From Gaiellales bacterium (GTDB lineage Bacteria > Actinomycetota > Thermoleophilia > Gaiellales > JAICJC01), in NCBI GenBank assembly GCA_038230835.1, contig JBBRMM010000003.1, forward strand, positions 79,904-143,903: a stretch of DNA of 64,000 nucleotides, given 5' to 3'. Under the pieces are notes generated by a model, which saw only the letters and a list, made by a program, of their open reading frames with translations, was not told the DNA's origin and made no database searches. Both the position numbers and the translations under genes were made by a program. Shown here in pieces: positions 1 to 64,000 of this stretch (positions within the stretch are counted from its first letter, which is position 1; the number at the start of each line of letters is the position of its first letter).

Positions 1-2
1 TG

Positions 3-719
3 CTTCGGATCTCCTACCACGGCCGCTCGGTCATCGCGGAGAAGCTCGATGTTGGCCGAGGTGGGCCGGCCCATCCGAAGATCGATCTCTGGTGGCAGAC
101 CGCAGCCCTCCTGGGCTTCAACGGGATTGGCGACGTTCGCATCACCGCCGCGCCCCCCGGAGCACAGCCGACCCCCATCCCTGGAGCACACTCGACCGGG
201 GATTCCATAGACACTCAGGCATGCGCGGGGTTCGTGGACGACGGCTCAGCCGGATCGCGTGCTGTTGCCGCCGCGCTTCGGTGGCTGGGAACCCCATACT
301 CGTGGGGCGGCGGCGACGCGAACGGTCCCACTCTTGGCACCTGCGGTCCGGCGGGGTGCCAGGGAGTTCGCGTCCGCGGGTTCGACTGCTCCGGGCTGAC
401 GCTGTATGCCTGGGCGCAGGCGGGTGTGTCTCTGTCGCATTTCACCGGTGACCAGTGGAACGAGGGCCTACGCCTCGCACCGTCGATCTCCGATGTTGAC
501 CAGCTGAGGCCGGGCGACCTGGTCTTCTTCAACATGGACGGACCGCTGGGTCACGTTGGCCTGTACGTCGGGGACGGAAAGATGGTCGAGGCTCCACACA
601 CCGGCGACGTCGTGAAGGTCGTCAACTTCACTGCCGGTGCCTACGCAGCGGCGTACGCCGGGGCGGTCCGACCGATGCCGCGATCGAGCCCGCTCGCGTC
701 GGCTGGGTCAGCGAGATGA
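3..719 (+). CDS. NlpC/P60 family cell-wall peptidase, 5' end outside the window
   Basis: The frame is open from the window edge. It carries the motifs GTPYSWGGG, GFDCSGL (catalytic Cys) and GHVGLYVGDGKMVEAPHTG (His). Its stop overlaps the next start (ATGA at 716). This type of hydrolase is typical of actinobacterial conjugation loci. Confidence 0.85.
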   Translation, partial: LRISYHGRSVIAEKLDVGRGGPAHPKIDLWWQTAALLGFNGIGDVRITAAPPGAQPTPIPGAHSTGDSIDTQACAGFVDDGSAGSRAVAAALRWLGTPYSWGGGDANGPTLGTCGPAGCQGVRVRGFDCSGLTLYAWAQAGVSLSHFTGDQWNEGLRLAPSISDVDQLRPGDLVFFNMDGPLGHVGLYVGDGKMVEAPHTGDVVKVVNFTAGAYAAAYAGAVRPMPRSSPLASAGSAR

Positions 720-2404
720 GCGCCAAGGCTCCGCGGTTCCCTCCACCGCGGTCGCAGGCGCATCCGCTCGAGGTTCTGGCAATTGGCGCGGTTGTCGTCG
801 TGGTCGCCATCGCCGCGGAGCTGTGGCTCACCGGGGAGCTCGCCGGGCGGCTCTTCGGTGGCGCATGGCCTCGAACGCCTCTCGGGGAAATGGCCCGTGT
901 GCTCGGCCGCTTCCGCGACCACGTGTCCGATCCGGCGAAGGCGTGGCCCCGTCCCGAGCGGCGGCTCATTCCTGCGGCAACAGCCTTCTACGCGACGGTC
1001 CTCACCACCCTAATACCGCTTGCCGGGGTGGGGCTTCTTGTCCTCCGGCACCGATCCCGATCGGCCCTCCCCAAGACTGGAGGCGCTCGCTGGGCGGGGA
1101 AGCGCGATCTGCGGCTCCTCCGAGTGGACGAACCACTTCCCGGTCGGCTGACGTTGGGGCACGTGGACGGCCATCTCGTGGCGGCGGAACCCCGCCAATC
1201 CGTGATCGTCGTTGGCCCAGTACAGACCGGGAAGACGTCCGGGTTCGCCGTCCCCGCGATCCTCGAATGGCAGGGGCCGGTCGTCGCCACGTCCGTCAAG
1301 ACGGATCTCCTTCGAGACACTCTTGCGGCGCGCTCGGCCATCTCGGGAGCCAGCGTGTGGGTGTACGACCCAACTGGAGGGACAGGAATTCCGTCGGCCG
1401 ACTGGACGCCGGTGGCCGGTTGCCACACCTGGCAGGGCGCGCAACGCACCGCGTCGTGGCTCGTCAATGCCGCGCGGCGAGGAACCGCGGGCATGGAGAA
1501 CGCCCAGTTCTGGTACGCAGCTTCGGAGAAGCTCTTGGCTCCGCTCTTGTTCGCCGCCGCGCACTCGGAGCAGACGATGGCGGACATCGTGCGCTGGGTC
1601 GACACCCAGGAGGAGGAGCAGGTCAGATGGGGCCTCGAACTGGCTGGCGATCCGGCCGCGATGGCGGCGTTCACGGCATCTACTCTGCGGGACGAACGCA
1701 CCCGTTCCAGCATCTACACCACGGCCGAGACCTTGCTCACCGCGTTTGCCGACCCGGGCGTGCTCGCCTCGGCGCTCGACGCCGAGATCCAGGCCGACCG
1801 CCTGCTCGACGGCGCCTCGCACACGCTATACCTCTGCGCGCCCGCCCACGAGCAGCGGCGCCTTCAGCCGCTCTTCGCGACGGTGATTCAGGAGATCGTT
1901 GCGCGCGCCTACGAGCGGTCGACGGAGATCGGCGGCCCGATCGACCCGCCCCTGCTGCTGGTACTCGACGAGTGCGCCAACATCGCGCCGCTCCGCGAGC
2001 TCGCGACGCTCGCCTCAACCGGAGCCGGCCAGGGAATCCAACTCGTCTCCGTCTTCCAGGATATGGCCCAGATCAACGCGGTGTACGGCCGCGACCGGGC
2101 ACCGACGATCGTCTCCAACCACCGAGCCAAAGTGATCCTGTCAGGGATCGCGGACGCTCAAACCATCGACTACGTTGCCCGACTCCTCGGGGACCAGGAA
2201 GTGCCCCAGGTCTCATCTACCAGCGATGGCGAAGGTCGTCGCTCGAAGACCGAGTCGATCGGGTACCGGAGCCTTGCGCCGGCCAACGTACTCCGAGAGA
2301 TGCAGCCCGGCAGTGGGCTCCTGGTCTACGGGCACGTGGCGCCGGCACGGATCGCGCTTCGACCATGGTTTAAGGATCGAAGGCTGCGGCGCCTGGCCGG
2401 CTAG
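716..2404 (+). CDS. Type IV secretion coupling protein (VirD4/TraG-like T4CP)
   Basis: 562 aa with N-terminal hydrophobic helices, Walker A VVGPVQTGKTSG, Walker B-like LLLVLDECANIAP, and QLVSVFQDMAQINAVYG typical of the TraG/TraD family. Confidence 0.85.
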   Translation: MSAKAPRFPPPRSQAHPLEVLAIGAVVVVVAIAAELWLTGELAGRLFGGAWPRTPLGEMARVLGRFRDHVSDPAKAWPRPERRLIPAATAFYATVLTTLIPLAGVGLLVLRHRSRSALPKTGGARWAGKRDLRLLRVDEPLPGRLTLGHVDGHLVAAEPRQSVIVVGPVQTGKTSGFAVPAILEWQGPVVATSVKTDLLRDTLAARSAISGASVWVYDPTGGTGIPSADWTPVAGCHTWQGAQRTASWLVNAARRGTAGMENAQFWYAASEKLLAPLLFAAAHSEQTMADIVRWVDTQEEEQVRWGLELAGDPAAMAAFTASTLRDERTRSSIYTTAETLLTAFADPGVLASALDAEIQADRLLDGASHTLYLCAPAHEQRRLQPLFATVIQEIVARAYERSTEIGGPIDPPLLLVLDECANIAPLRELATLASTGAGQGIQLVSVFQDMAQINAVYGRDRAPTIVSNHRAKVILSGIADAQTIDYVARLLGDQEVPQVSSTSDGEGRRSKTESIGYRSLAPANVLREMQPGSGLLVYGHVAPARIALRPWFKDRRLRRLAG

Positions 2405-5114
2405 ATGTAGATGCGAGGGTGGGCCTACCGACGACGCCGGCTGCGGATGCGCGTATCCCGGAGACGGCACGCGCGACGGCGGCGGGCAGTGTTAGATGTC
2501 CTTTCGGGACAAACGCATACGGAACCAATGTGATCCGTTCGCGCGTCCGCTCGCGAACGAGGACTCTAAGCTCCGTTCGGATCTCGTCGTGGATATCGAC
2601 GCCAACCGAGGCTCCCATCTCTAGCGACGCGACTATCGCGTATCGCACCGGCATTGCGAGGCGGCCGGCGTCCACGCGACAATCGACGTTGATCTCTAGC
2701 GCGTCGCCACGAGTGAAGCCGACGGCCGCCCTGCCTTCGAGCACGTGGTGCTGAACTGTCCCCTTTGCGAGCGCATGGCGGTCGGCCTCAATCGGGTTGA
2801 CGCCGACCTCCGCTCGCGGTGGTGTCACAGAAAGCCGTGCCATTCTGTACTTTTGGGACCGAGGGTTCACGGGCGTTAGCCACGCGAGAGTCACGGTAAG
2901 ACGACGCCATTCCGCTTTTGCTGCAAGCGACGGCGGCAATGGGAAGACGTGTGTGTGACGAACGTCCTTCGATATCGAGGCCGCTCCGATGACGACAGCG
3001 CGTATTGGACTGGCCGATGCCACGCGATCGATATGTACACGGCCGTAGCCCAGGATCTGCGTCAGCTTCCGTCGGGCCTGGACCGGATCGAGGTTGAGCA
3101 GCGCTCTGAATGACGGCTGAAGCTCGCCCCATCGCGCCGCGTGAACGAGGAGCGCTTTCGCGAGAACCGGGTGATACTGGGGATCCGGGAATTCGAAGGC
3201 GCCATCGTCCGGCTCAAGGGTTTCCAACTCTTCGAGGATATGGCCCAGCGCTCGGGTCGCCAGCGCTGCGGCGTTGCTTGTCCCACACGAGAATGAGGTG
3301 GAGTTGAGGCTGCCCGCCATCCCTGGCGAAGCCGTGCGAAGCCCAGGCCCTACGGCTGGTGCGATAGCAGGGTCGTAGGCAATCTCCGGTTCGCCAGTCT
3401 GAGGGGGATTGATGAAAAACTCTCGGCCGCCCGGGAGTAGCACCTCCGGCTTCACCGATCGGCGGTATCCAAAGCCGACCGGACTATAGGCCGCAACCAA
3501 TCCATCAGGAATTAGATCGATCACGCCGTCGCTCGACGGCGGGTCGGCCCGATCCTCGTGCAGCGCTCCGACTGTGATGGCATTGACAGCTTCGGCAGGC
3601 GAGAGCAAACGCCGTGTTCGCGCCTGGTCGAACATCGAGACGGCGGCGGCCCGGCGCACAGCGTCGATGTCCCCCAACACACCCGCCGCAATGACGGGTC
3701 TCGCCGATGTGTTTCCTCCGCTGACGACAACAATTACGTTGTAATGGTGGCTGAGCCAGTCAACGAGCCTCGCGAGAGGGCTCATTCGGCGGACGAACTG
3801 CCGGCCAGGATCACCTATCGAAAGATTGAAAACCCGCACGCTCGGTGCGACTGCGGCTGCCCCGCCCTCGAACACACGTCGAAACGCTCTATGCACCACG
3901 TCAACCAAAGATTCGTCCGTGGGCACGGTTTCGTGGTCCGTGAAGAACGTATGAGGCTCCAGGATCGGGTAGACGTAGATCGGGTGCGCCAGGGGAGTGC
4001 CTGGATCCGAGAGATCTCCATGAATGATTAGGGATGCCATCGCCGTGCCGTGACTCTGCTGGCTTGGCGCATATTTCGAACCGCGGTCGTCAGGATCGTC
4101 AATGAGAACACGACCGCGAAGGGCATCGTGGTTTTCGAGCGGCAGACCGTCCAGCAGGGCGATCCGCGGCAACCCGGTGGAAGGACTATCCACGACAGGG
4201 ACCGCCGCGAGCTTGACTGGTTCCAGTACGGGAATAGCCATCGGCCGATGCGCACTGACGAACATGACCGACTCGGCCTGCAAGAGCTCAATCGCATCTG
4301 TGCCACGCCGGAGAACCTGTTCAACCGTGTTGTAAGGGATATCCGCGAGCACGCTATGGAAGGCGATCTCGGCAAAGGATGAGCTGCTGACGAAGGTACC
4401 GCTGGCGTCGCTGATGATCTTCACGACGTCTTGCTCTGCGGCGCGCCGACGAGCCTCGTCATCCCGGTACCAAAGTTCGATCTCGACTCGCGCGTACCCC
4501 CGCGCGCCGATCATCTCGACGTCCTCCTGCCAAGCTTCAAGGAGGCCTGTTTCGCGAACGCGATCCTCGGGACCCCACTTTCGTACGGACCGAAGGAGCC
4601 CAAAAACATTCTTCAGGGGATTCAAGCCCCTTTCGAATGTGATGGATTGATCGTCCTGCCACAAACCGAAGAGGCGCACCAGCTCCGTGACTGCTCGGGC
4701 GTCCGACATAACCATGTACAAGGAACAAGGGACGCCATCGTCTGCAATCTCACCGGTGGCTTCGTAGTAGAAATCGTCATCGGGATCGACGTAGTCCTCT
4801 TGGCTTTCCACGAGAAACTCTAGGCCCGGCACTTTCGCTGCAGCTCGCATGAAGCCCTCTTCGTTCCCTGCGAGATCGAATACGGCGACGAGTTCGGGAT
4901 CGCTCGTTACTGCCGACGCGACCAGCTCAGCCCGTTGCTCACTGAGGGCATCCTGGAGCGATCCAAACTGCGGTGTGAGGCGCGCCCCCTGTGCGCGCGC
5001 CCCTGGACGCTTCAGCGGACGAAAGGAGGTACGCGCTGCTGGTATCGCCCCAGCCGCTGGCGTCCCGAGCGCGAGGATCTCCCGCCGTTCCGCTAACCCG
5101 CTTGGAGTCGCCAT
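2370..5114 (-). CDS. ietS: S8 subtilisin-like serine peptidase, IetS-like, with an uncharacterised N-terminal region of about 330 aa
   Basis: 914 aa. The S8 triad context is visible: IALLDGLP (Asp), SHGTAMASLIIHGD (His), SCGTSNAAALATRA (Ser). The start overlaps the stop of the upstream AAA ATPase by 22 nt. The IetS assignment is inferred from the gene pair architecture. Confidence 0.75.
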   Translation of the reverse strand: MATPSGLAERREILALGTPAAGAIPAARTSFRPLKRPGARAQGARLTPQFGSLQDALSEQRAELVASAVTSDPELVAVFDLAGNEEGFMRAAAKVPGLEFLVESQEDYVDPDDDFYYEATGEIADDGVPCSLYMVMSDARAVTELVRLFGLWQDDQSITFERGLNPLKNVFGLLRSVRKWGPEDRVRETGLLEAWQEDVEMIGARGYARVEIELWYRDDEARRRAAEQDVVKIISDASGTFVSSSSFAEIAFHSVLADIPYNTVEQVLRRGTDAIELLQAESVMFVSAHRPMAIPVLEPVKLAAVPVVDSPSTGLPRIALLDGLPLENHDALRGRVLIDDPDDRGSKYAPSQQSHGTAMASLIIHGDLSDPGTPLAHPIYVYPILEPHTFFTDHETVPTDESLVDVVHRAFRRVFEGGAAAVAPSVRVFNLSIGDPGRQFVRRMSPLARLVDWLSHHYNVIVVVSGGNTSARPVIAAGVLGDIDAVRRAAAVSMFDQARTRRLLSPAEAVNAITVGALHEDRADPPSSDGVIDLIPDGLVAAYSPVGFGYRRSVKPEVLLPGGREFFINPPQTGEPEIAYDPAIAPAVGPGLRTASPGMAGSLNSTSFSCGTSNAAALATRALGHILEELETLEPDDGAFEFPDPQYHPVLAKALLVHAARWGELQPSFRALLNLDPVQARRKLTQILGYGRVHIDRVASASPIRAVVIGAASISKDVRHTHVFPLPPSLAAKAEWRRLTVTLAWLTPVNPRSQKYRMARLSVTPPRAEVGVNPIEADRHALAKGTVQHHVLEGRAAVGFTRGDALEINVDCRVDAGRLAMPVRYAIVASLEMGASVGVDIHDEIRTELRVLVRERTRERITLVPYAFVPKGHLTLPAAVARAVSGIRASAAGVVGRPTLASTSSRPGAAAFDP

Positions 5115-6049
5115 TGCTCAATGCAGCCGCGGACGATCGCTTTCAGATCGCCTTCTGGAAGTGCAAGAACGTAACGTCGCCGGACATCGAGGGCGAACTG
5201 TTCCAGTTCTGAGTAGCTTGCCCCCCGTAGGCGATCGGCGAGGGTTCTTGGTGTAAGTCCCAAAGCTCCAAGCCGAGAAGTCAGGATCTCCAGAAACCGA
5301 GTTGCCTCCACCCGCGTCGGAGGCTTCAGCGTGAGTCGAATCTGAAACCGCCGCCAGGCGGCTCGATCAAGGAGCTCCGCGTGATTCGTTGCGCAAACGA
5401 CGATCACGTGTGCTGGCAACCGATCGATCTGCAACAACAGCGTAGAGACCACACGCTTTATCTCACCCGTCTCGTGTACATCCGATCGTTCCTTGGCCAG
5501 TGTGTCAAACTCGTCAAAGAACAGGACACAGCGACGGGTCCTCGCGAACTCGAAAGCTTGATCCAACCGGGCAGTCGTCTCCCCTAAGAAGCTCGAGACG
5601 ACGCCCTCGTATCGCACCACATAAAACGGCAGCATGGTCTCCGTAGCGATGGCCTCGGCGAGGCTCGTCTTACCGTTTCCCGGAGGACCTTCAAGGAGCA
5701 CGCGGTTTCTCGGCACAAGATTGTGGCTGCGGAGCAGTTCGATCCGGTGGTGCTCCTCGATGAGTTCGGCGGCGGCGGTGGCCACGGCCGGCGCGAGCTG
5801 GAGCGTACTGAGGCGGCGCGTAGGGACAATCTCGTGGACCAGGTCCGTCACACGAGATGCAGCGCCATCGCGTTCCAACATCCCGGCAGAACCGACGGTC
5901 GTGATTAGCTCGGAGAGCCTGTCGGCGACGAGATGGTGTTGTTTAGCCCGCTCCTCGGCGATGATCGCCTCTACGAGCACGCGAAATCGGTCTCTGTCGT
6001 TGCGTCGTTCGGCTTCGACGAGGTCAACGAGAAGATCAGAACGTGCCAT
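5093..6049 (-). CDS. ietA: AAA+ ATPase, IetA-like
   Basis: 318 aa with Walker A LLEGPPGNGKTSLA, Walker B VLFFDEFD, sensor VVCATNH and an arginine-finger region RAAWRRF. It lies directly upstream of the S8 peptidase and is translationally coupled to it. Confidence 0.8.
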   Translation of the reverse strand: MARSDLLVDLVEAERRNDRDRFRVLVEAIIAEERAKQHHLVADRLSELITTVGSAGMLERDGAASRVTDLVHEIVPTRRLSTLQLAPAVATAAAELIEEHHRIELLRSHNLVPRNRVLLEGPPGNGKTSLAEAIATETMLPFYVVRYEGVVSSFLGETTARLDQAFEFARTRRCVLFFDEFDTLAKERSDVHETGEIKRVVSTLLLQIDRLPAHVIVVCATNHAELLDRAAWRRFQIRLTLKPPTRVEATRFLEILTSRLGALGLTPRTLADRLRGASYSELEQFALDVRRRYVLALPEGDLKAIVRGCIEQWRLQAG

Positions 6050-6317
6050 CAGAGCCGATCCGGCATTGTGGGAGTCTACGGCAACTCACGATGGAAGCTT
6101 GCCAGGTACCGCGGATGACCGCCCGGATCCGACCGGCGGGCGAGGAATGTCGATTCCGAGTGTCTGTGCCCGGTGGCGCCCAGCGGCGGGTGGCTCGATC
6201 TGGCAGAGCTGGTTGAGTCGGGCCGCACGGCGCTGGCTCCCTCGCCAACTGGACACTTCCGGTGCGGGGCGCGCTGGCCGAGCATACGGGAGGCTACTGA
6301 GCATCTGGCGGCCGCCC

Positions 6318-9254
6318 TTATCTCTCGATGCCGAGTTCACGCGTCTCCCTCGCCCACGGGCTCCGCACGATCTCAATCGGTACTCGCTCCGCAAGCCGCT
6401 CAGGCGTGCGATCTGCTCTACGCGTCTTGAACTTCGCCTGTTCGAGGAGAGCTGTGGTCTCGGCAAGCCGTTCATCAGCCAGATCGATCGCATACCGCTG
6501 AAGCCCTATCTCGGTGCGGACCTCGTCGCGACGGCGGCGCCGAACCGGGCTACGGTGCGCGAGTTCGCGTTCGGCCATCTCTAGTCTCCGCTCAGCGACT
6601 TCGCGCGTCTTCACAAGTGCGCGGCGCTTCTGCTCGAGAAGCCGCAGGTGCAACTGGTCATCCACGTTCGGCGCCGAGCGCTCGATCTCCGGTCGCGCCG
6701 CGTGCCTCGGGCCGGACGGGAGCGGGCGCTGGTCGACTGCGAGCCGCTCGACCGCGGACTCCTCGAGCGCGCGGCCGAAGCGGCTGAGCGGGTCGCGGTC
6801 GTCGAGGTCGTGGAAGTGGCTCTCCTGCTCGCGCGGGTTGCCGGTGACGTAGAGGCGTGTCTCCGTTCGCGCGCGGGACAGTGCGACGTATCCCCATTCC
6901 TGCAGCCGTGCCTCGCCGGCTCCGAGGACGAAGGCGCGCTCGACGGTGAGACCCTGCGCGGCGTGACCTGTGAGGGCGTACGCGTGGCGAACATTGCCGG
7001 CCTCCAGGTAGCGGCGGCTGAGCTCGACGGTGGGGCCGCGGTCGGTCGCAACGACGAGTGCCCGCCGGTCGTGGTCGACGCGCTCCACCGTGCCGCAGGT
7101 GCCGTTCTTGACGCCGAGTACGTCCGAGTTGCGCAGGCAGACGACGCGGTCGCCGGCGGCGAACTCGCTGTCCGAGATGGTGAGCCGCTCCTTGCCGAGC
7201 CGCCCATCCCTCTCCATCAGCGAATGAGCGAGCTGGTTGAGGTCGGAGACGTCACGGCGGCGGAGCGCGAGCATGACGTTGCCGCCCAGGTCGTCATGGG
7301 CGTGCTCCCACCAGTCGGCGAGCAGGCGCGTTCGCGTCGTCACGGGGCTCTCGGAGACGAGCAGCCGTTCACGCTTCTCGGCGTAGGCCAGGTAGTCGCG
7401 ACCGACGCCGGCCCGGATGCGGGCGAGCGCGTAACGCTCGACCTCGTCGCGCTGGCGGCGGTTCTCCTGGAGGACAACAGCGCCCTCGCGCTCGACGATG
7501 CCCGCGAAGAGCCCGCCTGCGCCGACGGCAGGCAGCTGGTGCGGATCGCCGATCAAGATGACCTTGGCCTGTGCCTGTTCGGCGAGTTCGAGCACTCGGG
7601 CGAGGACGCGTGTCTCGGCCATGCCGGCCTCGTCGACGATGAGCACGCTCGAGTGAGGCAACCCTCCCTCGTGGCGCGTGTCCTCGAGCAGTCGATGGAG
7701 CGTGACGGAAGCGATGCCGGTCTCATCCTGGAGCTTCTCGGCCGCGACGCCAGACGGCGCAACGCCGATCACGGGGACGCCCTCGTGAGCGAAGACCTGT
7801 GCAACGGCATGGGTGGCGGTGGTCTTGCCGGCGCCCGCGATGCCGACGACGCAGACGACCCGGCCCTCGCTCGTCGCAACCTCGCGCACCATCGTCTCCT
7901 GCTCGTCCGACAGCTCCAAGCGGTCGGCGCGCTCGATCTCGGCGACACGCCGCTCGCTGATTGATGGTGCTTTGGCGTCCCGGCCACGCGCGACGAGTGC
8001 GAGCGCCGCTCGCTCGACCGCGATCAGCTCGGCCGTCGAGTAGCGGGTCGGACGGCCCGGTGACGGCGCCTCACCGACATGCTCGACACCGTCGGTCTGT
8101 GTGAGCCGTGCGGCAAGCTGGCGCACTCGGTCGGCGGACGCACCGGCCGTGTGGGCTTCCGACCACGCCACGACGACGTCGGGATCGGAGAATGCCGTCC
8201 GCTTTTCGGTCAGCCCCTGTGGCCCGAGCAGGCGCCGGGCGATCCGAAGCAGCTCGTCGGCGTCGGGCTGACGGTGCCGGACGCGCCCGAGCAGCGCACG
8301 CAGCTCGCGCGTCCCGAGGCCATGTTCGGCTGCCCGCGCTCGCCAGTCCTCACGCAGCCCCACGAGGTCGATCTGCTCCTTGCGCTCTCGTGTCTCGACC
8401 GCCGCGAGCTGTGCAGCGTAGAAACCGCCATCGCCGCGGCGGGCGAGTTGCTCCTCGACCTGGATTCTCCGCGTCGAGAACTCGCGGATCACGCCGCGCG
8501 GAACATGCCGAAGATCCGCCAGGCCCTTCTGCGGCGTCTCCCACTCGACCCCAACCGCGCGCGTGAGCTCGTTCCGCAGATGGGCCTGGTAGAGGTAGCC
8601 GGCAGCGAGCCGGTAGGTGCGCAGGATCGCCTCCCCGTCGAGCGCTCGCCACTCCTGGTCGGCCGGTGACTGCGCCATGTTGGCCACAATCACGTGCGTG
8701 TGCAGGTGCGGGTCCTGGGCGCGGCTCGTGCGGTGCTGGTACGCGGCGGCGACGAATCCGACGGCATGCTCGCGACGCCTCCCTTGCGCCTCACGCCGGA
8801 TCACGCATGCTTCGTCCTCGAGATAGGCGAGGGCCGCCTGCCAGGCGCTCGTGTGCGCCTCGTTGACGGCTCGGCGGGTTTCCTCGTCGCCGAGCGCATG
8901 CAAGAGGCTGACGCTCTTCGGGACGCTGAAGACGAGGTCGAAGCCGGCGACGGGCGCGAGCTTCTTCGTCTCGACGACGCGCTCGTCTGTCAGCGGGTTG
9001 ATCCGCTCGATCGTGATCTGCCGTGCCCGTCGGTGCATGCGCAGCTCGGCATCGGTGTGCGGGTGGCGGCCGCGGATCAGCCGCCCGAGCTCACCCTCCT
9101 GCACGAGCCCTTCGAGCTCGAGCTCACGAGCGCCGCGACCTGCCCAGACGCCGGGTGACTCACCGCGGCCCGCGTAGTAGTCGTCGAGCCCCGCCGCAAC
9201 CGAGCGCTCGTAGTAGCCCTCCTGCCCCGGCGTGAGTTTCGCGACGCTCAGCAC
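6318..9254 (-). CDS. MobF-family conjugative relaxase (TrwC/TraA-like) fused to a RecD-like SF1 helicase
   Basis: The N-terminus VLSVAKLTPGQEGYYERSVAAGLDDYY and the His motif DPHLHTHVIVANM indicate a TrwC relaxase. The helicase part shows VVGIAGAGKTT, IVDEAGM, ILIGDPHQLPAV and GHAAQGLTV. I chose the GTG at 9254 as the start; the ORF-track ATG at 9311 adds 19 non-conserved residues. Confidence 0.9.
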   Translation of the reverse strand: MLSVAKLTPGQEGYYERSVAAGLDDYYAGRGESPGVWAGRGARELELEGLVQEGELGRLIRGRHPHTDAELRMHRRARQITIERINPLTDERVVETKKLAPVAGFDLVFSVPKSVSLLHALGDEETRRAVNEAHTSAWQAALAYLEDEACVIRREAQGRRREHAVGFVAAAYQHRTSRAQDPHLHTHVIVANMAQSPADQEWRALDGEAILRTYRLAAGYLYQAHLRNELTRAVGVEWETPQKGLADLRHVPRGVIREFSTRRIQVEEQLARRGDGGFYAAQLAAVETRERKEQIDLVGLREDWRARAAEHGLGTRELRALLGRVRHRQPDADELLRIARRLLGPQGLTEKRTAFSDPDVVVAWSEAHTAGASADRVRQLAARLTQTDGVEHVGEAPSPGRPTRYSTAELIAVERAALALVARGRDAKAPSISERRVAEIERADRLELSDEQETMVREVATSEGRVVCVVGIAGAGKTTATHAVAQVFAHEGVPVIGVAPSGVAAEKLQDETGIASVTLHRLLEDTRHEGGLPHSSVLIVDEAGMAETRVLARVLELAEQAQAKVILIGDPHQLPAVGAGGLFAGIVEREGAVVLQENRRQRDEVERYALARIRAGVGRDYLAYAEKRERLLVSESPVTTRTRLLADWWEHAHDDLGGNVMLALRRRDVSDLNQLAHSLMERDGRLGKERLTISDSEFAAGDRVVCLRNSDVLGVKNGTCGTVERVDHDRRALVVATDRGPTVELSRRYLEAGNVRHAYALTGHAAQGLTVERAFVLGAGEARLQEWGYVALSRARTETRLYVTGNPREQESHFHDLDDRDPLSRFGRALEESAVERLAVDQRPLPSGPRHAARPEIERSAPNVDDQLHLRLLEQKRRALVKTREVAERRLEMAERELAHRSPVRRRRRDEVRTEIGLQRYAIDLADERLAETTALLEQAKFKTRRADRTPERLAERVPIEIVRSPWARETRELGIER

Positions 9255-9273
9255 GAGTGTGACTATAGCGCAT

Positions 9274-9295
9274 CTCGACCCATTTATGGGTCGAG
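9274..9295. promoter_or_regulatory. Perfect 9-bp inverted repeat (CTCGACCCA-TTTA-TGGGTCGAG) directly upstream of the relaxase gene; candidate oriT hairpin
   Basis: Read directly from the sequence. The repeat is flanked by GACTATAGCGCA on one side and TGCATCTGTGTCTCAC on the other. These recall the hairpin-plus-TGTCT/ATAG layout of MobF oriT nic regions as I remember it for R388. Confidence 0.4.
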
Positions 9296-9350
9296 TGCAT
9301 CTGTGTCTCACTACCTACCGAGGGTAGTAGATAAGGCGGACGGTTGCTGT

Positions 9351-10958
9351 TCAGGCTGCCTCGTCGAGTGCCTCCTCGGTGCCTTCGCGTGGGTCGCTGG
9401 TCTGCTGCTCAGCTAGGTGCCTGCGGACGCTGGCGGGTGCGACGCGACGGGCGAGCTTGCCGAGGAGCTCGGAGGTTGCGAGCAACTCGGGCTCGTAGAT
9501 GCCTTGCCGGTCGGCGTTCGGCAGCCCGTCCGTGTCGGCCAGCCGTTGTGCGACGAGGAGGCGCAATACGACCGCGAGCGCGTCCTCGGGCGTGCGGGTG
9601 CGCCGGAGGGCGGCGAGGGCCCCGGCGTGGTGCTCCCGCTCGGCGTCGGCGCCGCGTGGGTAGCGGACGGTCTCCCTGCCTTGCTTGTTTGTCGTGGCCG
9701 ACTGGTCGACGCAGAGCCGGTGCGCCCAGGCGGCCGCGCGTCCGTGGTGCTCGAGCACGATCTGCCCGAGGAGCTTGATCGCGTCCGTGTCGAGCTTCGG
9801 CTGCCAACGGGCGAGGGCTGCGCCGAGGTCGAGGTTGCGCGACCGGGCCGAAACGCGCGCCTCGTGCTGCCGCTCGCGCTCGCGGCGGCGCTCCTCCTTG
9901 GCGCCATCGTCCTGCGATGCCGAGGGGCCGCGGGAGTCGCGCTGCTCCCTGCGCTCGGCCTCCGCTGCCGTGTGGGCGGCGATCCTCTGCACGAGCCGAT
10001 CCGCGAGCCAGCCGGGATCGGTGACGTAGCGGTGCTCGCGTCCGCTGTGGCCCGGAAGTTCGAGCAGGCACCCGAACGCGCGCGCGGCGTCGGCGTCATC
10101 GTCTACGAGCGCGAAGCAGTCCCGCTCCCGGCGCTCTTCGGTCTGGCTGGCCTGCCAGTCGTGCTCGGACGTTTGCGGGATCGCGGGCAGTGCTCGGTAG
10201 GCGTTCTCGATCGTTTGCGCGTGGTCGCCGAACTTCGCGAGCACGGCCGCGAGCCTGTCGTCTGCGGGCGGGGTGACCGGGCCGCGGAAGCCGCCGACGC
10301 TGTAGGCGACCGGGTGCAGCGGCTGGCCGTTGTCGGCCCACTCGGCGCGCAGCACGTCGTCGAGTACCTCACCGGGGGCGGTGGGGAACGCTGCGGCATC
10401 GTGCGGGCGCTCGCTCAGCCAGAGGGCGGCCAGGTCTGCGAGGAGCGGCTCGCGCTCGGCTATCCGGAGGAGCACGGGCGCGCAGGCGAGCGGCACCCGA
10501 CGGGCCGCGATCAGCTGCGCCGTCTCGTCGGGGAGGCGGAGCAGGTCGAGCCGGTCCGAGATCAAGCGCTCGCTCTTGCCGACGAGCTTCGCCACCTTCG
10601 CCGCATCGCCGTGCTCGTCGGCGAGGCGGCGGTAGGCGCGAGCCTCCTCCATGGGGCTGAGGTCTGCGCGGATCACGTTCTCCGCGACCGCGAGCGTGAG
10701 CGTTGCGCCGTCTGCCTCACGGATCTGTGCGGGCACCTCGCGGAGCTTTGCGGCCTTTGCCGCCCGGTAGCGGCGCTCCCCGGCGATGATCGCATAGCGG
10801 CCGTCGCCGTCGTGGGACAGCGTCAGCGGGGTGATGATCCCGTAACGCTTCACGGAGTCGATCAGCTCGGCCATGCGTTCGTCGTCGAAGACCGTGCGCG
10901 GGTTGCAGTCGCTCGGGCGGATCTTGGCGAGCGGGATCATGCTCAGGCTGGTGGTCAT
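9351..10958 (-). CDS. ParB/Srx N-terminal domain protein with a long uncharacterised C-terminal region
   Basis: 535 aa. The ParB-like domain shows IPLAKIRPSDCNPRTVFDDERMAELIDSVKRYGIITPLTL and IIAGERRYRAAKAA. Its start overlaps the stop of the DUF932 gene by 4 nt. Confidence 0.8.
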   Translation of the reverse strand: MTTSLSMIPLAKIRPSDCNPRTVFDDERMAELIDSVKRYGIITPLTLSHDGDGRYAIIAGERRYRAAKAAKLREVPAQIREADGATLTLAVAENVIRADLSPMEEARAYRRLADEHGDAAKVAKLVGKSERLISDRLDLLRLPDETAQLIAARRVPLACAPVLLRIAEREPLLADLAALWLSERPHDAAAFPTAPGEVLDDVLRAEWADNGQPLHPVAYSVGGFRGPVTPPADDRLAAVLAKFGDHAQTIENAYRALPAIPQTSEHDWQASQTEERRERDCFALVDDDADAARAFGCLLELPGHSGREHRYVTDPGWLADRLVQRIAAHTAAEAERREQRDSRGPSASQDDGAKEERRRERERQHEARVSARSRNLDLGAALARWQPKLDTDAIKLLGQIVLEHHGRAAAWAHRLCVDQSATTNKQGRETVRYPRGADAEREHHAGALAALRRTRTPEDALAVVLRLLVAQRLADTDGLPNADRQGIYEPELLATSELLGKLARRVAPASVRRHLAEQQTSDPREGTEEALDEAA

Positions 10959-11998
10959 GAGAGCGTTCCTCCTTCGGTTAGGAGCACGAGCGCGCGATCC
11001 TTCAGCGCGGCCGGCTCGGTGGCGCGCTCGAAGCGCGCTTCGCGGTGGCTGCGGCTCGCTGTCTCGCGTGTCGGCTGTGTGTGGTCGACGTAGGCGGCCA
11101 CTCCCTGCAATGCGCCCCAGCGCGTACCAGTGATATTCGCGAGATCGGGGGTTGCCGTGTAGGCGGTCGCGATCGCCTCGCGGACGCGCTCGGCGTTACG
11201 GACGGCGCGGCCGCCGCTGGTCGGATCGTGGCGCGGCTCGGGCATGGGAACGAGGGCGGCGAGGAAGCGCTCGAATTCGGCGCCGCTGATCGGCTCGCGG
11301 AGCAGGCGTCCGCCGATCTGCTCCAGCTCGTCGTAGTAGCGCCAGGCGATCCCGAGCGTGCGGCGGGCGTCGATGAGCCGTGCGTCGAGGTTGGCGGTGT
11401 GGCGGGCCTTCCACACGCGGGCGGCGCCATCGAGCGGGAGCATCATCCCGTTGAGGCACGCGAGCCGGAATGGGGCGACGCTGATCGTCACGGCGAGGCC
11501 GCCGTCGTGGCCGTTGCGGAAGCAGAGCAGCGGCAGTACGTCTTCCCCCTCCGCGTCCCCGATGCGGATCTCGCGGTCGAGTTGCATCAGCGCGTGCACG
11601 CGGGCGCCGCCGCGCGTCTCACCCGCGCCGAGCCAGTGCGCCTCGCCGCTGTCGGTGATCGCGTCGCAGAACGCGAACGCGGCCCGGTTCTGCAGCGGCT
11701 CGTAGCCCTTGCCGACGACACCAAGTACCGTCCCTGTGTCGCTGCGCAGGTTTGCGACGACGCGCGGCACCGGCACGCGGCGCGGCCCGTCGTCGTCGTG
11801 GTCGCCGAGCACTGCTTCGAGCGGATATTGCTCGACAGTCCAAGCAAGGTCGGCGGCATCAATCATCGCCGCTGCCGAGCACCCCTCCTCGGGGCGCAGG
11901 GCTCGCACAACTTCGCCCCATCCGGACGGCCGCCCGCCGAACCAGAGCGGTGATCGGGCGTCCTTGATGCGGTAGCTCGGTGTCTCCATTGTCGTCAT
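10955..11998 (-). CDS. DUF932 (phage/plasmid-like TIGR03299 type) protein
   Basis: 347 aa. Sequence character and its fixed position next to a ParB-like gene fit the DUF932 family common in ICEs and plasmids. The call is from memory of the family, not a search. Confidence 0.65.
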   Translation of the reverse strand: MTTMETPSYRIKDARSPLWFGGRPSGWGEVVRALRPEEGCSAAAMIDAADLAWTVEQYPLEAVLGDHDDDGPRRVPVPRVVANLRSDTGTVLGVVGKGYEPLQNRAAFAFCDAITDSGEAHWLGAGETRGGARVHALMQLDREIRIGDAEGEDVLPLLCFRNGHDGGLAVTISVAPFRLACLNGMMLPLDGAARVWKARHTANLDARLIDARRTLGIAWRYYDELEQIGGRLLREPISGAEFERFLAALVPMPEPRHDPTSGGRAVRNAERVREAIATAYTATPDLANITGTRWGALQGVAAYVDHTQPTRETASRSHREARFERATEPAALKDRALVLLTEGGTLS

Positions 11999-12015
11999 GT
12001 CTGCTTCTCCCTTCG

Positions 12016-12255
12016 CTATGCGGCGGCGCGATTGCCCGCCGCGACGATGAACCGCTCCGGCTCCTCGGCGATTGCCTGGCCAATGAATGTCGCGATCCCA
12101 GCCGCGAGCCAGACCGCCTCGCGCTCGGCGTCATCGAGACCATCTCCGTAGCCCTCGGCCGCCGCCTCTGCCGCCTCCACGGGCAGACACTCGACGAGCC
12201 GCACCTGCTGGATCAGGAACTCCGACAAATGCTCTTGATCGATCCGGTACCTCAT
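12016..12255 (-). CDS. Small acidic hypothetical protein
   Basis: 79-aa ORF, co-directional with the flanking genes and 17 nt upstream of DUF932. I recognise no motif. Confidence 0.45.
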   Translation of the reverse strand: MRYRIDQEHLSEFLIQQVRLVECLPVEAAEAAAEGYGDGLDDAEREAVWLAAGIATFIGQAIAEEPERFIVAAGNRAAA

Positions 12256-12300
12256 GCGTCTCCTCTCGCTGTGAATCCGAGTTAACCCCTCGGGCCGTGG

Positions 12301-12322
12301 GAAACCGCCGCCCTCGGCGGCG
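12301..12322 (-). terminator. Candidate intrinsic terminator after the HTH gene
   Basis: A 7-bp GC stem (CGCCGCC-CTC-GGCGGCG, 12306-12322) is followed on the minus strand by TTTC. Confidence 0.3.
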
Positions 12323-12349
12323 TCACCTTCGGTGGCTGTGTGTCTCGAA

Positions 12350-12553
12350 CTACTCCGCCGGATTCAGTCGGCCCGTGTCGCGCGCCCAGCGCTCCACGCT
12401 CGTCCAGCGCCACACCTCCGACCGGCCGAGGCGTCCGACCGGTCGAGGGAAGTCAGAGCGATTCGCGAGAACCGAGACGCGGGCACGGGAGATACGAAGC
12501 CGCTCAGCAATGTCGGCGGCGATCACGAGCTCGGTCTGCGCATCGACACGCAT
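12350..12553 (-). CDS. Excisionase/AlpA-like helix-turn-helix DNA-binding protein
   Basis: 67 aa. IAADIAERLRISRARVSVLANRSDFPRPV and WRWTSVERWA resemble the MerR/Xis-type small HTH proteins of actinobacterial mobile elements. Confidence 0.65.
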   Translation of the reverse strand: MRVDAQTELVIAADIAERLRISRARVSVLANRSDFPRPVGRLGRSEVWRWTSVERWARDTGRLNPAE

Positions 12554-12593
12554 CCGCCAACATTAACTCAGATCAACTGGGGCGGCGATGGGA

Positions 12594-15500
12594 TCACGCG
12601 CTCGCTTCGGCGAGCTCGACAAAGCGACAGAGGGCGTTCGCGAGCTTCAGATGCTCGACGGTGCGGCAGTCGACCTCGAGGAGCCGCGGCGAGCAGGCCA
12701 CGTATGCGAGGCACTGCGCCCGCGAGACGGCGACGTTCAGCCGGTTGCGCGACATCAGGAAGTCGAGCCCACGCGGAACGTCCTCGCCGCTCGACGACGC
12801 CATCGAGTAGAAGACGACTGCGGCTTCACGTCCCTGGAACTTGTCGACTGTTCCCACCTCGACGCTGCGCGGGAGCCGCTCGCGGAGCAGACGCACCTGC
12901 GCGTTGTACGGTGCAACGACCATCACGTCTGCGTGGCGGAGCGGGCGCTCCCCCTGGCGGTCGCGAAATGTGTGGCCGACGAGCCGTTCGATCTCCGTCG
13001 CGATCGCGACTGCTTCCTCCTCTGAGGCGACGCGGTTTCCCTCATGGGAGACATCGAACCAGCGCACGCCGACTCCGTCGGAGGTCGTGCGTTCGGCACA
13101 CGCGGGAATCGAACCAAGCCGGCCCTCGTAGAACGCTTGCGAGATAAACCGGCAGACCGTTGGGTGCATGCGCCGGGTCTCTTCGAGGAAGACGCCCATG
13201 TTCTCCGGGATCGTCTCGTGGTCGCCCAAGACGTGTTCGAGCACGCTTGCCCTCGAGCCGTACGGGTGGACGCCCTGCGTCACCTGCCCGAGCTGTAGCG
13301 GGTCGCCGAGCAGGACGAGCCGCTTGGCCGACGTCCCGCAGGCGAGGGCGTCGGCGAGGCTGAACTGGCCCGCCTCGTCGACGACGAGCGTGTCGAACTC
13401 CCCGTCGAGCTCCTCGCGGGCAAACAGCCACGCCGTGCCGGCGACGAGCGTCACGTCCGGGTCGAGTAAGGCCGCGATCGACGCACTTGTCTTGACGTGT
13501 GCGCTCTCGAAGTGATCGCCGCGCTTGACCCCCTTGAAGTCGAGGCCCTCCTCGGCGGCCGCGCGCTCCACCTCGGCGAGCAGGTTGTGGATCACCCTGT
13601 GGCTCTGAGCCGTGATCCCGACCTTCCTCCCCTGTGCGAGCAGGTGCGTGATCAGCCGAGCGCCGCGGTAAGTCTTGCCCGACCCGGGCGGCCCCTGGAC
13701 GACGAGGTACGAGTCCTCGAGCCGATCAAGCACGTCGCGCTGGTCGGCAAGCTCGCGGCACTGCATGAGCGCGCCGCAAAGCGGAAGCTCGCAGCGGAGC
13801 AGCCGCTCGAGGTGCATGTACCGGCCGTCGCCGGCGAGAAGCGAGCTGGCGAGCCGGCGGAGCGCCGCCTGCTGCGCCTTCGTGCCGATCGGCCCGCCAG
13901 GCACGAGTGATGTCGGCAGTGGCGCATCGCGCATCTCCTTGCTACGCCGCAACCGGACAACGCCGGTCGCGTTGTCGATCGTAGACACGGTCCAGCCGGT
14001 CCCTTCCTCACGAGGATCCTCACCCCCGTCGCCCTCGTCGAACTGGTGCTGCTGCGGCGGGAAGGTGAACGTCCACTCGAGTGACTTCGCACGGGGATTC
14101 GCAATCGAGAGATCGACAGGCTCCGCACCGTCGTGCTCGAGAGAGCCGATCGCCTCGCCGTCGTCCGCGAGCTCCTCATCGGTCATGCGCAGCCGGCGGA
14201 AATACCACCACCAACCCGGGCGAGCCTCTCGGCGGTGGTACTCGAGCAAGCGTGCGGCAAGCTCCCGGCCGTCGCCATCGCTCGCGTCCGCCAGGAGAGC
14301 GTCCCGGAGGCGCGCGGTCTCGGCCGGCGCCTCGTCGTGCTCGGCCTCGGGTCGCCCCTCAGGCGGCGGCAGAAACGGGATCGGGACACCGTGCTCGCGC
14401 TCGGCCTCGGGCAGCCGAGAGAGCAGCCAGCCACGCAGCTCGAGCGTGGCCAGGCAGTCCTCCTCGTTGTAGGCGGCGATCGCGTCAAGGCGCGCGGCGT
14501 CCTTGTCGTCGAGCCAGCGTTCGAACTCGATCACCGCCTCGTTGCCCGAGCTGACCTCAGCGCGCCGCGTGAAGAAGAGCTTCTCGACGTCCTTGAGCGA
14601 GTAGGAGTCGACGCCGGCGCGGATCCCTTGGCGGACGACCTGGAGAAGGTCGACGAAGATCTCGCCGCGAAGGAACTCGTCGATCTCCTCCTCACGCGTG
14701 GCGTGCGTGCCCATCAGGCGAGCGAGGGTCGAGGGCTCGTAGGTCGCGTAGTGGTAGACGTGCATGTCGGAAAACGCCTGTCTCCGTTCCCCGACGAGAT
14801 CGACGAACTCTTCGAACGCGCGGAGTTCCCCATCGCGGTCATGGGCCCAGAAAGGCCGGTACGTTGTCGTGCCGCCTGGGTCGCGGCAGAGCACCCCGAA
14901 CAGGAACTCGAGGCCCTCGGCCGGGTCGTAGAACGGATCGCCCTCCATGTCGAAGAACAGGTCGCCAGGCGAGGGAGCCGGGAGAAGCCCGAGTCCGCGC
15001 CGCTCCTCGGGCACGAGCAGCCGGTGCGTGAGCTCGTCGGTGCGGTAGCGGTGGAGCTGGAGGGCAGACTGATCGCACAGCTTCTCCACCATCGCCGGAG
15101 CGAGGCGACGCACCGCGAGCCCGGCCGGAGCCTCACCGAGGGCCGTCAGCGTCGTGATATCGACGGTCGCGAGCTTGCCGATCTGATCACGCCGGATCGA
15201 TGCAACCCGCGTCAAGTGATCGTCGGCCACCCAGCGGTCGCGACAAACGGGCACGAAGTCGCAGCGTGAGCAGTGCTCGCACGGCCACGGGTACGTCTCC
15301 GGTGTGTCCTCAACGTGGGCGCGTAGGCGCCGCTGCGCGATACGAAGGTAGGCTTCGACGTCTGCCGGTCTGTACGTCTCGACTTCAGCCGTGCCGAGCA
15401 CAACGTGCAGGCACTCCGGCAACCGCCCTTGAATCGCGGCGATCTCACCTGCGTACCACGCCAGCTGGAGCACCGCGGCCGGTTTGGCGCTGCGCGCGAG

Positions 15501-15914
15501 CTTCGTATCGTAGGGCTCGTAACTCCAGCCTCCGAGGTCCGAGGGCTCGTCGATCCGGACGAGGAAGTCGGCGCGTCCGCGCCAGCCGGCACGTGGGAAA
15601 GTCGCCTGGTAGATGACGTCTGCGCCTGCACACATCGCGGCGATGGTGGTCGCATGAGCCTCGTCGAAGGCGGCGGGGTGTTCCGGTAGCTCGACCTCGG
15701 CGATCGCGCGGCCATTGGCCCGGAGCTCCTCGAGGTACCGCTTCTCGTGCAGGTCGCCCTTGTCGGCGACAAGCTGCGCGAGCGCCTCGCGGATGTGCGG
15801 CTTCGTCCGTCTTCTGTGCGCGGTCTCCAGTTCGAGCGTGGTCAGGTGCGGACACGCGAGGTAGTTCGAGAGGTCGGACGGAGAGAGAAGAAGTTGGCCG
15901 TCGTGCAGCTGCAT
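12594..15914 (-). CDS. Three-domain protein: Cas4/AddB-like PD-(D/E)XK nuclease with a Cys cluster, an RNase-H-like (YprB/TM0106-type) exonuclease domain, and a Dna2/Upf1-like SF1 helicase
   Basis: 1106 aa.
- N-terminal nuclease: YLACPH, GRADFLV, YEPYDTKL, CEHCSRCDFVPVC (pattern C...CxxCx5C).
- Middle exonuclease: FFDMEGDP, HVYHYATYE, AYNEEDC.
- C-terminal helicase: VVQGPPGSGKTY, LVVDEAGQ, LLGDPLQLGQV, VDKFQGREA, LNVAVSRAQ. Confidence 0.85.
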   Translation of the reverse strand: MQLHDGQLLLSPSDLSNYLACPHLTTLELETAHRRRTKPHIREALAQLVADKGDLHEKRYLEELRANGRAIAEVELPEHPAAFDEAHATTIAAMCAGADVIYQATFPRAGWRGRADFLVRIDEPSDLGGWSYEPYDTKLARSAKPAAVLQLAWYAGEIAAIQGRLPECLHVVLGTAEVETYRPADVEAYLRIAQRRLRAHVEDTPETYPWPCEHCSRCDFVPVCRDRWVADDHLTRVASIRRDQIGKLATVDITTLTALGEAPAGLAVRRLAPAMVEKLCDQSALQLHRYRTDELTHRLLVPEERRGLGLLPAPSPGDLFFDMEGDPFYDPAEGLEFLFGVLCRDPGGTTTYRPFWAHDRDGELRAFEEFVDLVGERRQAFSDMHVYHYATYEPSTLARLMGTHATREEEIDEFLRGEIFVDLLQVVRQGIRAGVDSYSLKDVEKLFFTRRAEVSSGNEAVIEFERWLDDKDAARLDAIAAYNEEDCLATLELRGWLLSRLPEAEREHGVPIPFLPPPEGRPEAEHDEAPAETARLRDALLADASDGDGRELAARLLEYHRREARPGWWWYFRRLRMTDEELADDGEAIGSLEHDGAEPVDLSIANPRAKSLEWTFTFPPQQHQFDEGDGGEDPREEGTGWTVSTIDNATGVVRLRRSKEMRDAPLPTSLVPGGPIGTKAQQAALRRLASSLLAGDGRYMHLERLLRCELPLCGALMQCRELADQRDVLDRLEDSYLVVQGPPGSGKTYRGARLITHLLAQGRKVGITAQSHRVIHNLLAEVERAAAEEGLDFKGVKRGDHFESAHVKTSASIAALLDPDVTLVAGTAWLFAREELDGEFDTLVVDEAGQFSLADALACGTSAKRLVLLGDPLQLGQVTQGVHPYGSRASVLEHVLGDHETIPENMGVFLEETRRMHPTVCRFISQAFYEGRLGSIPACAERTTSDGVGVRWFDVSHEGNRVASEEEAVAIATEIERLVGHTFRDRQGERPLRHADVMVVAPYNAQVRLLRERLPRSVEVGTVDKFQGREAAVVFYSMASSSGEDVPRGLDFLMSRNRLNVAVSRAQCLAYVACSPRLLEVDCRTVEHLKLANALCRFVELAEASA

Positions 15915-16053
15915 CAGGAGGAGTATCGACGGTCACTCGGCTGATGGCTACGCGCAGCCTTGAGTCTGGCGCTGGCGGCGAGACCAGCGCGCACGTTCGG
16001 GATGAAGCACACCGTGGAGAAATGACCGTCGCTTCGCTAACCGCTTCCGCTAA

Positions 16054-17680
16054 CCTCGATTCTGCGTGGGGATGGTTGAGGTGGTGTCGGTGGGGTTGTG
16101 ACAGTGGTGGCGTATGCGGGTTGGTGGCCAGGTGCCGGTGTTCGCGTGATGGTCTGGTTTTCTTGCATGCTGCGGCTGGCGTACGGGGCGTGATCACCGC
16201 TCGCCGGTTGCCGGTGAGGTGGGAGTTACATGGGCATCGCGACCGTGATCTGTTTGGCGCGCTGGTAGGCGTCGAGTAGGTGGGTTGTCCACGGCCATGT
16301 GCGGGGTAGGTGGAGGGTGTGTTGACGGCCGTGGTGGGTGATCCGCCCGGCGACGGCGATGAGCGTGAAACGGAGTGTTTGTGGCTCTGTCCACACGCTT
16401 TCGGTGGGGCGCGCGAGGCCGTGTGTCCAGGCGATCAGATCCTGCGCCAAGAGCACGACTTGCAGCCACGTGTGATTGGCCATGAAGCCGCCGAAGGGCA
16501 GGTTTTTGAGGCCCAGCTGGCGCGCTTCGCGGATGCGATCCTCGACGATCGCGTGGTGGCGGTGTGCCCGCTCGATCATGGCCGCGTCCGCCACCTGATC
16601 GTTGGTGATGCAGGCCAGGTAGCGGTGCCCGTCGGCGTCGGAGAAGGACAGTTGCGCACCGGGGTGGGGCCGCTCGCGACGCACGATCAGGCGCAGATGC
16701 GCCGGCCAGCCGGGGTGGGCCGGCCAGCTCGCCTCAGCCAGCCAGGCGCCCTCACGAGGGCTGCCATCCACCTCCGTGATCGGCCGCCAGGCATCGTCTG
16801 CGACCGCCATGATGGCGTCGCGGACCGGGCCGTGCAGCCTCGCCCCGACCACGAACCGCACGCCTCGCTGGCACAACCCCCAGACCACGTCTTTGGCGTA
16901 GCCCGCGGTGTCGGCGCGCACCACCACGTCTTGAGGCGAGACGCTTGCAGGCAACTGCTCAAGCGCCAGGTCAACCACCTCCAACTGGTCTTCGGCGTCC
17001 AGCGCCGAGGCGCAACCGGGCCGCAGGATCCCGGCCAGCGCCTCGCCCGTCTCCGCCAAGTAGGCGACCAACGGGTGAAACCCGAACCCCTGCTTATAGG
17101 TCGCAAACGCCGCCTCCTTCTCGTCTGTGTGGCTGGTCACCAGATGCACGTCGATGTCGATCGTGACCGTCTCGGGTCGCAGACCCGCCTGCCAGGCCCG
17201 CGCACGCGTGGCCGCCCGCCCCGCCGTCAGCCCTGCCAGCGGCGCGCCCACCAGCCGCTCAGCCAATAGCCGCCACGCGGTCGAGTCGTGCGCGGTCGCG
17301 TCTGCAAACAGGGCTGGCTGGTCACGCAACCCACGCAGATGCATCACGCAGTCGCCACCAGCAATCAACATCTGCGCCAAACGCACCAGCGTCCGACCCG
17401 GCGGCTGCGAGCGATACGCCAATCCCACCGCCTCGGTCAACTCCCGCTCCAGGCCCAGCCGCTGCGCCACCTCATCCACCACCACCAGGCCCGCGTGGGA
17501 CACCAACCGATCATCGTCAGCCACCAACCGCAACGTCCGACGCCGCTTCCTATGCTTCACCATCCGGGTGACCTCCTGACGCGGGCCTCGCGGCTGCCCA
17601 TACAGCCCGTCTCCCCGCTCAGGGGGTCATTCTTCTTCTCCCACCGGACGACGCCACCCCACCCTCACGCAGAATCGAGG
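16054..17680 (-). mobile_element. IS1380-family insertion sequence (1627 bp) with imperfect terminal inverted repeats and a 4-bp target-site duplication
   Basis: The left end CCTCGATTCTGCGTGGGGATGG (from 16054) matches the reverse complement of the right end, CCTCGATTCTGCGTGAGGGTGG (to 17680). CTAA is present at 16050-16053 and again at 17681-17684. A single transposase ORF lies inside. Confidence 0.85.
16226..17563 (-). CDS. IS1380-family DDE transposase
   Basis: 445 aa. The N-terminus KHRKRRRTLRLVADDDRLVSHAGLVVVDEVAQRLGLE and the overall length and organisation are typical of IS1380 transposases. Confidence 0.85.
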   Translation of the reverse strand: MVKHRKRRRTLRLVADDDRLVSHAGLVVVDEVAQRLGLERELTEAVGLAYRSQPPGRTLVRLAQMLIAGGDCVMHLRGLRDQPALFADATAHDSTAWRLLAERLVGAPLAGLTAGRAATRARAWQAGLRPETVTIDIDVHLVTSHTDEKEAAFATYKQGFGFHPLVAYLAETGEALAGILRPGCASALDAEDQLEVVDLALEQLPASVSPQDVVVRADTAGYAKDVVWGLCQRGVRFVVGARLHGPVRDAIMAVADDAWRPITEVDGSPREGAWLAEASWPAHPGWPAHLRLIVRRERPHPGAQLSFSDADGHRYLACITNDQVADAAMIERAHRHHAIVEDRIREARQLGLKNLPFGGFMANHTWLQVVLLAQDLIAWTHGLARPTESVWTEPQTLRFTLIAVAGRITHHGRQHTLHLPRTWPWTTHLLDAYQRAKQITVAMPM

Positions 17681-17757
17681 CTAACCAACGTGAGAGGTTG
17701 GCCGGGGGACGGCTGCCTGCCAAGGAAGTGTCTGTGCCCACGAGGGTGGCGGGTCGG

Positions 17758-17786
17758 TTGACTGTCCCGGCTAGGCTCCGATTCAT
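17758..17786 (+). promoter_or_regulatory. Weak candidate promoter for the BREX operon (TTGACT-N17-ATTCAT)
   Basis: A good -35 hexamer but a poor -10, located between the IS right end and brxF. Confidence 0.2.
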
Positions 17787-17837
17787 GCGTCAGCTTTACG
17801 GTGCTCCTCGCGACTTCAACCGCGATGGTTTGCGGCG

Positions 17838-18299
17838 ATGATCACGGACTCTCTGGCGGCGGAGTTGTCCGCCTCGCCCGGACGCTTCGTCCTTATCGAC
17901 GGTCGAGCCAGCGCCAACGAGGTGATCGACGAGTGGGAACAGATGTTGGGCACGACACGGTGCTCGGTGGGCGCACGGCTCACATCGTTGACCGAACCGC
18001 CGTCGAGCCAAGCGATCGAGGCGCTCCTGCGGCCCGATCCCCTCCTCGTTGACATCGAAGTTCTTTTCGCTTCGGAGCTCGCAGTCGATCCGTTGATGCT
18101 GCTGCGGCGCCTGGCCCGAATTTCGAACCCGCGCCTCGCCCTCTGGCCGGGAAGTCTTGCGGCCGGTCGGGCACGGTTCTCAGAGCCGCAACGAGAGGAT
18201 CACTACGACCGTCCCGTCGAGGATGTGATCATCTTGCGGCCAGTGTCCCGTTCGTTTCCCGATGAACCGTGCTTTGAGATCGAGAGGTGGCTGAGTTGA
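17838..18299 (+). CDS. brxF: Small protein in the BrxF position of a type 3 BREX operon
   Basis: 153 aa, overlapping the brxC start by 13 nt. Position and size match BrxF, but the sequence contains no lysine and therefore no Walker A GK[ST]. Confidence 0.5.
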   Translation: MITDSLAAELSASPGRFVLIDGRASANEVIDEWEQMLGTTRCSVGARLTSLTEPPSSQAIEALLRPDPLLVDIEVLFASELAVDPLMLLRRLARISNPRLALWPGSLAAGRARFSEPQREDHYDRPVEDVIILRPVSRSFPDEPCFEIERWLS

Positions 18300-21200
18300 A
18301 GTACGACGAGCTGATCGCCTTCGAGCCGATCGACAGCGTCAAAGTGCTGACTGAGGCCGACAGCGAGGATTTGGCTCGACGCGACGTGTCGACGTTCGTG
18401 ATCTCGCCGCAGATGCGACGAATGTTGGTCGAGCAACTCCTCCCGCATCTCCGGCTCGACGGCTCGGTCGACACCAAAGGCGTGCTCGTGGTAGCCAACT
18501 ACGGCACGGGCAAAACCCACCTCATGGCAACTATTTCAGCGGTGCTCGAGCACGCCGAACTCGCCGCCGAGCTGCGTGATGAGGACGTGCGCAAGGCGAT
18601 CGACGATGTCGCCGGGAGCTTCCAGGTGATGCGCGCGGAGATCGGCGCGACCAAGATGGGGCTGCGAGACATCGTCTGTGGAGAACTTGAGAGCGGGCTC
18701 AAGCGCCTAGGTGTGGACTTCACCTTCCCCCCGCTTGAGGAGGTAAGCAACACCAAGGACTCGCTCGTGGACATGATGGCCGCTTTTGAGAAGGTCGAGC
18801 CCGACCGCGGACTGCTGTTCGTGCTCGACGAGCTTCTGGACTACCTGCGCTCGCGTCGGGACGCCGAATTGATCGTCGACCTCGCGTTCTTGCGTGAGAT
18901 CGGCGAAATCAGTCGGACGACTCGCTTCCGCTTCATCGCCGGCATCCAGGAGGCGCTCTTCGACAACCCGCGTTTCGCGTCCGCGTCAGACGCTATCCGG
19001 CGCGTCCGCGACCGGTTCGAGCAGGTCCGTATCTCGCGTGAGGATGTCGCCTACGTCGTCCAGGAACGGCTCCTCCGCAAGGAGGCCGCGCAGAAGGCGC
19101 TGATCCGCGAGCACCTTGAGCGCTTCACGCCGGCGTTCGACGGGATGTCCGAGCGGCTCGAGGAGTTCGTCGCGCTCTACCCGGTGCATCCGTCGTACCT
19201 GCGGACGTTCGAGAGGGTGACGCTCGTGGAAAAGCGCCGCGTTCTGTCGACGCTGTCACATGCCATGGCCGAGCTCCTAAAGAGCGACGTTCCGACGGAA
19301 GCTCCCGGTCTCATCTGCTACGACGCCTATCGGTCTGAACTCGACAACGACCCTTCGAACCGATCGATACCCGACGTCGCGCTGGTGCTCGACCGCACCC
19401 ACGTACTGCGGTCCAAGCTCGAGAGCGCGCTGCCGCAGAAGGAGGACGTGCCAGCCGCGCTGCGCATTGTGGACGCGCTCGCGGTTCACCGCCTGACGAC
19501 TGAGGATATCGACGTCCCGATCGGCTTGACCGTCGACGAATTGCGCGACGACCTATGTCTCATTCCCGAAGGAGTGCCGGAACTTGACGCGGGTTTCATT
19601 GGTACGACGCTTGAGTCGGTTGTGGCAGAGATTGTGAAAGCCGTCTCGGGTCAGTTCCTTTCCCGCAACGACGACAACGGCCAACTCTTCCTCGATGTCC
19701 GGAAGGACATCGACTACGACCAGCTCATCCAGGAGCGCGCCGACTCGCTCGACGACCAGCGCCTAGACGACGCCTACTTTCGCGCGCTGGAGGAGGTTCT
19801 CGAGCAGCGCGACACACCATATGTCGCTAGCTACCGCATCTGGTCGTACGAGCTTCCGTGGAAGGCCAAGAACGTGACGCGGCTCGGGTACTTGTTCATG
19901 GGAGCGCCGAACGAGCGCTCTACGGCGCAGCCGCCGCGCGACTTTTACATCTATTTCCTCCAGCCCTACGAGGAACCTGCGTTCGCCGACCAGGAGTTGG
20001 CTGACGAGACCTTTGTGAGGCTTGAGGCGCCAGACGATGACTTCACTGCCGCGCTACGCCGGTACGCCGGTGCGGACGCGTTGACGGCCAGTTCCACTGA
20101 GCAGCATCGGCTCGTCTACGAGCAGAAACGCCAGCAGGCATTGCAGACGATGGTCGTTTGGCTTCGGCAGAACATGGCGAACGCGATGACGGTGACCTAC
20201 CGAGGCGAGGCGAAGCCCCTCGGTACCTGGCTCCAGCAGATCCCGGGTGCAAAGACATCAGTGAAGGCGCAGATCGATGCGATCGCAGCCCGTGCGCTCG
20301 AACCACACTTCGATGAGCGCTATCCCGGCTATCCCGCGTTTTCCGCAGAGATCACGAAGCAAAGCTTCGACGGAACGGTGCAGGCCGCGATCTCACAGAT
20401 TGCTACACGCCGCGCGACAGCTCTCGGGACCAAGGTACTCACTTCTCTAGGGCTGGCGGACATGAACGGGCAGATCGTCGCCGACGGCGAGTTCGCGAAG
20501 GCACTCCTCACCGCGCTTGAAAAGTCGGGGGACAAGGCCGTCAACCGTTCGGAGTTGCTGACCGAACGGGACCCCGGCGTACTCACGTGGGCGCCATGGC
20601 ACCTCGAGCCGTCATGGCTCGTCGTTGTCGCCGCAGCACTCTGCCATGCTGGACGGCTGGAACTCGGCTACCCGGCTGGGCAAGTCGACGCTGTCGGGCT
20701 CGACCGGTTGACGAAGATGTCGCGCGAGGAGCTCGTGCAGCTGACACACGTTGCCCCTCCGAAGGCGCTTCCTATCGTCGCACTACGCGACGCCGCGGCT
20801 CTGCTCGACATCGCCCCTGGCGCCGTCCCCGACTCTGGCGCGACCGAACCAGTGGTTCAGCAGATCCTGGACAAGACCCAGACCTACCTGAATCGCGTGC
20901 TCGACGCCGAGCAGCAAGTGAGCGACGGCGTGCTCGTTTGGGGCGCCCACGCGATCGACCACCAGCAGGACCGTCGCCTCCGACTCGCAGATTTGCGCAA
21001 GGTTCTCGAGGACCTCAAGGGCCGCGACTCGGTCGGGAAGATGAACAAACTGGCAATCGGGCCTGCGGAGCTCGAGGCGGCACACCGCGGAAAGCAGGAG
21101 CTTGAACGGACCGAGGGAATCGTCAGGGCTCGTAACCATCTCTCCGCGCTCCAGTACGTCACCGATGCGCAGGCCGCGTTCGACCAGGTCGACCCCTTCC

Positions 21201-21970
21201 TGGACGAGGCATCGGAACTGCGCTCAGAAGTGCTCGAACTGTTCGCCGGAGACAAGGTGGATCCGGCGGCCGTCTCCGTTACAAAGAGCAAGGCCGAGCA
21301 GCTGAAAGCCCGCTACCGCGAAGAGGCGGAGCACGCACATCAGCGTGACCGTCTTGACTCCAACGGCGAGAAGCACAAGAAGGCGATTCTCGAGGGCGGC
21401 ACCTTCAAGGACCTCGCGGCGCTCGCCAGTCTCGAGCTGTTGCCGTCGGGGACATTCGGCGTGATGCAGCAGCATCTCGCGGGGATCGGCACGTGCCTCG
21501 AGTTCACGTCTGATTCACTCGCCGAGACCGTCCGCTGCCCCCACTGCGGCTATCTTCCGCGGCCGTCAACCGGCCCGACCGCAAAAGCCCAAGTCGAAGA
21601 GCTTGACGAGGAGCTGCGCAAGCTGCGCTCGAACTGGTCCGCCGCCCTGCACGACAGCATCAAGCCGCCTGAGATCGCACAGGGCATCGAGCTCGTGAAG
21701 TCCGGGCGTGCCGAGCTTGAAGCCTTCGCCTCGAGCGGCGAGCTGCCCTCACCAGTGCCGAAGCCGCTCGTGACCGGGCTCCAGGAGGTGCTGCGCGGAT
21801 TCACGGTCCGGAACGTCTCCGCAGAAGACGTGTACTCGGCGCTCTTCCCGGACAACAGCCCAGTGCCCTTGTCGTCCTTTGAGGAACGCTTCCACGCGTT
21901 CGCCTCGAAGCTTCGAGGCGATGTGGACCCAAGCAAGATCCGCGTGCTCCCAGCCGCTCCGGAGCAGTAG
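18287..21970 (+). CDS. brxC: BREX ATPase BrxC/PglY
   Basis: 1227 aa with P-loop VVANYGTGKTHLMA, Walker B LLFVLDELLDYL, a long helical C-terminal part and a CPHCGY zinc-ribbon-like motif. Confidence 0.85.
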   Translation: MAELKYDELIAFEPIDSVKVLTEADSEDLARRDVSTFVISPQMRRMLVEQLLPHLRLDGSVDTKGVLVVANYGTGKTHLMATISAVLEHAELAAELRDEDVRKAIDDVAGSFQVMRAEIGATKMGLRDIVCGELESGLKRLGVDFTFPPLEEVSNTKDSLVDMMAAFEKVEPDRGLLFVLDELLDYLRSRRDAELIVDLAFLREIGEISRTTRFRFIAGIQEALFDNPRFASASDAIRRVRDRFEQVRISREDVAYVVQERLLRKEAAQKALIREHLERFTPAFDGMSERLEEFVALYPVHPSYLRTFERVTLVEKRRVLSTLSHAMAELLKSDVPTEAPGLICYDAYRSELDNDPSNRSIPDVALVLDRTHVLRSKLESALPQKEDVPAALRIVDALAVHRLTTEDIDVPIGLTVDELRDDLCLIPEGVPELDAGFIGTTLESVVAEIVKAVSGQFLSRNDDNGQLFLDVRKDIDYDQLIQERADSLDDQRLDDAYFRALEEVLEQRDTPYVASYRIWSYELPWKAKNVTRLGYLFMGAPNERSTAQPPRDFYIYFLQPYEEPAFADQELADETFVRLEAPDDDFTAALRRYAGADALTASSTEQHRLVYEQKRQQALQTMVVWLRQNMANAMTVTYRGEAKPLGTWLQQIPGAKTSVKAQIDAIAARALEPHFDERYPGYPAFSAEITKQSFDGTVQAAISQIATRRATALGTKVLTSLGLADMNGQIVADGEFAKALLTALEKSGDKAVNRSELLTERDPGVLTWAPWHLEPSWLVVVAAALCHAGRLELGYPAGQVDAVGLDRLTKMSREELVQLTHVAPPKALPIVALRDAAALLDIAPGAVPDSGATEPVVQQILDKTQTYLNRVLDAEQQVSDGVLVWGAHAIDHQQDRRLRLADLRKVLEDLKGRDSVGKMNKLAIGPAELEAAHRGKQELERTEGIVRARNHLSALQYVTDAQAAFDQVDPFLDEASELRSEVLELFAGDKVDPAAVSVTKSKAEQLKARYREEAEHAHQRDRLDSNGEKHKKAILEGGTFKDLAALASLELLPSGTFGVMQQHLAGIGTCLEFTSDSLAETVRCPHCGYLPRPSTGPTAKAQVEELDEELRKLRSNWSAALHDSIKPPEIAQGIELVKSGRAELEAFASSGELPSPVPKPLVTGLQEVLRGFTVRNVSAEDVYSALFPDNSPVPLSSFEERFHAFASKLRGDVDPSKIRVLPAAPEQ

Positions 21971-21972
21971 CC

Positions 21973-24570
21973 GTGACCGAGCGCCTCGACCTCGGTGACG
22001 AGCGCGTCGCCGCACCCGATCTCTCCGACGATCTGCGCGCGCGTCTTCCTCAACTACGTGATGTTCCCGGGTGCCCGAGTGGCACCGACGACGCGATCAT
22101 CGAGATGTCTGCGCCGCCGGCCCACACCGCGTGCCCGAATCCATACCTGCGCGAGTGGGTCGAGCAGCACCAGAGTACGGACGTCGACAGGCCTGATCCA
22201 GGCCCCTTTGCGGCCGACAGCCAGGCGGGGAAGACGTCGCTCGTCTACAAGGCGCACGGTTACCCGACGAAGGTGCCGCACGAGGCCATCATGCGCCTCA
22301 TCCTCCACTACACGAAGCCCGGTGACATTGTGCTGGACGGCTTTTGCGGTACGGGGATGACAGGCGTGGCAGCGCAGATGTGCGGTCGCGCCGACGTCGA
22401 TCTGCGGACGACGATCGAACTCGAAATGGGCAACGTGCAGTGGGGAATCCGCCGCGCCGTGCTTCAGGACCTCGGCCCAAGCGCCACCTTCATTGCCGCT
22501 GGTTTGAACGTCCCGGTCGATGTCGACGCCTTCGACCGCGCATCGAAAGACATGCTTGACCGGTTCGATGATGACTACGGATGGATGTACGAGACGAAGC
22601 TCGAGGACGGAAGGACGGCGCGGATTGATTACACCGTTTGGTCGGAGGTGATGACGTGCCCCCACTGCGGCTCTCGCATCGTATTCTTCGAGGCGGCGTT
22701 CAACCACGACTCTGGCGGTGTGCGTGAGGAGTTCAACTGCACGTCGTGTGGTGCCGAGGTTAAGAAGGCATCGCTAGAACGGAGATTCGCAACGATCCGG
22801 ACGCTCGCGGGCGACACGATTGAGCGCGTCGAGTACGAGCCCGTTGAAATCCATTGGCGAAGTGGTCGCGATAAGGGTAGCAAGTCCTTCGATCAGGCGG
22901 ATCGGGATGTGCTCGACCGAGTCGCAGCTGCAGCCGTCGTCGGATTTCCGGCGACGGCGCTTCCCATTGAGACGATGGGGCACGGTTCGCGGCTTGCGCC
23001 AAAGGGGTTCACTCGCATAGACCACCTCTGGGGCGATCGCGCCCTGACCGCCCTAACGGCTCTCTGGCGCTTGGCAGGAACATCTCAGGTCGTGGCGACT
23101 CGGCGTGTATTGCGCTTTTGGGTTGAGCAGGGTTGTTGGGGTTTGTCATGGATGAATCGATACAGCGCTACCCACTTCTCCCAGGTCAACCGTAACCTCA
23201 ATGGCGTCTACTACGTTGGGTCGCTTCACGCGGAGCCAAGCCCTCGCTACAACCTCGAAGGCTCGCGTCCGTCAACGGGAAAGCGCTCGTCGCTCGTCAA
23301 ACTCTGGACGTCCCTTAGGAACAGCGGCGATCACGTTCGGATCTCAACTGGGTCGTCGACGGTGCTTGACATCCCGGACAGCTCGATCGATTACGTCTTC
23401 GTTGACCCGCCGTTCGGGGCGAACATCCCGTACGCCGACCTCGCGTTGGTGATCGAGAATTGGCATGGAGTGCTGACGTCAACGGGCGAAGAAGCAGTCA
23501 CTCACGAACAGCAGGGCAAAGGTCTCTTCGAGTACAGCGCGCTGATCGAGGCTTGCTTCCGCGAGTTCCATCGCGTGCTGAAGCCTGGACGTTGGATGAC
23601 GGTGGAGTTCTCGAACTCGTCGAACGCGGTGTGGAGTGCGATTCAGCAGGCGCTTGCGTCGGCGGGATTTGTGGTGGCCGACACACGCGTGCTCGACAAG
23701 GAACAGCATTCGTTCCGGCAGGTAACTGCGAAAAACGCTGTTAAGCGCGATCTGATCATCTCCGCGTACAAACCTCACGCGGATGTGGCCGAGCGCGTCC
23801 GACTCTCCGGCGGTAGCGAGGACAGCGTATGGGCATTCGTTCGCGAACATCTCTCTCACTTGCCGCTGCGCGATCTCCTTGAAGGGGTTCCGCGGATCGT
23901 GCGCGAGCGACAGGCTGACCGCTTGTACGACCGGATGGTGGCGTTCCACGTCGCGCAGGGGATCGTCGTGCCAATGACGGTGGCGGAGCTCTACGCGGGG
24001 CTTGACCAACGTCTACCGCTCCGCGACGGGATGTACTTCCTTCCGGCCCAGGCGGAGGAGTACGAGAAGCTGCGAGCGGCTGGAATGGACCCCGAACAGG
24101 CCGAGCTCTTCATTACTGGCGAGAGTTCTGCAGTGGCTTGGCTGCGTCAGTTCCTCCGAGGCAACGCTCTCGCCTTCGCTGGCATCCAGCCGGCGTTCTT
24201 CCAGGAGGTCCAGAAGGGCACTGCCGGCTGGGACGAGTTGCCGGACCTCAAGGAGCTTCTGGACCAGAATTTCGTGACCGACACCGAGGGGCGATACGTC
24301 GTTCCCGACCCGAAGAAGGCGGAGCATCTGGAACAGCTTCGCGAGGCGGACCTGCTCCGGGTCTTTGATGGGTACGTCGTTGGTACGGGGCCGCTTGAGC
24401 AGTTCCGTTCAGAGGCCGTCAAGGCCGGCTTCAAGCGGGCTTACCGCGACCGGGACTTCGAGACGATTATCAAGGTCGGCCAGCGCATCCCAATGGAGGC
24501 TTTCAACGACGACACCGCATTGATGCATTACTTCCGTAACGCTGAACGGCTCCACCGCGGCGCGCGGTGA
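21973..24570 (+). CDS. pglXI: BREX type 3 DNA methyltransferase PglXI
   Basis: 865 aa with SAM-binding motif DIVLDGFCGTGMTG, catalytic motif YVFVDPPFGANIPY and an internal CPHCG...CTSCG zinc ribbon. Confidence 0.85.
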   Translation: MTERLDLGDERVAAPDLSDDLRARLPQLRDVPGCPSGTDDAIIEMSAPPAHTACPNPYLREWVEQHQSTDVDRPDPGPFAADSQAGKTSLVYKAHGYPTKVPHEAIMRLILHYTKPGDIVLDGFCGTGMTGVAAQMCGRADVDLRTTIELEMGNVQWGIRRAVLQDLGPSATFIAAGLNVPVDVDAFDRASKDMLDRFDDDYGWMYETKLEDGRTARIDYTVWSEVMTCPHCGSRIVFFEAAFNHDSGGVREEFNCTSCGAEVKKASLERRFATIRTLAGDTIERVEYEPVEIHWRSGRDKGSKSFDQADRDVLDRVAAAAVVGFPATALPIETMGHGSRLAPKGFTRIDHLWGDRALTALTALWRLAGTSQVVATRRVLRFWVEQGCWGLSWMNRYSATHFSQVNRNLNGVYYVGSLHAEPSPRYNLEGSRPSTGKRSSLVKLWTSLRNSGDHVRISTGSSTVLDIPDSSIDYVFVDPPFGANIPYADLALVIENWHGVLTSTGEEAVTHEQQGKGLFEYSALIEACFREFHRVLKPGRWMTVEFSNSSNAVWSAIQQALASAGFVVADTRVLDKEQHSFRQVTAKNAVKRDLIISAYKPHADVAERVRLSGGSEDSVWAFVREHLSHLPLRDLLEGVPRIVRERQADRLYDRMVAFHVAQGIVVPMTVAELYAGLDQRLPLRDGMYFLPAQAEEYEKLRAAGMDPEQAELFITGESSAVAWLRQFLRGNALAFAGIQPAFFQEVQKGTAGWDELPDLKELLDQNFVTDTEGRYVVPDPKKAEHLEQLREADLLRVFDGYVVGTGPLEQFRSEAVKAGFKRAYRDRDFETIIKVGQRIPMEAFNDDTALMHYFRNAERLHRGAR

Positions 24571-26993
24571 CCTCGGACGAGCACGTCTGGTGGCCTGCCG
24601 GGCGCCGCTCGTTGCGTGTTCTGACGCGCACAGAGCTGTGGGGTCAACGCTTGATCGACGCGATCGACGTCGCAAGCGGCTCGTTGATCCGACTCGACGA
24701 AGTCGACGTGACACCCCTCGCCGGCCGCCGCTGGGAACGAGACGAGGTGATCTGGAGAGCGTCTGCGTGCCGCGCGATTGCAGCTGCGGCCGCGGGGGCT
24801 GCGGTTGCGGCGGCGTCTTCCGGCGTCGAGCTGTTACCTCACCAGGCTGCGACCCTGACCAGGGCACTCAAGCTAGATCCGGTCCGACTAGCGCTGTGCG
24901 ACGAGGTTGGGCTGGGCAAGACGATCACCGCAGCAGCCATCTATACCGAGCTCAAGGCGCGAGGACGTGCCTCGCGGGTGCTGGTTGTCGCGCCGAAGAG
25001 CGTGCAGCTTCAGTGGGTGGCGGAGTTCGCCGACCGGTTTGAAGAGGAGTTTGTCCGCGTTGGCCCGGAAGGAATGCCGGTCGATGCCGGCGTCGATCCC
25101 TGGCGCGCGTTTCCGCAGGTCGTGTGCTCCCTGGACGCGGTAAAGCCGATCCGCGCGAGAGCGGGTTGGAGCCTGGAGCAGGTCGATGCGTACAACCAGC
25201 GTCGGGTAGAGGCAATCGTCGCGGCGGGCTGGGATCTCGTGATCTTCGACGAGGCGCACCACGTGGCGGGCTCGAGCGACGAGGTAGCGCGCCACCGCCT
25301 CGCCCGCGAACTGTCGGCGACGGTCCGGAACATCCTTCTGCTGTCGGCGACGCCGCACTCCGGGAAGTCCGACGGATTTCGGCGCTTCGTCGGCCTGCTC
25401 GATGAGCAGTTTTTCGGCGGTGCTCCACTCACGCGGGACAGGGTCCAGGAGCTTGTCGCTCGCACGGAGAAGCGTACGGCGATCGACAGAGCTGGTCGTC
25501 CGCTGTTCATGCCGCGTACCACAACCATGGAGGTCGTTCGGTACGGCGATCGGACGGTCGAGCGTGACCTCTACGACGCCGTAACCGAATACGTACGTGA
25601 GGGGTATGGGCGTGCCCTCCGAGAGAAGCGTCCGGCGGTCGGCTTCCTCGTGCTCCTCATGCAGCGTCTCGTCTCGTCGAGCACCGCGGCGATCCTCGCG
25701 GCGCTTGAGAAGCGAGCCGCGGCGCTTGAGGCGGCGCCTGAGCAACTCGAGCTGGGCGCATTCACCGGGGACTGGGAAGAACTGACCGGCGAAGAACAGT
25801 TCGAGCGGATGGCCGAGATGCGCGGGCACGGGTGGGTGAACGAGCGCCTTCAAGTCCAAGAGCTGCTGCAGCGCGCTCGACGTGCCGCGTCGAGCGGTCT
25901 CGATGCGAAGGTGAGTCATCTCTTCGATCTGCTTGGCCAACTTGAGACGAGCGAGAGCGACCCCGACGTGAAGGTGCTTCTCTTTACGGAGTTCCTGCCC
26001 ACGCAGGAGATGCTCTTGAATGCGCTGGCGGGCGCAGGCATCTCTGCCGTCGCGATCAACGGTGGGAACTCGCTTGCCGAACGAGCACTCGCGCAGGACG
26101 CGTTTCGGGAGCGCTCCCGCGTGCTCGTCTCGACAGATGCCGGCGGCGAGGGGATCAACCTGCAGTTCGCCCACGTCGTCGTCAACTGGGATCTGCCGTG
26201 GACGCCCACGAAGATCGAGCAGCGCATTGGTCGCGTTGATCGGATTGGGCAGCCACTCCCAGTGAAGGCCTACAACCTAGTTCGTGAGAACTCGATCGAC
26301 CTTCGTGTACTCGAGGTGCTTGAGCGCAAGTTGGCGACGATCCTCGTCGAGCTCGGAAGTGACAAGCGGGGCGACGTCCTCGAGAGCCTAAGCACACGGA
26401 CAGAGCGCTTGTACGTTGATGCGATCCTCGAGCCCGATGCTCTTGAGCGCTCCGCGGACGACGTGACGGCCGCGGCGCGCGACGAGGTGGTCTCGCAAGC
26501 CCCGACGCTCGAACTGATAGCGCCGCAGGCAATCAAGCAAGTCGTGCGGTCTGACGCGGACATCCGCGACTCCGTGCGTCGTGCGTCGGAGGCACGAGCG
26601 CGGATGCTCGGCAGCGATGTGCTTCGAGGCGCGCTGGATGCGTTGCGCGAGTTGCCCGAGGTGGCACCGGGAGAGCCTGTTCCTCTGCTTCCCGATTCAG
26701 GGGCGTCCGGATGGTGGGGCTGTTTCGAGGTGGCCGACAATGAGCACCGCCGAACGTGCTTCGCCGTCTTCAGTCCCGACGGAGGCGGGCTTGTCCGCCC
26801 GGACATCGCTGACCGCTGCTGGAGCGCGCTCGCCATCGAGGGCGCGGGCGAGACTTCGGGACCACCTGAGCCGGTGGAGTTCGACGAGCTCCTTGGTCTC
26901 GGTCGCGACCACGGCTATCGCGCCTGGGAGACGCTCGGATCGGCGAGTGTCCCGGTGCTCACGCTGCGGCTTCTCGTCCGGGTAACTTCGTGA
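24567..26993 (+). CDS. brxHII: BREX type 3 SNF2/DEAH-family helicase BrxHII
   Basis: 808 aa with LCDEVGLGKTITAAA, VIFDEAHHVAG, LLSATPHSG, VSTDAGGEGINLQ and EQRIGRVDRIGQ. Start and stop overlap by GTGA on both sides. Confidence 0.85.
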   Translation: MTSDEHVWWPAGRRSLRVLTRTELWGQRLIDAIDVASGSLIRLDEVDVTPLAGRRWERDEVIWRASACRAIAAAAAGAAVAAASSGVELLPHQAATLTRALKLDPVRLALCDEVGLGKTITAAAIYTELKARGRASRVLVVAPKSVQLQWVAEFADRFEEEFVRVGPEGMPVDAGVDPWRAFPQVVCSLDAVKPIRARAGWSLEQVDAYNQRRVEAIVAAGWDLVIFDEAHHVAGSSDEVARHRLARELSATVRNILLLSATPHSGKSDGFRRFVGLLDEQFFGGAPLTRDRVQELVARTEKRTAIDRAGRPLFMPRTTTMEVVRYGDRTVERDLYDAVTEYVREGYGRALREKRPAVGFLVLLMQRLVSSSTAAILAALEKRAAALEAAPEQLELGAFTGDWEELTGEEQFERMAEMRGHGWVNERLQVQELLQRARRAASSGLDAKVSHLFDLLGQLETSESDPDVKVLLFTEFLPTQEMLLNALAGAGISAVAINGGNSLAERALAQDAFRERSRVLVSTDAGGEGINLQFAHVVVNWDLPWTPTKIEQRIGRVDRIGQPLPVKAYNLVRENSIDLRVLEVLERKLATILVELGSDKRGDVLESLSTRTERLYVDAILEPDALERSADDVTAAARDEVVSQAPTLELIAPQAIKQVVRSDADIRDSVRRASEARARMLGSDVLRGALDALRELPEVAPGEPVPLLPDSGASGWWGCFEVADNEHRRTCFAVFSPDGGGLVRPDIADRCWSALAIEGAGETSGPPEPVEFDELLGLGRDHGYRAWETLGSASVPVLTLRLLVRVTS

Positions 26994-28777
26994 CCGGCTG
27001 GCTCGAAGCCCAAGTCTCCGAAGTGCGCCAGGCGACATCCACGCCGGTCGCTCTCGTTGTTGACCCTCATGAGCTTCTGCCGGCGGAGCGCCTCAGCGTG
27101 GTGGCAGAGACCGTCGCGGCAGCCGACTGGTGGTCGCTGCGACGGTCATGGGAAGCGGTTGGTCGTCACCGAACATGGGGTGACGGGCGCCTGATCTTGC
27201 ATGTCACCGGTGACGCGGGTAACCGAGAGCTCCCGTACGACATTGCACGATCGTCGACAACAGTAGTCATCGGCTGGCCAGTTCCGCCGCCCTGGCGTGC
27301 GTTGTTCAGCAGCCTCCTGACCGAGCCCGGAGCAGACATTCTGGTCGATGCCGCCCAGCGCGGACAAGCAACGCGCCTACTCCTCGAGAGGTTGTTCGGC
27401 GTTGGGTTTCCCGTGGGGTCGGAGAGTGGCGAGCTTGCCGCCATCGCTGCGTTGCGAGCTCGCGCGACTCTCTCCGACGCGGTGTGGGGACTCGTTCATG
27501 AGACAGTCACCATGCCACTGGCTCGCGACCTGGCGAGGCAGCCGCCCGAACGCTCAACCGCGACCGAGCGTTGGACGTCGTGGCTCTCGGGCGAGCACGA
27601 GGATCCAGTGCTGCGCGACGCGGGTCCCGCATTGCTCGGGCTCGTTACGGCTGGTGTGCTGCCGCGGGTGACGAACATGGCTCCGTCCGCACCTGGTTGG
27701 GCGCAGTTGGCAGCTGCCGACATCGACGTTGTAAGTCGTGCCACGGCGCTGCTCGGCGAGCCTCCCGTTTCGGGCATCCCTTCCGGGCTGTCGGACTGGA
27801 GCGCGGTGGCAGTGTGGATGGGGACGATCCGAGGGCTGCTGTCGCTTGATCCTGCCGCTCCGGAAACACTTCTAAGAGACGTCCATGAGCAAGCCGTCGA
27901 CCTGGACGACGTCTTCGCTCCGTGGCTGAGGGCGCAGTATGGGTCCCTGCTCCAGAGCGCCGCTATTCCGCCCGTGACTGTGCATAAAGTCGCGCCGTTC
28001 CTCGGCCGCCGCGTCGCCGACGGAGCGCGGGTGCTGCTCGTCGTCCTCGACGGCGTCGGCTTCGCGCAGTGGGAGATCCTCCTCGACAAGACCGGCATCA
28101 GTCCGCTCCAGCAGCACGCCTGCTTGTCCATGCTTCCCTCCGAGACGACCGTCTCGCGTCAAGCCCTGCTCGCCGGAACGACTCCCGATGACTTCGCATC
28201 GTCGTTTCACACAACCGCCAAGGAAAAGCAACATTGGCATGACTTCTGGAGTGGACACGGCGTCCCCAACGAAGAGGTGCGCTATTACCGCGTTGACGGC
28301 CGCCGAGAAGACATCGTCCCCCTCTCGTCCGCCTACCGGGCCGTCGCCGTGATCGTGTCCGCGATCGACATGCTCATGCACGGAAGCGAGCTGCTCGGTG
28401 ACGCCCAGCTCTCTGCGGGCGTGACTGCGTGGTGCCAGCAGGGCTACTTGACAGGCCTGCTGGCCCAGGCCGACGAGCACGGGTATGAAACGTGGCTGAC
28501 CGCCGACCACGGCAACGTCGTCGCGACCGCCGGCGGCGCGCCACCAGAGGGTCTCAGGGTGGAGCGACAGGGAACAAGGCTCCGGCTCTACCGCTCCCTG
28601 GCAATGCGCGATGCTTCTGCGAACCTCGGGATCGCGTGGACACCCCCACGTCTGCCGCCCGACGTACACGTCCTCTTTGCTCCACGGCGCGAAGGGTTCC
28701 AGCGTCACGGACTGCGGGTCACCCACGGCGGGCTCAGCTTCGAGGAGGTCTTTGTGCCGCTTGCGAGGTTGACATGA
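26990..28777 (+). CDS. pglZ: PglZ alkaline-phosphatase-superfamily protein
   Basis: 595 aa with VLLVVLDGVGFAQWE, TTVSRQALLAG, SAIDMLMHG and LTADHGNV, characteristic of the PglZ domain. Confidence 0.85.
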   Translation: MTGWLEAQVSEVRQATSTPVALVVDPHELLPAERLSVVAETVAAADWWSLRRSWEAVGRHRTWGDGRLILHVTGDAGNRELPYDIARSSTTVVIGWPVPPPWRALFSSLLTEPGADILVDAAQRGQATRLLLERLFGVGFPVGSESGELAAIAALRARATLSDAVWGLVHETVTMPLARDLARQPPERSTATERWTSWLSGEHEDPVLRDAGPALLGLVTAGVLPRVTNMAPSAPGWAQLAAADIDVVSRATALLGEPPVSGIPSGLSDWSAVAVWMGTIRGLLSLDPAAPETLLRDVHEQAVDLDDVFAPWLRAQYGSLLQSAAIPPVTVHKVAPFLGRRVADGARVLLVVLDGVGFAQWEILLDKTGISPLQQHACLSMLPSETTVSRQALLAGTTPDDFASSFHTTAKEKQHWHDFWSGHGVPNEEVRYYRVDGRREDIVPLSSAYRAVAVIVSAIDMLMHGSELLGDAQLSAGVTAWCQQGYLTGLLAQADEHGYETWLTADHGNVVATAGGAPPEGLRVERQGTRLRLYRSLAMRDASANLGIAWTPPRLPPDVHVLFAPRREGFQRHGLRVTHGGLSFEEVFVPLARLT

Positions 28778-29478
28778 CCGGACGTGGCCCCGTTCTCGAC
28801 CGGCCGCTCGAGCCCGCCTGGCTTGACGCCGCGCTGCGGATCGCGCGCGAGACGGGAGACCTCGATGAGGTGCGGAGCCGCCTGCACGTCGCACTCGCCG
28901 ACGGCGGCCTCGGGACAGCGGCTCGCGTGAAGACGGTCACAGCGCTTATGCGGACATGGGCGAGCCCGCGCCAAGGGTCGGCGCCGGCGGTCTACTGGGC
29001 CAGGGATGCGCTTGCCAACGAGGAGGACCTTCGCGCAGTGCATCTCGGGGCGCTGCTCGCCGCATATCCATTCTTCGGTGACGTCTGCGCGACCGTCGGA
29101 CGTGTCCTAGCGCTGGAAGAGCAAGTGACGACCCCTGACGTCAGGGCGCGCATTCGCTCCTCGTGGGGTGATCGGCGCACTGTCCACAACGCCGTACAGC
29201 GGGCAATTAAGACCTTGCGCGCATTCGAGTTGCTGACCGGCGATCCGGGAAGCTCACTCAGCCACCGCGCTGAGCGCTTGGTCGTCTCGCCACGGGCCGG
29301 AAGGTGGATCACGCACATGCTCCTGCTTTCGCGTGGAGCCGAATCGATTGACGAACATGATCTGCGCTCCGCCCCGGAACTGTTCGGGCTGCGCCTACCC
29401 GAGCGGCTCGACAACGGATACGTCCTACTCGAGCGCCACCGCGAGGGCGGTGGACGTACGGTGCTAGCCGTAGTGTGA
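28774..29478 (+). CDS. brxA: BrxA (DUF1819-like), terminal gene of the type 3 BREX operon
   Basis: 234 aa starting at the ATG in an ATGA overlap with the pglZ stop. The call rests on size, position and coupling; the listed 328-aa ORF from 28492 would overlap pglZ. Confidence 0.6.
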   Translation: MTGRGPVLDRPLEPAWLDAALRIARETGDLDEVRSRLHVALADGGLGTAARVKTVTALMRTWASPRQGSAPAVYWARDALANEEDLRAVHLGALLAAYPFFGDVCATVGRVLALEEQVTTPDVRARIRSSWGDRRTVHNAVQRAIKTLRAFELLTGDPGSSLSHRAERLVVSPRAGRWITHMLLLSRGAESIDEHDLRSAPELFGLRLPERLDNGYVLLERHREGGGRTVLAVV

Positions 29479-29737
29479 CCGGACGGAGGTGTGCACCAAG
29501 TCCCGGCGCCGATGACCGTTCGGCTCGTGCGAGCTGCGCCATCGGGAAGAGCATCCGCGCCGCGCACTGGGCCTGCGATTCTGACGGAGCAAGCACTGAC
29601 CAATGACGGCTGGATCTTCGATCCGCGAGTGGAACCGCGGCAACAACCTGAAGCGCAAGCTCCAGCTCGTTGAAGATTGAGCAGCACGAAACGGCCGCGA
29701 GCGGCTGATGCGCTACTGTCGCACGGCCGTCGAGGCC

Positions 29738-29759
29738 GGGCAGCAAACGGGCAGCAAAC
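29738..29759. repeat. Tandem 11-bp direct repeat GGGCAGCAAAC x2
   Basis: Read directly from the sequence, in the non-coding stretch between brxA and the tRNA fragment. Confidence 0.6.
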
Positions 29760-29871
29760 GTCTGAACACGGCTTCGCTCGACATCGGGAGGCGACTCGCG
29801 AAAGACCCGAAACACCGCATGGGTAGAGCGACAACGAGTCCATCGTCGCCAACCGTCGTGAGTCTCGAAGT

Positions 29872-29916
29872 GGCCTGTCACGCCGGAGGTCGCGGGTTCG
29901 AGTCCCGTCGCTCCCG
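29872..29916 (+). other. 3' half of tRNA-Asp(GTC), not a complete gene; putative attR of the island
   Basis: GGCCTGTCACGCCGGAGGTCGCGGGTTCGAGTCCCGTCGCTCCCG contains an anticodon loop CTGTCAC, variable loop AGGTC, T-arm GCGGGTTCGAGTCCCGT and a 3' acceptor strand. The roughly 30 nt upstream have no matching 5' acceptor strand (GGGAGCG) and no D-arm. Confidence 0.7.
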
Positions 29917-29955
29917 TTGTTCCTCTGCTCGGTTGAGCACTCCGTTTTGCGAACC

Positions 29956-30561
29956 TCACGCAGCCCAGGAGAATGGCGCCGAGTGGGCATTGCGGCCCTG
30001 GCCGTCGACGTCGATCCCGAACGCGCTGATGCGGGAGGACGTGGCATGGCCGAGGGCGAGGGTCGAGTTGACGGGGTGGGGCGTCCCCGTCACGTGCAGC
30101 GGCTCGGTCGCGCCCTCGGCAAGGAAGTCCTCGGTTTCGAGCTCCACCAGGTCGCCGATCTTCACCCGGTGGTGGTTGCCGTTCTCGGACCACTCGAAGG
30201 GCGCGGCCTCGATGCCGAGCATCTCGCCGATCAGTGGCGCAAAGCCCTCCATCGGCCCACCCATCTGCCCGCTGAAAACGCCGCCCAGGAGTTGCGCCTG
30301 CTGCTCGGATGCGTTCGCGTCCATCAACACGCCGACCCGCCAGTTGCCCTCCATCATCTGGCCGGGAGTGTCCGCGAGCAACGCGAGGGCCAGCCCTGCC
30401 ACGTCCACCCCGTCGATCTCGCCGGCGTCGATGTGGAACGCGAGCAGCACGTTGCAGCGCTCGTTGGTTGCCGGCAGCGCAAACGCGCTGGCGCCGCACG
30501 GGCACATGACCGCGCAGTTGCAGTTTTCGACGTACGTCCCCTCGAGGTGCCACGCCATCAT
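29956..30561 (-). CDS. DUF1326 family protein
   Basis: 201 aa. The N-terminus MAWHLEGTYVENCNCAVMCPCG is typical of DUF1326, and it is paired with the DUF2182 gene upstream. Confidence 0.75.
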   Translation of the reverse strand: MMAWHLEGTYVENCNCAVMCPCGASAFALPATNERCNVLLAFHIDAGEIDGVDVAGLALALLADTPGQMMEGNWRVGVLMDANASEQQAQLLGGVFSGQMGGPMEGFAPLIGEMLGIEAAPFEWSENGNHHRVKIGDLVELETEDFLAEGATEPLHVTGTPHPVNSTLALGHATSSRISAFGIDVDGQGRNAHSAPFSWAA

Positions 30562-30583
30562 GTTCCTCCTCGGATCGGTGAAC

Positions 30584-31390
30584 CTACATGCCCTTGCTCA
30601 TCGGAGCCGGGCTGGTGCTGAACCCGGGTAGAAGGCCGGGATCCACAAGTGCGATCGCCGCGACCAGCAGAAAGCCTGCAGCGACGACGGCGCGAACGAG
30701 CCGATCGGGGCCCGGGACGAGTTTCTCGAGCGTGATCGCGCCGGCCACGATCGCCATCCACACGACGCTCATCAGCCCGACCGCCAACATCAGCCCCATC
30801 AGGAGCCAGCAGCACCCGACGCAATAGCTGCCATGGCGAGCGCCCATGGTCAGCGCCCCGCGCCGGCCATCCCGCCAGTGCCGCATGAACAGATCCAACG
30901 GGCCTCGGCAGTGGTGCAGACACGCCTGCTTCAACGGCGTGAACTGGTACACGGCGCCGGCCAGCGCAACCGGTATGACCAGCAGTCGCGCGATGGACGC
31001 GTCCGAGACCCCGGCCAGCGCCCGCGACGCCAACACAAGGACGCCGAACGACGCGATCCCGAACGCCGTCCAGGCCAGCAGGTAACCGCCCACAAAAGCC
31101 GACGAGCCGCCCACCAGTGGGGCTCCCCTTCCAGCACGGTGACGCATCATCGAGCCGTGCAGACCGACCGCCGGCCACACCGACGGGAACATCATGGCCG
31201 CCATCATCACCACCCACAACGCGATGAAGACCGCAAAGGCCCCCGGATCGAACCGGTCACCCATCGACATCCCACGCATCTGACGAGTGGCCGCGACCCA
31301 CGCCAACACCGCCAGGGCGAGCAGAATCGCGACCACCACCATCGTGCGCCGATCCGTTCGCCTCCACCCAGAAGTCATTCCGACGTCCAT
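30584..31390 (-). CDS. DUF2182 predicted metal-binding integral membrane protein
   Basis: Multi-pass hydrophobic protein with ACLHHCRGPL and GSYCVGCCW motifs. I chose the start at MDVGM (31390) to avoid overlap with the MFS gene. Confidence 0.7.
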   Translation of the reverse strand: MDVGMTSGWRRTDRRTMVVVAILLALAVLAWVAATRQMRGMSMGDRFDPGAFAVFIALWVVMMAAMMFPSVWPAVGLHGSMMRHRAGRGAPLVGGSSAFVGGYLLAWTAFGIASFGVLVLASRALAGVSDASIARLLVIPVALAGAVYQFTPLKQACLHHCRGPLDLFMRHWRDGRRGALTMGARHGSYCVGCCWLLMGLMLAVGLMSVVWMAIVAGAITLEKLVPGPDRLVRAVVAAGFLLVAAIALVDPGLLPGFSTSPAPMSKGM

Positions 31391-31430
31391 GTGGCGCCCG
31401 ACACTACCGCAATCCGTCACGCTCGGCTTC

Positions 31431-32939
31431 TCAGCTCGAGCCGGCCTCCGCACCGGCCGGGGCGCCGATCGCCACCTCGGCCTCGGCGGCCGGCTGCTGG
31501 CCGGTGCGAAGCATGGTCGCACCGATCGCCGCCGCGGTCACCGCGAACACGGCGCCGGCGAGGAAGGCGACGTGGTAGCCGCCGACCAGTGCGGCGAGCT
31601 GCGAGTGCCCGGAGGCCCGCAGGCTGTCCGTACGTGAAGCGGCCAGGCTGGCCAGCACGGCCAGCCCCAGCGCGCCGCCCATCATGAACGCCGTGTTGAC
31701 GATGCCCGAGGCCAGCCCCGACTCCTCCGGTGACACGTCGCTCATGGCGGCCAGCAGCACCGGATTGAAGGCGATGCCGGCGCCGAATCCCAAAAGACAC
31801 ATGCTGGGCAGCACATCCAGCACGAAGCTGCCGCCGGCCGGCGCGCGGGCGAACAATGCCAGCCCGACGGCCGCGACCAGAAGGCCCGTGGCCAGCGGCC
31901 GCTTGATGCCGTACCGCATGACGAGCCGCGCCGAGACTCCGACGGACAGCCCACCCATGATCAGGTTGGCCGGCAGGAAGGCAAGCCCGACCTGGAGCGG
32001 GCTGTAGCCGAGCACGAGCTGGAGGTACAGCGCGGACAGGAAGAACCAGGCGAACATGGCCGCGGCCCACAGCATGCTGACGAGGTTCGCCGTCGCGACG
32101 TTGCGCAGCCGGAAGAGCCCGAGCGGCATCAGCGGCGAGCCGACGCGCGACTCGATCGTAAGGAAGATCCCCAGCAGGCACCCCGCCGCCGCCAGCAGAC
32201 CGAGTGTCCGGCCGGAGGTCCATCCCGCCTGGTTCCCGTTGACGATCGCGTACACGGCAAGCATCAGGGAGGCAGTGACGGTGACGGCTCCAGCCACGTC
32301 CAAGCGGCCCTGGCCGGAGCGGCCGGAGCTGGCGGGCAGCAGCCTCAGCGACAACGCCACCACGGCGACGCCGATCGGGAGGTTGACGAGGAAGATCCAG
32401 TGCCAGTCGAGTGAGTTGGTGAGGATGCCGCCGAGCAGGACGCCGATCGAACCGCCTCCCGAGGCCACGAAACCGAACACGCCCATCGCCTTGGCTCGCT
32501 CGGCCGGTTTGGTGAAAAGGTTCATCATCAGTGACAGCGAGACGGCCGAGGCGATCGCGCCGCCCACCCCCTGGACGGCACGCGCGGTGACCAGGAACCC
32601 CTGCGAGCCGGCGAGCCCGCAGCCGAGCGAGGCGACGGTGAACAGCGTGATACCGGCCAGGAACAACCTTCGCTGACCGAACAGGTCTCCGAGTCGCCCT
32701 CCCAACAGCAGAAACCCACCGAACGTGAGCAGATAGGCGTTCACGACCCACGCCAGCGAGGTTTGTGAGAAACCCAGGTCGGCCCTGATCGACGGCAGAG
32801 CCACGTTCACGATCGTGCTGTCGAGGACGATCATCAGGGTGCCGAGGCAGAGCACTATCAGCGCGTACCAGCGGGTGCGGTCGTCCAGGGTCATGTGGGT
32901 GCTCATCTCCTCTCGGTCGGACTCGACACGGTAGACCAC
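31431..32939 (-). CDS. MFS transporter, DHA2/EmrB-like drug-efflux type
   Basis: 14-TM-like pattern. LCLGTLMIVLDSTIVNVALPSI and GGRLGDLFGQRRLF are typical of DHA2. The true start may be an internal Met (32906 or 32894). Confidence 0.85.
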   Translation of the reverse strand: MVYRVESDREEMSTHMTLDDRTRWYALIVLCLGTLMIVLDSTIVNVALPSIRADLGFSQTSLAWVVNAYLLTFGGFLLLGGRLGDLFGQRRLFLAGITLFTVASLGCGLAGSQGFLVTARAVQGVGGAIASAVSLSLMMNLFTKPAERAKAMGVFGFVASGGGSIGVLLGGILTNSLDWHWIFLVNLPIGVAVVALSLRLLPASSGRSGQGRLDVAGAVTVTASLMLAVYAIVNGNQAGWTSGRTLGLLAAAGCLLGIFLTIESRVGSPLMPLGLFRLRNVATANLVSMLWAAAMFAWFFLSALYLQLVLGYSPLQVGLAFLPANLIMGGLSVGVSARLVMRYGIKRPLATGLLVAAVGLALFARAPAGGSFVLDVLPSMCLLGFGAGIAFNPVLLAAMSDVSPEESGLASGIVNTAFMMGGALGLAVLASLAASRTDSLRASGHSQLAALVGGYHVAFLAGAVFAVTAAAIGATMLRTGQQPAAEAEVAIGAPAGAEAGSS

Positions 32940-32971
32940 TCCCGGCCGCGGAACTCATCGGTCACCGGGCG

Positions 32972-33280
32972 ATGAGTTTGGTGCAGTCGAACCGTCCTTT
33001 GTACCAGATGACCGCGTCACGTCCTGGCACGATCGTCTGCGACGTGGGCGCGCTCGCCGCCGACGCAGACACGGTGCACGCCCTCGCGAGGCTGCAGCTC
33101 GTCGCGCACCGGTGTGGCATGGAGATCCGGCTCAGCCACGCCTCCGGGGAGCTGCAGGAGTTGCTGGCCTTTGTCGGTCTTCGCGAGGTGTTACGCGTCG
33201 AGCCGAGCGGGCAGCCCGAACAGCGGGAACAGGGCGGCGGTGTCGAGGAAGAACGTGAACTCGACGATCCGGCCGGCTGA
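32972..33280 (+). CDS. STAS-domain protein (anti-sigma-factor-antagonist-like)
   Basis: 102 aa. IVCDVGAL...DADTVHALARLQLVAHRCG...LLAFVGLREVL, with an acidic tail, resembles small actinobacterial STAS proteins. Its 3' end overlaps the convergent sigma gene by 90 nt. Confidence 0.55.
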   Translation: MSLVQSNRPLYQMTASRPGTIVCDVGALAADADTVHALARLQLVAHRCGMEIRLSHASGELQELLAFVGLREVLRVEPSGQPEQREQGGGVEEERELDDPAG

Positions 33281-34210
33281 CAGCTCGAGCACCTGCAGCG
33301 CCCACGGGTCGTAGCCCTCGCCGGTGGGACTCGGCTTGTACTGGCCGAAGGCGGGCGAACCGTTGGCCTGCACCACCGGGATCACCCGCGACCCGCGACA
33401 GCCGATGCCCGGCCCGAACCACCACTCCAAGATGTCGTCGCGACCGCGCAGCCACATGTCGAACGGCGGCATCGACTGGCGCGCGTCCTCCTGGATCAGC
33501 GAGGTCAACGCGTCGATGTCGTAGCGCTCGAATGCCTCCACGTAGCGTCCCAGCAGCGCGCGGTCGGCCGCGTCGAGCGGCGGCACAGGATCAGCTGCGC
33601 TGACGTCGCCGGCCGCGAGCGTCGCCCGGGCGCGCTGCAGCGCGCTGTTGACCGAGGCCACGCTGGTGTCGAGCAGCTCCGCAACCTCGGCCGCCTTCCA
33701 GCGCAGCACCTCGCACAGGATCAGCACGGCCCGCTGGCGGGACGGCAGGTGCTGGAGCGCGGCGACGAATGCGAGCCGGATCGTGTCCCGGGCGACGGCG
33801 ATGTCGGCGGGATCCCCGTCGTGGGCAACCAGCCCGTCGGGGATCGGCTGGATCCACGTCGTCTCGGGAAGCGTGTTCAGGTTTGACGGATCCGGGCTCT
33901 GCGCCGGCCCGAGATCCATCGGTTGCGCGCGGCGCTCCCTGCCGTTCAGCATGTCGAGGCAGACGTTGGTGGCGATCCGGTAGAGCCAGGAGCGCAGCGC
34001 CGCCCGGCCCTCGAAGCGATCGATGCCCCGCCAGGCGCGGATCAGCGTCTCCTGGACGGCGTCCTCTGCCTCGAACGGCGACCCGAGCATCCGGTAGCAG
34101 TAGCCCGTCAGCTCGCCCCGGTGCTGCTCGAGTCTGCCCTCCAACTCGTTGCCCCCGGACCTCAGCGTGAGCGGCGAATCGTGCACGAAGCTCATGATAC
34201 GGGCTGACAT
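33191..34210 (-). CDS. ECF-type sigma-70 factor with a C-terminal SnoaL/NTF2-like extension
   Basis: 339 aa with region 2 (EDAVQETLIRAWRGIDRFEGRAALRSWLYRIATNVCLD), a region 4 HTH (AAEVAELLDTSVASVNSALQRAR) and an extra C-terminal domain of about 130 aa. Confidence 0.85.
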   Translation of the reverse strand: MSARIMSFVHDSPLTLRSGGNELEGRLEQHRGELTGYCYRMLGSPFEAEDAVQETLIRAWRGIDRFEGRAALRSWLYRIATNVCLDMLNGRERRAQPMDLGPAQSPDPSNLNTLPETTWIQPIPDGLVAHDGDPADIAVARDTIRLAFVAALQHLPSRQRAVLILCEVLRWKAAEVAELLDTSVASVNSALQRARATLAAGDVSAADPVPPLDAADRALLGRYVEAFERYDIDALTSLIQEDARQSMPPFDMWLRGRDDILEWWFGPGIGCRGSRVIPVVQANGSPAFGQYKPSPTGEGYDPWALQVLELSAGRIVEFTFFLDTAALFPLFGLPARLDA

Positions 34211-34414
34211 CGACCGGACGCCACCTGGGTCGTACCGCCGCTCAGTGCCTCGGCCATTGAGACTGTCCTCTCGTACAGGGTTGCTCGCTGATCGTAGGAC
34301 GGCGCGATGCGGGAAAACTCATCGCACCCGCCCGAACTGCGGCGACACTTCGACCTGAGACCGCGGCAAGGGTCCGGCCCTGACCGACCCCGAGCACGCG
34401 GTACGATCCCGGCT

Positions 34415-34804
34415 ATGGCGTACCACAACCTCCACTTGGACGAGCTCGAGTTCCAGGAGCGGCCGTACCGGCCGGACGACGCGCCCCGGACGGCCGCCAG
34501 CCTGACCGAGGCGCTCGGCCTCGAGAGCTCGCGCGCGACGGTCTGGCGGTACCCGCCCGGGGCGCGCGGCCGGCGCCACCGAGAGGGTGCTCAGGAGGAG
34601 GTGTTCGTCGTACTCGAAGGCACGATCACCATGGCCCTCGGCGAGCCGCCCGAGATGCTCGAACTGCCGGCCGGCGGGCTCGCCCGGGTCAGCGCCGGGA
34701 CAGAGATCCAAGTGCGGAACGAGAGCGGGACGGTCGCGGTCGTGCTGATCTGGGGTGCCCCGGCGGTGACCGGCCAGGGCGAGATCCTCGACGACCTGCC
34801 CTAA
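34415..34804 (+). CDS. Cupin domain protein
   Basis: 129 aa from the ATG at 34415, with a cupin-like core (RHREGAQEEVFVVLEGTITMAL...). Confidence 0.6.
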   Translation: MAYHNLHLDELEFQERPYRPDDAPRTAASLTEALGLESSRATVWRYPPGARGRRHREGAQEEVFVVLEGTITMALGEPPEMLELPAGGLARVSAGTEIQVRNESGTVAVVLIWGAPAVTGQGEILDDLP

Positions 34805-34807
34805 TAG

Positions 34808-36329
34808 ATGCTGCTGGCCGAGATCGCCGCCGCCTCGGACGATGTCCGCGCGGCCACCGCGCGCTCCGCGAAGATCGCCAGACTGGCCGACTGCATCGCG
34901 CGGCTCGCACCCGAGGAGTTGGCGGCGGGGGTCGCATTTCTGTCCGGCGAGCTTCGCCAGCGCCAGATCGGGGCCGGGTGGGCGGCGCTGCGTGACCTGC
35001 CGCCGCCCGCCGCCGATCCCAGCCTGAGCGTGCTCGATGTCGATACGGCCTTCGCCCGCATGGCGGTGGCCGCCGGCGCGGGCTCGCAGGGCGACCGGCG
35101 AAAGCTCTTGAACGAACTCTTCGCCGCGGCCACCGACCGGGAGCAGCACCTGCTGCGCGGACTGGTGGCCGGAGAGCTCCGGCAGGGGGCTCAGGCAGGA
35201 GTGCTGGTGGACGCGGTGGCGCGGGCGACCGGGGCGGGCACCGCGGACATCCGGCGGGCGCTGATGCTCCGCGGCGACCTCGGGATGGTCGCTGAGATCG
35301 CACACAGCGGAGGCGGCGCGGGGCTGCGAGAACTGCGGATCGAGGTCGGGCGACCACTGCTGCCGATGCTCGCGCAGACCGCCGGCGACCTCGCCGGCGG
35401 CCTCGAACGGCTCGGCCCGGCCGCGATCGAGTGGAAGCTGGACGGCCCGCGTGTCCAGATCCACAAGTCGCCCGGCGCGGTGGCGGTGTTCACCCGCACG
35501 CTGGACGACATCACCGAGCGGGTGCCCGAACTCGTGGCCGCCGCCGCGACTGTCGCCGCCGACACCGCTGTGCTAGACGGTGAGGCGATCGGTCTGCGCC
35601 CCGACGGCCGGCCGCTGCCGTTCCAGGTCACAGCACGCCGTATCGCGAGCACCCGGACCGTGGCCGGCATGGCCGACCGGATCCCGCTCAGCCTGGTGCT
35701 GTTCGACGCGTTGCACATCGACGGAGATGACCTGCTCGACCACGCGAGCGGCGATCGCTTTGCGGCTCTCGAGGCGGTCGCACCCGGGCTGATCGTGCCA
35801 CGGTTGGTCGAGCCCGACCCGGAAGCCGCCGCCGCCTTCCTGGCCGACGCGCTGGCCCGCGGGCACGAGGGCGTGATGCTCAAGGCGCTCGATCAACCTT
35901 ACGAGTCCGGCCGCCGCGGAGCGGGCTGGCTGAAGCTGAAGCCGGCCCATACGCTCGACCTGGTGGTGCTGGCGGCGGAGTGGGGGCATTGGCCGGCGCA
36001 CCGGCTCTCTGTCGAACCTGCACCTCGGCGCGCGCACCGCCGACGGCGGATTCGTGATGCTCGGCAAGACCTTCAAAGGTCTGACCGATCGGATGCTCGC
36101 CTGGCAGACGGAGCGCCTGCTCGAGCTCGAGGTCTCGCGTGACCGCACGACCGTGCACGTACACCCGGAGCTCGTGGTGGAGGTCGCGTTCGACGGTGTT
36201 CAGACCAGTCCGCGGTACCCGGGCGGAGTGGCGCTGCGCTTTGCGCGCGTCAAATCCCACCGGCCTGACAAACGCGCCCAGGACGCCGACACCATCGATC
36301 AGGTGCTGGCCATCCACTCCGGCAGCTGA
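34808..36329 (+). pseudogene. ATP-dependent DNA ligase (LigB-type) interrupted by a 1-nt frameshift near 35989-35990
   Basis: Adenylation motif AIEWKLDGPRVQIH. The conserved run AEWGH|[30 protein letters not shown] continues only after dropping one T of CATT at 35987-35990. The OB-fold C-terminus ([26 protein letters not shown]) lies in the second frame (36054-36329). Confidence 0.8.
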
Positions 36330-36337
36330 GCAGCCGC

Positions 36338-37522
36338 TCACCAGGCCTGGGTGGACCGCTCGAACCGCCGGTCGAGCGCGAACGGGTTGTCGCCCGCGTC
36401 CCGCGAGCCCACGATCAACTCGGCGAGCAGCGCCGCACCGCCCGGCCCGGCCATCACTCCGTGACCGCTGTAGCCGGTGTTCACCCACAGCCCGTCGACC
36501 CCTGTCGTCCCGATCAGCGGACGCTGGTCAGGGGTCATCGTGTACTGGCCCGCCTGCACGGCCCATGAGCACGCGTTGCGCTCCCACACATCGCGCCAGA
36601 ACGGCGCCGTCCGGGCAGCGGCGTGCGGCGAGTCGGGATCGAGCAGGCGGTCGGCAAAGGCCGGGTCGACCTCCACCACGTCGGCCGGCTCCCCCGGCTG
36701 CTCGTCGGCGTCAGGGTGCAGCAGGTAGGCGCCGGCCGGCGTCGGACGCCAATGGGTGCCGGTGTCCTCGTCGATCGTCATCGGCGCATCCGCCGGTACC
36801 TCGGGCACGTCCCACAGGACGACCCGCTGGCGGCGGACGGCGTGCACGGGCAGCCCGACACCGGCCAACCGGGCCACATGTCCCGAAAGCGGCCCACACG
36901 CGATCACCGCGGCCTGACATGAGATCGGCCCGGCGGTGGTCTCGACCGCGACCAGCCGGCCACCTGAGACCACCAACCCGTGCACTCGGCAGCCGGTCAC
37001 GACCGGCTGCCCGGCGGCCTCGAGCAGCCCCATCGTGATCGAGCGCGGATCGATCAGCCCGTCGGCCGCGCGAAACCGAGCCGAGATGACGTCCTCGTCG
37101 ACCCACGGAAAGCGGTCGCCCAACTCGCCGCGGCCCAGCAGCTCGATCCCTGTGATCCCCCACTGCCGCTGCCGGCCGACCAGGTCACGCTGCTGCTCGG
37201 CACGGGCCGGATCGGTCGTCAACCACAGATACCCCTGCTCCACCAGTCCCGAACCGTGGGTGGTCTGGCCGGTCTCGTCGGCGAACCGCCGGTACAGGTC
37301 GAGCGATCGCTGTACCAGCCCAAGCTCGTCGCGATGTTCGAGCTGGAGCCGGTACCCGCCCGCCGCCACGGCTGTTGTCAGCATGCCCGGAGCGGCCCGC
37401 GCCTCCACGACCACGCACGAGATGCCCGCTCGCGACACGAAAAACGCGGTGGCCGCTCCCACGATGCCGGCGCCGATCACCACCAGCCCCGCTCGTCTGG
37501 GAGGATCCCGCTGCGAGCCCAC
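36338..37522 (-). CDS. FAD-dependent oxidoreductase (DAO / glycine-sarcosine oxidase-like)
   Basis: GxGxxG motif LVVIGAGIVGAATAFF near the N-terminus when started at the GTG at 37522. The longer listed ORF overlaps the divergent gene. Confidence 0.75.
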   Translation of the reverse strand: MGSQRDPPRRAGLVVIGAGIVGAATAFFVSRAGISCVVVEARAAPGMLTTAVAAGGYRLQLEHRDELGLVQRSLDLYRRFADETGQTTHGSGLVEQGYLWLTTDPARAEQQRDLVGRQRQWGITGIELLGRGELGDRFPWVDEDVISARFRAADGLIDPRSITMGLLEAAGQPVVTGCRVHGLVVSGGRLVAVETTAGPISCQAAVIACGPLSGHVARLAGVGLPVHAVRRQRVVLWDVPEVPADAPMTIDEDTGTHWRPTPAGAYLLHPDADEQPGEPADVVEVDPAFADRLLDPDSPHAAARTAPFWRDVWERNACSWAVQAGQYTMTPDQRPLIGTTGVDGLWVNTGYSGHGVMAGPGGAALLAELIVGSRDAGDNPFALDRRFERSTQAW

Positions 37523-37543
37523 GGGCGCTATGCTCGCACACGG

Positions 37544-38350
37544 ATGCCGCCCCTGCTCCTCGCCGCCGCGGTGACGCCGCTTTGCGACGGCGGCGACGCG
37601 GTCGACGAGGCGGCCATCGAGCCGCTCACACGGTTCGTGCGATCCGGCGGCGTGGATGGTGTGTTCTGCTGCGGGACGACCGGCGAGGGCGTCCTGCTCT
37701 CGAGCGCCGAGCGGCAACGGGTGGCCGAGCTCTTCCGCTCTGCCTGCGACGGACGCCTGATCGTGCACGCCGGGAGCCAGACAACCGCCGCCACCGAGGC
37801 ATTGGCCGCGCACGCCGCGGCCATCGGTGCCGACGGCGTGGCGGTGATCCCGCCTCCGTACTACGCGCTCGACGACCGGGCGCTGGCCGACCACCTGTGC
37901 GCCGCCGCGGCGGCCTGTGCCCCGACGCCGTTCTATGCGTACGCGTTCACCGCCCGAAGCGGCTACCCGCTGTCCCCCGACGTCGTGCGTCGCGTCGGCG
38001 AGCGCGCGTCCAATCTGGCCGGCCTCAAGGTGTCAGAAGCACCGTTCTCGGCGGTCGCGCCGTACCTCGACCTCGGCCTGCCGGTGCTGGTCGGGTCGGA
38101 GCCGCTGATCCCACAGGCCCTGGCCGCGGGTGCCGCCGGGTCGGTGTCCGGCCTGGCATCGGCCTTCCCCGCCGAGGTGGCGGCCGTGCTCCGTGACCCC
38201 ACACCGGAGGGCGGCGAGCGGTTGAAGGCTTTGCGCGATCCGCTCCAGGAACGCGGGTTCATCGCCGCGCTCAAGGTCGAGTTGGGCCGCCTCGGCGTCC
38301 CGGTTTCCCCCGACGTTCGCCGCCCGCTACGTTCGCTGGCCGAAGGCTAA
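37544..38350 (+). CDS. Dihydrodipicolinate synthase/N-acetylneuraminate lyase family protein
   Basis: LLAAAVTPL...GVDGVFCCGTTGEGVLLSSAERQRV is typical of the DapA family. I chose the ATG at 37544. Confidence 0.75.
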   Translation: MPPLLLAAAVTPLCDGGDAVDEAAIEPLTRFVRSGGVDGVFCCGTTGEGVLLSSAERQRVAELFRSACDGRLIVHAGSQTTAATEALAAHAAAIGADGVAVIPPPYYALDDRALADHLCAAAAACAPTPFYAYAFTARSGYPLSPDVVRRVGERASNLAGLKVSEAPFSAVAPYLDLGLPVLVGSEPLIPQALAAGAAGSVSGLASAFPAEVAAVLRDPTPEGGERLKALRDPLQERGFIAALKVELGRLGVPVSPDVRRPLRSLAEG

Positions 38351-38355
38351 CAGCG

Positions 38356-39141
38356 GTGGCCGGGCCCACCCTGCCGGACCTGCTCGAACGACGCAGGCAC
38401 GAGTGCCGCCTGACCCCTGATCGTGCACTCGCGTCCCTCGACGACGCGTCCGGCTTCCTGCACGACAGAGGGCTGCTCACGCGCACCGAGGACTCGGCGC
38501 TGCCGAGTCTATTCACGGCGTGCCATGAGCCGCCGTACGCCGCGGGACGCGGCGGCTTTGCCGAGTGGCCGGCGACCAAGTACCCCTGGTTCTCGGCTCT
38601 CGGTCAGCAGGATGGGGTGTACGAGCTGCGAATCCATCGGGGCAAGAGCGTGCTTCTCACCTCCCGGACGGCCGCCCTGGCCGATCCGGTCTGCCGCGAG
38701 GAGCTCGCCCGGCACGAAGGACGAGAGGACGCCGCGGGTCGGCTGCTGGGCCTGCTGGCCGAGGCCGGCCCGGCGGCACTCGACGATCTCAAGCTCGAGC
38801 TGGACTGGACCGCGGCTCGCATGCGATCGGTACGGGCGGGGCTGGAGCGAGCCGGGGCGGTCGTCAGCCGGTCGGTGACGGTCGCCGCCGGAGGCGCCGG
38901 CCACGTGCACTCGAGCGTCCTCTACCGCTGGGATCAGGTGTTCCCCCATCCATCGGCTGTGGGAGGCATCGACGACCTCCTGGTGGCGAGCCTCCGCGCG
39001 GCGGTGGTGGCCCCGGAGCCCGAGCCCGAGCGATGGTTCGCATGGGGCGCGAGCCGGGTCGCCGGCCGGGTTGCCCGCCTGATCGACGAAGGCCGGATCC
39101 ACCGACCACAGCCAGGTTGGGTGACGGCTGCGGTCGCATAG
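38356..39141 (+). CDS. Hypothetical protein, possibly a winged-helix AlkZ/YcaQ-like fragment
   Basis: 261-aa ORF with good coding character. The similarity call is weak and from memory only. Confidence 0.4.
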   Translation: MAGPTLPDLLERRRHECRLTPDRALASLDDASGFLHDRGLLTRTEDSALPSLFTACHEPPYAAGRGGFAEWPATKYPWFSALGQQDGVYELRIHRGKSVLLTSRTAALADPVCREELARHEGREDAAGRLLGLLAEAGPAALDDLKLELDWTAARMRSVRAGLERAGAVVSRSVTVAAGGAGHVHSSVLYRWDQVFPHPSAVGGIDDLLVASLRAAVVAPEPEPERWFAWGASRVAGRVARLIDEGRIHRPQPGWVTAAVA

Positions 39142-39150
39142 ACGACCGCA

Positions 39151-39453
39151 TCACCGGCCGAGCGGCACCTCGCGATCGAGCGTCTCCAGCAGCGCCCGCA
39201 CCTGCGTGATCGCGGCGTCGTCCAGCGAGTAGCAGATCTGTGTACCCCGCCGCACCGTCCGCACGAGCCCGGCCTCGCGCAGCACGCGCAGGTGCTGGCT
39301 GACCGTTGGCTGGCTCACCTGGAACACGTCGGCGAAGTCGCAGGCACACGTCTCGGGCTCCCGAGCCAGTCGCACGGCGATGCCCAGCCGGACAGGATGT
39401 CCGAGAGCTTTGAACTGCCGGGCGGCGGCGGGAACGGCGGCTTGCGTCTGCAT
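39151..39453 (-). CDS. ArsR/SmtB family transcriptional regulator
   Basis: FKALGHPVRLGIAVRLA...CACDFADVFQVSQPTVSQHLRVLREAGLV. Confidence 0.85.
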   Translation of the reverse strand: MQTQAAVPAAARQFKALGHPVRLGIAVRLAREPETCACDFADVFQVSQPTVSQHLRVLREAGLVRTVRRGTQICYSLDDAAITQVRALLETLDREVPLGR

Positions 39454-39465
39454 GCCAGGCAGTAT

Positions 39466-39475
39466 ATCGTACGAT
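39466..39475. promoter_or_regulatory. Perfect 10-bp palindrome ATCGTACGAT within an AT-rich spacer; candidate ArsR operator
   Basis: Read from the sequence, in the 42-bp divergent intergenic region between arsR and the transketolase genes. It is flanked by TATA...TATATA. Confidence 0.35.
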
Positions 39476-39495
39476 TCCTATATAGGAGATTGCCA

Positions 39496-40170
39496 ATGGA
39501 TATGCCGACCACCCGACGCCTACTCGCCCTCGTCGTGGGCGACGAGAAGCACAGTGATTCCAGCCGGTCGACGATGGTGCCGCTGATCTCGCTGTACGCA
39601 GACGTGCTCCGCCACGACCCCGCCGATCCAGGCTGGGACGGACGCGACCGGTTCATCCTCAGCAAGGGTCACGGATGCGCCGCGTTCTACGCGGTGCTTG
39701 CGGCCAGCGGCTATTTCCCCGAGTCGTGGCTTGCGGGGTTCATGACCCGCGGCAACCCACTCGGCTCGCATCCCGACCGCACACTCGTGCCCGGTGTGGA
39801 GGCCTCGACCGGATCGCTTGGGCACGGGCTGCCGATGGCGATCGGCGTCGCCCTCGCCCTACGTGCGCGCGGCGGCGGCCAGCGCGTGTTCTGCCTCACC
39901 GGGGACGCCGAGCTGAACGAGGGCTCGAACTGGGAGGCGATCATGCTGGCGCCGGTGCTCGAACTCGCGAACCTGACCCTGCTTGCGATCGACAATGGCT
40001 CGAGCTCGATTCCGATGGCGCCGTGGGAAGAGCGCCTGGGCACGTTCGGGTGGGATGTCGAGGTGGTGCCCGGCCAGGATCGCGAATCGCTCACTCGAGC
40101 ACTCGCGGCAACCCCGAACGGGCGTCCTCGAGTGGTCGTCGCCGATGCCCGCGAGCAGGCGGCTGCATGA
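39496..40170 (+). CDS. Transketolase, N-terminal subunit (split form)
   Basis: RFILSKGHGCAAFYAVLAASGY and GSLGHGLPMAIGVAL...LTGDAELNEGSNWEA. Confidence 0.85.
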   Translation: MDMPTTRRLLALVVGDEKHSDSSRSTMVPLISLYADVLRHDPADPGWDGRDRFILSKGHGCAAFYAVLAASGYFPESWLAGFMTRGNPLGSHPDRTLVPGVEASTGSLGHGLPMAIGVALALRARGGGQRVFCLTGDAELNEGSNWEAIMLAPVLELANLTLLAIDNGSSSIPMAPWEERLGTFGWDVEVVPGQDRESLTRALAATPNGRPRVVVADAREQAAA

Positions 40171-41060
40171 TGCGAGCGACCGCGATCCGCACCGCATCAG
40201 AGCTCGTGCTGGAGGACGAACGGGTGGCCATGGTGTTGGCCGAGATCAGCCTGACGCAGGCGGCCGACGCGCTCGCGCGCGCTCCTCTGCGAGTGGTCAA
40301 CGTCGGCATCATGGAGCAGACCGCGGTCGGCGTCGCCGCCGGGCTCGCGCTCGAGGGCATGCACCCGATCGTGCACACGATCACGCCCTTCCTGGTCGAA
40401 CGGCCGTACGAGCAGCTGAAGGTCGACTTCGGCTACCAGCGGCTGGGCGGCAGCTTCATCTCGACCGGGGCCTCGTATGACTATTCCACGGAGGGCGGGA
40501 CGCATCACTCCCCCGGCGACGTGCACGCACTGCTGGCGATCCCTGGCTTCGAGGTGCTCGTCCCCGGTCACCCGGCGGAGGTGGAGCAGCTGCTCCGGGC
40601 CACGTATGCCAACGGGCGGCCGACCTACCTGCGCACATCGGTCGCGGCCAACGCCGAGCCCAGAGACGTCGTTCCCGGACGGCTCGAAGTCGTCCGCCGG
40701 GGAGCGCGCGGGACGGTGGTGGCCGTCGGGCCGATGCTCGAGCGTGCGCTGCCGGCGGCCACGGAGCTCGATCTGACCGTCCTCTACGCCACCAGCATCG
40801 AACCGTTCGACGCCGCGAGGCTGCGGCTGGAGGCCGCCGATCACGAGCTCGTGGTCGCCGTCGAACCGTTCTACGAGGGCACGCTGGCCCGCACCCTGGC
40901 CGAGGCTCTGGCCGGTCGGCCGGCACGGATCGGGTCGATCGGCGTACCACGGGCATTCCTGTCCACCTACGGGACGGTGGCCGAGCTCGACCGAGATCTG
41001 GGCATGGACGAGGCGGGTGTCCGCCAGGCGCTCGTCAGGTGGTTCGCAGAACCCGCGTGA
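40167..41060 (+). CDS. Transketolase, C-terminal subunit (split form)
   Basis: The start overlaps the upstream stop (ATGA). NVGIMEQTAVGVAAGLALEGMHPIVHT and STGASYDYSTEGGTHHS. Confidence 0.85.
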   Translation: MMRATAIRTASELVLEDERVAMVLAEISLTQAADALARAPLRVVNVGIMEQTAVGVAAGLALEGMHPIVHTITPFLVERPYEQLKVDFGYQRLGGSFISTGASYDYSTEGGTHHSPGDVHALLAIPGFEVLVPGHPAEVEQLLRATYANGRPTYLRTSVAANAEPRDVVPGRLEVVRRGARGTVVAVGPMLERALPAATELDLTVLYATSIEPFDAARLRLEAADHELVVAVEPFYEGTLARTLAEALAGRPARIGSIGVPRAFLSTYGTVAELDRDLGMDEAGVRQALVRWFAEPA

Positions 41061-41943
41061 GCGCATCCTCGCGGCTGTAGTGGCCGACCACGTCGAAGCC
41101 CTGCTTTGCACGCAGACCGGCCCGCAGGTCGCAGTCGACCACGAGCATCCCCTCCTCGCCGTACAGCGGTCCAGCGGCCACCTCGCCCCCCGGGGCAACG
41201 ATCACGGTCCCGCCGCGGGCGAACTCGTCGGGGCGGTCGGCGGGTAGCTCGACCGGGAAGTCGGCCGGGAACTGATCACGATGGACGTACTGGCTGACGC
41301 CGACCACCCAGGCCCCCGATTCGAACGCGATCGCGCGCATCAACGCCGTCCACACGTCGCGGTCGTCCATGGTCGGCGCAACCCAGATCTGCGGCCCGCC
41401 GCGGTACATCGCGTAGCGGGCCAGCGGCATCGCGTTCTCCCAGCACAGCAGACCTCCGATGCGGCCCACAAGCGTATCCACCACATCCAGGTCGGCGCCC
41501 GAGCCCTGGCCGTGGAAGAGCCGCTCGTGGTGGGTCGGCATCAGCTTGCGATGTGTGTGGAGCAGGCCGGCCGGCCCGAACACCAGCAACGTGTTGTAGA
41601 GCGTCCCGGGACGGTGGCTCTCGCGCTCGTTGACCCCGATCGCGCAGTGCACGTCGTGCTCTGCGCACGCGTCGGCGATCCGCCCGGTCAACGGGCCGGG
41701 CACGTCCACCGCGCTCGTCCACATGCGCTCCAGCAGATCGGTCTGACGAGCACCCCAGTCGGACACCGTCAACCACGACTTGGGGTAGAAGGAGACGAAG
41801 CACTCCGGGAATACCACCAACTGTGCGCCGCGGGCCGCCGCCCGTCCGATCAGCTCGACGGCCTTTTCCACCGACGCCTCCCCGTCGAGCATGACCGGCG
41901 TGGCCTGGACCGCGGCAACCCGGATCGGCTCGAGCACGGTCAC
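41035..41943 (-). CDS. Nitrilase / carbon-nitrogen hydrolase family protein
   Basis: The E-K-C triad context is visible: VVFPECF, HRKLMPT, LLCWENAMP. I chose the GTG at 41943, 26 nt after the GntR stop. Confidence 0.8.
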   Translation of the reverse strand: MTVLEPIRVAAVQATPVMLDGEASVEKAVELIGRAAARGAQLVVFPECFVSFYPKSWLTVSDWGARQTDLLERMWTSAVDVPGPLTGRIADACAEHDVHCAIGVNERESHRPGTLYNTLLVFGPAGLLHTHRKLMPTHHERLFHGQGSGADLDVVDTLVGRIGGLLCWENAMPLARYAMYRGGPQIWVAPTMDDRDVWTALMRAIAFESGAWVVGVSQYVHRDQFPADFPVELPADRPDEFARGGTVIVAPGGEVAAGPLYGEEGMLVVDCDLRAGLRAKQGFDVVGHYSREDALTRVLRTT

Positions 41944-41968
41944 GCCGGCCAGGCTCGCATGCCCGAGG

Positions 41969-42526
41969 TCACCGGCCAAGCCTCTGCAGGTGCCGCCGCA
42001 TGGCCTTGGCAGCGCCCGCCGAGTCGCGCGCGACGATACGGTCGGCGACGCGCGCCATGTCACGCACGACCTTCGTCCCGACCTTGGCCGGCGCCGGCTC
42101 GAGCTCGGTGAGCGCGATGATCGCCGCCGCGAGTACCTGATTGCCGGACGCGGCAGCAATGGCGAGCCGCAGCTCGACGTACGCCGGCGCGACGCCGGCC
42201 CGCAGGTCGTCCACGATCCGTCGCAGCGCGGCCGCGTCGATGGCCGTGTGCGCGGAGGCCGCGAGCCGGGCAGCGTGCGGCTCGAGCCGGTCACGCACCT
42301 CCAGGAGCTGCTCCGGATCAGCTCCTGCGATGAACGTGCCGGCGCCCCGCCGCGGCACCAGCACGCCTGCATCCACCAGGCGACGCAGGCCCTCACGAAG
42401 AGCGGGCCGCGACAGGCCCAAGAGCACCGCCAACTCACGCTCGGAGGGCAGCCGGTCGCCCCGCACGAGACCGCTCTCGGCGATCAGGTCGCGGATCCTC
42501 CGGGTGACATCGGCACTGACCGACAT
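41969..42526 (-). CDS. GntR/FadR family transcriptional regulator
   Basis: GDRLPSERELAVLLGLSRPALREGLRRLVDAGVLVPRRGAGTFI. Confidence 0.85.
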   Translation of the reverse strand: MSVSADVTRRIRDLIAESGLVRGDRLPSERELAVLLGLSRPALREGLRRLVDAGVLVPRRGAGTFIAGADPEQLLEVRDRLEPHAARLAASAHTAIDAAALRRIVDDLRAGVAPAYVELRLAIAAASGNQVLAAAIIALTELEPAPAKVGTKVVRDMARVADRIVARDSAGAAKAMRRHLQRLGR

Positions 42527-42553
42527 CCGCCGATTCTATAGTCGGTCAGACCA

Positions 42554-43918
42554 ATGCGTGCGCAACTCTCCGACCTCGAGCGAATTGTCGGCCCGGACGC
42601 CGTCCTGGCGGGGGACTCCGCCCAGCCGTTCCTGCACGACGCCACCGAGTCCCGCGGGTTGATCGGACACGCACTGGCGGTGGTGATGCCGGCGGACGCC
42701 GCCCAGGTCGCCGGCGTGCTCGCCTGGTGTTACGCCCACGACGTGCCGCTGGTCCCACGCGGCGGCGGCACCGGCTACGCGGGCGGCGCCGTCCCTGTCT
42801 CGGGAGGGGTGGTGGTGGCCATGGAGCGGATGCGCCGCATCCGCAGCTTCGACCCGCTGCTGTGGCGGATGCACGTGGAGGCCGGCGTCACGACTGCCGA
42901 GGTGCAGCGGCTGGCACGGGAGAGCGGGCTCCGCTTCCCGCCCGATCCGGGGGCTCCCGAGGTCTCCCAGATCGGAGGCAACGTGGCCACCAACGCCGGC
43001 GGGCCGCACGCCTTCAAGTACGGCGTGACCGGGCACTGGGTGACCGGAGTGGAGGCGGTCGTGGCGCCGGGGGAGGTCGTGACCTTTGGAGGCCCGCTCC
43101 GCAAGGATGTCGCCGGATATGACCTGCGCGGGCTGATGGTGGGATCGGAAGGGACGCTGGGAGTGGTCACGTCGGTGTGGCTGAGGCTGATCCCTGCGGC
43201 CGAAGCTGCACTGCCGGTGCTTGCCTTCTTCGACAACACCGGCAGCGGATGTGATGCGATCCGCGCACTGCTGGCCAGCGGGGCGGTGCCGGCGGCGATC
43301 GAGTGCCTGGACGCCGGTGCCCTCGCGGTGGTGACCGGCGCCTGTCCGTTTCCGGTGCCGGACGCCGCGCGATTCGCGGTCCTGACCGAGGCCGACGGAA
43401 GCCGGCGCGAGGCGGTCGAGGGTCGCGACGCCCTGATCGAGGTGCTCACCGACCGCGCCCTGGCACTGCACGCCCCAGACGAGGCGGCCGCGCGGGACGC
43501 GCTCTGGCGCTGGCGAGGTGCGTTGTCGACCGCGACCGTCACCGCCCACGGCGGCAAGGTGAGCGAGGACATCGTGGTGCCGCTCGATCGGATCGACGAG
43601 GCGATCGAGGCCACCGTGGAGATCGGCCGCCGGCACGGGCTCGAGGCGTGCAGCTATGGTCACGCGGGTGACGGCAACCTGCACTGCACGTTCATGATCC
43701 CGCTGGACGAGACGGAGCGCGCCGGGGCGGCTGCGGACGAGCTGGCTTCGGTGGCGACGGCACTCGGCGGTTCGATTTCAGGAGAGCACGGGCTGGGGGT
43801 CGTCAAGTCCGGCCGGCTCGGCCGCCAGTGGGCGCCGGCAGCGGTGGAGCTGCACTCGACGGTCAAGCGGGCGTTCGACCCGCATGGCCTCATCAATCCG
43901 GGGAAGAAGGCGCCGTGA
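42554..43918 (+). CDS. FAD-linked oxidase (GlcD-like)
   Basis: 454 aa with PRGGGTGYAGGAVP and GEHGLGVVK...FDPHGLINPGK. Confidence 0.85.
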   Translation: MRAQLSDLERIVGPDAVLAGDSAQPFLHDATESRGLIGHALAVVMPADAAQVAGVLAWCYAHDVPLVPRGGGTGYAGGAVPVSGGVVVAMERMRRIRSFDPLLWRMHVEAGVTTAEVQRLARESGLRFPPDPGAPEVSQIGGNVATNAGGPHAFKYGVTGHWVTGVEAVVAPGEVVTFGGPLRKDVAGYDLRGLMVGSEGTLGVVTSVWLRLIPAAEAALPVLAFFDNTGSGCDAIRALLASGAVPAAIECLDAGALAVVTGACPFPVPDAARFAVLTEADGSRREAVEGRDALIEVLTDRALALHAPDEAAARDALWRWRGALSTATVTAHGGKVSEDIVVPLDRIDEAIEATVEIGRRHGLEACSYGHAGDGNLHCTFMIPLDETERAGAAADELASVATALGGSISGEHGLGVVKSGRLGRQWAPAAVELHSTVKRAFDPHGLINPGKKAP

Positions 43919-44862
43919 GCGTGATGCGAGACACGATGTGGGGCCAGCCTGAGGAGCTGCGGCGGCTGCTCGGCGACACGGATCCGGTGAGCCGGGCGGC
44001 GGAGCGGCTGCGGGGCCGGCGGCTGCTCCTGATCGGTACCGGCACGAGCTGGCACGCCGCCAACATCGGCGCGTGGTTCATGCGCGCCGCCGGGATGGAA
44101 GCGTGGGCGGTGCAGGCGATGGATGCGGCGCTCCATGACCCGACGCCCAGCCCCAGCGACGGCGTGATCCTGCTCAGTCACCGCGGCACCAAGCGGTACA
44201 CGACCGCGGTGCTCGAACGCGCCCGGGCCGACGGCGCGGCAGTGGTCACGGTGTCCGGCGTCGGTTCACCGCAGGCCGACATCGAGACGGTCGGCCAGGA
44301 ACGCTCGTCTGCGTACACCGCCAGCCACCTGGGGGCCCTGCTGCGACTGGCTCAGCTGGCGGTTGCGCTGGGTGGGGACATCGGCCCGCTCGACGTGGTG
44401 CCCGACACGGTCAACGCGGTGCTGAGTGGGGGTCGCACCGGAGTCGAGCCGCCGGAGCGGGGGCTCGAGTTCGTCGGCGCCGGCCCGAACCAGTGGACGG
44501 CCGCCGAGGGTGCGCTGAAAGTGCGCGAGACGGCGTACCTCGCGGCCGCGGGCTGGTCGATCGAGCAGTACCTGCACGGGCCGTCGGTTGCACCCGGACC
44601 GCGAGACACCCTGGTGTGCCTGAACGGCGGAGGGCCGGGGGAGGAGCGGCTGCAGGCGGTCGCGCGCTCGGCGCAGTCGTGCGGGGTGACCGTCCATGTG
44701 ATCACGGCCGCGCACCCCAACGAGCTGCTGTCGGTGTTCCCACTCACCGCCGCGGTCCAGCGGATCGCGCTGGAGACGGCGGAGCAGTTGGGCACGAATC
44801 CGGACAGCTTCGGACGCGATCTCGAGGCGCGGGCGCATGCGATGGACGGCATCGACCTGTAA
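43915..44862 (+). CDS. SIS domain protein (sugar-phosphate isomerase/aminotransferase-like)
   Basis: The GTG start overlaps the upstream stop. LLLIGTGTSWHAA and ILLSHRGTKRYT. Confidence 0.7.
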   Translation: MSVMRDTMWGQPEELRRLLGDTDPVSRAAERLRGRRLLLIGTGTSWHAANIGAWFMRAAGMEAWAVQAMDAALHDPTPSPSDGVILLSHRGTKRYTTAVLERARADGAAVVTVSGVGSPQADIETVGQERSSAYTASHLGALLRLAQLAVALGGDIGPLDVVPDTVNAVLSGGRTGVEPPERGLEFVGAGPNQWTAAEGALKVRETAYLAAAGWSIEQYLHGPSVAPGPRDTLVCLNGGGPGEERLQAVARSAQSCGVTVHVITAAHPNELLSVFPLTAAVQRIALETAEQLGTNPDSFGRDLEARAHAMDGIDL

Positions 44863-45004
44863 CACCTGCGGCCTGACGGCGACCGAGCCGGCGATGGGGT
44901 TGATCGACGTCACCGCGACCGCCCACCCGACCGGTCGTCTGCGCCCGGCTCGGGGCCGGCGCCGGCCCGAGCGCAGAGCCCTCAGGCGCGGTAGCGTGAG
45001 CGCC

Positions 45005-45676
45005 ATGCCGACCCCGACCGAGCAGCCGCCGTCCTACGAGGCTTCGCCGGATGACCTGCGCCTGGTCAAGGCGCTGCGAAACGGCGACGAGAGCGCGTTC
45101 GCGGAGCTCGTCGACCGCCACCATGCAGCCATGGTGCGGCTCGCGACGAGCTACGTGCGCAGTCGCGCGGTGGCCGAGGAGGTAACCCAGGAGGCATGGC
45201 TGGGCGTGCTGCAAAGCCTGCCCCGGTTCGAGGGTCGCTCGTCGCTTCGGACGTGGATCTTCCGTATCCTCGCCAACCAGGCCAAGACCCGCGCGGAGCG
45301 CGAGCGGCGTACGGTGCCGTTCTCCTCGCTGACCCCCGACGGCGAGCGCCCGTCGGTCGACCCGTCGCGGTTCCTGGGCGCCGACCACCCCGCGAATGCC
45401 GGGCACTGGGCGTCTCCCCCCCGGCGCTGGGAGGAGCAGCCGGAGACGAGTCTGCTGTCGGGCGAGGCCACCGCGGTGGTGCTCGCGGCGATCGACGAGC
45501 TGCCGGCAGCCCAGCGCGAGGTGATCACGCTGCGCGACGTCGACGGATGGTCGTCAGCCGAGGTGTGCGACCTGCTCGGGCTGACCGAGGGGAACCAGCG
45601 GGTGCTGTTGCACCGGGGGAGGTCGAAGGTGCGGGCGAAGCTCGAGAGCTACTACGACGAGACGGGCGCGAGATGA
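45005..45676 (+). CDS. ECF sigma-70 family sigma factor
   Basis: AEEVTQEAWLGVLQSLPRFEGRSSLRTWIFRILANQA, with region 4 SSAEVCDLLGLTEGNQRVLLHRGRSKVR. Confidence 0.85.
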   Translation: MPTPTEQPPSYEASPDDLRLVKALRNGDESAFAELVDRHHAAMVRLATSYVRSRAVAEEVTQEAWLGVLQSLPRFEGRSSLRTWIFRILANQAKTRAERERRTVPFSSLTPDGERPSVDPSRFLGADHPANAGHWASPPRRWEEQPETSLLSGEATAVVLAAIDELPAAQREVITLRDVDGWSSAEVCDLLGLTEGNQRVLLHRGRSKVRAKLESYYDETGAR

Positions 45677-45948
45677 ACGATCACGATCGGGGCGAGCTGA
45701 CCTGCCGGGAGATGGTCGAGCTGATCACCGACTACCTCGAGGGTGCACTCTCGGAGGGCGATCGGGCGCTGTTCGACGAGCACCTGACGAGGTGCGACGG
45801 GTGCGACGGCTATCTCGAGCAGATGCGCACGACGATCGTCATGGTCGGACGGCTGAGCGCCGAGCCGGTGCCGGCCGACGTCCACCGCAGGCTGCTGCAC
45901 GCCTTCCGTGGATGGAAGCGTGCCGGCGGCGAGATCCCCTCAGCGTGA
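45673..45948 (+). CDS. Anti-sigma factor, zf-HC2 type
   Basis: 91 aa. The start overlaps the sigma gene stop. The H-x3-C-x2-C motif is present (HLTRCDGC). Confidence 0.75.
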   Translation: MNDHDRGELTCREMVELITDYLEGALSEGDRALFDEHLTRCDGCDGYLEQMRTTIVMVGRLSAEPVPADVHRRLLHAFRGWKRAGGEIPSA

Positions 45949-46479
45949 TCAGAGAGCGCCTCCGGCAGCGGCCGGAGCGGTCGGGTCCGCACCCGCAGCC
46001 GCCGCCTCGCGGGCCAGATACTCCTCGGCCAGGAGCGGGTTGCCGGCAGCGCGTTCGACCACTTTGAGCAGCGACGACATGCTCGCCACCTCCTCGACCT
46101 GCTCCTTGATGAACCACTGCATGAACTGCTCGCTCTGGTAATCCGACGCGTCGCGGGCGATCCCCGCCAGCGCGTTGATCTGCGCCGTCACCCGGCGCTC
46201 CTGCTCGAGCGCAAGCGCGACGGGCGCCACGGAGTCGACGAACTCGGTCTGGGGCGCCGACACGCCCGGCACGCGGACGTCCATGCCGGCATCCAGGAGG
46301 TACTGGACCATCATCATGGCGTGGTTTCGTTCCTCGAGCGCCTGCTGGTAGAAGTGCGCGGCCAGCCGCGGCAGCGTCTCTCCGTCGTAGTAGACGGCAA
46401 TCGCCACGTACTGCTGGGAGGCGCCGAACTCGTAGGCGATCTGCTCGTTGAGCGCATCGACGAAGCGGGACTCGGACAT
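45949..46479 (-). CDS. Ferritin (non-haem bacterial ferritin)
   Basis: FVDALNEQIAYEFGASQQYVAIAVYY...QQALEERNHAMMMVQYL. A GGAGG Shine-Dalgarno sequence lies upstream of the ATG at 46479. Confidence 0.85.
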   Translation of the reverse strand: MSESRFVDALNEQIAYEFGASQQYVAIAVYYDGETLPRLAAHFYQQALEERNHAMMMVQYLLDAGMDVRVPGVSAPQTEFVDSVAPVALALEQERRVTAQINALAGIARDASDYQSEQFMQWFIKEQVEEVASMSSLLKVVERAAGNPLLAEEYLAREAAAAGADPTAPAAAGGAL

Positions 46480-46516
46480 CTGACCTCCTGGTGGGGAGAG
46501 GTAGGCTAACCGCACC

Positions 46517-47272
46517 GTGCCCACCGTGTGCGCCATTCATGCCTCCCCGGTGAAATCGCTGCGGCTGGCGACCCTCGATCGCGCGCTGCTCGCCCACGAC
46601 GGGATCGAGCATGATCGCGAGTTCGTGCTCCTGGACGAGCATGGGCGGGTCGCCACCCAGCGCACGCTCGGCATGCTGGCGCAGATCGCGAGCCGGTTCG
46701 ACGACGGCCTGCTCGAGCTCGAGTTGCCCAGCGGCGACCGGGTCGGCGGCGAGCCCGCGGCCGGCGGGCGGGCGCGGTCGGAGCTGTGGGGACGGCCGAT
46801 CGAGGGCCACATGGTGGACGGTCCCTGGAACCGCGTGCTCTCGGACGCGGCGATGCGGCCGCTCCGGCTGATGCGGGTCACCAGCTCCGGCCGGGGTCTG
46901 GACTCCCACCCGGTATCGATGCTGTCGGCCGGAGCCGTGCGCGGACTTGCGGCTCATGCAGGGCGAAACGGCGAGCTCGACCACCGCCGGTTTCGCCCGA
47001 CGTTCCTCATCGAAGGCTGCGAGCCCAATGCGGAGGACGCCTGGGTGGGGCGGCAGGTTCGGCTGGGCGAAGCAGTGGTTTCCGTGATCCGCCTCGACCC
47101 GCGCTGCGCGCTCACCACCCGCCACCCGCTCACCGGCGAGCGCGACGCGGATACGCTTCGCTGGATCGCCGAGACCCGGCCGCAACCGGGAGGCGCGATC
47201 TGCTTCGGGGTGTACGCCGACGTCTCGTCCCCCGGTACGGTTTGCGTCGGCGATTCCGTCGACCTCCTCTGA
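46517..47272 (+). CDS. MOSC domain protein
   Basis: 251 aa. The N-terminal beta-barrel plus MOSC pattern is present (PVKSLR..., RFRPTFLIEG, CALTT). Confidence 0.7.
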   Translation: MPTVCAIHASPVKSLRLATLDRALLAHDGIEHDREFVLLDEHGRVATQRTLGMLAQIASRFDDGLLELELPSGDRVGGEPAAGGRARSELWGRPIEGHMVDGPWNRVLSDAAMRPLRLMRVTSSGRGLDSHPVSMLSAGAVRGLAAHAGRNGELDHRRFRPTFLIEGCEPNAEDAWVGRQVRLGEAVVSVIRLDPRCALTTRHPLTGERDADTLRWIAETRPQPGGAICFGVYADVSSPGTVCVGDSVDLL

Positions 47273-47288
47273 CACCGCGGCTTCCCAC

Positions 47289-48449
47289 ATGACCACCATC
47301 CCAGCGTTTCGGAACCATCTGCCGGTCAAGATCCGGTTTGGCGACGGAGTGTCCGGTCAACTCGCCGACGTGCTCGCCGAGGAGCGCGTGCACCGGCCGC
47401 TGGTCGTGATCGACGGCGGGCTCGAGGCGCTGGTGCCTGGGGTGGGCGAAGCATTGGCGCCGGTTTCCGGTGCCATTCGGTTCGAAAAGGATCCCGGCGA
47501 GCCGACCGTCACCCTGGTCGAGACCGCCGCCGACGCGCTTACCGCCGCGAGTTGCGACGCCGTGGTCGCGATCGGCGGCGGCTCGGCGATGGACACCGCC
47601 AAGGCGGCCAGGCTGGTGGCCGGACAGGGTGGACCCTACCTGCGGTTTGCTCAGGGAGGCGCCGCGTACGAGCCGCCGCAGATCCCGCTGATCTGCATCC
47701 CCACCACCGCCGGCACCGGATCGGAGGTCTCGGGCGGCGCCGTCATCACCGACGCCCAGACACACGTCAAGGCCGGCATCGCCAACCCGCTGCTGCGGGC
47801 GCAACACGCACTCGTCGATCCCGTACTGACCCATGGCCTGCCGGCGAGGATCACCGCCCAGACCGGGATCGACGCGCTGGCACAGGCAATCGCGGCTGTC
47901 GTGGTCAGGGTCGGCACCCCGGTCGGAGACGGGATCGCTCTCGAGGCTGTCCGGCTCGCCGCCACCGCGCTCCCCCAGGTGTTCAGGAGCGGCTCGGACT
48001 CGGCCGCACGGTCGAGGATGGCCTGTGCGAGCCTGATGGCCGGCCTGGCGATGAACATCTCCGACTGCGGCTCCGAGCACTCGCTCGGGCAGGCGCTGGG
48101 CGGCGAGTTCGGGTTGCCGCATGGGCTGACGATCGGGCTGGTGCTGGCCGAGACCATGGACCACGATCGGCTGCATGCGGCCGAGCGGTTCGAGCGGATC
48201 GCCGACGCTCTGGGCGAGCCGGCGGACGCCTCAGGCGACGGCTCGCGCGCGGTGCGAGGGATCCGGCGCATCCTCGCCGAGCTGGAATTCCCGACGCTGG
48301 CGTCGGTGGGCGTCCGCGACGAGCAGTTGGACGGACTGGCCGACAAGGCGCTTGCCGACTACTTCATCTCGGTGGCACCGCAGCCGTGGACGAAGCCCGA
48401 TGTGGTCGCCGCGTACCGCCGTGGACTGGAGCTCGGTGAGCGGCGCTAG
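47289..48449 (+). CDS. Iron-containing alcohol dehydrogenase
   Basis: AIGGGSAMDTAKA, PTTAGTGSE and GSEHSLGQALGGEFGLPHG. Confidence 0.85.
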   Translation: MTTIPAFRNHLPVKIRFGDGVSGQLADVLAEERVHRPLVVIDGGLEALVPGVGEALAPVSGAIRFEKDPGEPTVTLVETAADALTAASCDAVVAIGGGSAMDTAKAARLVAGQGGPYLRFAQGGAAYEPPQIPLICIPTTAGTGSEVSGGAVITDAQTHVKAGIANPLLRAQHALVDPVLTHGLPARITAQTGIDALAQAIAAVVVRVGTPVGDGIALEAVRLAATALPQVFRSGSDSAARSRMACASLMAGLAMNISDCGSEHSLGQALGGEFGLPHGLTIGLVLAETMDHDRLHAAERFERIADALGEPADASGDGSRAVRGIRRILAELEFPTLASVGVRDEQLDGLADKALADYFISVAPQPWTKPDVVAAYRRGLELGERR

Positions 48450-48516
48450 TCGACCGTCAGCACCGCCTCGATGGCTGCTCGCGTGGGAGAACCTGCCCGC
48501 GCAGGCTCAGGTGGTG

Positions 48517-48702
48517 ATGGCCTTCCCGACCCTGGTCGTGGCGTTGTTCGTGGTCCACATCACACTCTTGCGCCAGCCCGTGGGGCGAGGACTGCTGTAC
48601 GCGGTCTTCTGGGGGGTGCTCGCAACGTTCGCGGTGGTGATAGCCACCCGCACCGAAGCCGCCAAACGGCGGGGAACAGGAGGCCCGCCGGATGAACGGT
48701 GA
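48517..48702 (+). CDS. Small two-helix membrane protein (hypothetical)
   Basis: 61 aa with two hydrophobic stretches. Support is weak. Confidence 0.3.
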   Translation: MAFPTLVVALFVVHITLLRQPVGRGLLYAVFWGVLATFAVVIATRTEAAKRRGTGGPPDER

Positions 48703-49405
48703 TGCACTGGCGCCCGAGCGTGGTGCCCGGGTGACGCTCGACGGATCGGTGGCGGTGGTCACGGGTGCGTCGGCAGGCATTGGTCTGGCCACGGCCCGGA
48801 TGCTGCGAGAGCGCGGCTGCCGAGTGGTCGTCGCATCCCGCCGGCGGGAGCTGCTCGACCCGCTGGCGGCCGAGCTGGACGGTCTCGCCGTGACCTGCGA
48901 CGTCTCCATCTGGGAGCAGGTGAAGGCGCTCGTCGACGAGTCCGTGCGTTGGGGCGGCAGACTGGACGTGATCGTCAACAACGCGGGCTTCGGAGCCTTC
49001 GGCCAGCTGCACGAGCTTGATCCGCAGCGCACCGCGCACATGGTGGCGACCAACGTGATGGGGGTCATCCATGGCATGCGCGCCGCGGGCGAGGTGATGG
49101 TGCGGCAGCGCAGCGGCGGGATCGTCAACGTCTCGTCGATCGTGGGTGAGTTCCCCGACCCCGGGGGCGGAGCCTACGCGGCCACCAAGGCGGCGGTCGA
49201 CCTCCTGTCCCGGACCGCCTACCGTGAGCTGCGTGACCACGGCGTGCACGTGGTGAACGTCAAACCCGCGCTCACCGACACCGAGTTCTCGGCGGTTTCG
49301 CGCAACGCGCCCGGGCGGCGGGTGGGCGGTGATCCGCCGGAAAAGGTCGCCCGCTGGATCTGCGACGCGCTGGAGTCGGGATCGGCCACGGTCGGCTACA
49401 GGTAA
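48692..49405 (+). CDS. SDR family short-chain dehydrogenase/reductase
   Basis: VAVVTGASAGIGLA, NNAG and YAATKAAV. Confidence 0.85.
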   Translation: MNGDALAPERGARVTLDGSVAVVTGASAGIGLATARMLRERGCRVVVASRRRELLDPLAAELDGLAVTCDVSIWEQVKALVDESVRWGGRLDVIVNNAGFGAFGQLHELDPQRTAHMVATNVMGVIHGMRAAGEVMVRQRSGGIVNVSSIVGEFPDPGGGAYAATKAAVDLLSRTAYRELRDHGVHVVNVKPALTDTEFSAVSRNAPGRRVGGDPPEKVARWICDALESGSATVGYR

Positions 49406-49414
49406 CCTGCGGTC

Positions 49415-49990
49415 ATGCCAACCTCCACCCGACCCACCAGCTTGCCCTGGACGGGCGACGCGGAAGCCGACGCGCTGCTCGCCGCCGACCCGAACGCGCT
49501 TCTGATCGGCTTCGTGCTCGACCAGCAGGTGACCGTGCAAAAGGCGTTCGCCGGCCCGCTTGCGATCAGCCGGCGGCTGGGCCACCTCGACCCAGCCCGG
49601 ATCGCGACGACCGACCCGGCCGAGCTGGAACAGGTGTTCCGCGAGCGGCCGGCGATCCACCGCTTCCCGGGCGCGATGGCGCAGCGGGTGCAGGCATTGT
49701 GCGCGGTGCTCGCCGAACGCTACGGCGGCGACGGCGAGCGAGTGTGGAGCGAAGCTGCCACCGGCGCCGAGCTGCGACAGCGGCTGGCCGCGCTGCCGGG
49801 CATCGGTGACATGAAGGTGCGCTCTCTGACCGCCACCCTGGTCAAGCAATTCGGTGTCCGCCCGGAGGGCTACCAGAACGTCCTTCCCGATCACCCGACG
49901 CTGGGCGACGTCGACTCGGCCGAGGCGCTGGCCGCCTATCAGGCCGCCAAGCGCGCGCACAAAGCCGCCCAGCGCGAGGCGCGTCGGTGA
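49415..49990 (+). CDS. HhH-GPD-type base-excision DNA repair family protein
   Basis: LLIGFVLDQQVTVQKAF...LPGIGDMK (helix-hairpin-helix). Confidence 0.65.
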   Translation: MPTSTRPTSLPWTGDAEADALLAADPNALLIGFVLDQQVTVQKAFAGPLAISRRLGHLDPARIATTDPAELEQVFRERPAIHRFPGAMAQRVQALCAVLAERYGGDGERVWSEAATGAELRQRLAALPGIGDMKVRSLTATLVKQFGVRPEGYQNVLPDHPTLGDVDSAEALAAYQAAKRAHKAAQREARR

Positions 49991-50745
49991 TCGTCGAACG
50001 CTCGATGCACATCGAGTGGCTCTCCAACTCGTATCTGGTCGGCGACCGGGAAGGCGGTACCGGCGTGCTGATCGATTCGGGTGGCCCGCCCGAGCCGCTG
50101 GTCGCCGCCGCCGAGCGCCTCGGGCTGACGATCACCCATCTGCTGATCACGCACGCCGACCACGATCACATCGCCAACAACCACACCTACCTCGAGCGCT
50201 ACCTGGTGCCGGTCGTGGCCCACAGGACAGAGGCGGAGCGGATGGGCCGCGCCGACATCGAGGTCGACCACGGCTCGGTGATCAGCACCGGAGAGCTCGA
50301 GATCGAGGCCCTGTTCACCCCGGGCCACAGTCCCGGCCATCTCGCCTTCCTGGTCAACGGCACCGACTGTTTCACCGGCGACGTGCTGTTCAGACGCACC
50401 GTCGGCGGTACGCTGCACGACTCCTACGCCAAGCTCTGGCCGTCCGTGATGGACGTGCTGATGCCGTTGCCACACGCGACCCGAGTGCATCCCGGGCACA
50501 CCGACCCGACCACCATCGGGGAGGAGTGGGAGCAGAACGGATTCGTGCGCATCTGGCGAGGCATCGACGCCGAGGGCGACCAACACTGCGTCGCGCTCGA
50601 CCGGCCGGCCATGCTGGTACTGCGCGCGCCGGACTATGACGGCGGCACCAAGGCCTGGGTGCGGTGGGACGACACCGGGCACGACGACATCGTTCCCGGA
50701 AGCCGAGTGCAGGGGCCGGCCGGCGTTGTCACGAAAGGACACTGA
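49987..50745 (+). CDS. MBL-fold metallo-hydrolase
   Basis: ITHADHDH motif and TPGHSPGH. Confidence 0.8.
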   Translation: MIVERSMHIEWLSNSYLVGDREGGTGVLIDSGGPPEPLVAAAERLGLTITHLLITHADHDHIANNHTYLERYLVPVVAHRTEAERMGRADIEVDHGSVISTGELEIEALFTPGHSPGHLAFLVNGTDCFTGDVLFRRTVGGTLHDSYAKLWPSVMDVLMPLPHATRVHPGHTDPTTIGEEWEQNGFVRIWRGIDAEGDQHCVALDRPAMLVLRAPDYDGGTKAWVRWDDTGHDDIVPGSRVQGPAGVVTKGH

Positions 50746-50747
50746 CC

Positions 50748-51683
50748 ATGGTTGCACAGGCTGAGCAGACCCTCACCCAGGCCACCAGGGGCCGCAAAAT
50801 CTCGACGGTGGTGATCACCGTGCTGCCGTTCCTGGGCCTGGTGGCGGCGGTCGCCCTGCTGTGGGACAGCGCCGTCGGCTGGACCGACCTGGGGCTGATG
50901 GCGGGCCTGTATCTGGTGTGTGGATTCGGGATCACGATCGGGTTCCACCGCATGCTCACGCACCGCGCCTTCGACGCGGTGGCGCCGCTGAAGGCGCTGC
51001 TCCTGGTATCAGGGTCGATCGCGATCCAGGGCTCGGCGATCGACTGGGCGGTCGACCACCGCACCCACCACGCGTTCTCCGACAAGGAGGGTGACCCACA
51101 CAGCCCGCATGCGGGCTACGACGACTCCGTCTGGGGCCAGGTCAAGGGCCTCGTGCATGCGCACATCGGGTGGATGTTCGACCACGACCACCTTCAGAGC
51201 GAGCGCCAGCGCTACGCGAAGGACCTGCTCGCCGACCGCATGGTGATGTTCGTCGATCGCACGTTCGTGGTCTGGGTGGTGGTGTCGTTCGCACTTCCCT
51301 TCGCGCTCGGCGGCCTGATCACCCAGAGCTGGCGGGGCGCGTTCACAGGCCTCGTATGGGGTGGCCTGGTGCGCCTCTTCTTCAATCACCACGTGACCTG
51401 GAGCGTCAACTCCATCTGCCACTTCTTCGGCCGCAAGCCATTTGCAGCGGGCGATCACTCGACCAACAACTGGGTGCTGGCGCTGCCGTCGCTGGGTGAG
51501 TCGTGGCACCACAACCACCACGTCTTTCCAAGCTCGGCCTTCCACGGCCTCTCCCCCAGCCAGATCGACCTCTCCGCGCTGCTGATCCGTGGATGGGAGA
51601 AGGTGGGTCTGGTACGCAACGTGCGCAAGCCGACGGCCGAGCAGATCGGTCGCAAGATGGCCGGCGCGCACGGCGCCGGTTAG
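50748..51683 (+). CDS. Acyl-CoA (stearoyl-CoA type) fatty acid desaturase
   Basis: Three histidine boxes are present: HRMLTHR, HRTHHAFSD and HNHHVF. The protein is membrane-embedded. Confidence 0.85.
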   Translation: MVAQAEQTLTQATRGRKISTVVITVLPFLGLVAAVALLWDSAVGWTDLGLMAGLYLVCGFGITIGFHRMLTHRAFDAVAPLKALLLVSGSIAIQGSAIDWAVDHRTHHAFSDKEGDPHSPHAGYDDSVWGQVKGLVHAHIGWMFDHDHLQSERQRYAKDLLADRMVMFVDRTFVVWVVVSFALPFALGGLITQSWRGAFTGLVWGGLVRLFFNHHVTWSVNSICHFFGRKPFAAGDHSTNNWVLALPSLGESWHHNHHVFPSSAFHGLSPSQIDLSALLIRGWEKVGLVRNVRKPTAEQIGRKMAGAHGAG

Positions 51684-51707
51684 GACGCGGCCCCGGCCGC
51701 CGCGGTC

Positions 51708-52550
51708 ATGAGCGAACCGACCGGCCGCATCCTGCAGGGCGACAATCTCGACCACCTGCCCGGGCTCGCGGACGGGTCATTTCGGATGGTCTACGTCGAC
51801 CCCCCGTTCAACACCGGCCGCACCCGTACGCGCCACACCACCGTCGCCACCGCCGATCCCGGGGGGGATCGGACAGGCTTCGGCGGCCGCCGCTACCGGA
51901 CGCGCGTGATCGGCTCGTCGGCGTACACGGACTCCTACGACGACTACATCGGCTTTCTCGAGCCGCGGCTGGCCCACGCACACCGCGTGCTCGACGCCGA
52001 GGGCACGCTGTACGTGCACCTCGACTACCGCGAGGCGCACCGCGTGAAGCTCCTGCTCGACCGGCTGTTCGGCGCCGACTGCTTCATCAACGAGCTGATC
52101 TGGGCATACGACTACGGAGGCAAGCCCCGGCGCCGCTGGCCGGCCAAGCACGACACGATATTGATGTACGTGCGCGACCCCAAGGCCTACTGGTTCGACG
52201 CAGCCGAGGTGGAGCGGGAGCCGTACATGGCACCCGGCCTCGTGACGCCCGAAAAGGCCGCCCGCGGCAAGATGCCGACCGACGTCTGGTGGCATACCAT
52301 CGTCTCACCCACCGGGCACGAGAAGACCGGCTATCCGACCCAGAAGCCGGAGGGACTGGTGCGCAGGATGCTGCTGGCCTCGACCCGCCCGGGCGACGCG
52401 GTGCTCGACTTCTTCGCCGGATCGGGCACGGTGGGAGCGGTGGCGCAGAAGCTCAACCGCCGGTTCGTGCTGATCGACAACAACCCCGAGGCGATCCGCG
52501 TCATGGAACAGCGGCTGGGGCTTCGATCACTCGCACTCCCGCGGGCGTAG
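51708..52550 (+). CDS. Site-specific DNA methyltransferase (N4/N6, beta class), orphan
   Basis: The motif order is DPPF then FxGSGT: VYVDPPFNTGR and DFFAGSGTVGAVA. I see no restriction endonuclease gene nearby. Confidence 0.8.
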   Translation: MSEPTGRILQGDNLDHLPGLADGSFRMVYVDPPFNTGRTRTRHTTVATADPGGDRTGFGGRRYRTRVIGSSAYTDSYDDYIGFLEPRLAHAHRVLDAEGTLYVHLDYREAHRVKLLLDRLFGADCFINELIWAYDYGGKPRRRWPAKHDTILMYVRDPKAYWFDAAEVEREPYMAPGLVTPEKAARGKMPTDVWWHTIVSPTGHEKTGYPTQKPEGLVRRMLLASTRPGDAVLDFFAGSGTVGAVAQKLNRRFVLIDNNPEAIRVMEQRLGLRSLALPRA

Positions 52551-53205
52551 CGACCACCGCACGTCGGGCGACATCCAGGAAGAAGCCATGTGCGACCACC
52601 CCGGGTACCGCGGACACCGAGTGCGCAAGGCGCTCGGGATCGCTCCAGTCGGTCCGCCGACAATCCAGGATCCAGTTCCCCTCGTCGGTCACGAACGGCC
52701 CCGACGAACCGGCCGGGCGCAGGTGCGGCGACCAGCCGAGCTCCTCGAGCAGCCGTTCGCAGACGGGGAGCGCGAATGGGATCACCTCCACGGGCAGCGG
52801 CGCCGTCCGACCCAGCCGGTCGACCAGCTTCGACTCGTCGGCGACCACGACCATCCGCCGACCGGCGTACGCAACCACCTTCTCCCGCAGATGGGCGCCA
52901 CCGAGGCCCTTGATCAGGCGCAGCTGCGGATCGATCTCGTCGGCACCGTCGAGCACCACGTCCAGCCGAGGGGTCTGTGCGAGCGTGGACAGGGCGATCC
53001 CCAGCTCGCGACATCGAGCGGCGGTGGCCTTCGACGTGGGGACGCCGACGATGTCCGAGAGCCGGCCGTCGGCCAGCCGCTCGGCGAGCGCGTCCAGCAT
53101 CTGCATCGCGGTCGAGCCCGTCCCCAGCCCCACTCGCATGCCCGAGCGCACCTCGAGCTCGACGGCCCGCTCGGCAGCGACCCGCTTGAGATCTGCCGCG
53201 CTCAC
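52501..53205 (-). CDS. rpiA: Ribose-5-phosphate isomerase A
   Basis: [16 protein letters not shown] and [12 protein letters not shown]. The GTG start at 53205 overlaps the upstream stop. Confidence 0.85.
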
Positions 53206-55226
53206 CCGGCCAGCGCCCGCCGGACCTGATCGGGAGCGGTGAGCGGCAGGCGACAGGCGAACCGCTCGCAGATGTAGACGGCGGGGCGGCCGTCCACCGG
53301 CTCGCGCCCGGCCAGCAGCGCCGGCCACTCCTCATCGCCCGACCCAAACGCAAACACCGTCGTGGGGTTGAAGCCCTCGAGCGCCGCGTCCGCCAGTTCC
53401 CGGGTGACGGGATCGGCGAGCGGCCCGACGACCGCAACCTCGCGTGGAACCGCCAGCAGAAGATCGGCGAGCGACAGCATCTGCCCGAACGCGTGCGGCA
53501 TGCGCGCGAGCTGCTCGACGGTCAAGCCCAGCACACGCTCGGCCAGCCGCTCCCGCTCATGATCGCCGTCCAGCCGGCCCAGCCGCGCAAGCACGTTCGC
53601 CATCAGCGAGTTACCCGACGGCGTGGGGTTGTCGTCGAACTCCTTGCGCTTGGCGATCATCGGCTCGCCGTCCGAGGCTGAGAAGAAGAACCCGCCCCGC
53701 TGCGGATCTCCGAATCGCTCCAGGGTCACCCGGGCGATCGATTCGGCCCGCCGGAGGTACTCGGGTTCGCCGGTGAAGCGGTGCAGCTCGAGCAGGCCGT
53801 GCGCGACCGCGGCGTGGTCCTCCAGGTAGCCGGGGATGTGCGCGCGGCCGGCCCGATAGGTGCGCAGCAGGCGGCCCGAACCGTCACTCATGCGCTCGTG
53901 TAGAAACTCGGCCAGCGCGCGGGCGGCGTCGAGCACGTCGGCCCGACCCAACCGCCGGCCAACCTGCGCCATTGCCGCCAGGGCAAGACCATTCCAACTC
54001 GCAATGACCTTGTCGTCGCGACCGGGCTGAGCCCGCTTTCGGCGTATTTCCAGGAGTTTGCGGTTGATCTCGACGATCTGCGGTGTGACCTCGAGCACGG
54101 GACGCAGGATCGACGCACCTTCGAAGTTGCCCTCCTCCGTGATCCCGTAGAACTCGATCGCGGCCGCCCCATCCGCGTCTCCCAGCGCCCGCCGGAGCTC
54201 CCCGGGCGTCCACACGAAGGTTGCGCCCTCTTCGCCCAGCGTATCCGCATCCTGGGACGATGCGAGGCCCCCGTCGGGCAGCCAGAGCTCGCGCAGCATG
54301 TAGTCCACGGTGGCCTCCGCCACCGCCCGGTGCCGCGGCTCGCCGGTGACGGCGTGGGCCTCGATGTAGGCGGTGGCCAGCAACGCGTTGTCGTACAGCA
54401 TCTTCTCGAAGTGCGGCACCAGCCACCGCTGGTCGACCGAGTAGCGATGGAACCCGCCGCCGAGCACGTCGTACATCCCGCCCGCGGCCATGCCGTCGAG
54501 GGTGCCGACTGCCATTTCGAGCGCCTGGACGCGGCCGGTGCGCACGTGGTGGCGGAGCAGGAAGCCGATCAGCGGGCCCGGCGGAAACTTGGGAGCCGCT
54601 CCAAAACCGCCCCAGCGCGGGTCGTACAGCTCACCCAGCCGGTCGACCGCCTGGTCCATCAGCTCGTCGCTCGGCAGCAACGACGACGGTTCCCGATCGG
54701 CCGACTCGGCCAATCCCGCAGTCATCCGCTCGGCGAACGCGGCGACGTCGTCGCGCCGCGCCCGCCAGCTCTCCTCGATCGCGGCCAGCAACTGGCGAAA
54801 GCTCGGCATCCCGTGCCGCGGCTCGGGGGGAAAGTAGGTGCCGCCGTAGAACGGGCGACCGTCCGGGGTCACGAACACCGTCAGCGGCCATCCGCCGTGC
54901 CCGGTCATGCTGACCACGGCGTCCATGTAGACCGCGTCCACGTCCGGGCGCTCTTCTCGGTCGACCTTCACGTTCACGAACATGCTGTTCATGAGCTCCG
55001 CGGTGTGTGGATCGGAGAACGACTCGTGCTCCATCACGTGACACCAGTGACACGCGGAATAGCCGACCGACAGCAGCACCGGTACGTCGCGCCGGCGGGC
55101 CTCGGCGAATGCCTCGTCGCCCCACGGCCGCCAGTCGACCGGGTTCTCCCGATGCTGGAGCAGATAGGGGGAGGTCTCTGCGGCGAGCCGGTTCACCGCC
55201 GTCAGACTACCCGTGTCAGGCGACAA
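53202..55226 (-). CDS. Thioredoxin-domain (DUF255) / six-hairpin glycosidase-like protein, YyaL family
   Basis: [22 protein letters not shown]...[13 protein letters not shown]. Confidence 0.85.
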
Positions 55227-58200
55227 CCTGACGGATCTGGTGCACCATGACCATGATCAGCGAGCCGTCGTCGGCGGTGGTCGCCCCGACGTTCTCCATC
55301 AGCTTGGACAGCCGCTCGTAGGGGTCGACGCGGGTGGCCAGATAGCTCTCGACCGCCGTGTCGATGGCCTCGCCCCCCGCCCGGTCGAGCACCCGCGCGA
55401 CGATCTGGCGGCGCAGCAGGCGAAGGTCGTCGAGCATGGTCGCCCACGCCAGTCGCTGCCAACGGGTTGCGGCCGGCAGATCGACCACCCGGTCCTCGAT
55501 CACGTCCAGGAACAAGCGCTCGCCGACGAGGAAGAATCCGTGCGCCACGTCCGGCACCGACCGCTTCGCGTCGCGCGCCACCGCGAGGATGTCCGGCGCG
55601 AACACGAGGTCGGGTACGGCGGCTCCAAACCGCGCCGGGCGCTCGGGGACATCGGCCTCCAGCAGGGCCTCGAGACGGCCGTCATAGGCGATCCGCCAGG
55701 CCGTGGTCGCCGAGTCCTGGAGGCTCGCCACGAGCTCCGCGAAGCCGGCCGCGGCGCGCTCGATCTCGAAACTCAGATCGAGCCCCGGAGTGTTGTGCAG
55801 ATACCAGCGTGACAGTTGCTCGTTCATCGCGTCGATCCCGTCCATCAGGCCGCTCTGCACTTCGGGGTCGACAATGCCGTCCAGCCGCTCGACATCCTCC
55901 CACCGCCCGCGGGCACCACTCACCTCACGGGCGACCAGGAACGCACGCACGACCTCGTCCGCAGCCGCGCCCGTCTCGGCGACCATGCGCTGCACGAAGG
56001 TCGTCCCCATCGAGTTGATGACCTCGTTGGTGACGATGGTGGCGATCAGTTCCCTGCGGAGTGGATGGGCGGCCAGCAGACCGCCGAAGCGGTCGACGAC
56101 GGAGGCCGGAAAATAGTCGCGCATGCACGACTGCAGGTGCGGGTCGTCCGGTAGCTCCGAGCGCAGCACCTGTGCACGCAGAAGCCGCTTGGCGTAGGCA
56201 AGGAGCACGCACAGCTCCGGCCTGACCAATCCGAGTCCGGCGGCTTCACGCTCTGCCATCCGATCCGTGGACGGCAGGAACTCCAGGTCGCGCTCGAGCA
56301 TGCCGTGCTGCTCGAGCTCGGACATCAGATCCTCGTACGCCTCCATCCGCCGTGCCGCCACCGCGGACTCCTGCGAGAGGATCTGAGCCTGGAGGTAGTT
56401 GTCGTACAGGACATGGGCGACCACGTCAACGGCGGCCTCCTGCAGGAGCACATCCCGACCTTCGCGCGCCAGCTCACCGGCCTCGACGGCGAGCGCGAGC
56501 AGGATCTTGAGGTTGACCTCGTGGTCGGAGCAGTCCACCCCACCGGCGTTGTCGATCGCATCCGTGTTGATACGGCCACCCGCGTGGGCGTACTCGATCC
56601 GGCCGAGCTGGGTGAAGCCGAGATTGCCGCCCTCGCCGACCACCAGCGCGCGCAACTCGCGGCCGTCAACCCGCACCGCGTCGTTCGCCCGGTCGCCGAC
56701 GTCGGCGTGAGTCTCAGTGGACGCCTTGACGTAGGTGCCGATGCCGCCGTTCCAGAGCAGGTCGACCCCCGCCCGGAGGATCGCCTGGATCAGCTCGGTC
56801 GGTGTGAGGGCCTCCGCCTCGACGCCGAGAGCCGCGCGAGCCTGCGGCGACAGCGGCACCGACTTCGCCGACCGCGGCCACACGCCACCGCCCTCGGAGA
56901 GCAGCGAGCGGTCGTAGTCGTCCCATGAGCTGGTGGGAAGATTGAACAGGCGCACGCGCTCGGCGAACGCGGATGCAGCATCGGGCTCCGGATCGATGAA
57001 GACGTGGCGGTGGTCGAAGGCGGCAACCAGGCGCAGCCGCGGCGCGAGCATCATTCCGTTGCCGAAGACGTCACCGGACATGTCCCCCACGCCCACCGCT
57101 GTGAACGGCTCGACGGTGACGTCGCGGCCAACCTCCCGGAAGTGCCGCTTGACGCTCTCCCAGGCCCCCTTGGCCGTGATCCCGAGAGCCTTGTGGTCGT
57201 AGCCGGCCGAACCGCCGGACGCGAAGGCGTCGCCCAGCCAGAAGCCGTACTCGGCCGACACGGCGTTGGCGGTGTCGGACAGGTGTGCGGTGCCCTTGTC
57301 GGCGGCCACCACGAGGTACGCGTCGTCCTCCGCGTCCAGCACACGCACGTCGGGCGGCCGCACGACCATGCCGGCGACGATGTTGTCGGTGATGTCGAGC
57401 ATGCCGCGGATCAGGGTGACGTACTGGCGGCGCTCCTCCTCGAGCAGGGCCGGCCGCTCCGGCGGGGGATGTTTGAGGATGAAGCCGCCCTTCGCGCCCA
57501 CCGGGACGATCACCGCGTTCTTGACCATCTGCGCCTTCATCAAGCCGAGGATCTCGGTGCGGTAGTCCTCCAATCGGTCAGACCATCTGATGCCACCCCG
57601 GGCGACCGCCCCTCCGCGCAGGTGGACGCCGGCCATCGATGGTGAAAAGACGAAGATCTCCCACAACGGCACCGGCTTGGGCATGCCCGGCACCTCGGCG
57701 CAGCGCAACTTGAACGAGATGTGCTCGCTCTCGCCGCTGCGTACATAGGCGTTGGTGCGCACGGTGGCGACGATCAGGCCGAGGTAGCCGCGCAGGATCC
57801 GGTCGTCGTCCAGGCTGGACACCCGCTCGAGCGCCGCCAGGATCTGCTGTTCGAGCTCCTGCGAGCGCGCCTCGTCGAGCTCGCGAGTGGGGTCGAAGCG
57901 GCACTCGAACAGCTCCACCAACAGCCGAGCCACCTCGGAATTGCGCACCAGGCAGTCGTTCTGGTACCTGCTCGTGAATTGCGCACCGAGCAGTTGGCGG
58001 TACTCCCGGTACGCCCGCAGGATGGTCACCTGACGCCAGGTCAGACCAGCCACCACGACCAGCCGGTTGAGCCAGTCGCTGCCGGCCCGCCCGTCCCACA
58101 CCGCGCTCACGGTGTCGGCCACCAGCGGTTGCAGCTCGTCGAGCTCGAGCGGTCGGTTGTCAGGCCCCAGAACGCCGAAGTCATGCAGGTAGCGACCTTC

Positions 58201-60024
58201 GTCGCCGCCCTGCAGGCGGGTCGGTACCTCCTCGACCACGGTCAGGCCAAGCTGCTCGAACAGCGGCAGCAGGTCGGTCAGGGGCGCCTTGCCCCCGGTC
58301 TTGTAGAGCTTCAGCCGGGTCAGCGGCTCCGCGGTGTGCCGCTCGTTCTGCAGCGCGACCACGTATGACAGGTCGCCGCTGAGCTCCTCGAACCGCAGCA
58401 CGTCGAACACCGCCTGGTAGATGGCCGCGGCCGATTTGTAGTACTCCGGGAACAGCGCGGCGTACCGGCGGGCCAACTCGTGCCCACGCACCTCGCCGAG
58501 AGCGGCGACCAGCCCGTCAGACAGGCGGTCGTCCCAGGTGCGCGCCGCATCCAGCACCTCCTGCTCGAGCGCCGCCAGATCGACCTGCGGCAGCTCGCCC
58601 TCGGGCACGTGAATCGTGAAGTGGAGGCGGGCGGGCTCCGTGCGCGCAGACAGGTGGTAGTCGACGGATGTCCCGTGGAACCTGATCTCGAACAGGTGCT
58701 CGAGCTTGACGCGCAGCTCGGCGGAGACGTGGTCGGGCGGCGGCGCTACGATCGCCGAGACGCTGCGCCCGGCGTCCGCCGGGAGCACGAACAGCCGCAC
58801 CCCCCCGCCCTCCTGCATGGCCAGCAGAGCCATGATGACCGGGCGCAGCTCCTGGGCCGACGCTGCGAACAGCTCATCCTTGGGGAAGCTGTCGAAGAGC
58901 GCGACCACCGCTTTGAAGTCGTGCGAGCCGACGAACAGATCCTCCCAGCGCATGATCGCATCGAGCTTGCCGCGCACGATCGGAACCAGCCTCGCCGACT
59001 CGTTGTGTGCCTTGCCGGTGAACAGGCCGATCATCCGCAACTCGCCGCCGACCGTGCCGTCCGCCGCCACTCGTTTGACGCCGACGTAGTCCATCTTGCC
59101 CGGACGGTGGATGGTCGTCTCGCGATTGGTCTTCGAGACAACGACCAGCGGACCGCCCTCGATCCGCTCGCGCAGCCCGGGAGGCATGTTGGCCACCGGG
59201 ACGGCGTCGGCGTACGTGGAGAGCGACGTGTCGGCCAGGATTCCAAGGCCGGAGTCGGCCACCACCCGCGCCACCCGGTCGCCCGCCGCCCCGCCGACTT
59301 CGTACTCGCGGTAGCCCAGGTAGACGAAGTTGTCGTCGGTCAGCCACTGTAGGAACTCGACCGACTCGTGGATCTCCTCGTCGCTGTAGCGGGGGCCCGC
59401 CTCGGATGCAACCTCGATCATCCGCTCCACCCGGTCGACCATGGGCAGGAAGTCGCGCACGGCCAGGCGCAGCTCGGTGAGCACGCGCAGCACATCGAGC
59501 TCGAGCGTCGAGAGCGCGTCAGCAGCAAGCGTCCGATCGACCTCGAAGTGCATCACCGACTCGCGGTGTGGTGCGCCTCGCGCCGGGGTGATGCACGTGA
59601 CCTGGCCCTCCGCATCGCGCTCGACCCCGAGTACCGGGTGCACCACGGTCCGCACCAGCAGGCCGTGGGCGTGCAGCTCGGCGGTGACCGTGTCGACCAG
59701 AAACGGTGCGTCGTCCGAACTCACGTCGATGACCGCGCCCGCGGCGTGGTAGCCGTGGGTCTCCACCTCGGGCTGGAACGCCCGCACGAGCAGCTCACCG
59801 CCCGGCCGGGACGCAAGGAACTCGTACACGCCTCGGATCTGAGCGGCCAGCTCAGGCGGCTCCAGAGTTGCCAGCAGCCCGGCCGGCGCCCGCCGCACGT
59901 ACGCCCGCACGAACTCGGCCAGCGGCCCGGTGCGCGGCGCATCGAGCTCCGCCAGCAGGCGATCGGCCAGGACCGCACCGCTGTCGTCGGATTCGGCCCT
60001 GATCTCGGCCTCGGCGCTGCTCAC
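55216..60024 (-). CDS. gdh: Large NAD-specific glutamate dehydrogenase (about 180 kDa class)
   Basis: 1602 aa, with length and motifs typical of actinobacterial NAD-GDH ([25 protein letters not shown]). Confidence 0.9.
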
Positions 60025-60035
60025 GAGAGCAGATG

Positions 60036-60926
60036 CTAACCGAAGCGCCCGGTCACGTACGCCTCCGTGCGGGCGTCGGACGGGCGAACGAACAGTTCAG
60101 AGGTTGCGGCGTACTCCACCAGGAGGCCGCAGCGGTCGCCGGAATCGTCCACGTCGACACTGAAGAACGCGGTCATATCGGCGACCCGCGCCGCCTGCTG
60201 CATGTTGTGGGTGACGATCACGATCGTGTACTCGTCCTTGAGCGTCTGCACCAGATCCTCGATCCGCTGGGTGGCGATCGGGTCGAGTGCGGACGCCGGT
60301 TCGTCCATCAGGATCACGTCCGGCTGAACCGCGATCGCGCGGGCGATGCACAGCCGCTGCTGCTGGCCACCCGAGAGCGACAGCGCACTCGACTTGAGCC
60401 GGTCCTTGACCTCGTCCCACAGCGCGGCGTGGGTCAGCGCACGCTCGACCCGGTCATGCAGCCCGTCCTTCATGCCGTGGATCCGCAACCCGAACGCAAC
60501 GTTGTCGAAGATCGACTTCGGGAACGGGTTGGGCCGCTGGAACACCATCCCGATGCGCCGCCGCACCTCCACCGCGTCGACCCCGGACGCGTTCAGATCG
60601 TGGCCGTGGTAGCGGACGGTGCCGGTGACGCTGGCGCCGCTGATCAGGTCGTTCATCCGATTCAGCGTCCGCAACAGCGTCGTCTTGCCACAGCCGGACG
60701 GCCCGATGAACGCCGTCACCAGGTGCCGGTGCACGGTGAGCGAGACGTCGCGGATGGCCATGTCGCCGCTGTAGGAGACGCTGACGCCGTCCAGTTCGAA
60801 CACCGCCTCGCGGCCCGACTGAGGCGCGTCCCCGTGGCTGGAGGCAAGCTCCGCCAGTTTGGACTGGGTGCGGGCGCGAGGCGCGGCGGGCGGCTTCGTC
60901 TGCTCGGGCTCGTTCACGTGCCGCAT
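60036..60926 (-). CDS. pstB: Phosphate ABC transporter ATP-binding protein
   Basis: [18 protein letters not shown] and ILMDEP. I chose the start at the Met at 60926, downstream of the pstA stop. Confidence 0.9.
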
Positions 60927-60954
60927 CTTGCCTGATCGCACTCCATGCGTGTCG

Positions 60955-61848
60955 TCATCGGGCCTTCTCGATCTGACGCCGCGTGCGCAGAGAGAGCAGC
61001 CGACCGGCGATCGCACCGACGAGCACGACCACCATCAGCACCAGCGCGGCGGCCCACGCCTGCTGCTGCGCGAACTGGCTGGGCTGCTCCGAGTCGAAGA
61101 AGATCACGAGCGGCAGCGAGCCCAGCGCCTGCCTGGGATCGAAGCTGACCGCGCTCGCGAAAAGGGCGGTGGTGAAGAGCAACGGCGCCGTCTCCCCGGC
61201 CGCCCGAGCGACGGCGATGATGGTGCCGGTGACGATGCCGCCGACCGCCGTCGGCAGGACGACCGTCAGCATGGTGCGCGAGCGGCTGGCGCCGAGCGCC
61301 ATGCTGCCCTCACGCAGGCTGGACGGCACGAGCGCCAGCACCTCTTCGGTCGACCGGGCGATCACCGGCACGATCACCATCGCCAGGCCGCACGAGCCGG
61401 CGAAGGCGTTCTGCCCCCGGCCGATGACCAGCAGCCCGAACATGAAGACACCGAGCACGATGGTGGGGACGCCGGCCAGCAGGTTCAGCAGCAGGCGGAC
61501 CGCATCGGCCACCCGCGGCGAGGCGAACTCCGCGTTGTAGATGGCCACCAGCACGCCGACGGGCACCGCGATCGCGGTCGCTACACCGGTGATCACGACG
61601 GTGCCGACGATCGAGTTCTCGATACCGCCGGTCGGCCGGCCGAAGGGGTCGACGCCCGGCAGCTTGGTGAACAGATCCAGGCTCAACGCGGGCGCGCCCC
61701 GGCGGGCGACCGAGTAGATCACCATTCCGAGCACGGCCACGGCCGCAAGCGCGGCGAGGGTCGCGAGCGATTCCATCGCGGCGCTGACCAGCCGGCGGCG
61801 GCGAGCGCGGCCTCCTGACATGCTCAGCGCCGAAGCCTGGATGGTCAC
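60955..61848 (-). CDS. pstA: Phosphate ABC transporter permease
   Basis: 297-aa membrane protein in the pstSCAB order. The EAA-like loop is [11 protein letters not shown]. Confidence 0.85.
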
Positions 61849-62810
61849 GCGCGCGTCCCCATCCGCCGGCCGATCCGGCGCACGATCAGCTGCGCCCCCA
61901 GATTGGTGGCAAGGCTGATCACCAGCAGGATCACCGCCAGGAAGTAGAGCGACGAGCGCTGCAACGAGGTGGCGGTACCGGCGAACTGTGTGGCGATCCA
62001 GGCCGCCATCGCGCCGCCCTGCCCGAACAGCGAGCTCGGTGCACGGTTGGCGCTGCCGATCACCTGGGCGACTGCGATCGCCTCACCCACCGCACGGGCG
62101 AAGCCGAGCATGACCGCCGCCACCAGCCCGGCGCTGACCTGCGGGATGGCCACGCCGCGCACCATCTCCCAACGAGTGGCGCCGAGAGCAAGCGCGCCCT
62201 GCTTGAGCTCCCCAGGCACGCTCTCGAACAGGTCTCGGCTGATGCTGGCGACGATCGGCACGATCATGATAGTCAGCACCAGACAGGCGGACAGCAGCCC
62301 CGAGGCCGACGGGTAGCCCGAGAAGAGCGGGATGAAGCCGAGGTTGCGGTGAAGCCACGGCTCCACGTCGGTGGCGAGCAACGGCCCGAGCACGATGATG
62401 CCCCACAGGCCGAGGACGACGCTGGGGATGGCGGCGAGCAGCTCGACCATCAGCCCAATCGGCGCCCGCAGCCGACGGGGGGCGAGCTCGCTAAGGAACA
62501 GCCCGATGGCGATCGCCGTCGGCACCGCGATCGCGAGTGCGAACAGCGATGTCACAAGCGTGCCCTCGATCAGGTACCGGGCGCCGAACTGGTCCGTGAC
62601 GGCGTTCCAGACGGTGGACGTGAGGAATCCCGGGCCGAACTTCGACATGCTCGGCCAGGCGTTGCTGACGACCTCCTCGACCAGCAGGCCGATCGCCGCC
62701 ACCACGAGCAGCACCGCGCCACCGGACAGCACGCGCAGAGCCAGGTCACCGAAACGCGGACGCCCCCGGCGCGCGAGGGCGAGACTCTCGGTGTGAGCTT
62801 CGACGGTCAT
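61845..62810 (-). CDS. pstC: Phosphate ABC transporter permease
   Basis: 321-aa membrane protein with KQGALALGATRWE, coupled to pstA. Confidence 0.85.
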   Translation of the reverse strand: MTVEAHTESLALARRGRPRFGDLALRVLSGGAVLLVVAAIGLLVEEVVSNAWPSMSKFGPGFLTSTVWNAVTDQFGARYLIEGTLVTSLFALAIAVPTAIAIGLFLSELAPRRLRAPIGLMVELLAAIPSVVLGLWGIIVLGPLLATDVEPWLHRNLGFIPLFSGYPSASGLLSACLVLTIMIVPIVASISRDLFESVPGELKQGALALGATRWEMVRGVAIPQVSAGLVAAVMLGFARAVGEAIAVAQVIGSANRAPSSLFGQGGAMAAWIATQFAGTATSLQRSSLYFLAVILLVISLATNLGAQLIVRRIGRRMGTRA

Positions 62811-62877
62811 CGGCTCCGCAGTATGACGAGTCTCGCGGGGGACGCCCTGGCGGCGTCCCCCGCGTGGCTCCGGGTGT

Positions 62878-63948
62878 TCAGGATCCGATCTTGGCGATCT
62901 CCGCCGTATCGTGCGTGACCACCGCCGCGGGCAGCGGCGGGAAGCCGAGCGGAAGCCCGAACGCCTGACCGGTGGACGAGATCGCGTAGGTCAGAAACGC
63001 CTTCAGCGTGCTCGCCTTCGACGACGCCGTGGGGACGATGGCGTAGGTGTAGGTCGACATCGGATACGCCTTCGCCGCGGAGGCCGGAGGATTCACCAGC
63101 GAGATCGAGCCGTCCGGAGCGATCGTGGTCACCGCAGAGGCGGCGGCGGCAATCGCACCGGTGGTCGGCTGCGGGTACTGCCCGGCCGCGTTCTTCAACA
63201 CGGCCTCGTTGAGCGAGTCGGCGGCGATGTAGGAGATGCCGACGTAGCCGATCGAGCCGTCGGTGGCCTGCACCGCGGCCGCCACACCCGAGTTGTGCTC
63301 CTCGCCGGTGCCGGTCGGGAACGTGGGCTGGGTCGATGCGCCGACCTGGCTCTTCCAGGTCGGGCTGACGGCCGACAGATAGCTGCTGAAGACGTAGCTG
63401 TCTCCCGAGCCGTCGCTGCGGTAGATCGGCGTGATGTGGGTCGACGGCAGGCTGACCCCGGGGTTGAGGGCGGTGATCGCCGGGTCGTTCCATGCGGTCA
63501 CCTTGCCGAGGAAGATGTCGGCGACCACCGGGCCGGTCAGCTTGAGGTTGTTGGGCACGCCCTTGACGTTGTAGGTGGCGACGGTAGCCGCCAGCGCCCA
63601 CGGGATCTGCACGCAGCTCTTGCACGCGGTCGCCTGGTCGGGGCTGAGCGGAGCGTCACTGGCGCCGAAGTCGACCGACTTGGCCGTGATGGCATCGATG
63701 CCACCGCCGGAGCCGACCGCGCCGTAGGTGATGGTGACGGCAGCGGGACTCTTCAGATAGTCGGCCTCCCACTGCGCCAGCAGCGGCGCGACCAGCGTAC
63801 TGCCCGCACCGACCAGCACCTTGCTGTCGGAGCTGCTGCTGCCCGGCGCCGTCACGGTCGTGGTGCTGCCGCTCGAGCCGCACCCTGCGGCCACGGCGAG
63901 CGCCCCGGCGGCAACAGCCGCGGCGGCAGCGCGTTTCATCCTGGTCAT
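62878..63948 (-). CDS. pstS: Phosphate-binding lipoprotein
   Basis: The lipobox is LAVAAGCGSS. A GGAGGG Shine-Dalgarno sequence precedes the ATG at 63948. GAGSTLVAPL is typical of PstS. Confidence 0.85.
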   Translation of the reverse strand: MTRMKRAAAAAVAAGALAVAAGCGSSGSTTTVTAPGSSSSDSKVLVGAGSTLVAPLLAQWEADYLKSPAAVTITYGAVGSGGGIDAITAKSVDFGASDAPLSPDQATACKSCVQIPWALAATVATYNVKGVPNNLKLTGPVVADIFLGKVTAWNDPAITALNPGVSLPSTHITPIYRSDGSGDSYVFSSYLSAVSPTWKSQVGASTQPTFPTGTGEEHNSGVAAAVQATDGSIGYVGISYIAADSLNEAVLKNAAGQYPQPTTGAIAAAASAVTTIAPDGSISLVNPPASAAKAYPMSTYTYAIVPTASSKASTLKAFLTYAISSTGQAFGLPLGFPPLPAAVVTHDTAEIAKIGS

Positions 63949-64000
63949 GGAGCCCTCCATCGTCGTCAGTCGTCCACCTGGCAATCCTCAGGCGCCTTGA

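Follow-up and report, generated by a model that had tools for sequence, protein, structure and literature searches.

A type 3 BREX operon, complete and apparently functional, near one end of a conjugative-type element probably integrated at tRNA-Asp in a Thermoleophilia-like actinobacterium

In the 64,000-nucleotide stretch of DNA analysed here (the window), positions 17838-29478 hold six co-directional plus-strand ORFs that profile models identify as brxF-brxC-pglXI-brxHII-pglZ-brxA. We conclude, with a probability of about 0.9, that these genes constitute a complete and apparently functional type 3 BREX (bacteriophage exclusion) operon, acquired horizontally as a cassette and located close to the attR-like end of a conjugative-type element integrated at tRNA-Asp in a high-GC, Thermoleophilia-like actinobacterium. 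The order is the canonical one for type 3 (PMC10799925, PMC12839542), and BrxL, PglW, BrxB, BrxD and PAPS reductase are absent from it. A first-pass annotation had proposed this six-gene order and had set the locus apart from types 1 and 2; HMM typing gave each gene the component that had been named, and the flanks are likewise free of BrxL, PglW, BrxB and PAPS reductase. The genes of the operon are as follows.

17838-18299, plus strand: brxF, 153 aa, small BrxF-family protein
18296-21970 (TTG start, 1224 aa) or 18287-21970 (GTG start, 1227 aa), plus strand: brxC/pglY
21973-24570, plus strand: pglXI (BrxXI), 865 aa, DNA methyltransferase with an internal target-recognition insert
24567-26993, plus strand: brxHII, 808 aa, Swi2/Snf2 (RapA-like) helicase/translocase, short form
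26990-28777, plus strand: pglZ, 595 aa, alkaline-phosphatase-superfamily protein
28774-29478, plus strand: brxA, 234 aa, BrxA-like DNA-binding protein

Operon layout, integrity and the upstream insertion sequence

Direct reading of the sequence confirmed both the four overlapping junctions and the 2-nt gap between brxC and pglXI that had been claimed earlier. The brxF stop codon TGA shares bases with the TTG start of brxC (TTGA); an alternative GTG start for brxC lies upstream at 18287, and the BrxC HMM match begins at the TTG. The gap reads TAG, CC, GTG. Both the pglXI/brxHII and the brxHII/pglZ junctions are GTGA overlaps, and pglZ meets brxA in an ATGA overlap, the brxA start being an ATG within a longer ORF (28492). 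Such stop-start overlaps are suggestive of coupled translation of the six genes from one transcript.

An independently assembled Logan contig (L019, from SRR24807096) is 100% identical to the window over 17520-29901, and gene calling on this contig gave the same six genes. All six proteins are full length and align end to end with their relatives in three related loci (L001-L003), so that there is no sign of a frameshift. BrxC, PglXI, BrxHII and PglZ retain intact catalytic motifs, and a tandem-repeat scan of the operon for phase-variation repeats returned two-copy short repeats only.

Upstream of brxF lies a transposable element.

16054-17680, minus strand: IS1380-family insertion sequence (NCBIfam transpos_IS1380, 283.6 bits; Pfam DDE_Tnp_1_4)

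This element has 25-nt terminal inverted repeats and a 4-bp target duplication on either side (CTAA, at 16050-16053 and 17681-17684). It lies 157 bp upstream of brxF, where its insertion may have displaced the native operon promoter or changed it. One alternative to a functional operon is accordingly a decaying or silenced remnant, in which the ORFs are intact and expression has been lost since IS1380 cut off the promoter. The cleanly duplicated target so close to brxF fits such a history, as does a promoter and terminator scan whose counts were no better than those in shuffled sequence and which found no convincing, sigma-70-like promoter upstream. That scan, however, relied on an E. coli-type consensus unsuited to this host, and 153 bp of native DNA are left in front of brxF. 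Conservation of six ORFs and their catalytic motifs also argues against decay, and the ends of insertion sequences can themselves act as a source of promoters. We regard silencing as unlikely and continue with the reading of an apparently functional operon.

Assignment of the six proteins

HMM E-values across the six genes range from 0 to 3.6e-8, well past chance level. The first gene encodes a predicted BrxF. PADLOC BrxF aligns to its C-terminal half only (3.6e-8), and NCBIfam BREX_3_BrxF, at 43.9 bits (1.8e-11) under a cut-off of 50, matches only the C-terminal 65 residues. The protein has no Walker A motif (GxxxxGK[ST]), and the family consensus PGRFGLIExGPGA is a degenerate P-loop. A brxF is kept at the equivalent position in 15 related loci, and a profile search with 24 homologues links the family to canonical BrxF proteins that carry Walker A and score 86-183 bits on the NCBIfam model. 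An AF2 model made with the 24 homologues was poor (pLDDT 61, with nothing below E = 2 in a Foldseek search of the PDB); this leaves the "inactive STAND" fold without structural confirmation, and we use the sequence-profile evidence instead.

The second protein is a predicted large P-loop ATPase of the BrxC/PglY family. It matches PADLOC BrxC (PDLC02482) over its full length at 1269 bits and Pfam DUF6079, also named BrxC-PglY_N, at 1152 bits. A Walker A motif (ANYGTGKT, 67-74) and a Walker-B-like stretch (LLFVLDE, at about 173-179) are present; a sequence search of the PDB gave no match.

PglXI, identified by the PADLOC PglXI model (1.3e-273), matches Pfam N6_N4_Mtase in two stretches, with motif I as FCGTG at 124 and motif IV as DPPF at 478. 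It is a predicted PF01555-type methyltransferase with an internal target-recognition insert, and not a PglX. Within the insert are four cysteines (CPHC at 229 and CTSC at 256), and beyond motif IV the protein has a C-terminal region that spans about 265 aa. N4-cytosine methyltransferases are among the members of the PF01555 family, so the N6-adenine assignment draws on DPPF only. The four-cysteine insert, the nested target-recognition insert and the C-terminal extension are all published hallmarks of type 3 methyltransferases (PMC12839542).

BrxHII is a Swi2/Snf2 helicase and not a Ski2/Lhr-like BrxHI. It scores 708.6 bits (4.2e-213) on the PADLOC BrxHI/BrxHII model and 171.7 bits on NCBIfam RapA, matches Pfam SNF2-rel_dom, Helicase_C and ResIII, and carries GLGKT at 115-119, DEAH at 228 and QRIGRVDRIGQ at 552-562. 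The top five PDB fold matches of its AF2 model (pLDDT 81.8) are all E. coli RapA, the best being 6bog_A with E 6.5e-28 over the whole chain.

The fifth protein is a PglZ of the type 3 kind. PADLOC PglZ (6.4e-68) and Pfam PglZ (1.3e-14; 55 bits against a cut-off of 25) both match, and among the NCBIfam models BREX-3 PglZ scores highest, with 226.8 bits against a cut-off of 250, compared with 59 bits for type 2. Matches in the PDB were weak and limited to the PglZ domain of PorX. LDGVG (353-357), SETT (383-386) and DHGN (506-509) are candidate metal-binding or nucleophile residues. The last gene, which also closes the cassette in related loci, encodes a predicted BrxA-like protein, with matches to two PADLOC BrxA models (1.1e-26 and 3.6e-23) and none in Pfam or NCBIfam.

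Could the locus instead be a three-gene system of ATPase, methyltransferase and helicase, DUF499-centred, BREX-related and Hma-like, that happens to lie beside unrelated genes? The helicase matches PADLOC HmaA at 259.9 bits, and type 3 BrxC, BrxXI and BrxHII do have homologues in DUF499-centred systems (PMC12839542). The ATPase here is nevertheless a full-length DUF6079/BrxC protein (1152-1269 bits) with no DUF499, PglZ, BrxA and BrxF are translationally coupled inside the operon, and the six-gene set is kept as a unit in related loci, which makes a three-gene system highly improbable. Still less credible is DISARM or another restriction-modification-like system centred on an SNF2 helicase: the helicase does match DrmD (PADLOC, 274.7 bits; NCBIfam DISARM_DrmD, 314.5 bits), but the NCBIfam score stays under its threshold of 610 and the BrxH score is far higher, the DrmD and DrmA matches come from the helicase only, DrmA (DUF1998 helicase), DrmB (DUF1998) and DrmC (PLD) are absent from operon and flanks, and PglZ, BrxC (DUF6079) and BrxA, none of which belongs to DISARM, are present. 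HMM typing, which had been put forward as a check against systems such as DISARM or Type I/III restriction-modification, thus returned the components of type 3 BREX. BREX types 1, 2, 4 and 5 and Type I/III restriction-modification are ruled out by component content.

Mobility of the cassette and its carrier element

We found the identical six-gene order again in at least 10 loci, which come from Thermoleophilia, Acidimicrobiia and other MAGs. L001-L003, L005, L006, L010 and L015 carry the complete set in this order, each gene at full length; the order is also kept in L007-L009, with partial matches for BrxHII or PglZ. The flanks differ in every case, and tBLASTn of 13 flanking proteins from the window against 18 related loci gave no matches. 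The conserved unit is thus the cassette and not its neighbourhood. In L002, the cassette lies between 2.15-kb perfect inverted copies of IS110. Taken as a whole, the cassette of about 11.6 kb appears to travel self-contained between different mobile carriers. When the operon was searched by megablast against a set of 72,556 plasmids, no match emerged. The GC3 of the operon (0.74-0.80) is lower than that of the element backbone (0.83-0.90) and of chromosomal genes (0.82-0.92), which we count as support for a foreign origin.

The carrier element and its other cargo comprise the following features.

716-2404, plus strand: type IV coupling protein, VirD4/TraG-like (Pfam T4SS-DNA_transf, 2e-38; TraG-D_C, TrwB_AAD_bind)
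2370-6049, minus strand: IetA-IetS defence pair, AAA ATPase and S8 peptidase (PADLOC IetS, 929.8 bits; IetA, 469.5 bits)
6318-9311, minus strand: TrwC-family relaxase-helicase (Pfam TrwC, 2.2e-78; AAA_30, 1.6e-52)
12594-15914, minus strand: fusion of a TM0106-family RecB-like nuclease and an SF1 helicase (NCBIfam TIGR03491, 258 bits)
29872-29916, plus strand: attR-like right end, a tRNA-Asp(GTC) fragment of 45 nt that comprises the 3' end and lacks the 5' half

The element thus encodes the predicted relaxase and type IV coupling protein by which an ICE is recognised, together with ParB-like and DUF932 genes. Its right end is marked by the tRNA-Asp fragment, which starts 394 bp downstream of brxA and is followed by housekeeping genes from 29956 onward. 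ARAGORN detected no tRNA anywhere in the window, and the fragment scores only 16 bits on the Rfam tRNA model; related loci yielded no tRNAs either, and the identity of the fragment came from a scan of metagenome contigs, where intact tRNA-Asp genes end in exactly these 45 nt. In some of these contigs a second fragment lies a few kb downstream of the intact gene. The Logan contig L019 ends within the fragment, at 29901.

Only the right end falls within the window, and the partner copy (the intact tRNA-Asp, attL) is expected to its left. Among the genes scanned in window 1-30000 there is no integrase or mating-pair-formation gene (T4SS, VirB4), and the element extends past the left edge. Exact-protein look-up of the coupling protein, with two candidate ORFs, gave no match that would extend the element leftward; a look-up of IetS returned a 7-kb contig lying wholly within the window. 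An element between two tRNA-Asp copies elsewhere (L026) has STAND/LuxR-type genes by Pfam and no integrase, and is uninformative for the window. Of the first-pass description of the operon as cargo of a self-transmissible ICE, "ICE cargo" is well supported by the coupling protein, the relaxase, the attR-like fragment and the housekeeping genes beyond it; "self-transmissible" stays unproven because the window holds no T4SS or integrase gene, and the carrier may be an ICE or just a mobilisable element.

The operon had also been placed next to two other defence candidates. IetAS is a solid one and forms a second low-GC3 cargo, at 0.66-0.67 where the element backbone has 0.83-0.90. The RecB-like nuclease-helicase is a weak candidate, since its match to Mokosh MkoA (PADLOC, 168 bits) comes from the helicase part only; no homologue of it stands beside the BREX cassette in other loci.

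Proposed mechanism and comparison with known systems

The steps proposed here are all drawn by analogy from type 1 BREX and comparative analysis. PglXI, with its motif I, four-cysteine zinc-finger insert and N6-adenine-typical DPPF, probably methylates a specific host motif and so marks self. The BrxC ATPase, PglZ, BrxA and the P-loop-less BrxF probably form a sensing and restriction complex, with BrxA and BrxF as its presumed accessory DNA-binding and scaffold proteins, which would target unmethylated incoming DNA. PglZ may nick DNA or hydrolyse nucleotides, and the RapA-like Swi2/Snf2 BrxHII would serve as DNA translocase in place of BrxL; the analogies for PglZ nicking and for the helicase role come from PMC12839542. 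The outcome would be a block of phage DNA replication and not classical restriction cleavage.

As a clean and intact example of the well-catalogued type 3 BREX, the locus adds little new knowledge. Its practical value lies in being compact (about 11.9 kb), with defined ends, carried by a mobile element of a little-studied Thermoleophilia-like actinobacterial lineage, and clonable for a first functional test of type 3 (methylation motif, role of the RapA-like helicase, sufficiency of a P-loop-less BrxF). It also illustrates BREX and IetAS carried as cargo of a conjugative element. The BREX classification that defines type 3 is reportedly that of Goldfarb et al. 2015. Type 3 was re-analysed with detailed domain annotation by Rakesh & Krishnan (NAR 2026), who found it in 919 of 5934 BREX-bearing taxa (PMC12839542), so that its earlier description as one of the rarer classes is true only relatively. 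"Least studied" fits better: no experimental work on a type 3 BREX turned up in our literature search.

With type 3 BREX as described, the locus shares the six components in order, a DUF6079-type BrxC, a PglZ that scores best as type 3, BrxA as the last gene and a RapA-like Swi2/Snf2 BrxHII with an N-terminal beta-rich (Tudor-like) domain (PMC12839542). It differs in that BrxF lacks Walker A, that BrxF and PglZ lie slightly under their NCBIfam cut-offs (43.9 against 50 bits and 226.8 against 250 bits), which points to a divergent subclade, and that BrxHII has about 808-810 aa. The described form has about 940 aa and two alpha+beta domains after the motor (PMC12839542), whereas the model here predicts a helical stretch (577-693) and then just one alpha+beta domain (705-806). 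The P-loop-less BrxF, the short BrxHII and the sub-cut-off scores extend beyond this one locus to a large actinobacterial/Chloroflexota subclade. We tentatively raise the possibility, which we hold to be doubtful, that the cassette represents a distinct actinobacterial/Chloroflexota type 3 subtype, with a P-loop-less BrxF and a BrxHII of about 810 aa, that moves between different mobile carriers. If so, and if the BrxF and BrxHII differences alter DNA sensing or restriction, the subtype would deserve its own description and could be the compact system with which experiments on type 3 begin.

E. coli RapA, an RNA-polymerase-associated Swi2/Snf2 ATPase, shares only 16-19% identity with BrxHII, which is encoded in a defence operon, has just one beta domain at its N-terminus and is shorter at its C-terminus; the observed likeness is one of fold and sequence and does not bear on RNA polymerase binding. 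Like tRNA-integrated ICEs and IMEs with defence cargo, the carrier combines a relaxase, a type IV coupling protein, ParB-like and DUF932 genes and lower-GC3 cargo (IetAS and BREX) with a partial tRNA 3' copy at the junction with chromosomal genes; in contrast to them, its integrase, intact tRNA-Asp (attL) and mating-pair-formation genes would lie outside the window.

Type 1 BREX, the experimentally studied form, has the order brxA-brxB-brxC-pglX-pglZ-brxL. In common with it, the present operon encodes a BrxC ATPase, PglZ, a BrxA-like protein and a methyltransferase, and the small, putatively inactive STAND-like partner that is BrxB in type 1 would here be BrxF. The gene order is different, an SNF2 helicase stands in place of the Lon-like BrxL, which is absent, and the methyltransferase is the PF01555-type PglXI, of another family than PglX. 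The presumed logic is nevertheless that of type 1, in which methylation would mark self and the replication of unmethylated DNA would be blocked.

Layout and gene content of the operon

The first-pass annotation had described the genes at 17838-29478 as a type 3 BREX operon. That call is right, as all six components occur in type 3 order. The ORF table places six co-directional reading frames on the + strand at the coordinates first assigned to them.

ORFs of the BREX operon (window positions, strand, gene, length)
17838-18299, +, brxF, 153 aa
18287-21970, +, brxC, 1227 aa
21973-24570, +, pglXI, 865 aa
24567-26993, +, brxHII, 808 aa
26990-28777, +, pglZ, 595 aa
28492-29478, +, brxA, ATG at 28774, 234 aa counted from this ATG

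Reading the junctions from the sequence bears out the four overlaps and single 2-nt gap reported earlier. The stop codon of brxF (TGA) and a TTG at 18296 overlap as TTGA, and the BrxC HMM starts at this TTG, with a GTG at 18287 as a possible alternative; brxC and pglXI are separated by CC between TAG and GTG; and the remaining junctions are GTGA (pglXI/brxHII and brxHII/pglZ) and ATGA (pglZ/brxA). These codon overlaps suggest coupled translation from a single transcript. A frameshift, which had been raised as a possible objection, left no sign: each of the six proteins aligns end to end with its relatives, and window positions 17520-29901 are identical to a Logan assembly contig (L019, run SRR24807096) in which the same six genes are called.

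Typing with PADLOC, proposed earlier as a check, and with Pfam and NCBIfam assigns the components of type 3 BREX. PADLOC models match BrxF (3.6e-8), BrxC (E = 0, 1269 bits, full length), PglXI (1.3e-273), BrxHII (BrxHI|BrxHII model, 4.2e-213), PglZ (6.4e-68) and BrxA (1.1e-26), and Pfam matches within the operon comprise DUF6079 (the BrxC-PglY family), N6_N4_Mtase, SNF2-rel_dom with Helicase_C, and PglZ. The best NCBIfam models for BrxF (43.9 bits, cut-off 50) and PglZ (226.8 bits, cut-off 250; 59 bits for the type 2 model) are both type 3. These two scores fall narrowly below the curated cut-offs and mark a divergent subclade, not a different system. Sequence motifs are intact in BrxC (Walker A ANYGTGKT and Walker-B-like LLFVLDE), PglXI (motif I FCGTG at 124, CPHC/CTSC at 229 and 256, motif IV DPPF at 478) and BrxHII (GLGKT, DEAH and QRIGRVDRIGQ). 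PglZ retains conserved Asp/Thr/His clusters, which are presumably catalytic.

Other systems that share parts of this gene set are excluded by their components. The absence of BrxL, PglW, BrxB, PglX and PAPS reductase excludes BREX types 1, 2, 4 and 5. DUF499/Hma systems are excluded by an ATPase that belongs to DUF6079 and by the presence of PglZ, BrxA and BrxF in the operon. DISARM, named earlier as an assignment that would overturn the BREX call, is excluded by the component list: the only likeness is that of the helicase to DrmD, with a score under the cut-off, and there is no DrmA, DrmB or DrmC. The locus is thus a textbook-complete type 3 BREX operon from a divergent but widespread actinobacterial subclade.

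A P-loop-less BrxF subfamily

The BrxF encoded in the window lacks a Walker A motif, and the consensus of 24 close homologues reads PGRFGLIExGPGA at that position. Searching 1.84 billion representatives with a family profile recovered 233 members. Walker A is missing from almost all of the closer ones; in distant members (E about 1e-6 to 1e-8) the corresponding site reads GxGK[ST]. These distant proteins match the NCBIfam model 'BREX-3 system P-loop-containing protein BrxF' over its full length and above its cut-off (86-183 bits), compared with a match confined to the last ~65 positions for window-type BrxF proteins. Because the profile reaches canonical P-loop BrxF, the first gene of the operon is, on this profile evidence, a genuine BrxF homologue of a P-loop-less subfamily. 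The AF2 model of BrxF was poor, and a fold search with it was uninformative.

Genomic context and mobility of the cassette

The operon lies at the edge of a conjugative-type element integrated in tRNA-Asp, with an IetAS defence pair alongside.

Features flanking the operon (window positions, strand where assigned, description)
716-2404, type IV coupling protein, upstream of the operon
2370-6049, -, IetS/IetA defence pair (AAA ATPase and S8 peptidase; PADLOC IetS 930, IetA 470 bits)
6318-9311, TrwC relaxase, upstream of the operon
9351-11998, -, overlapping genes for a ParB_N/HTH_ParB protein (535 aa) and a DUF932 protein, downstream of the relaxase
12594-15914, -, 1106-aa protein with TM0106 RecB/Cas4-like nuclease, RNase_H_2 and SF1 (AAA_11/AAA_12) helicase domains
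16054-17680, -, IS1380-family element (terminal inverted repeats of 25 nt; target duplication CTAA, 4 bp)
29872-29916, +, tRNA-Asp(GTC) 3' fragment, attR-like, 394 bp past the brxA stop

The IetA-IetS genes sit between those for the coupling protein and the relaxase, and their GC3 (0.66-0.67) is lower than anywhere else in the window, which identifies them as a separate, recent cargo acquisition. The ParB-like and DUF932 genes form a translationally overlapped pair typical of conjugative-element leading regions, and neither protein matched a defence model. The TM0106-family nuclease-helicase matched Mokosh MkoA in its helicase part only and may serve either defence or maintenance of the element; its gene was divergently transcribed from brxF prior to the IS insertion. 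The IS1380 element occupies the intergenic region between these two genes, ending 157 bp before brxF so that 153 bp of the original upstream DNA are left, and may affect BREX promoter function or expression.

Positions 29872-29916 reproduce exactly the final 45 nt, from the anticodon arm to the acceptor end, of soil-metagenome tRNA-Asp(GTC) genes; the 5' half is absent, and the fragment is probably the attR of an integrated element. In several of these metagenome contigs a further 3' fragment lies a few kb downstream of an intact tRNA-Asp, a signature of integrated elements. Two or three copies of the tRNA-Asp 3' 29-mer lie a few kb apart in five metagenome loci (L026, L046, L051, L072 and L094), which suggests that elements often integrate at this hot spot in soil bacteria. 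In L026, the 7.9 kb between copies hold genes for cyclase/STAND and LuxR-type ATPase proteins and no recognisable integrase. The sequence TCGTCGCCAACCGTCGT (29843-29859), immediately inside the window's tRNA fragment, is similar to the corresponding stretch of L026. The Logan contig L019 breaks within the fragment, as expected of a repeat.

From 29956 on, genes are chromosomal in character (DUF1326, copper chaperone, MFS transporter, sigma factors, DNA ligase, NAD-glutamate dehydrogenase and ABC transporters). The tRNA fragment and these downstream genes thus make the operon the final piece of cargo inside the attR-like end of a tRNA-Asp-integrated element. The window contains no integrase gene, T4SS gene or intact tRNA; the carrier is likely an ICE and may or may not be self-transmissible. 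Among the housekeeping genes is a stand-alone 280-aa beta-class N6_N4 DNA methyltransferase (51708-52550, +; Pfam 1.5e-45) with no obvious restriction partner nearby; in any methylome it would contribute a further motif, the second.

When one genome per species was scanned, BrxC relatives (35-92% identity) turned up in 18 loci from Gaiellaceae, Solirubrobacterales, Acidimicrobiia, Dormibacterota and other MAGs. Seven of these (L001-L003, L005, L006, L010 and L015) encode full-length versions of all six genes, arranged as in the window; in L007-L009 the arrangement is the same and BrxHII or PglZ is matched in part. Two five-gene variants, L004 and L014 (brxF-brxC-pglXI-pglZ-brxA), are without BrxHII, in agreement with its published presence in 77% of type 3 loci and absence from about 23%.

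The unit of movement is the cassette. None of 13 flanking window proteins had a homologue in any of the 18 loci, and GC3 is 0.74-0.80 in the BREX genes, compared with 0.83-0.90 in the element backbone and 0.82-0.92 in chromosomal genes. Transposases adjoin the cassette in L001 and L004. In the Solirubrobacterales MAG locus L002, it lies between 2,154-bp inverted repeats (7220-9373 and 21255-23408, 100% complementary) that encode IS110-family transposases; the arrangement may be invertible or resemble a composite transposon, or it may be an artefact of assembly.

Proposed mechanism and comparison with published type 3 BREX

Our literature search found no experimental paper on any type 3 BREX, and the mechanism proposed here draws on analogy with type 1 BREX and on the comparative model in PMC12839542. 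PglXI would most likely N6-methylate adenine within a specific host-DNA motif, as judged from its DPPF motif. BrxC, PglZ, BrxA and BrxF would form a sensing/restriction complex in which PglZ may act as a DNA nickase or a nucleotide hydrolase, and the RapA-like BrxHII could act as a translocase, the role of BrxL in type 1. The operon is a candidate for a first experimental study of type 3 and is otherwise of little note.

Type 3 BREX has been described as having six core components (Rakesh & Krishnan, NAR 2026, PMC12839542). These include BrxF as a STAND-like counterpart of BrxB, a BrxXI/PglXI in which a large insert with a 4-Cys zinc finger separates Rossmann strands 2 and 3 and the C-terminal 280-300 or so residues hold HTH domains, and a BrxHII of RapA-like architecture (PMC12839542). 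All of the sequence hallmarks of the published PglXI are present in the window protein. An AF2 model of BrxHII (30 homologues, pLDDT 81.8, pTM 0.77) comprises a beta-rich N-terminal domain, a two-lobed motor, a helical region (577-693) and a single alpha+beta domain (705-806), and E. coli RapA accounts for each of its top five matches in the PDB (best E 6.5e-28). Whereas the published BrxHII is ~940 aa, the window protein is shorter by about 130 residues; because its best 120 homologues are similarly short (640-843 aa, mostly about 790-830), the short BrxHII is, judging by these relatives, a lineage-wide form. The system is thus of a kind already known, to which this locus adds another member.
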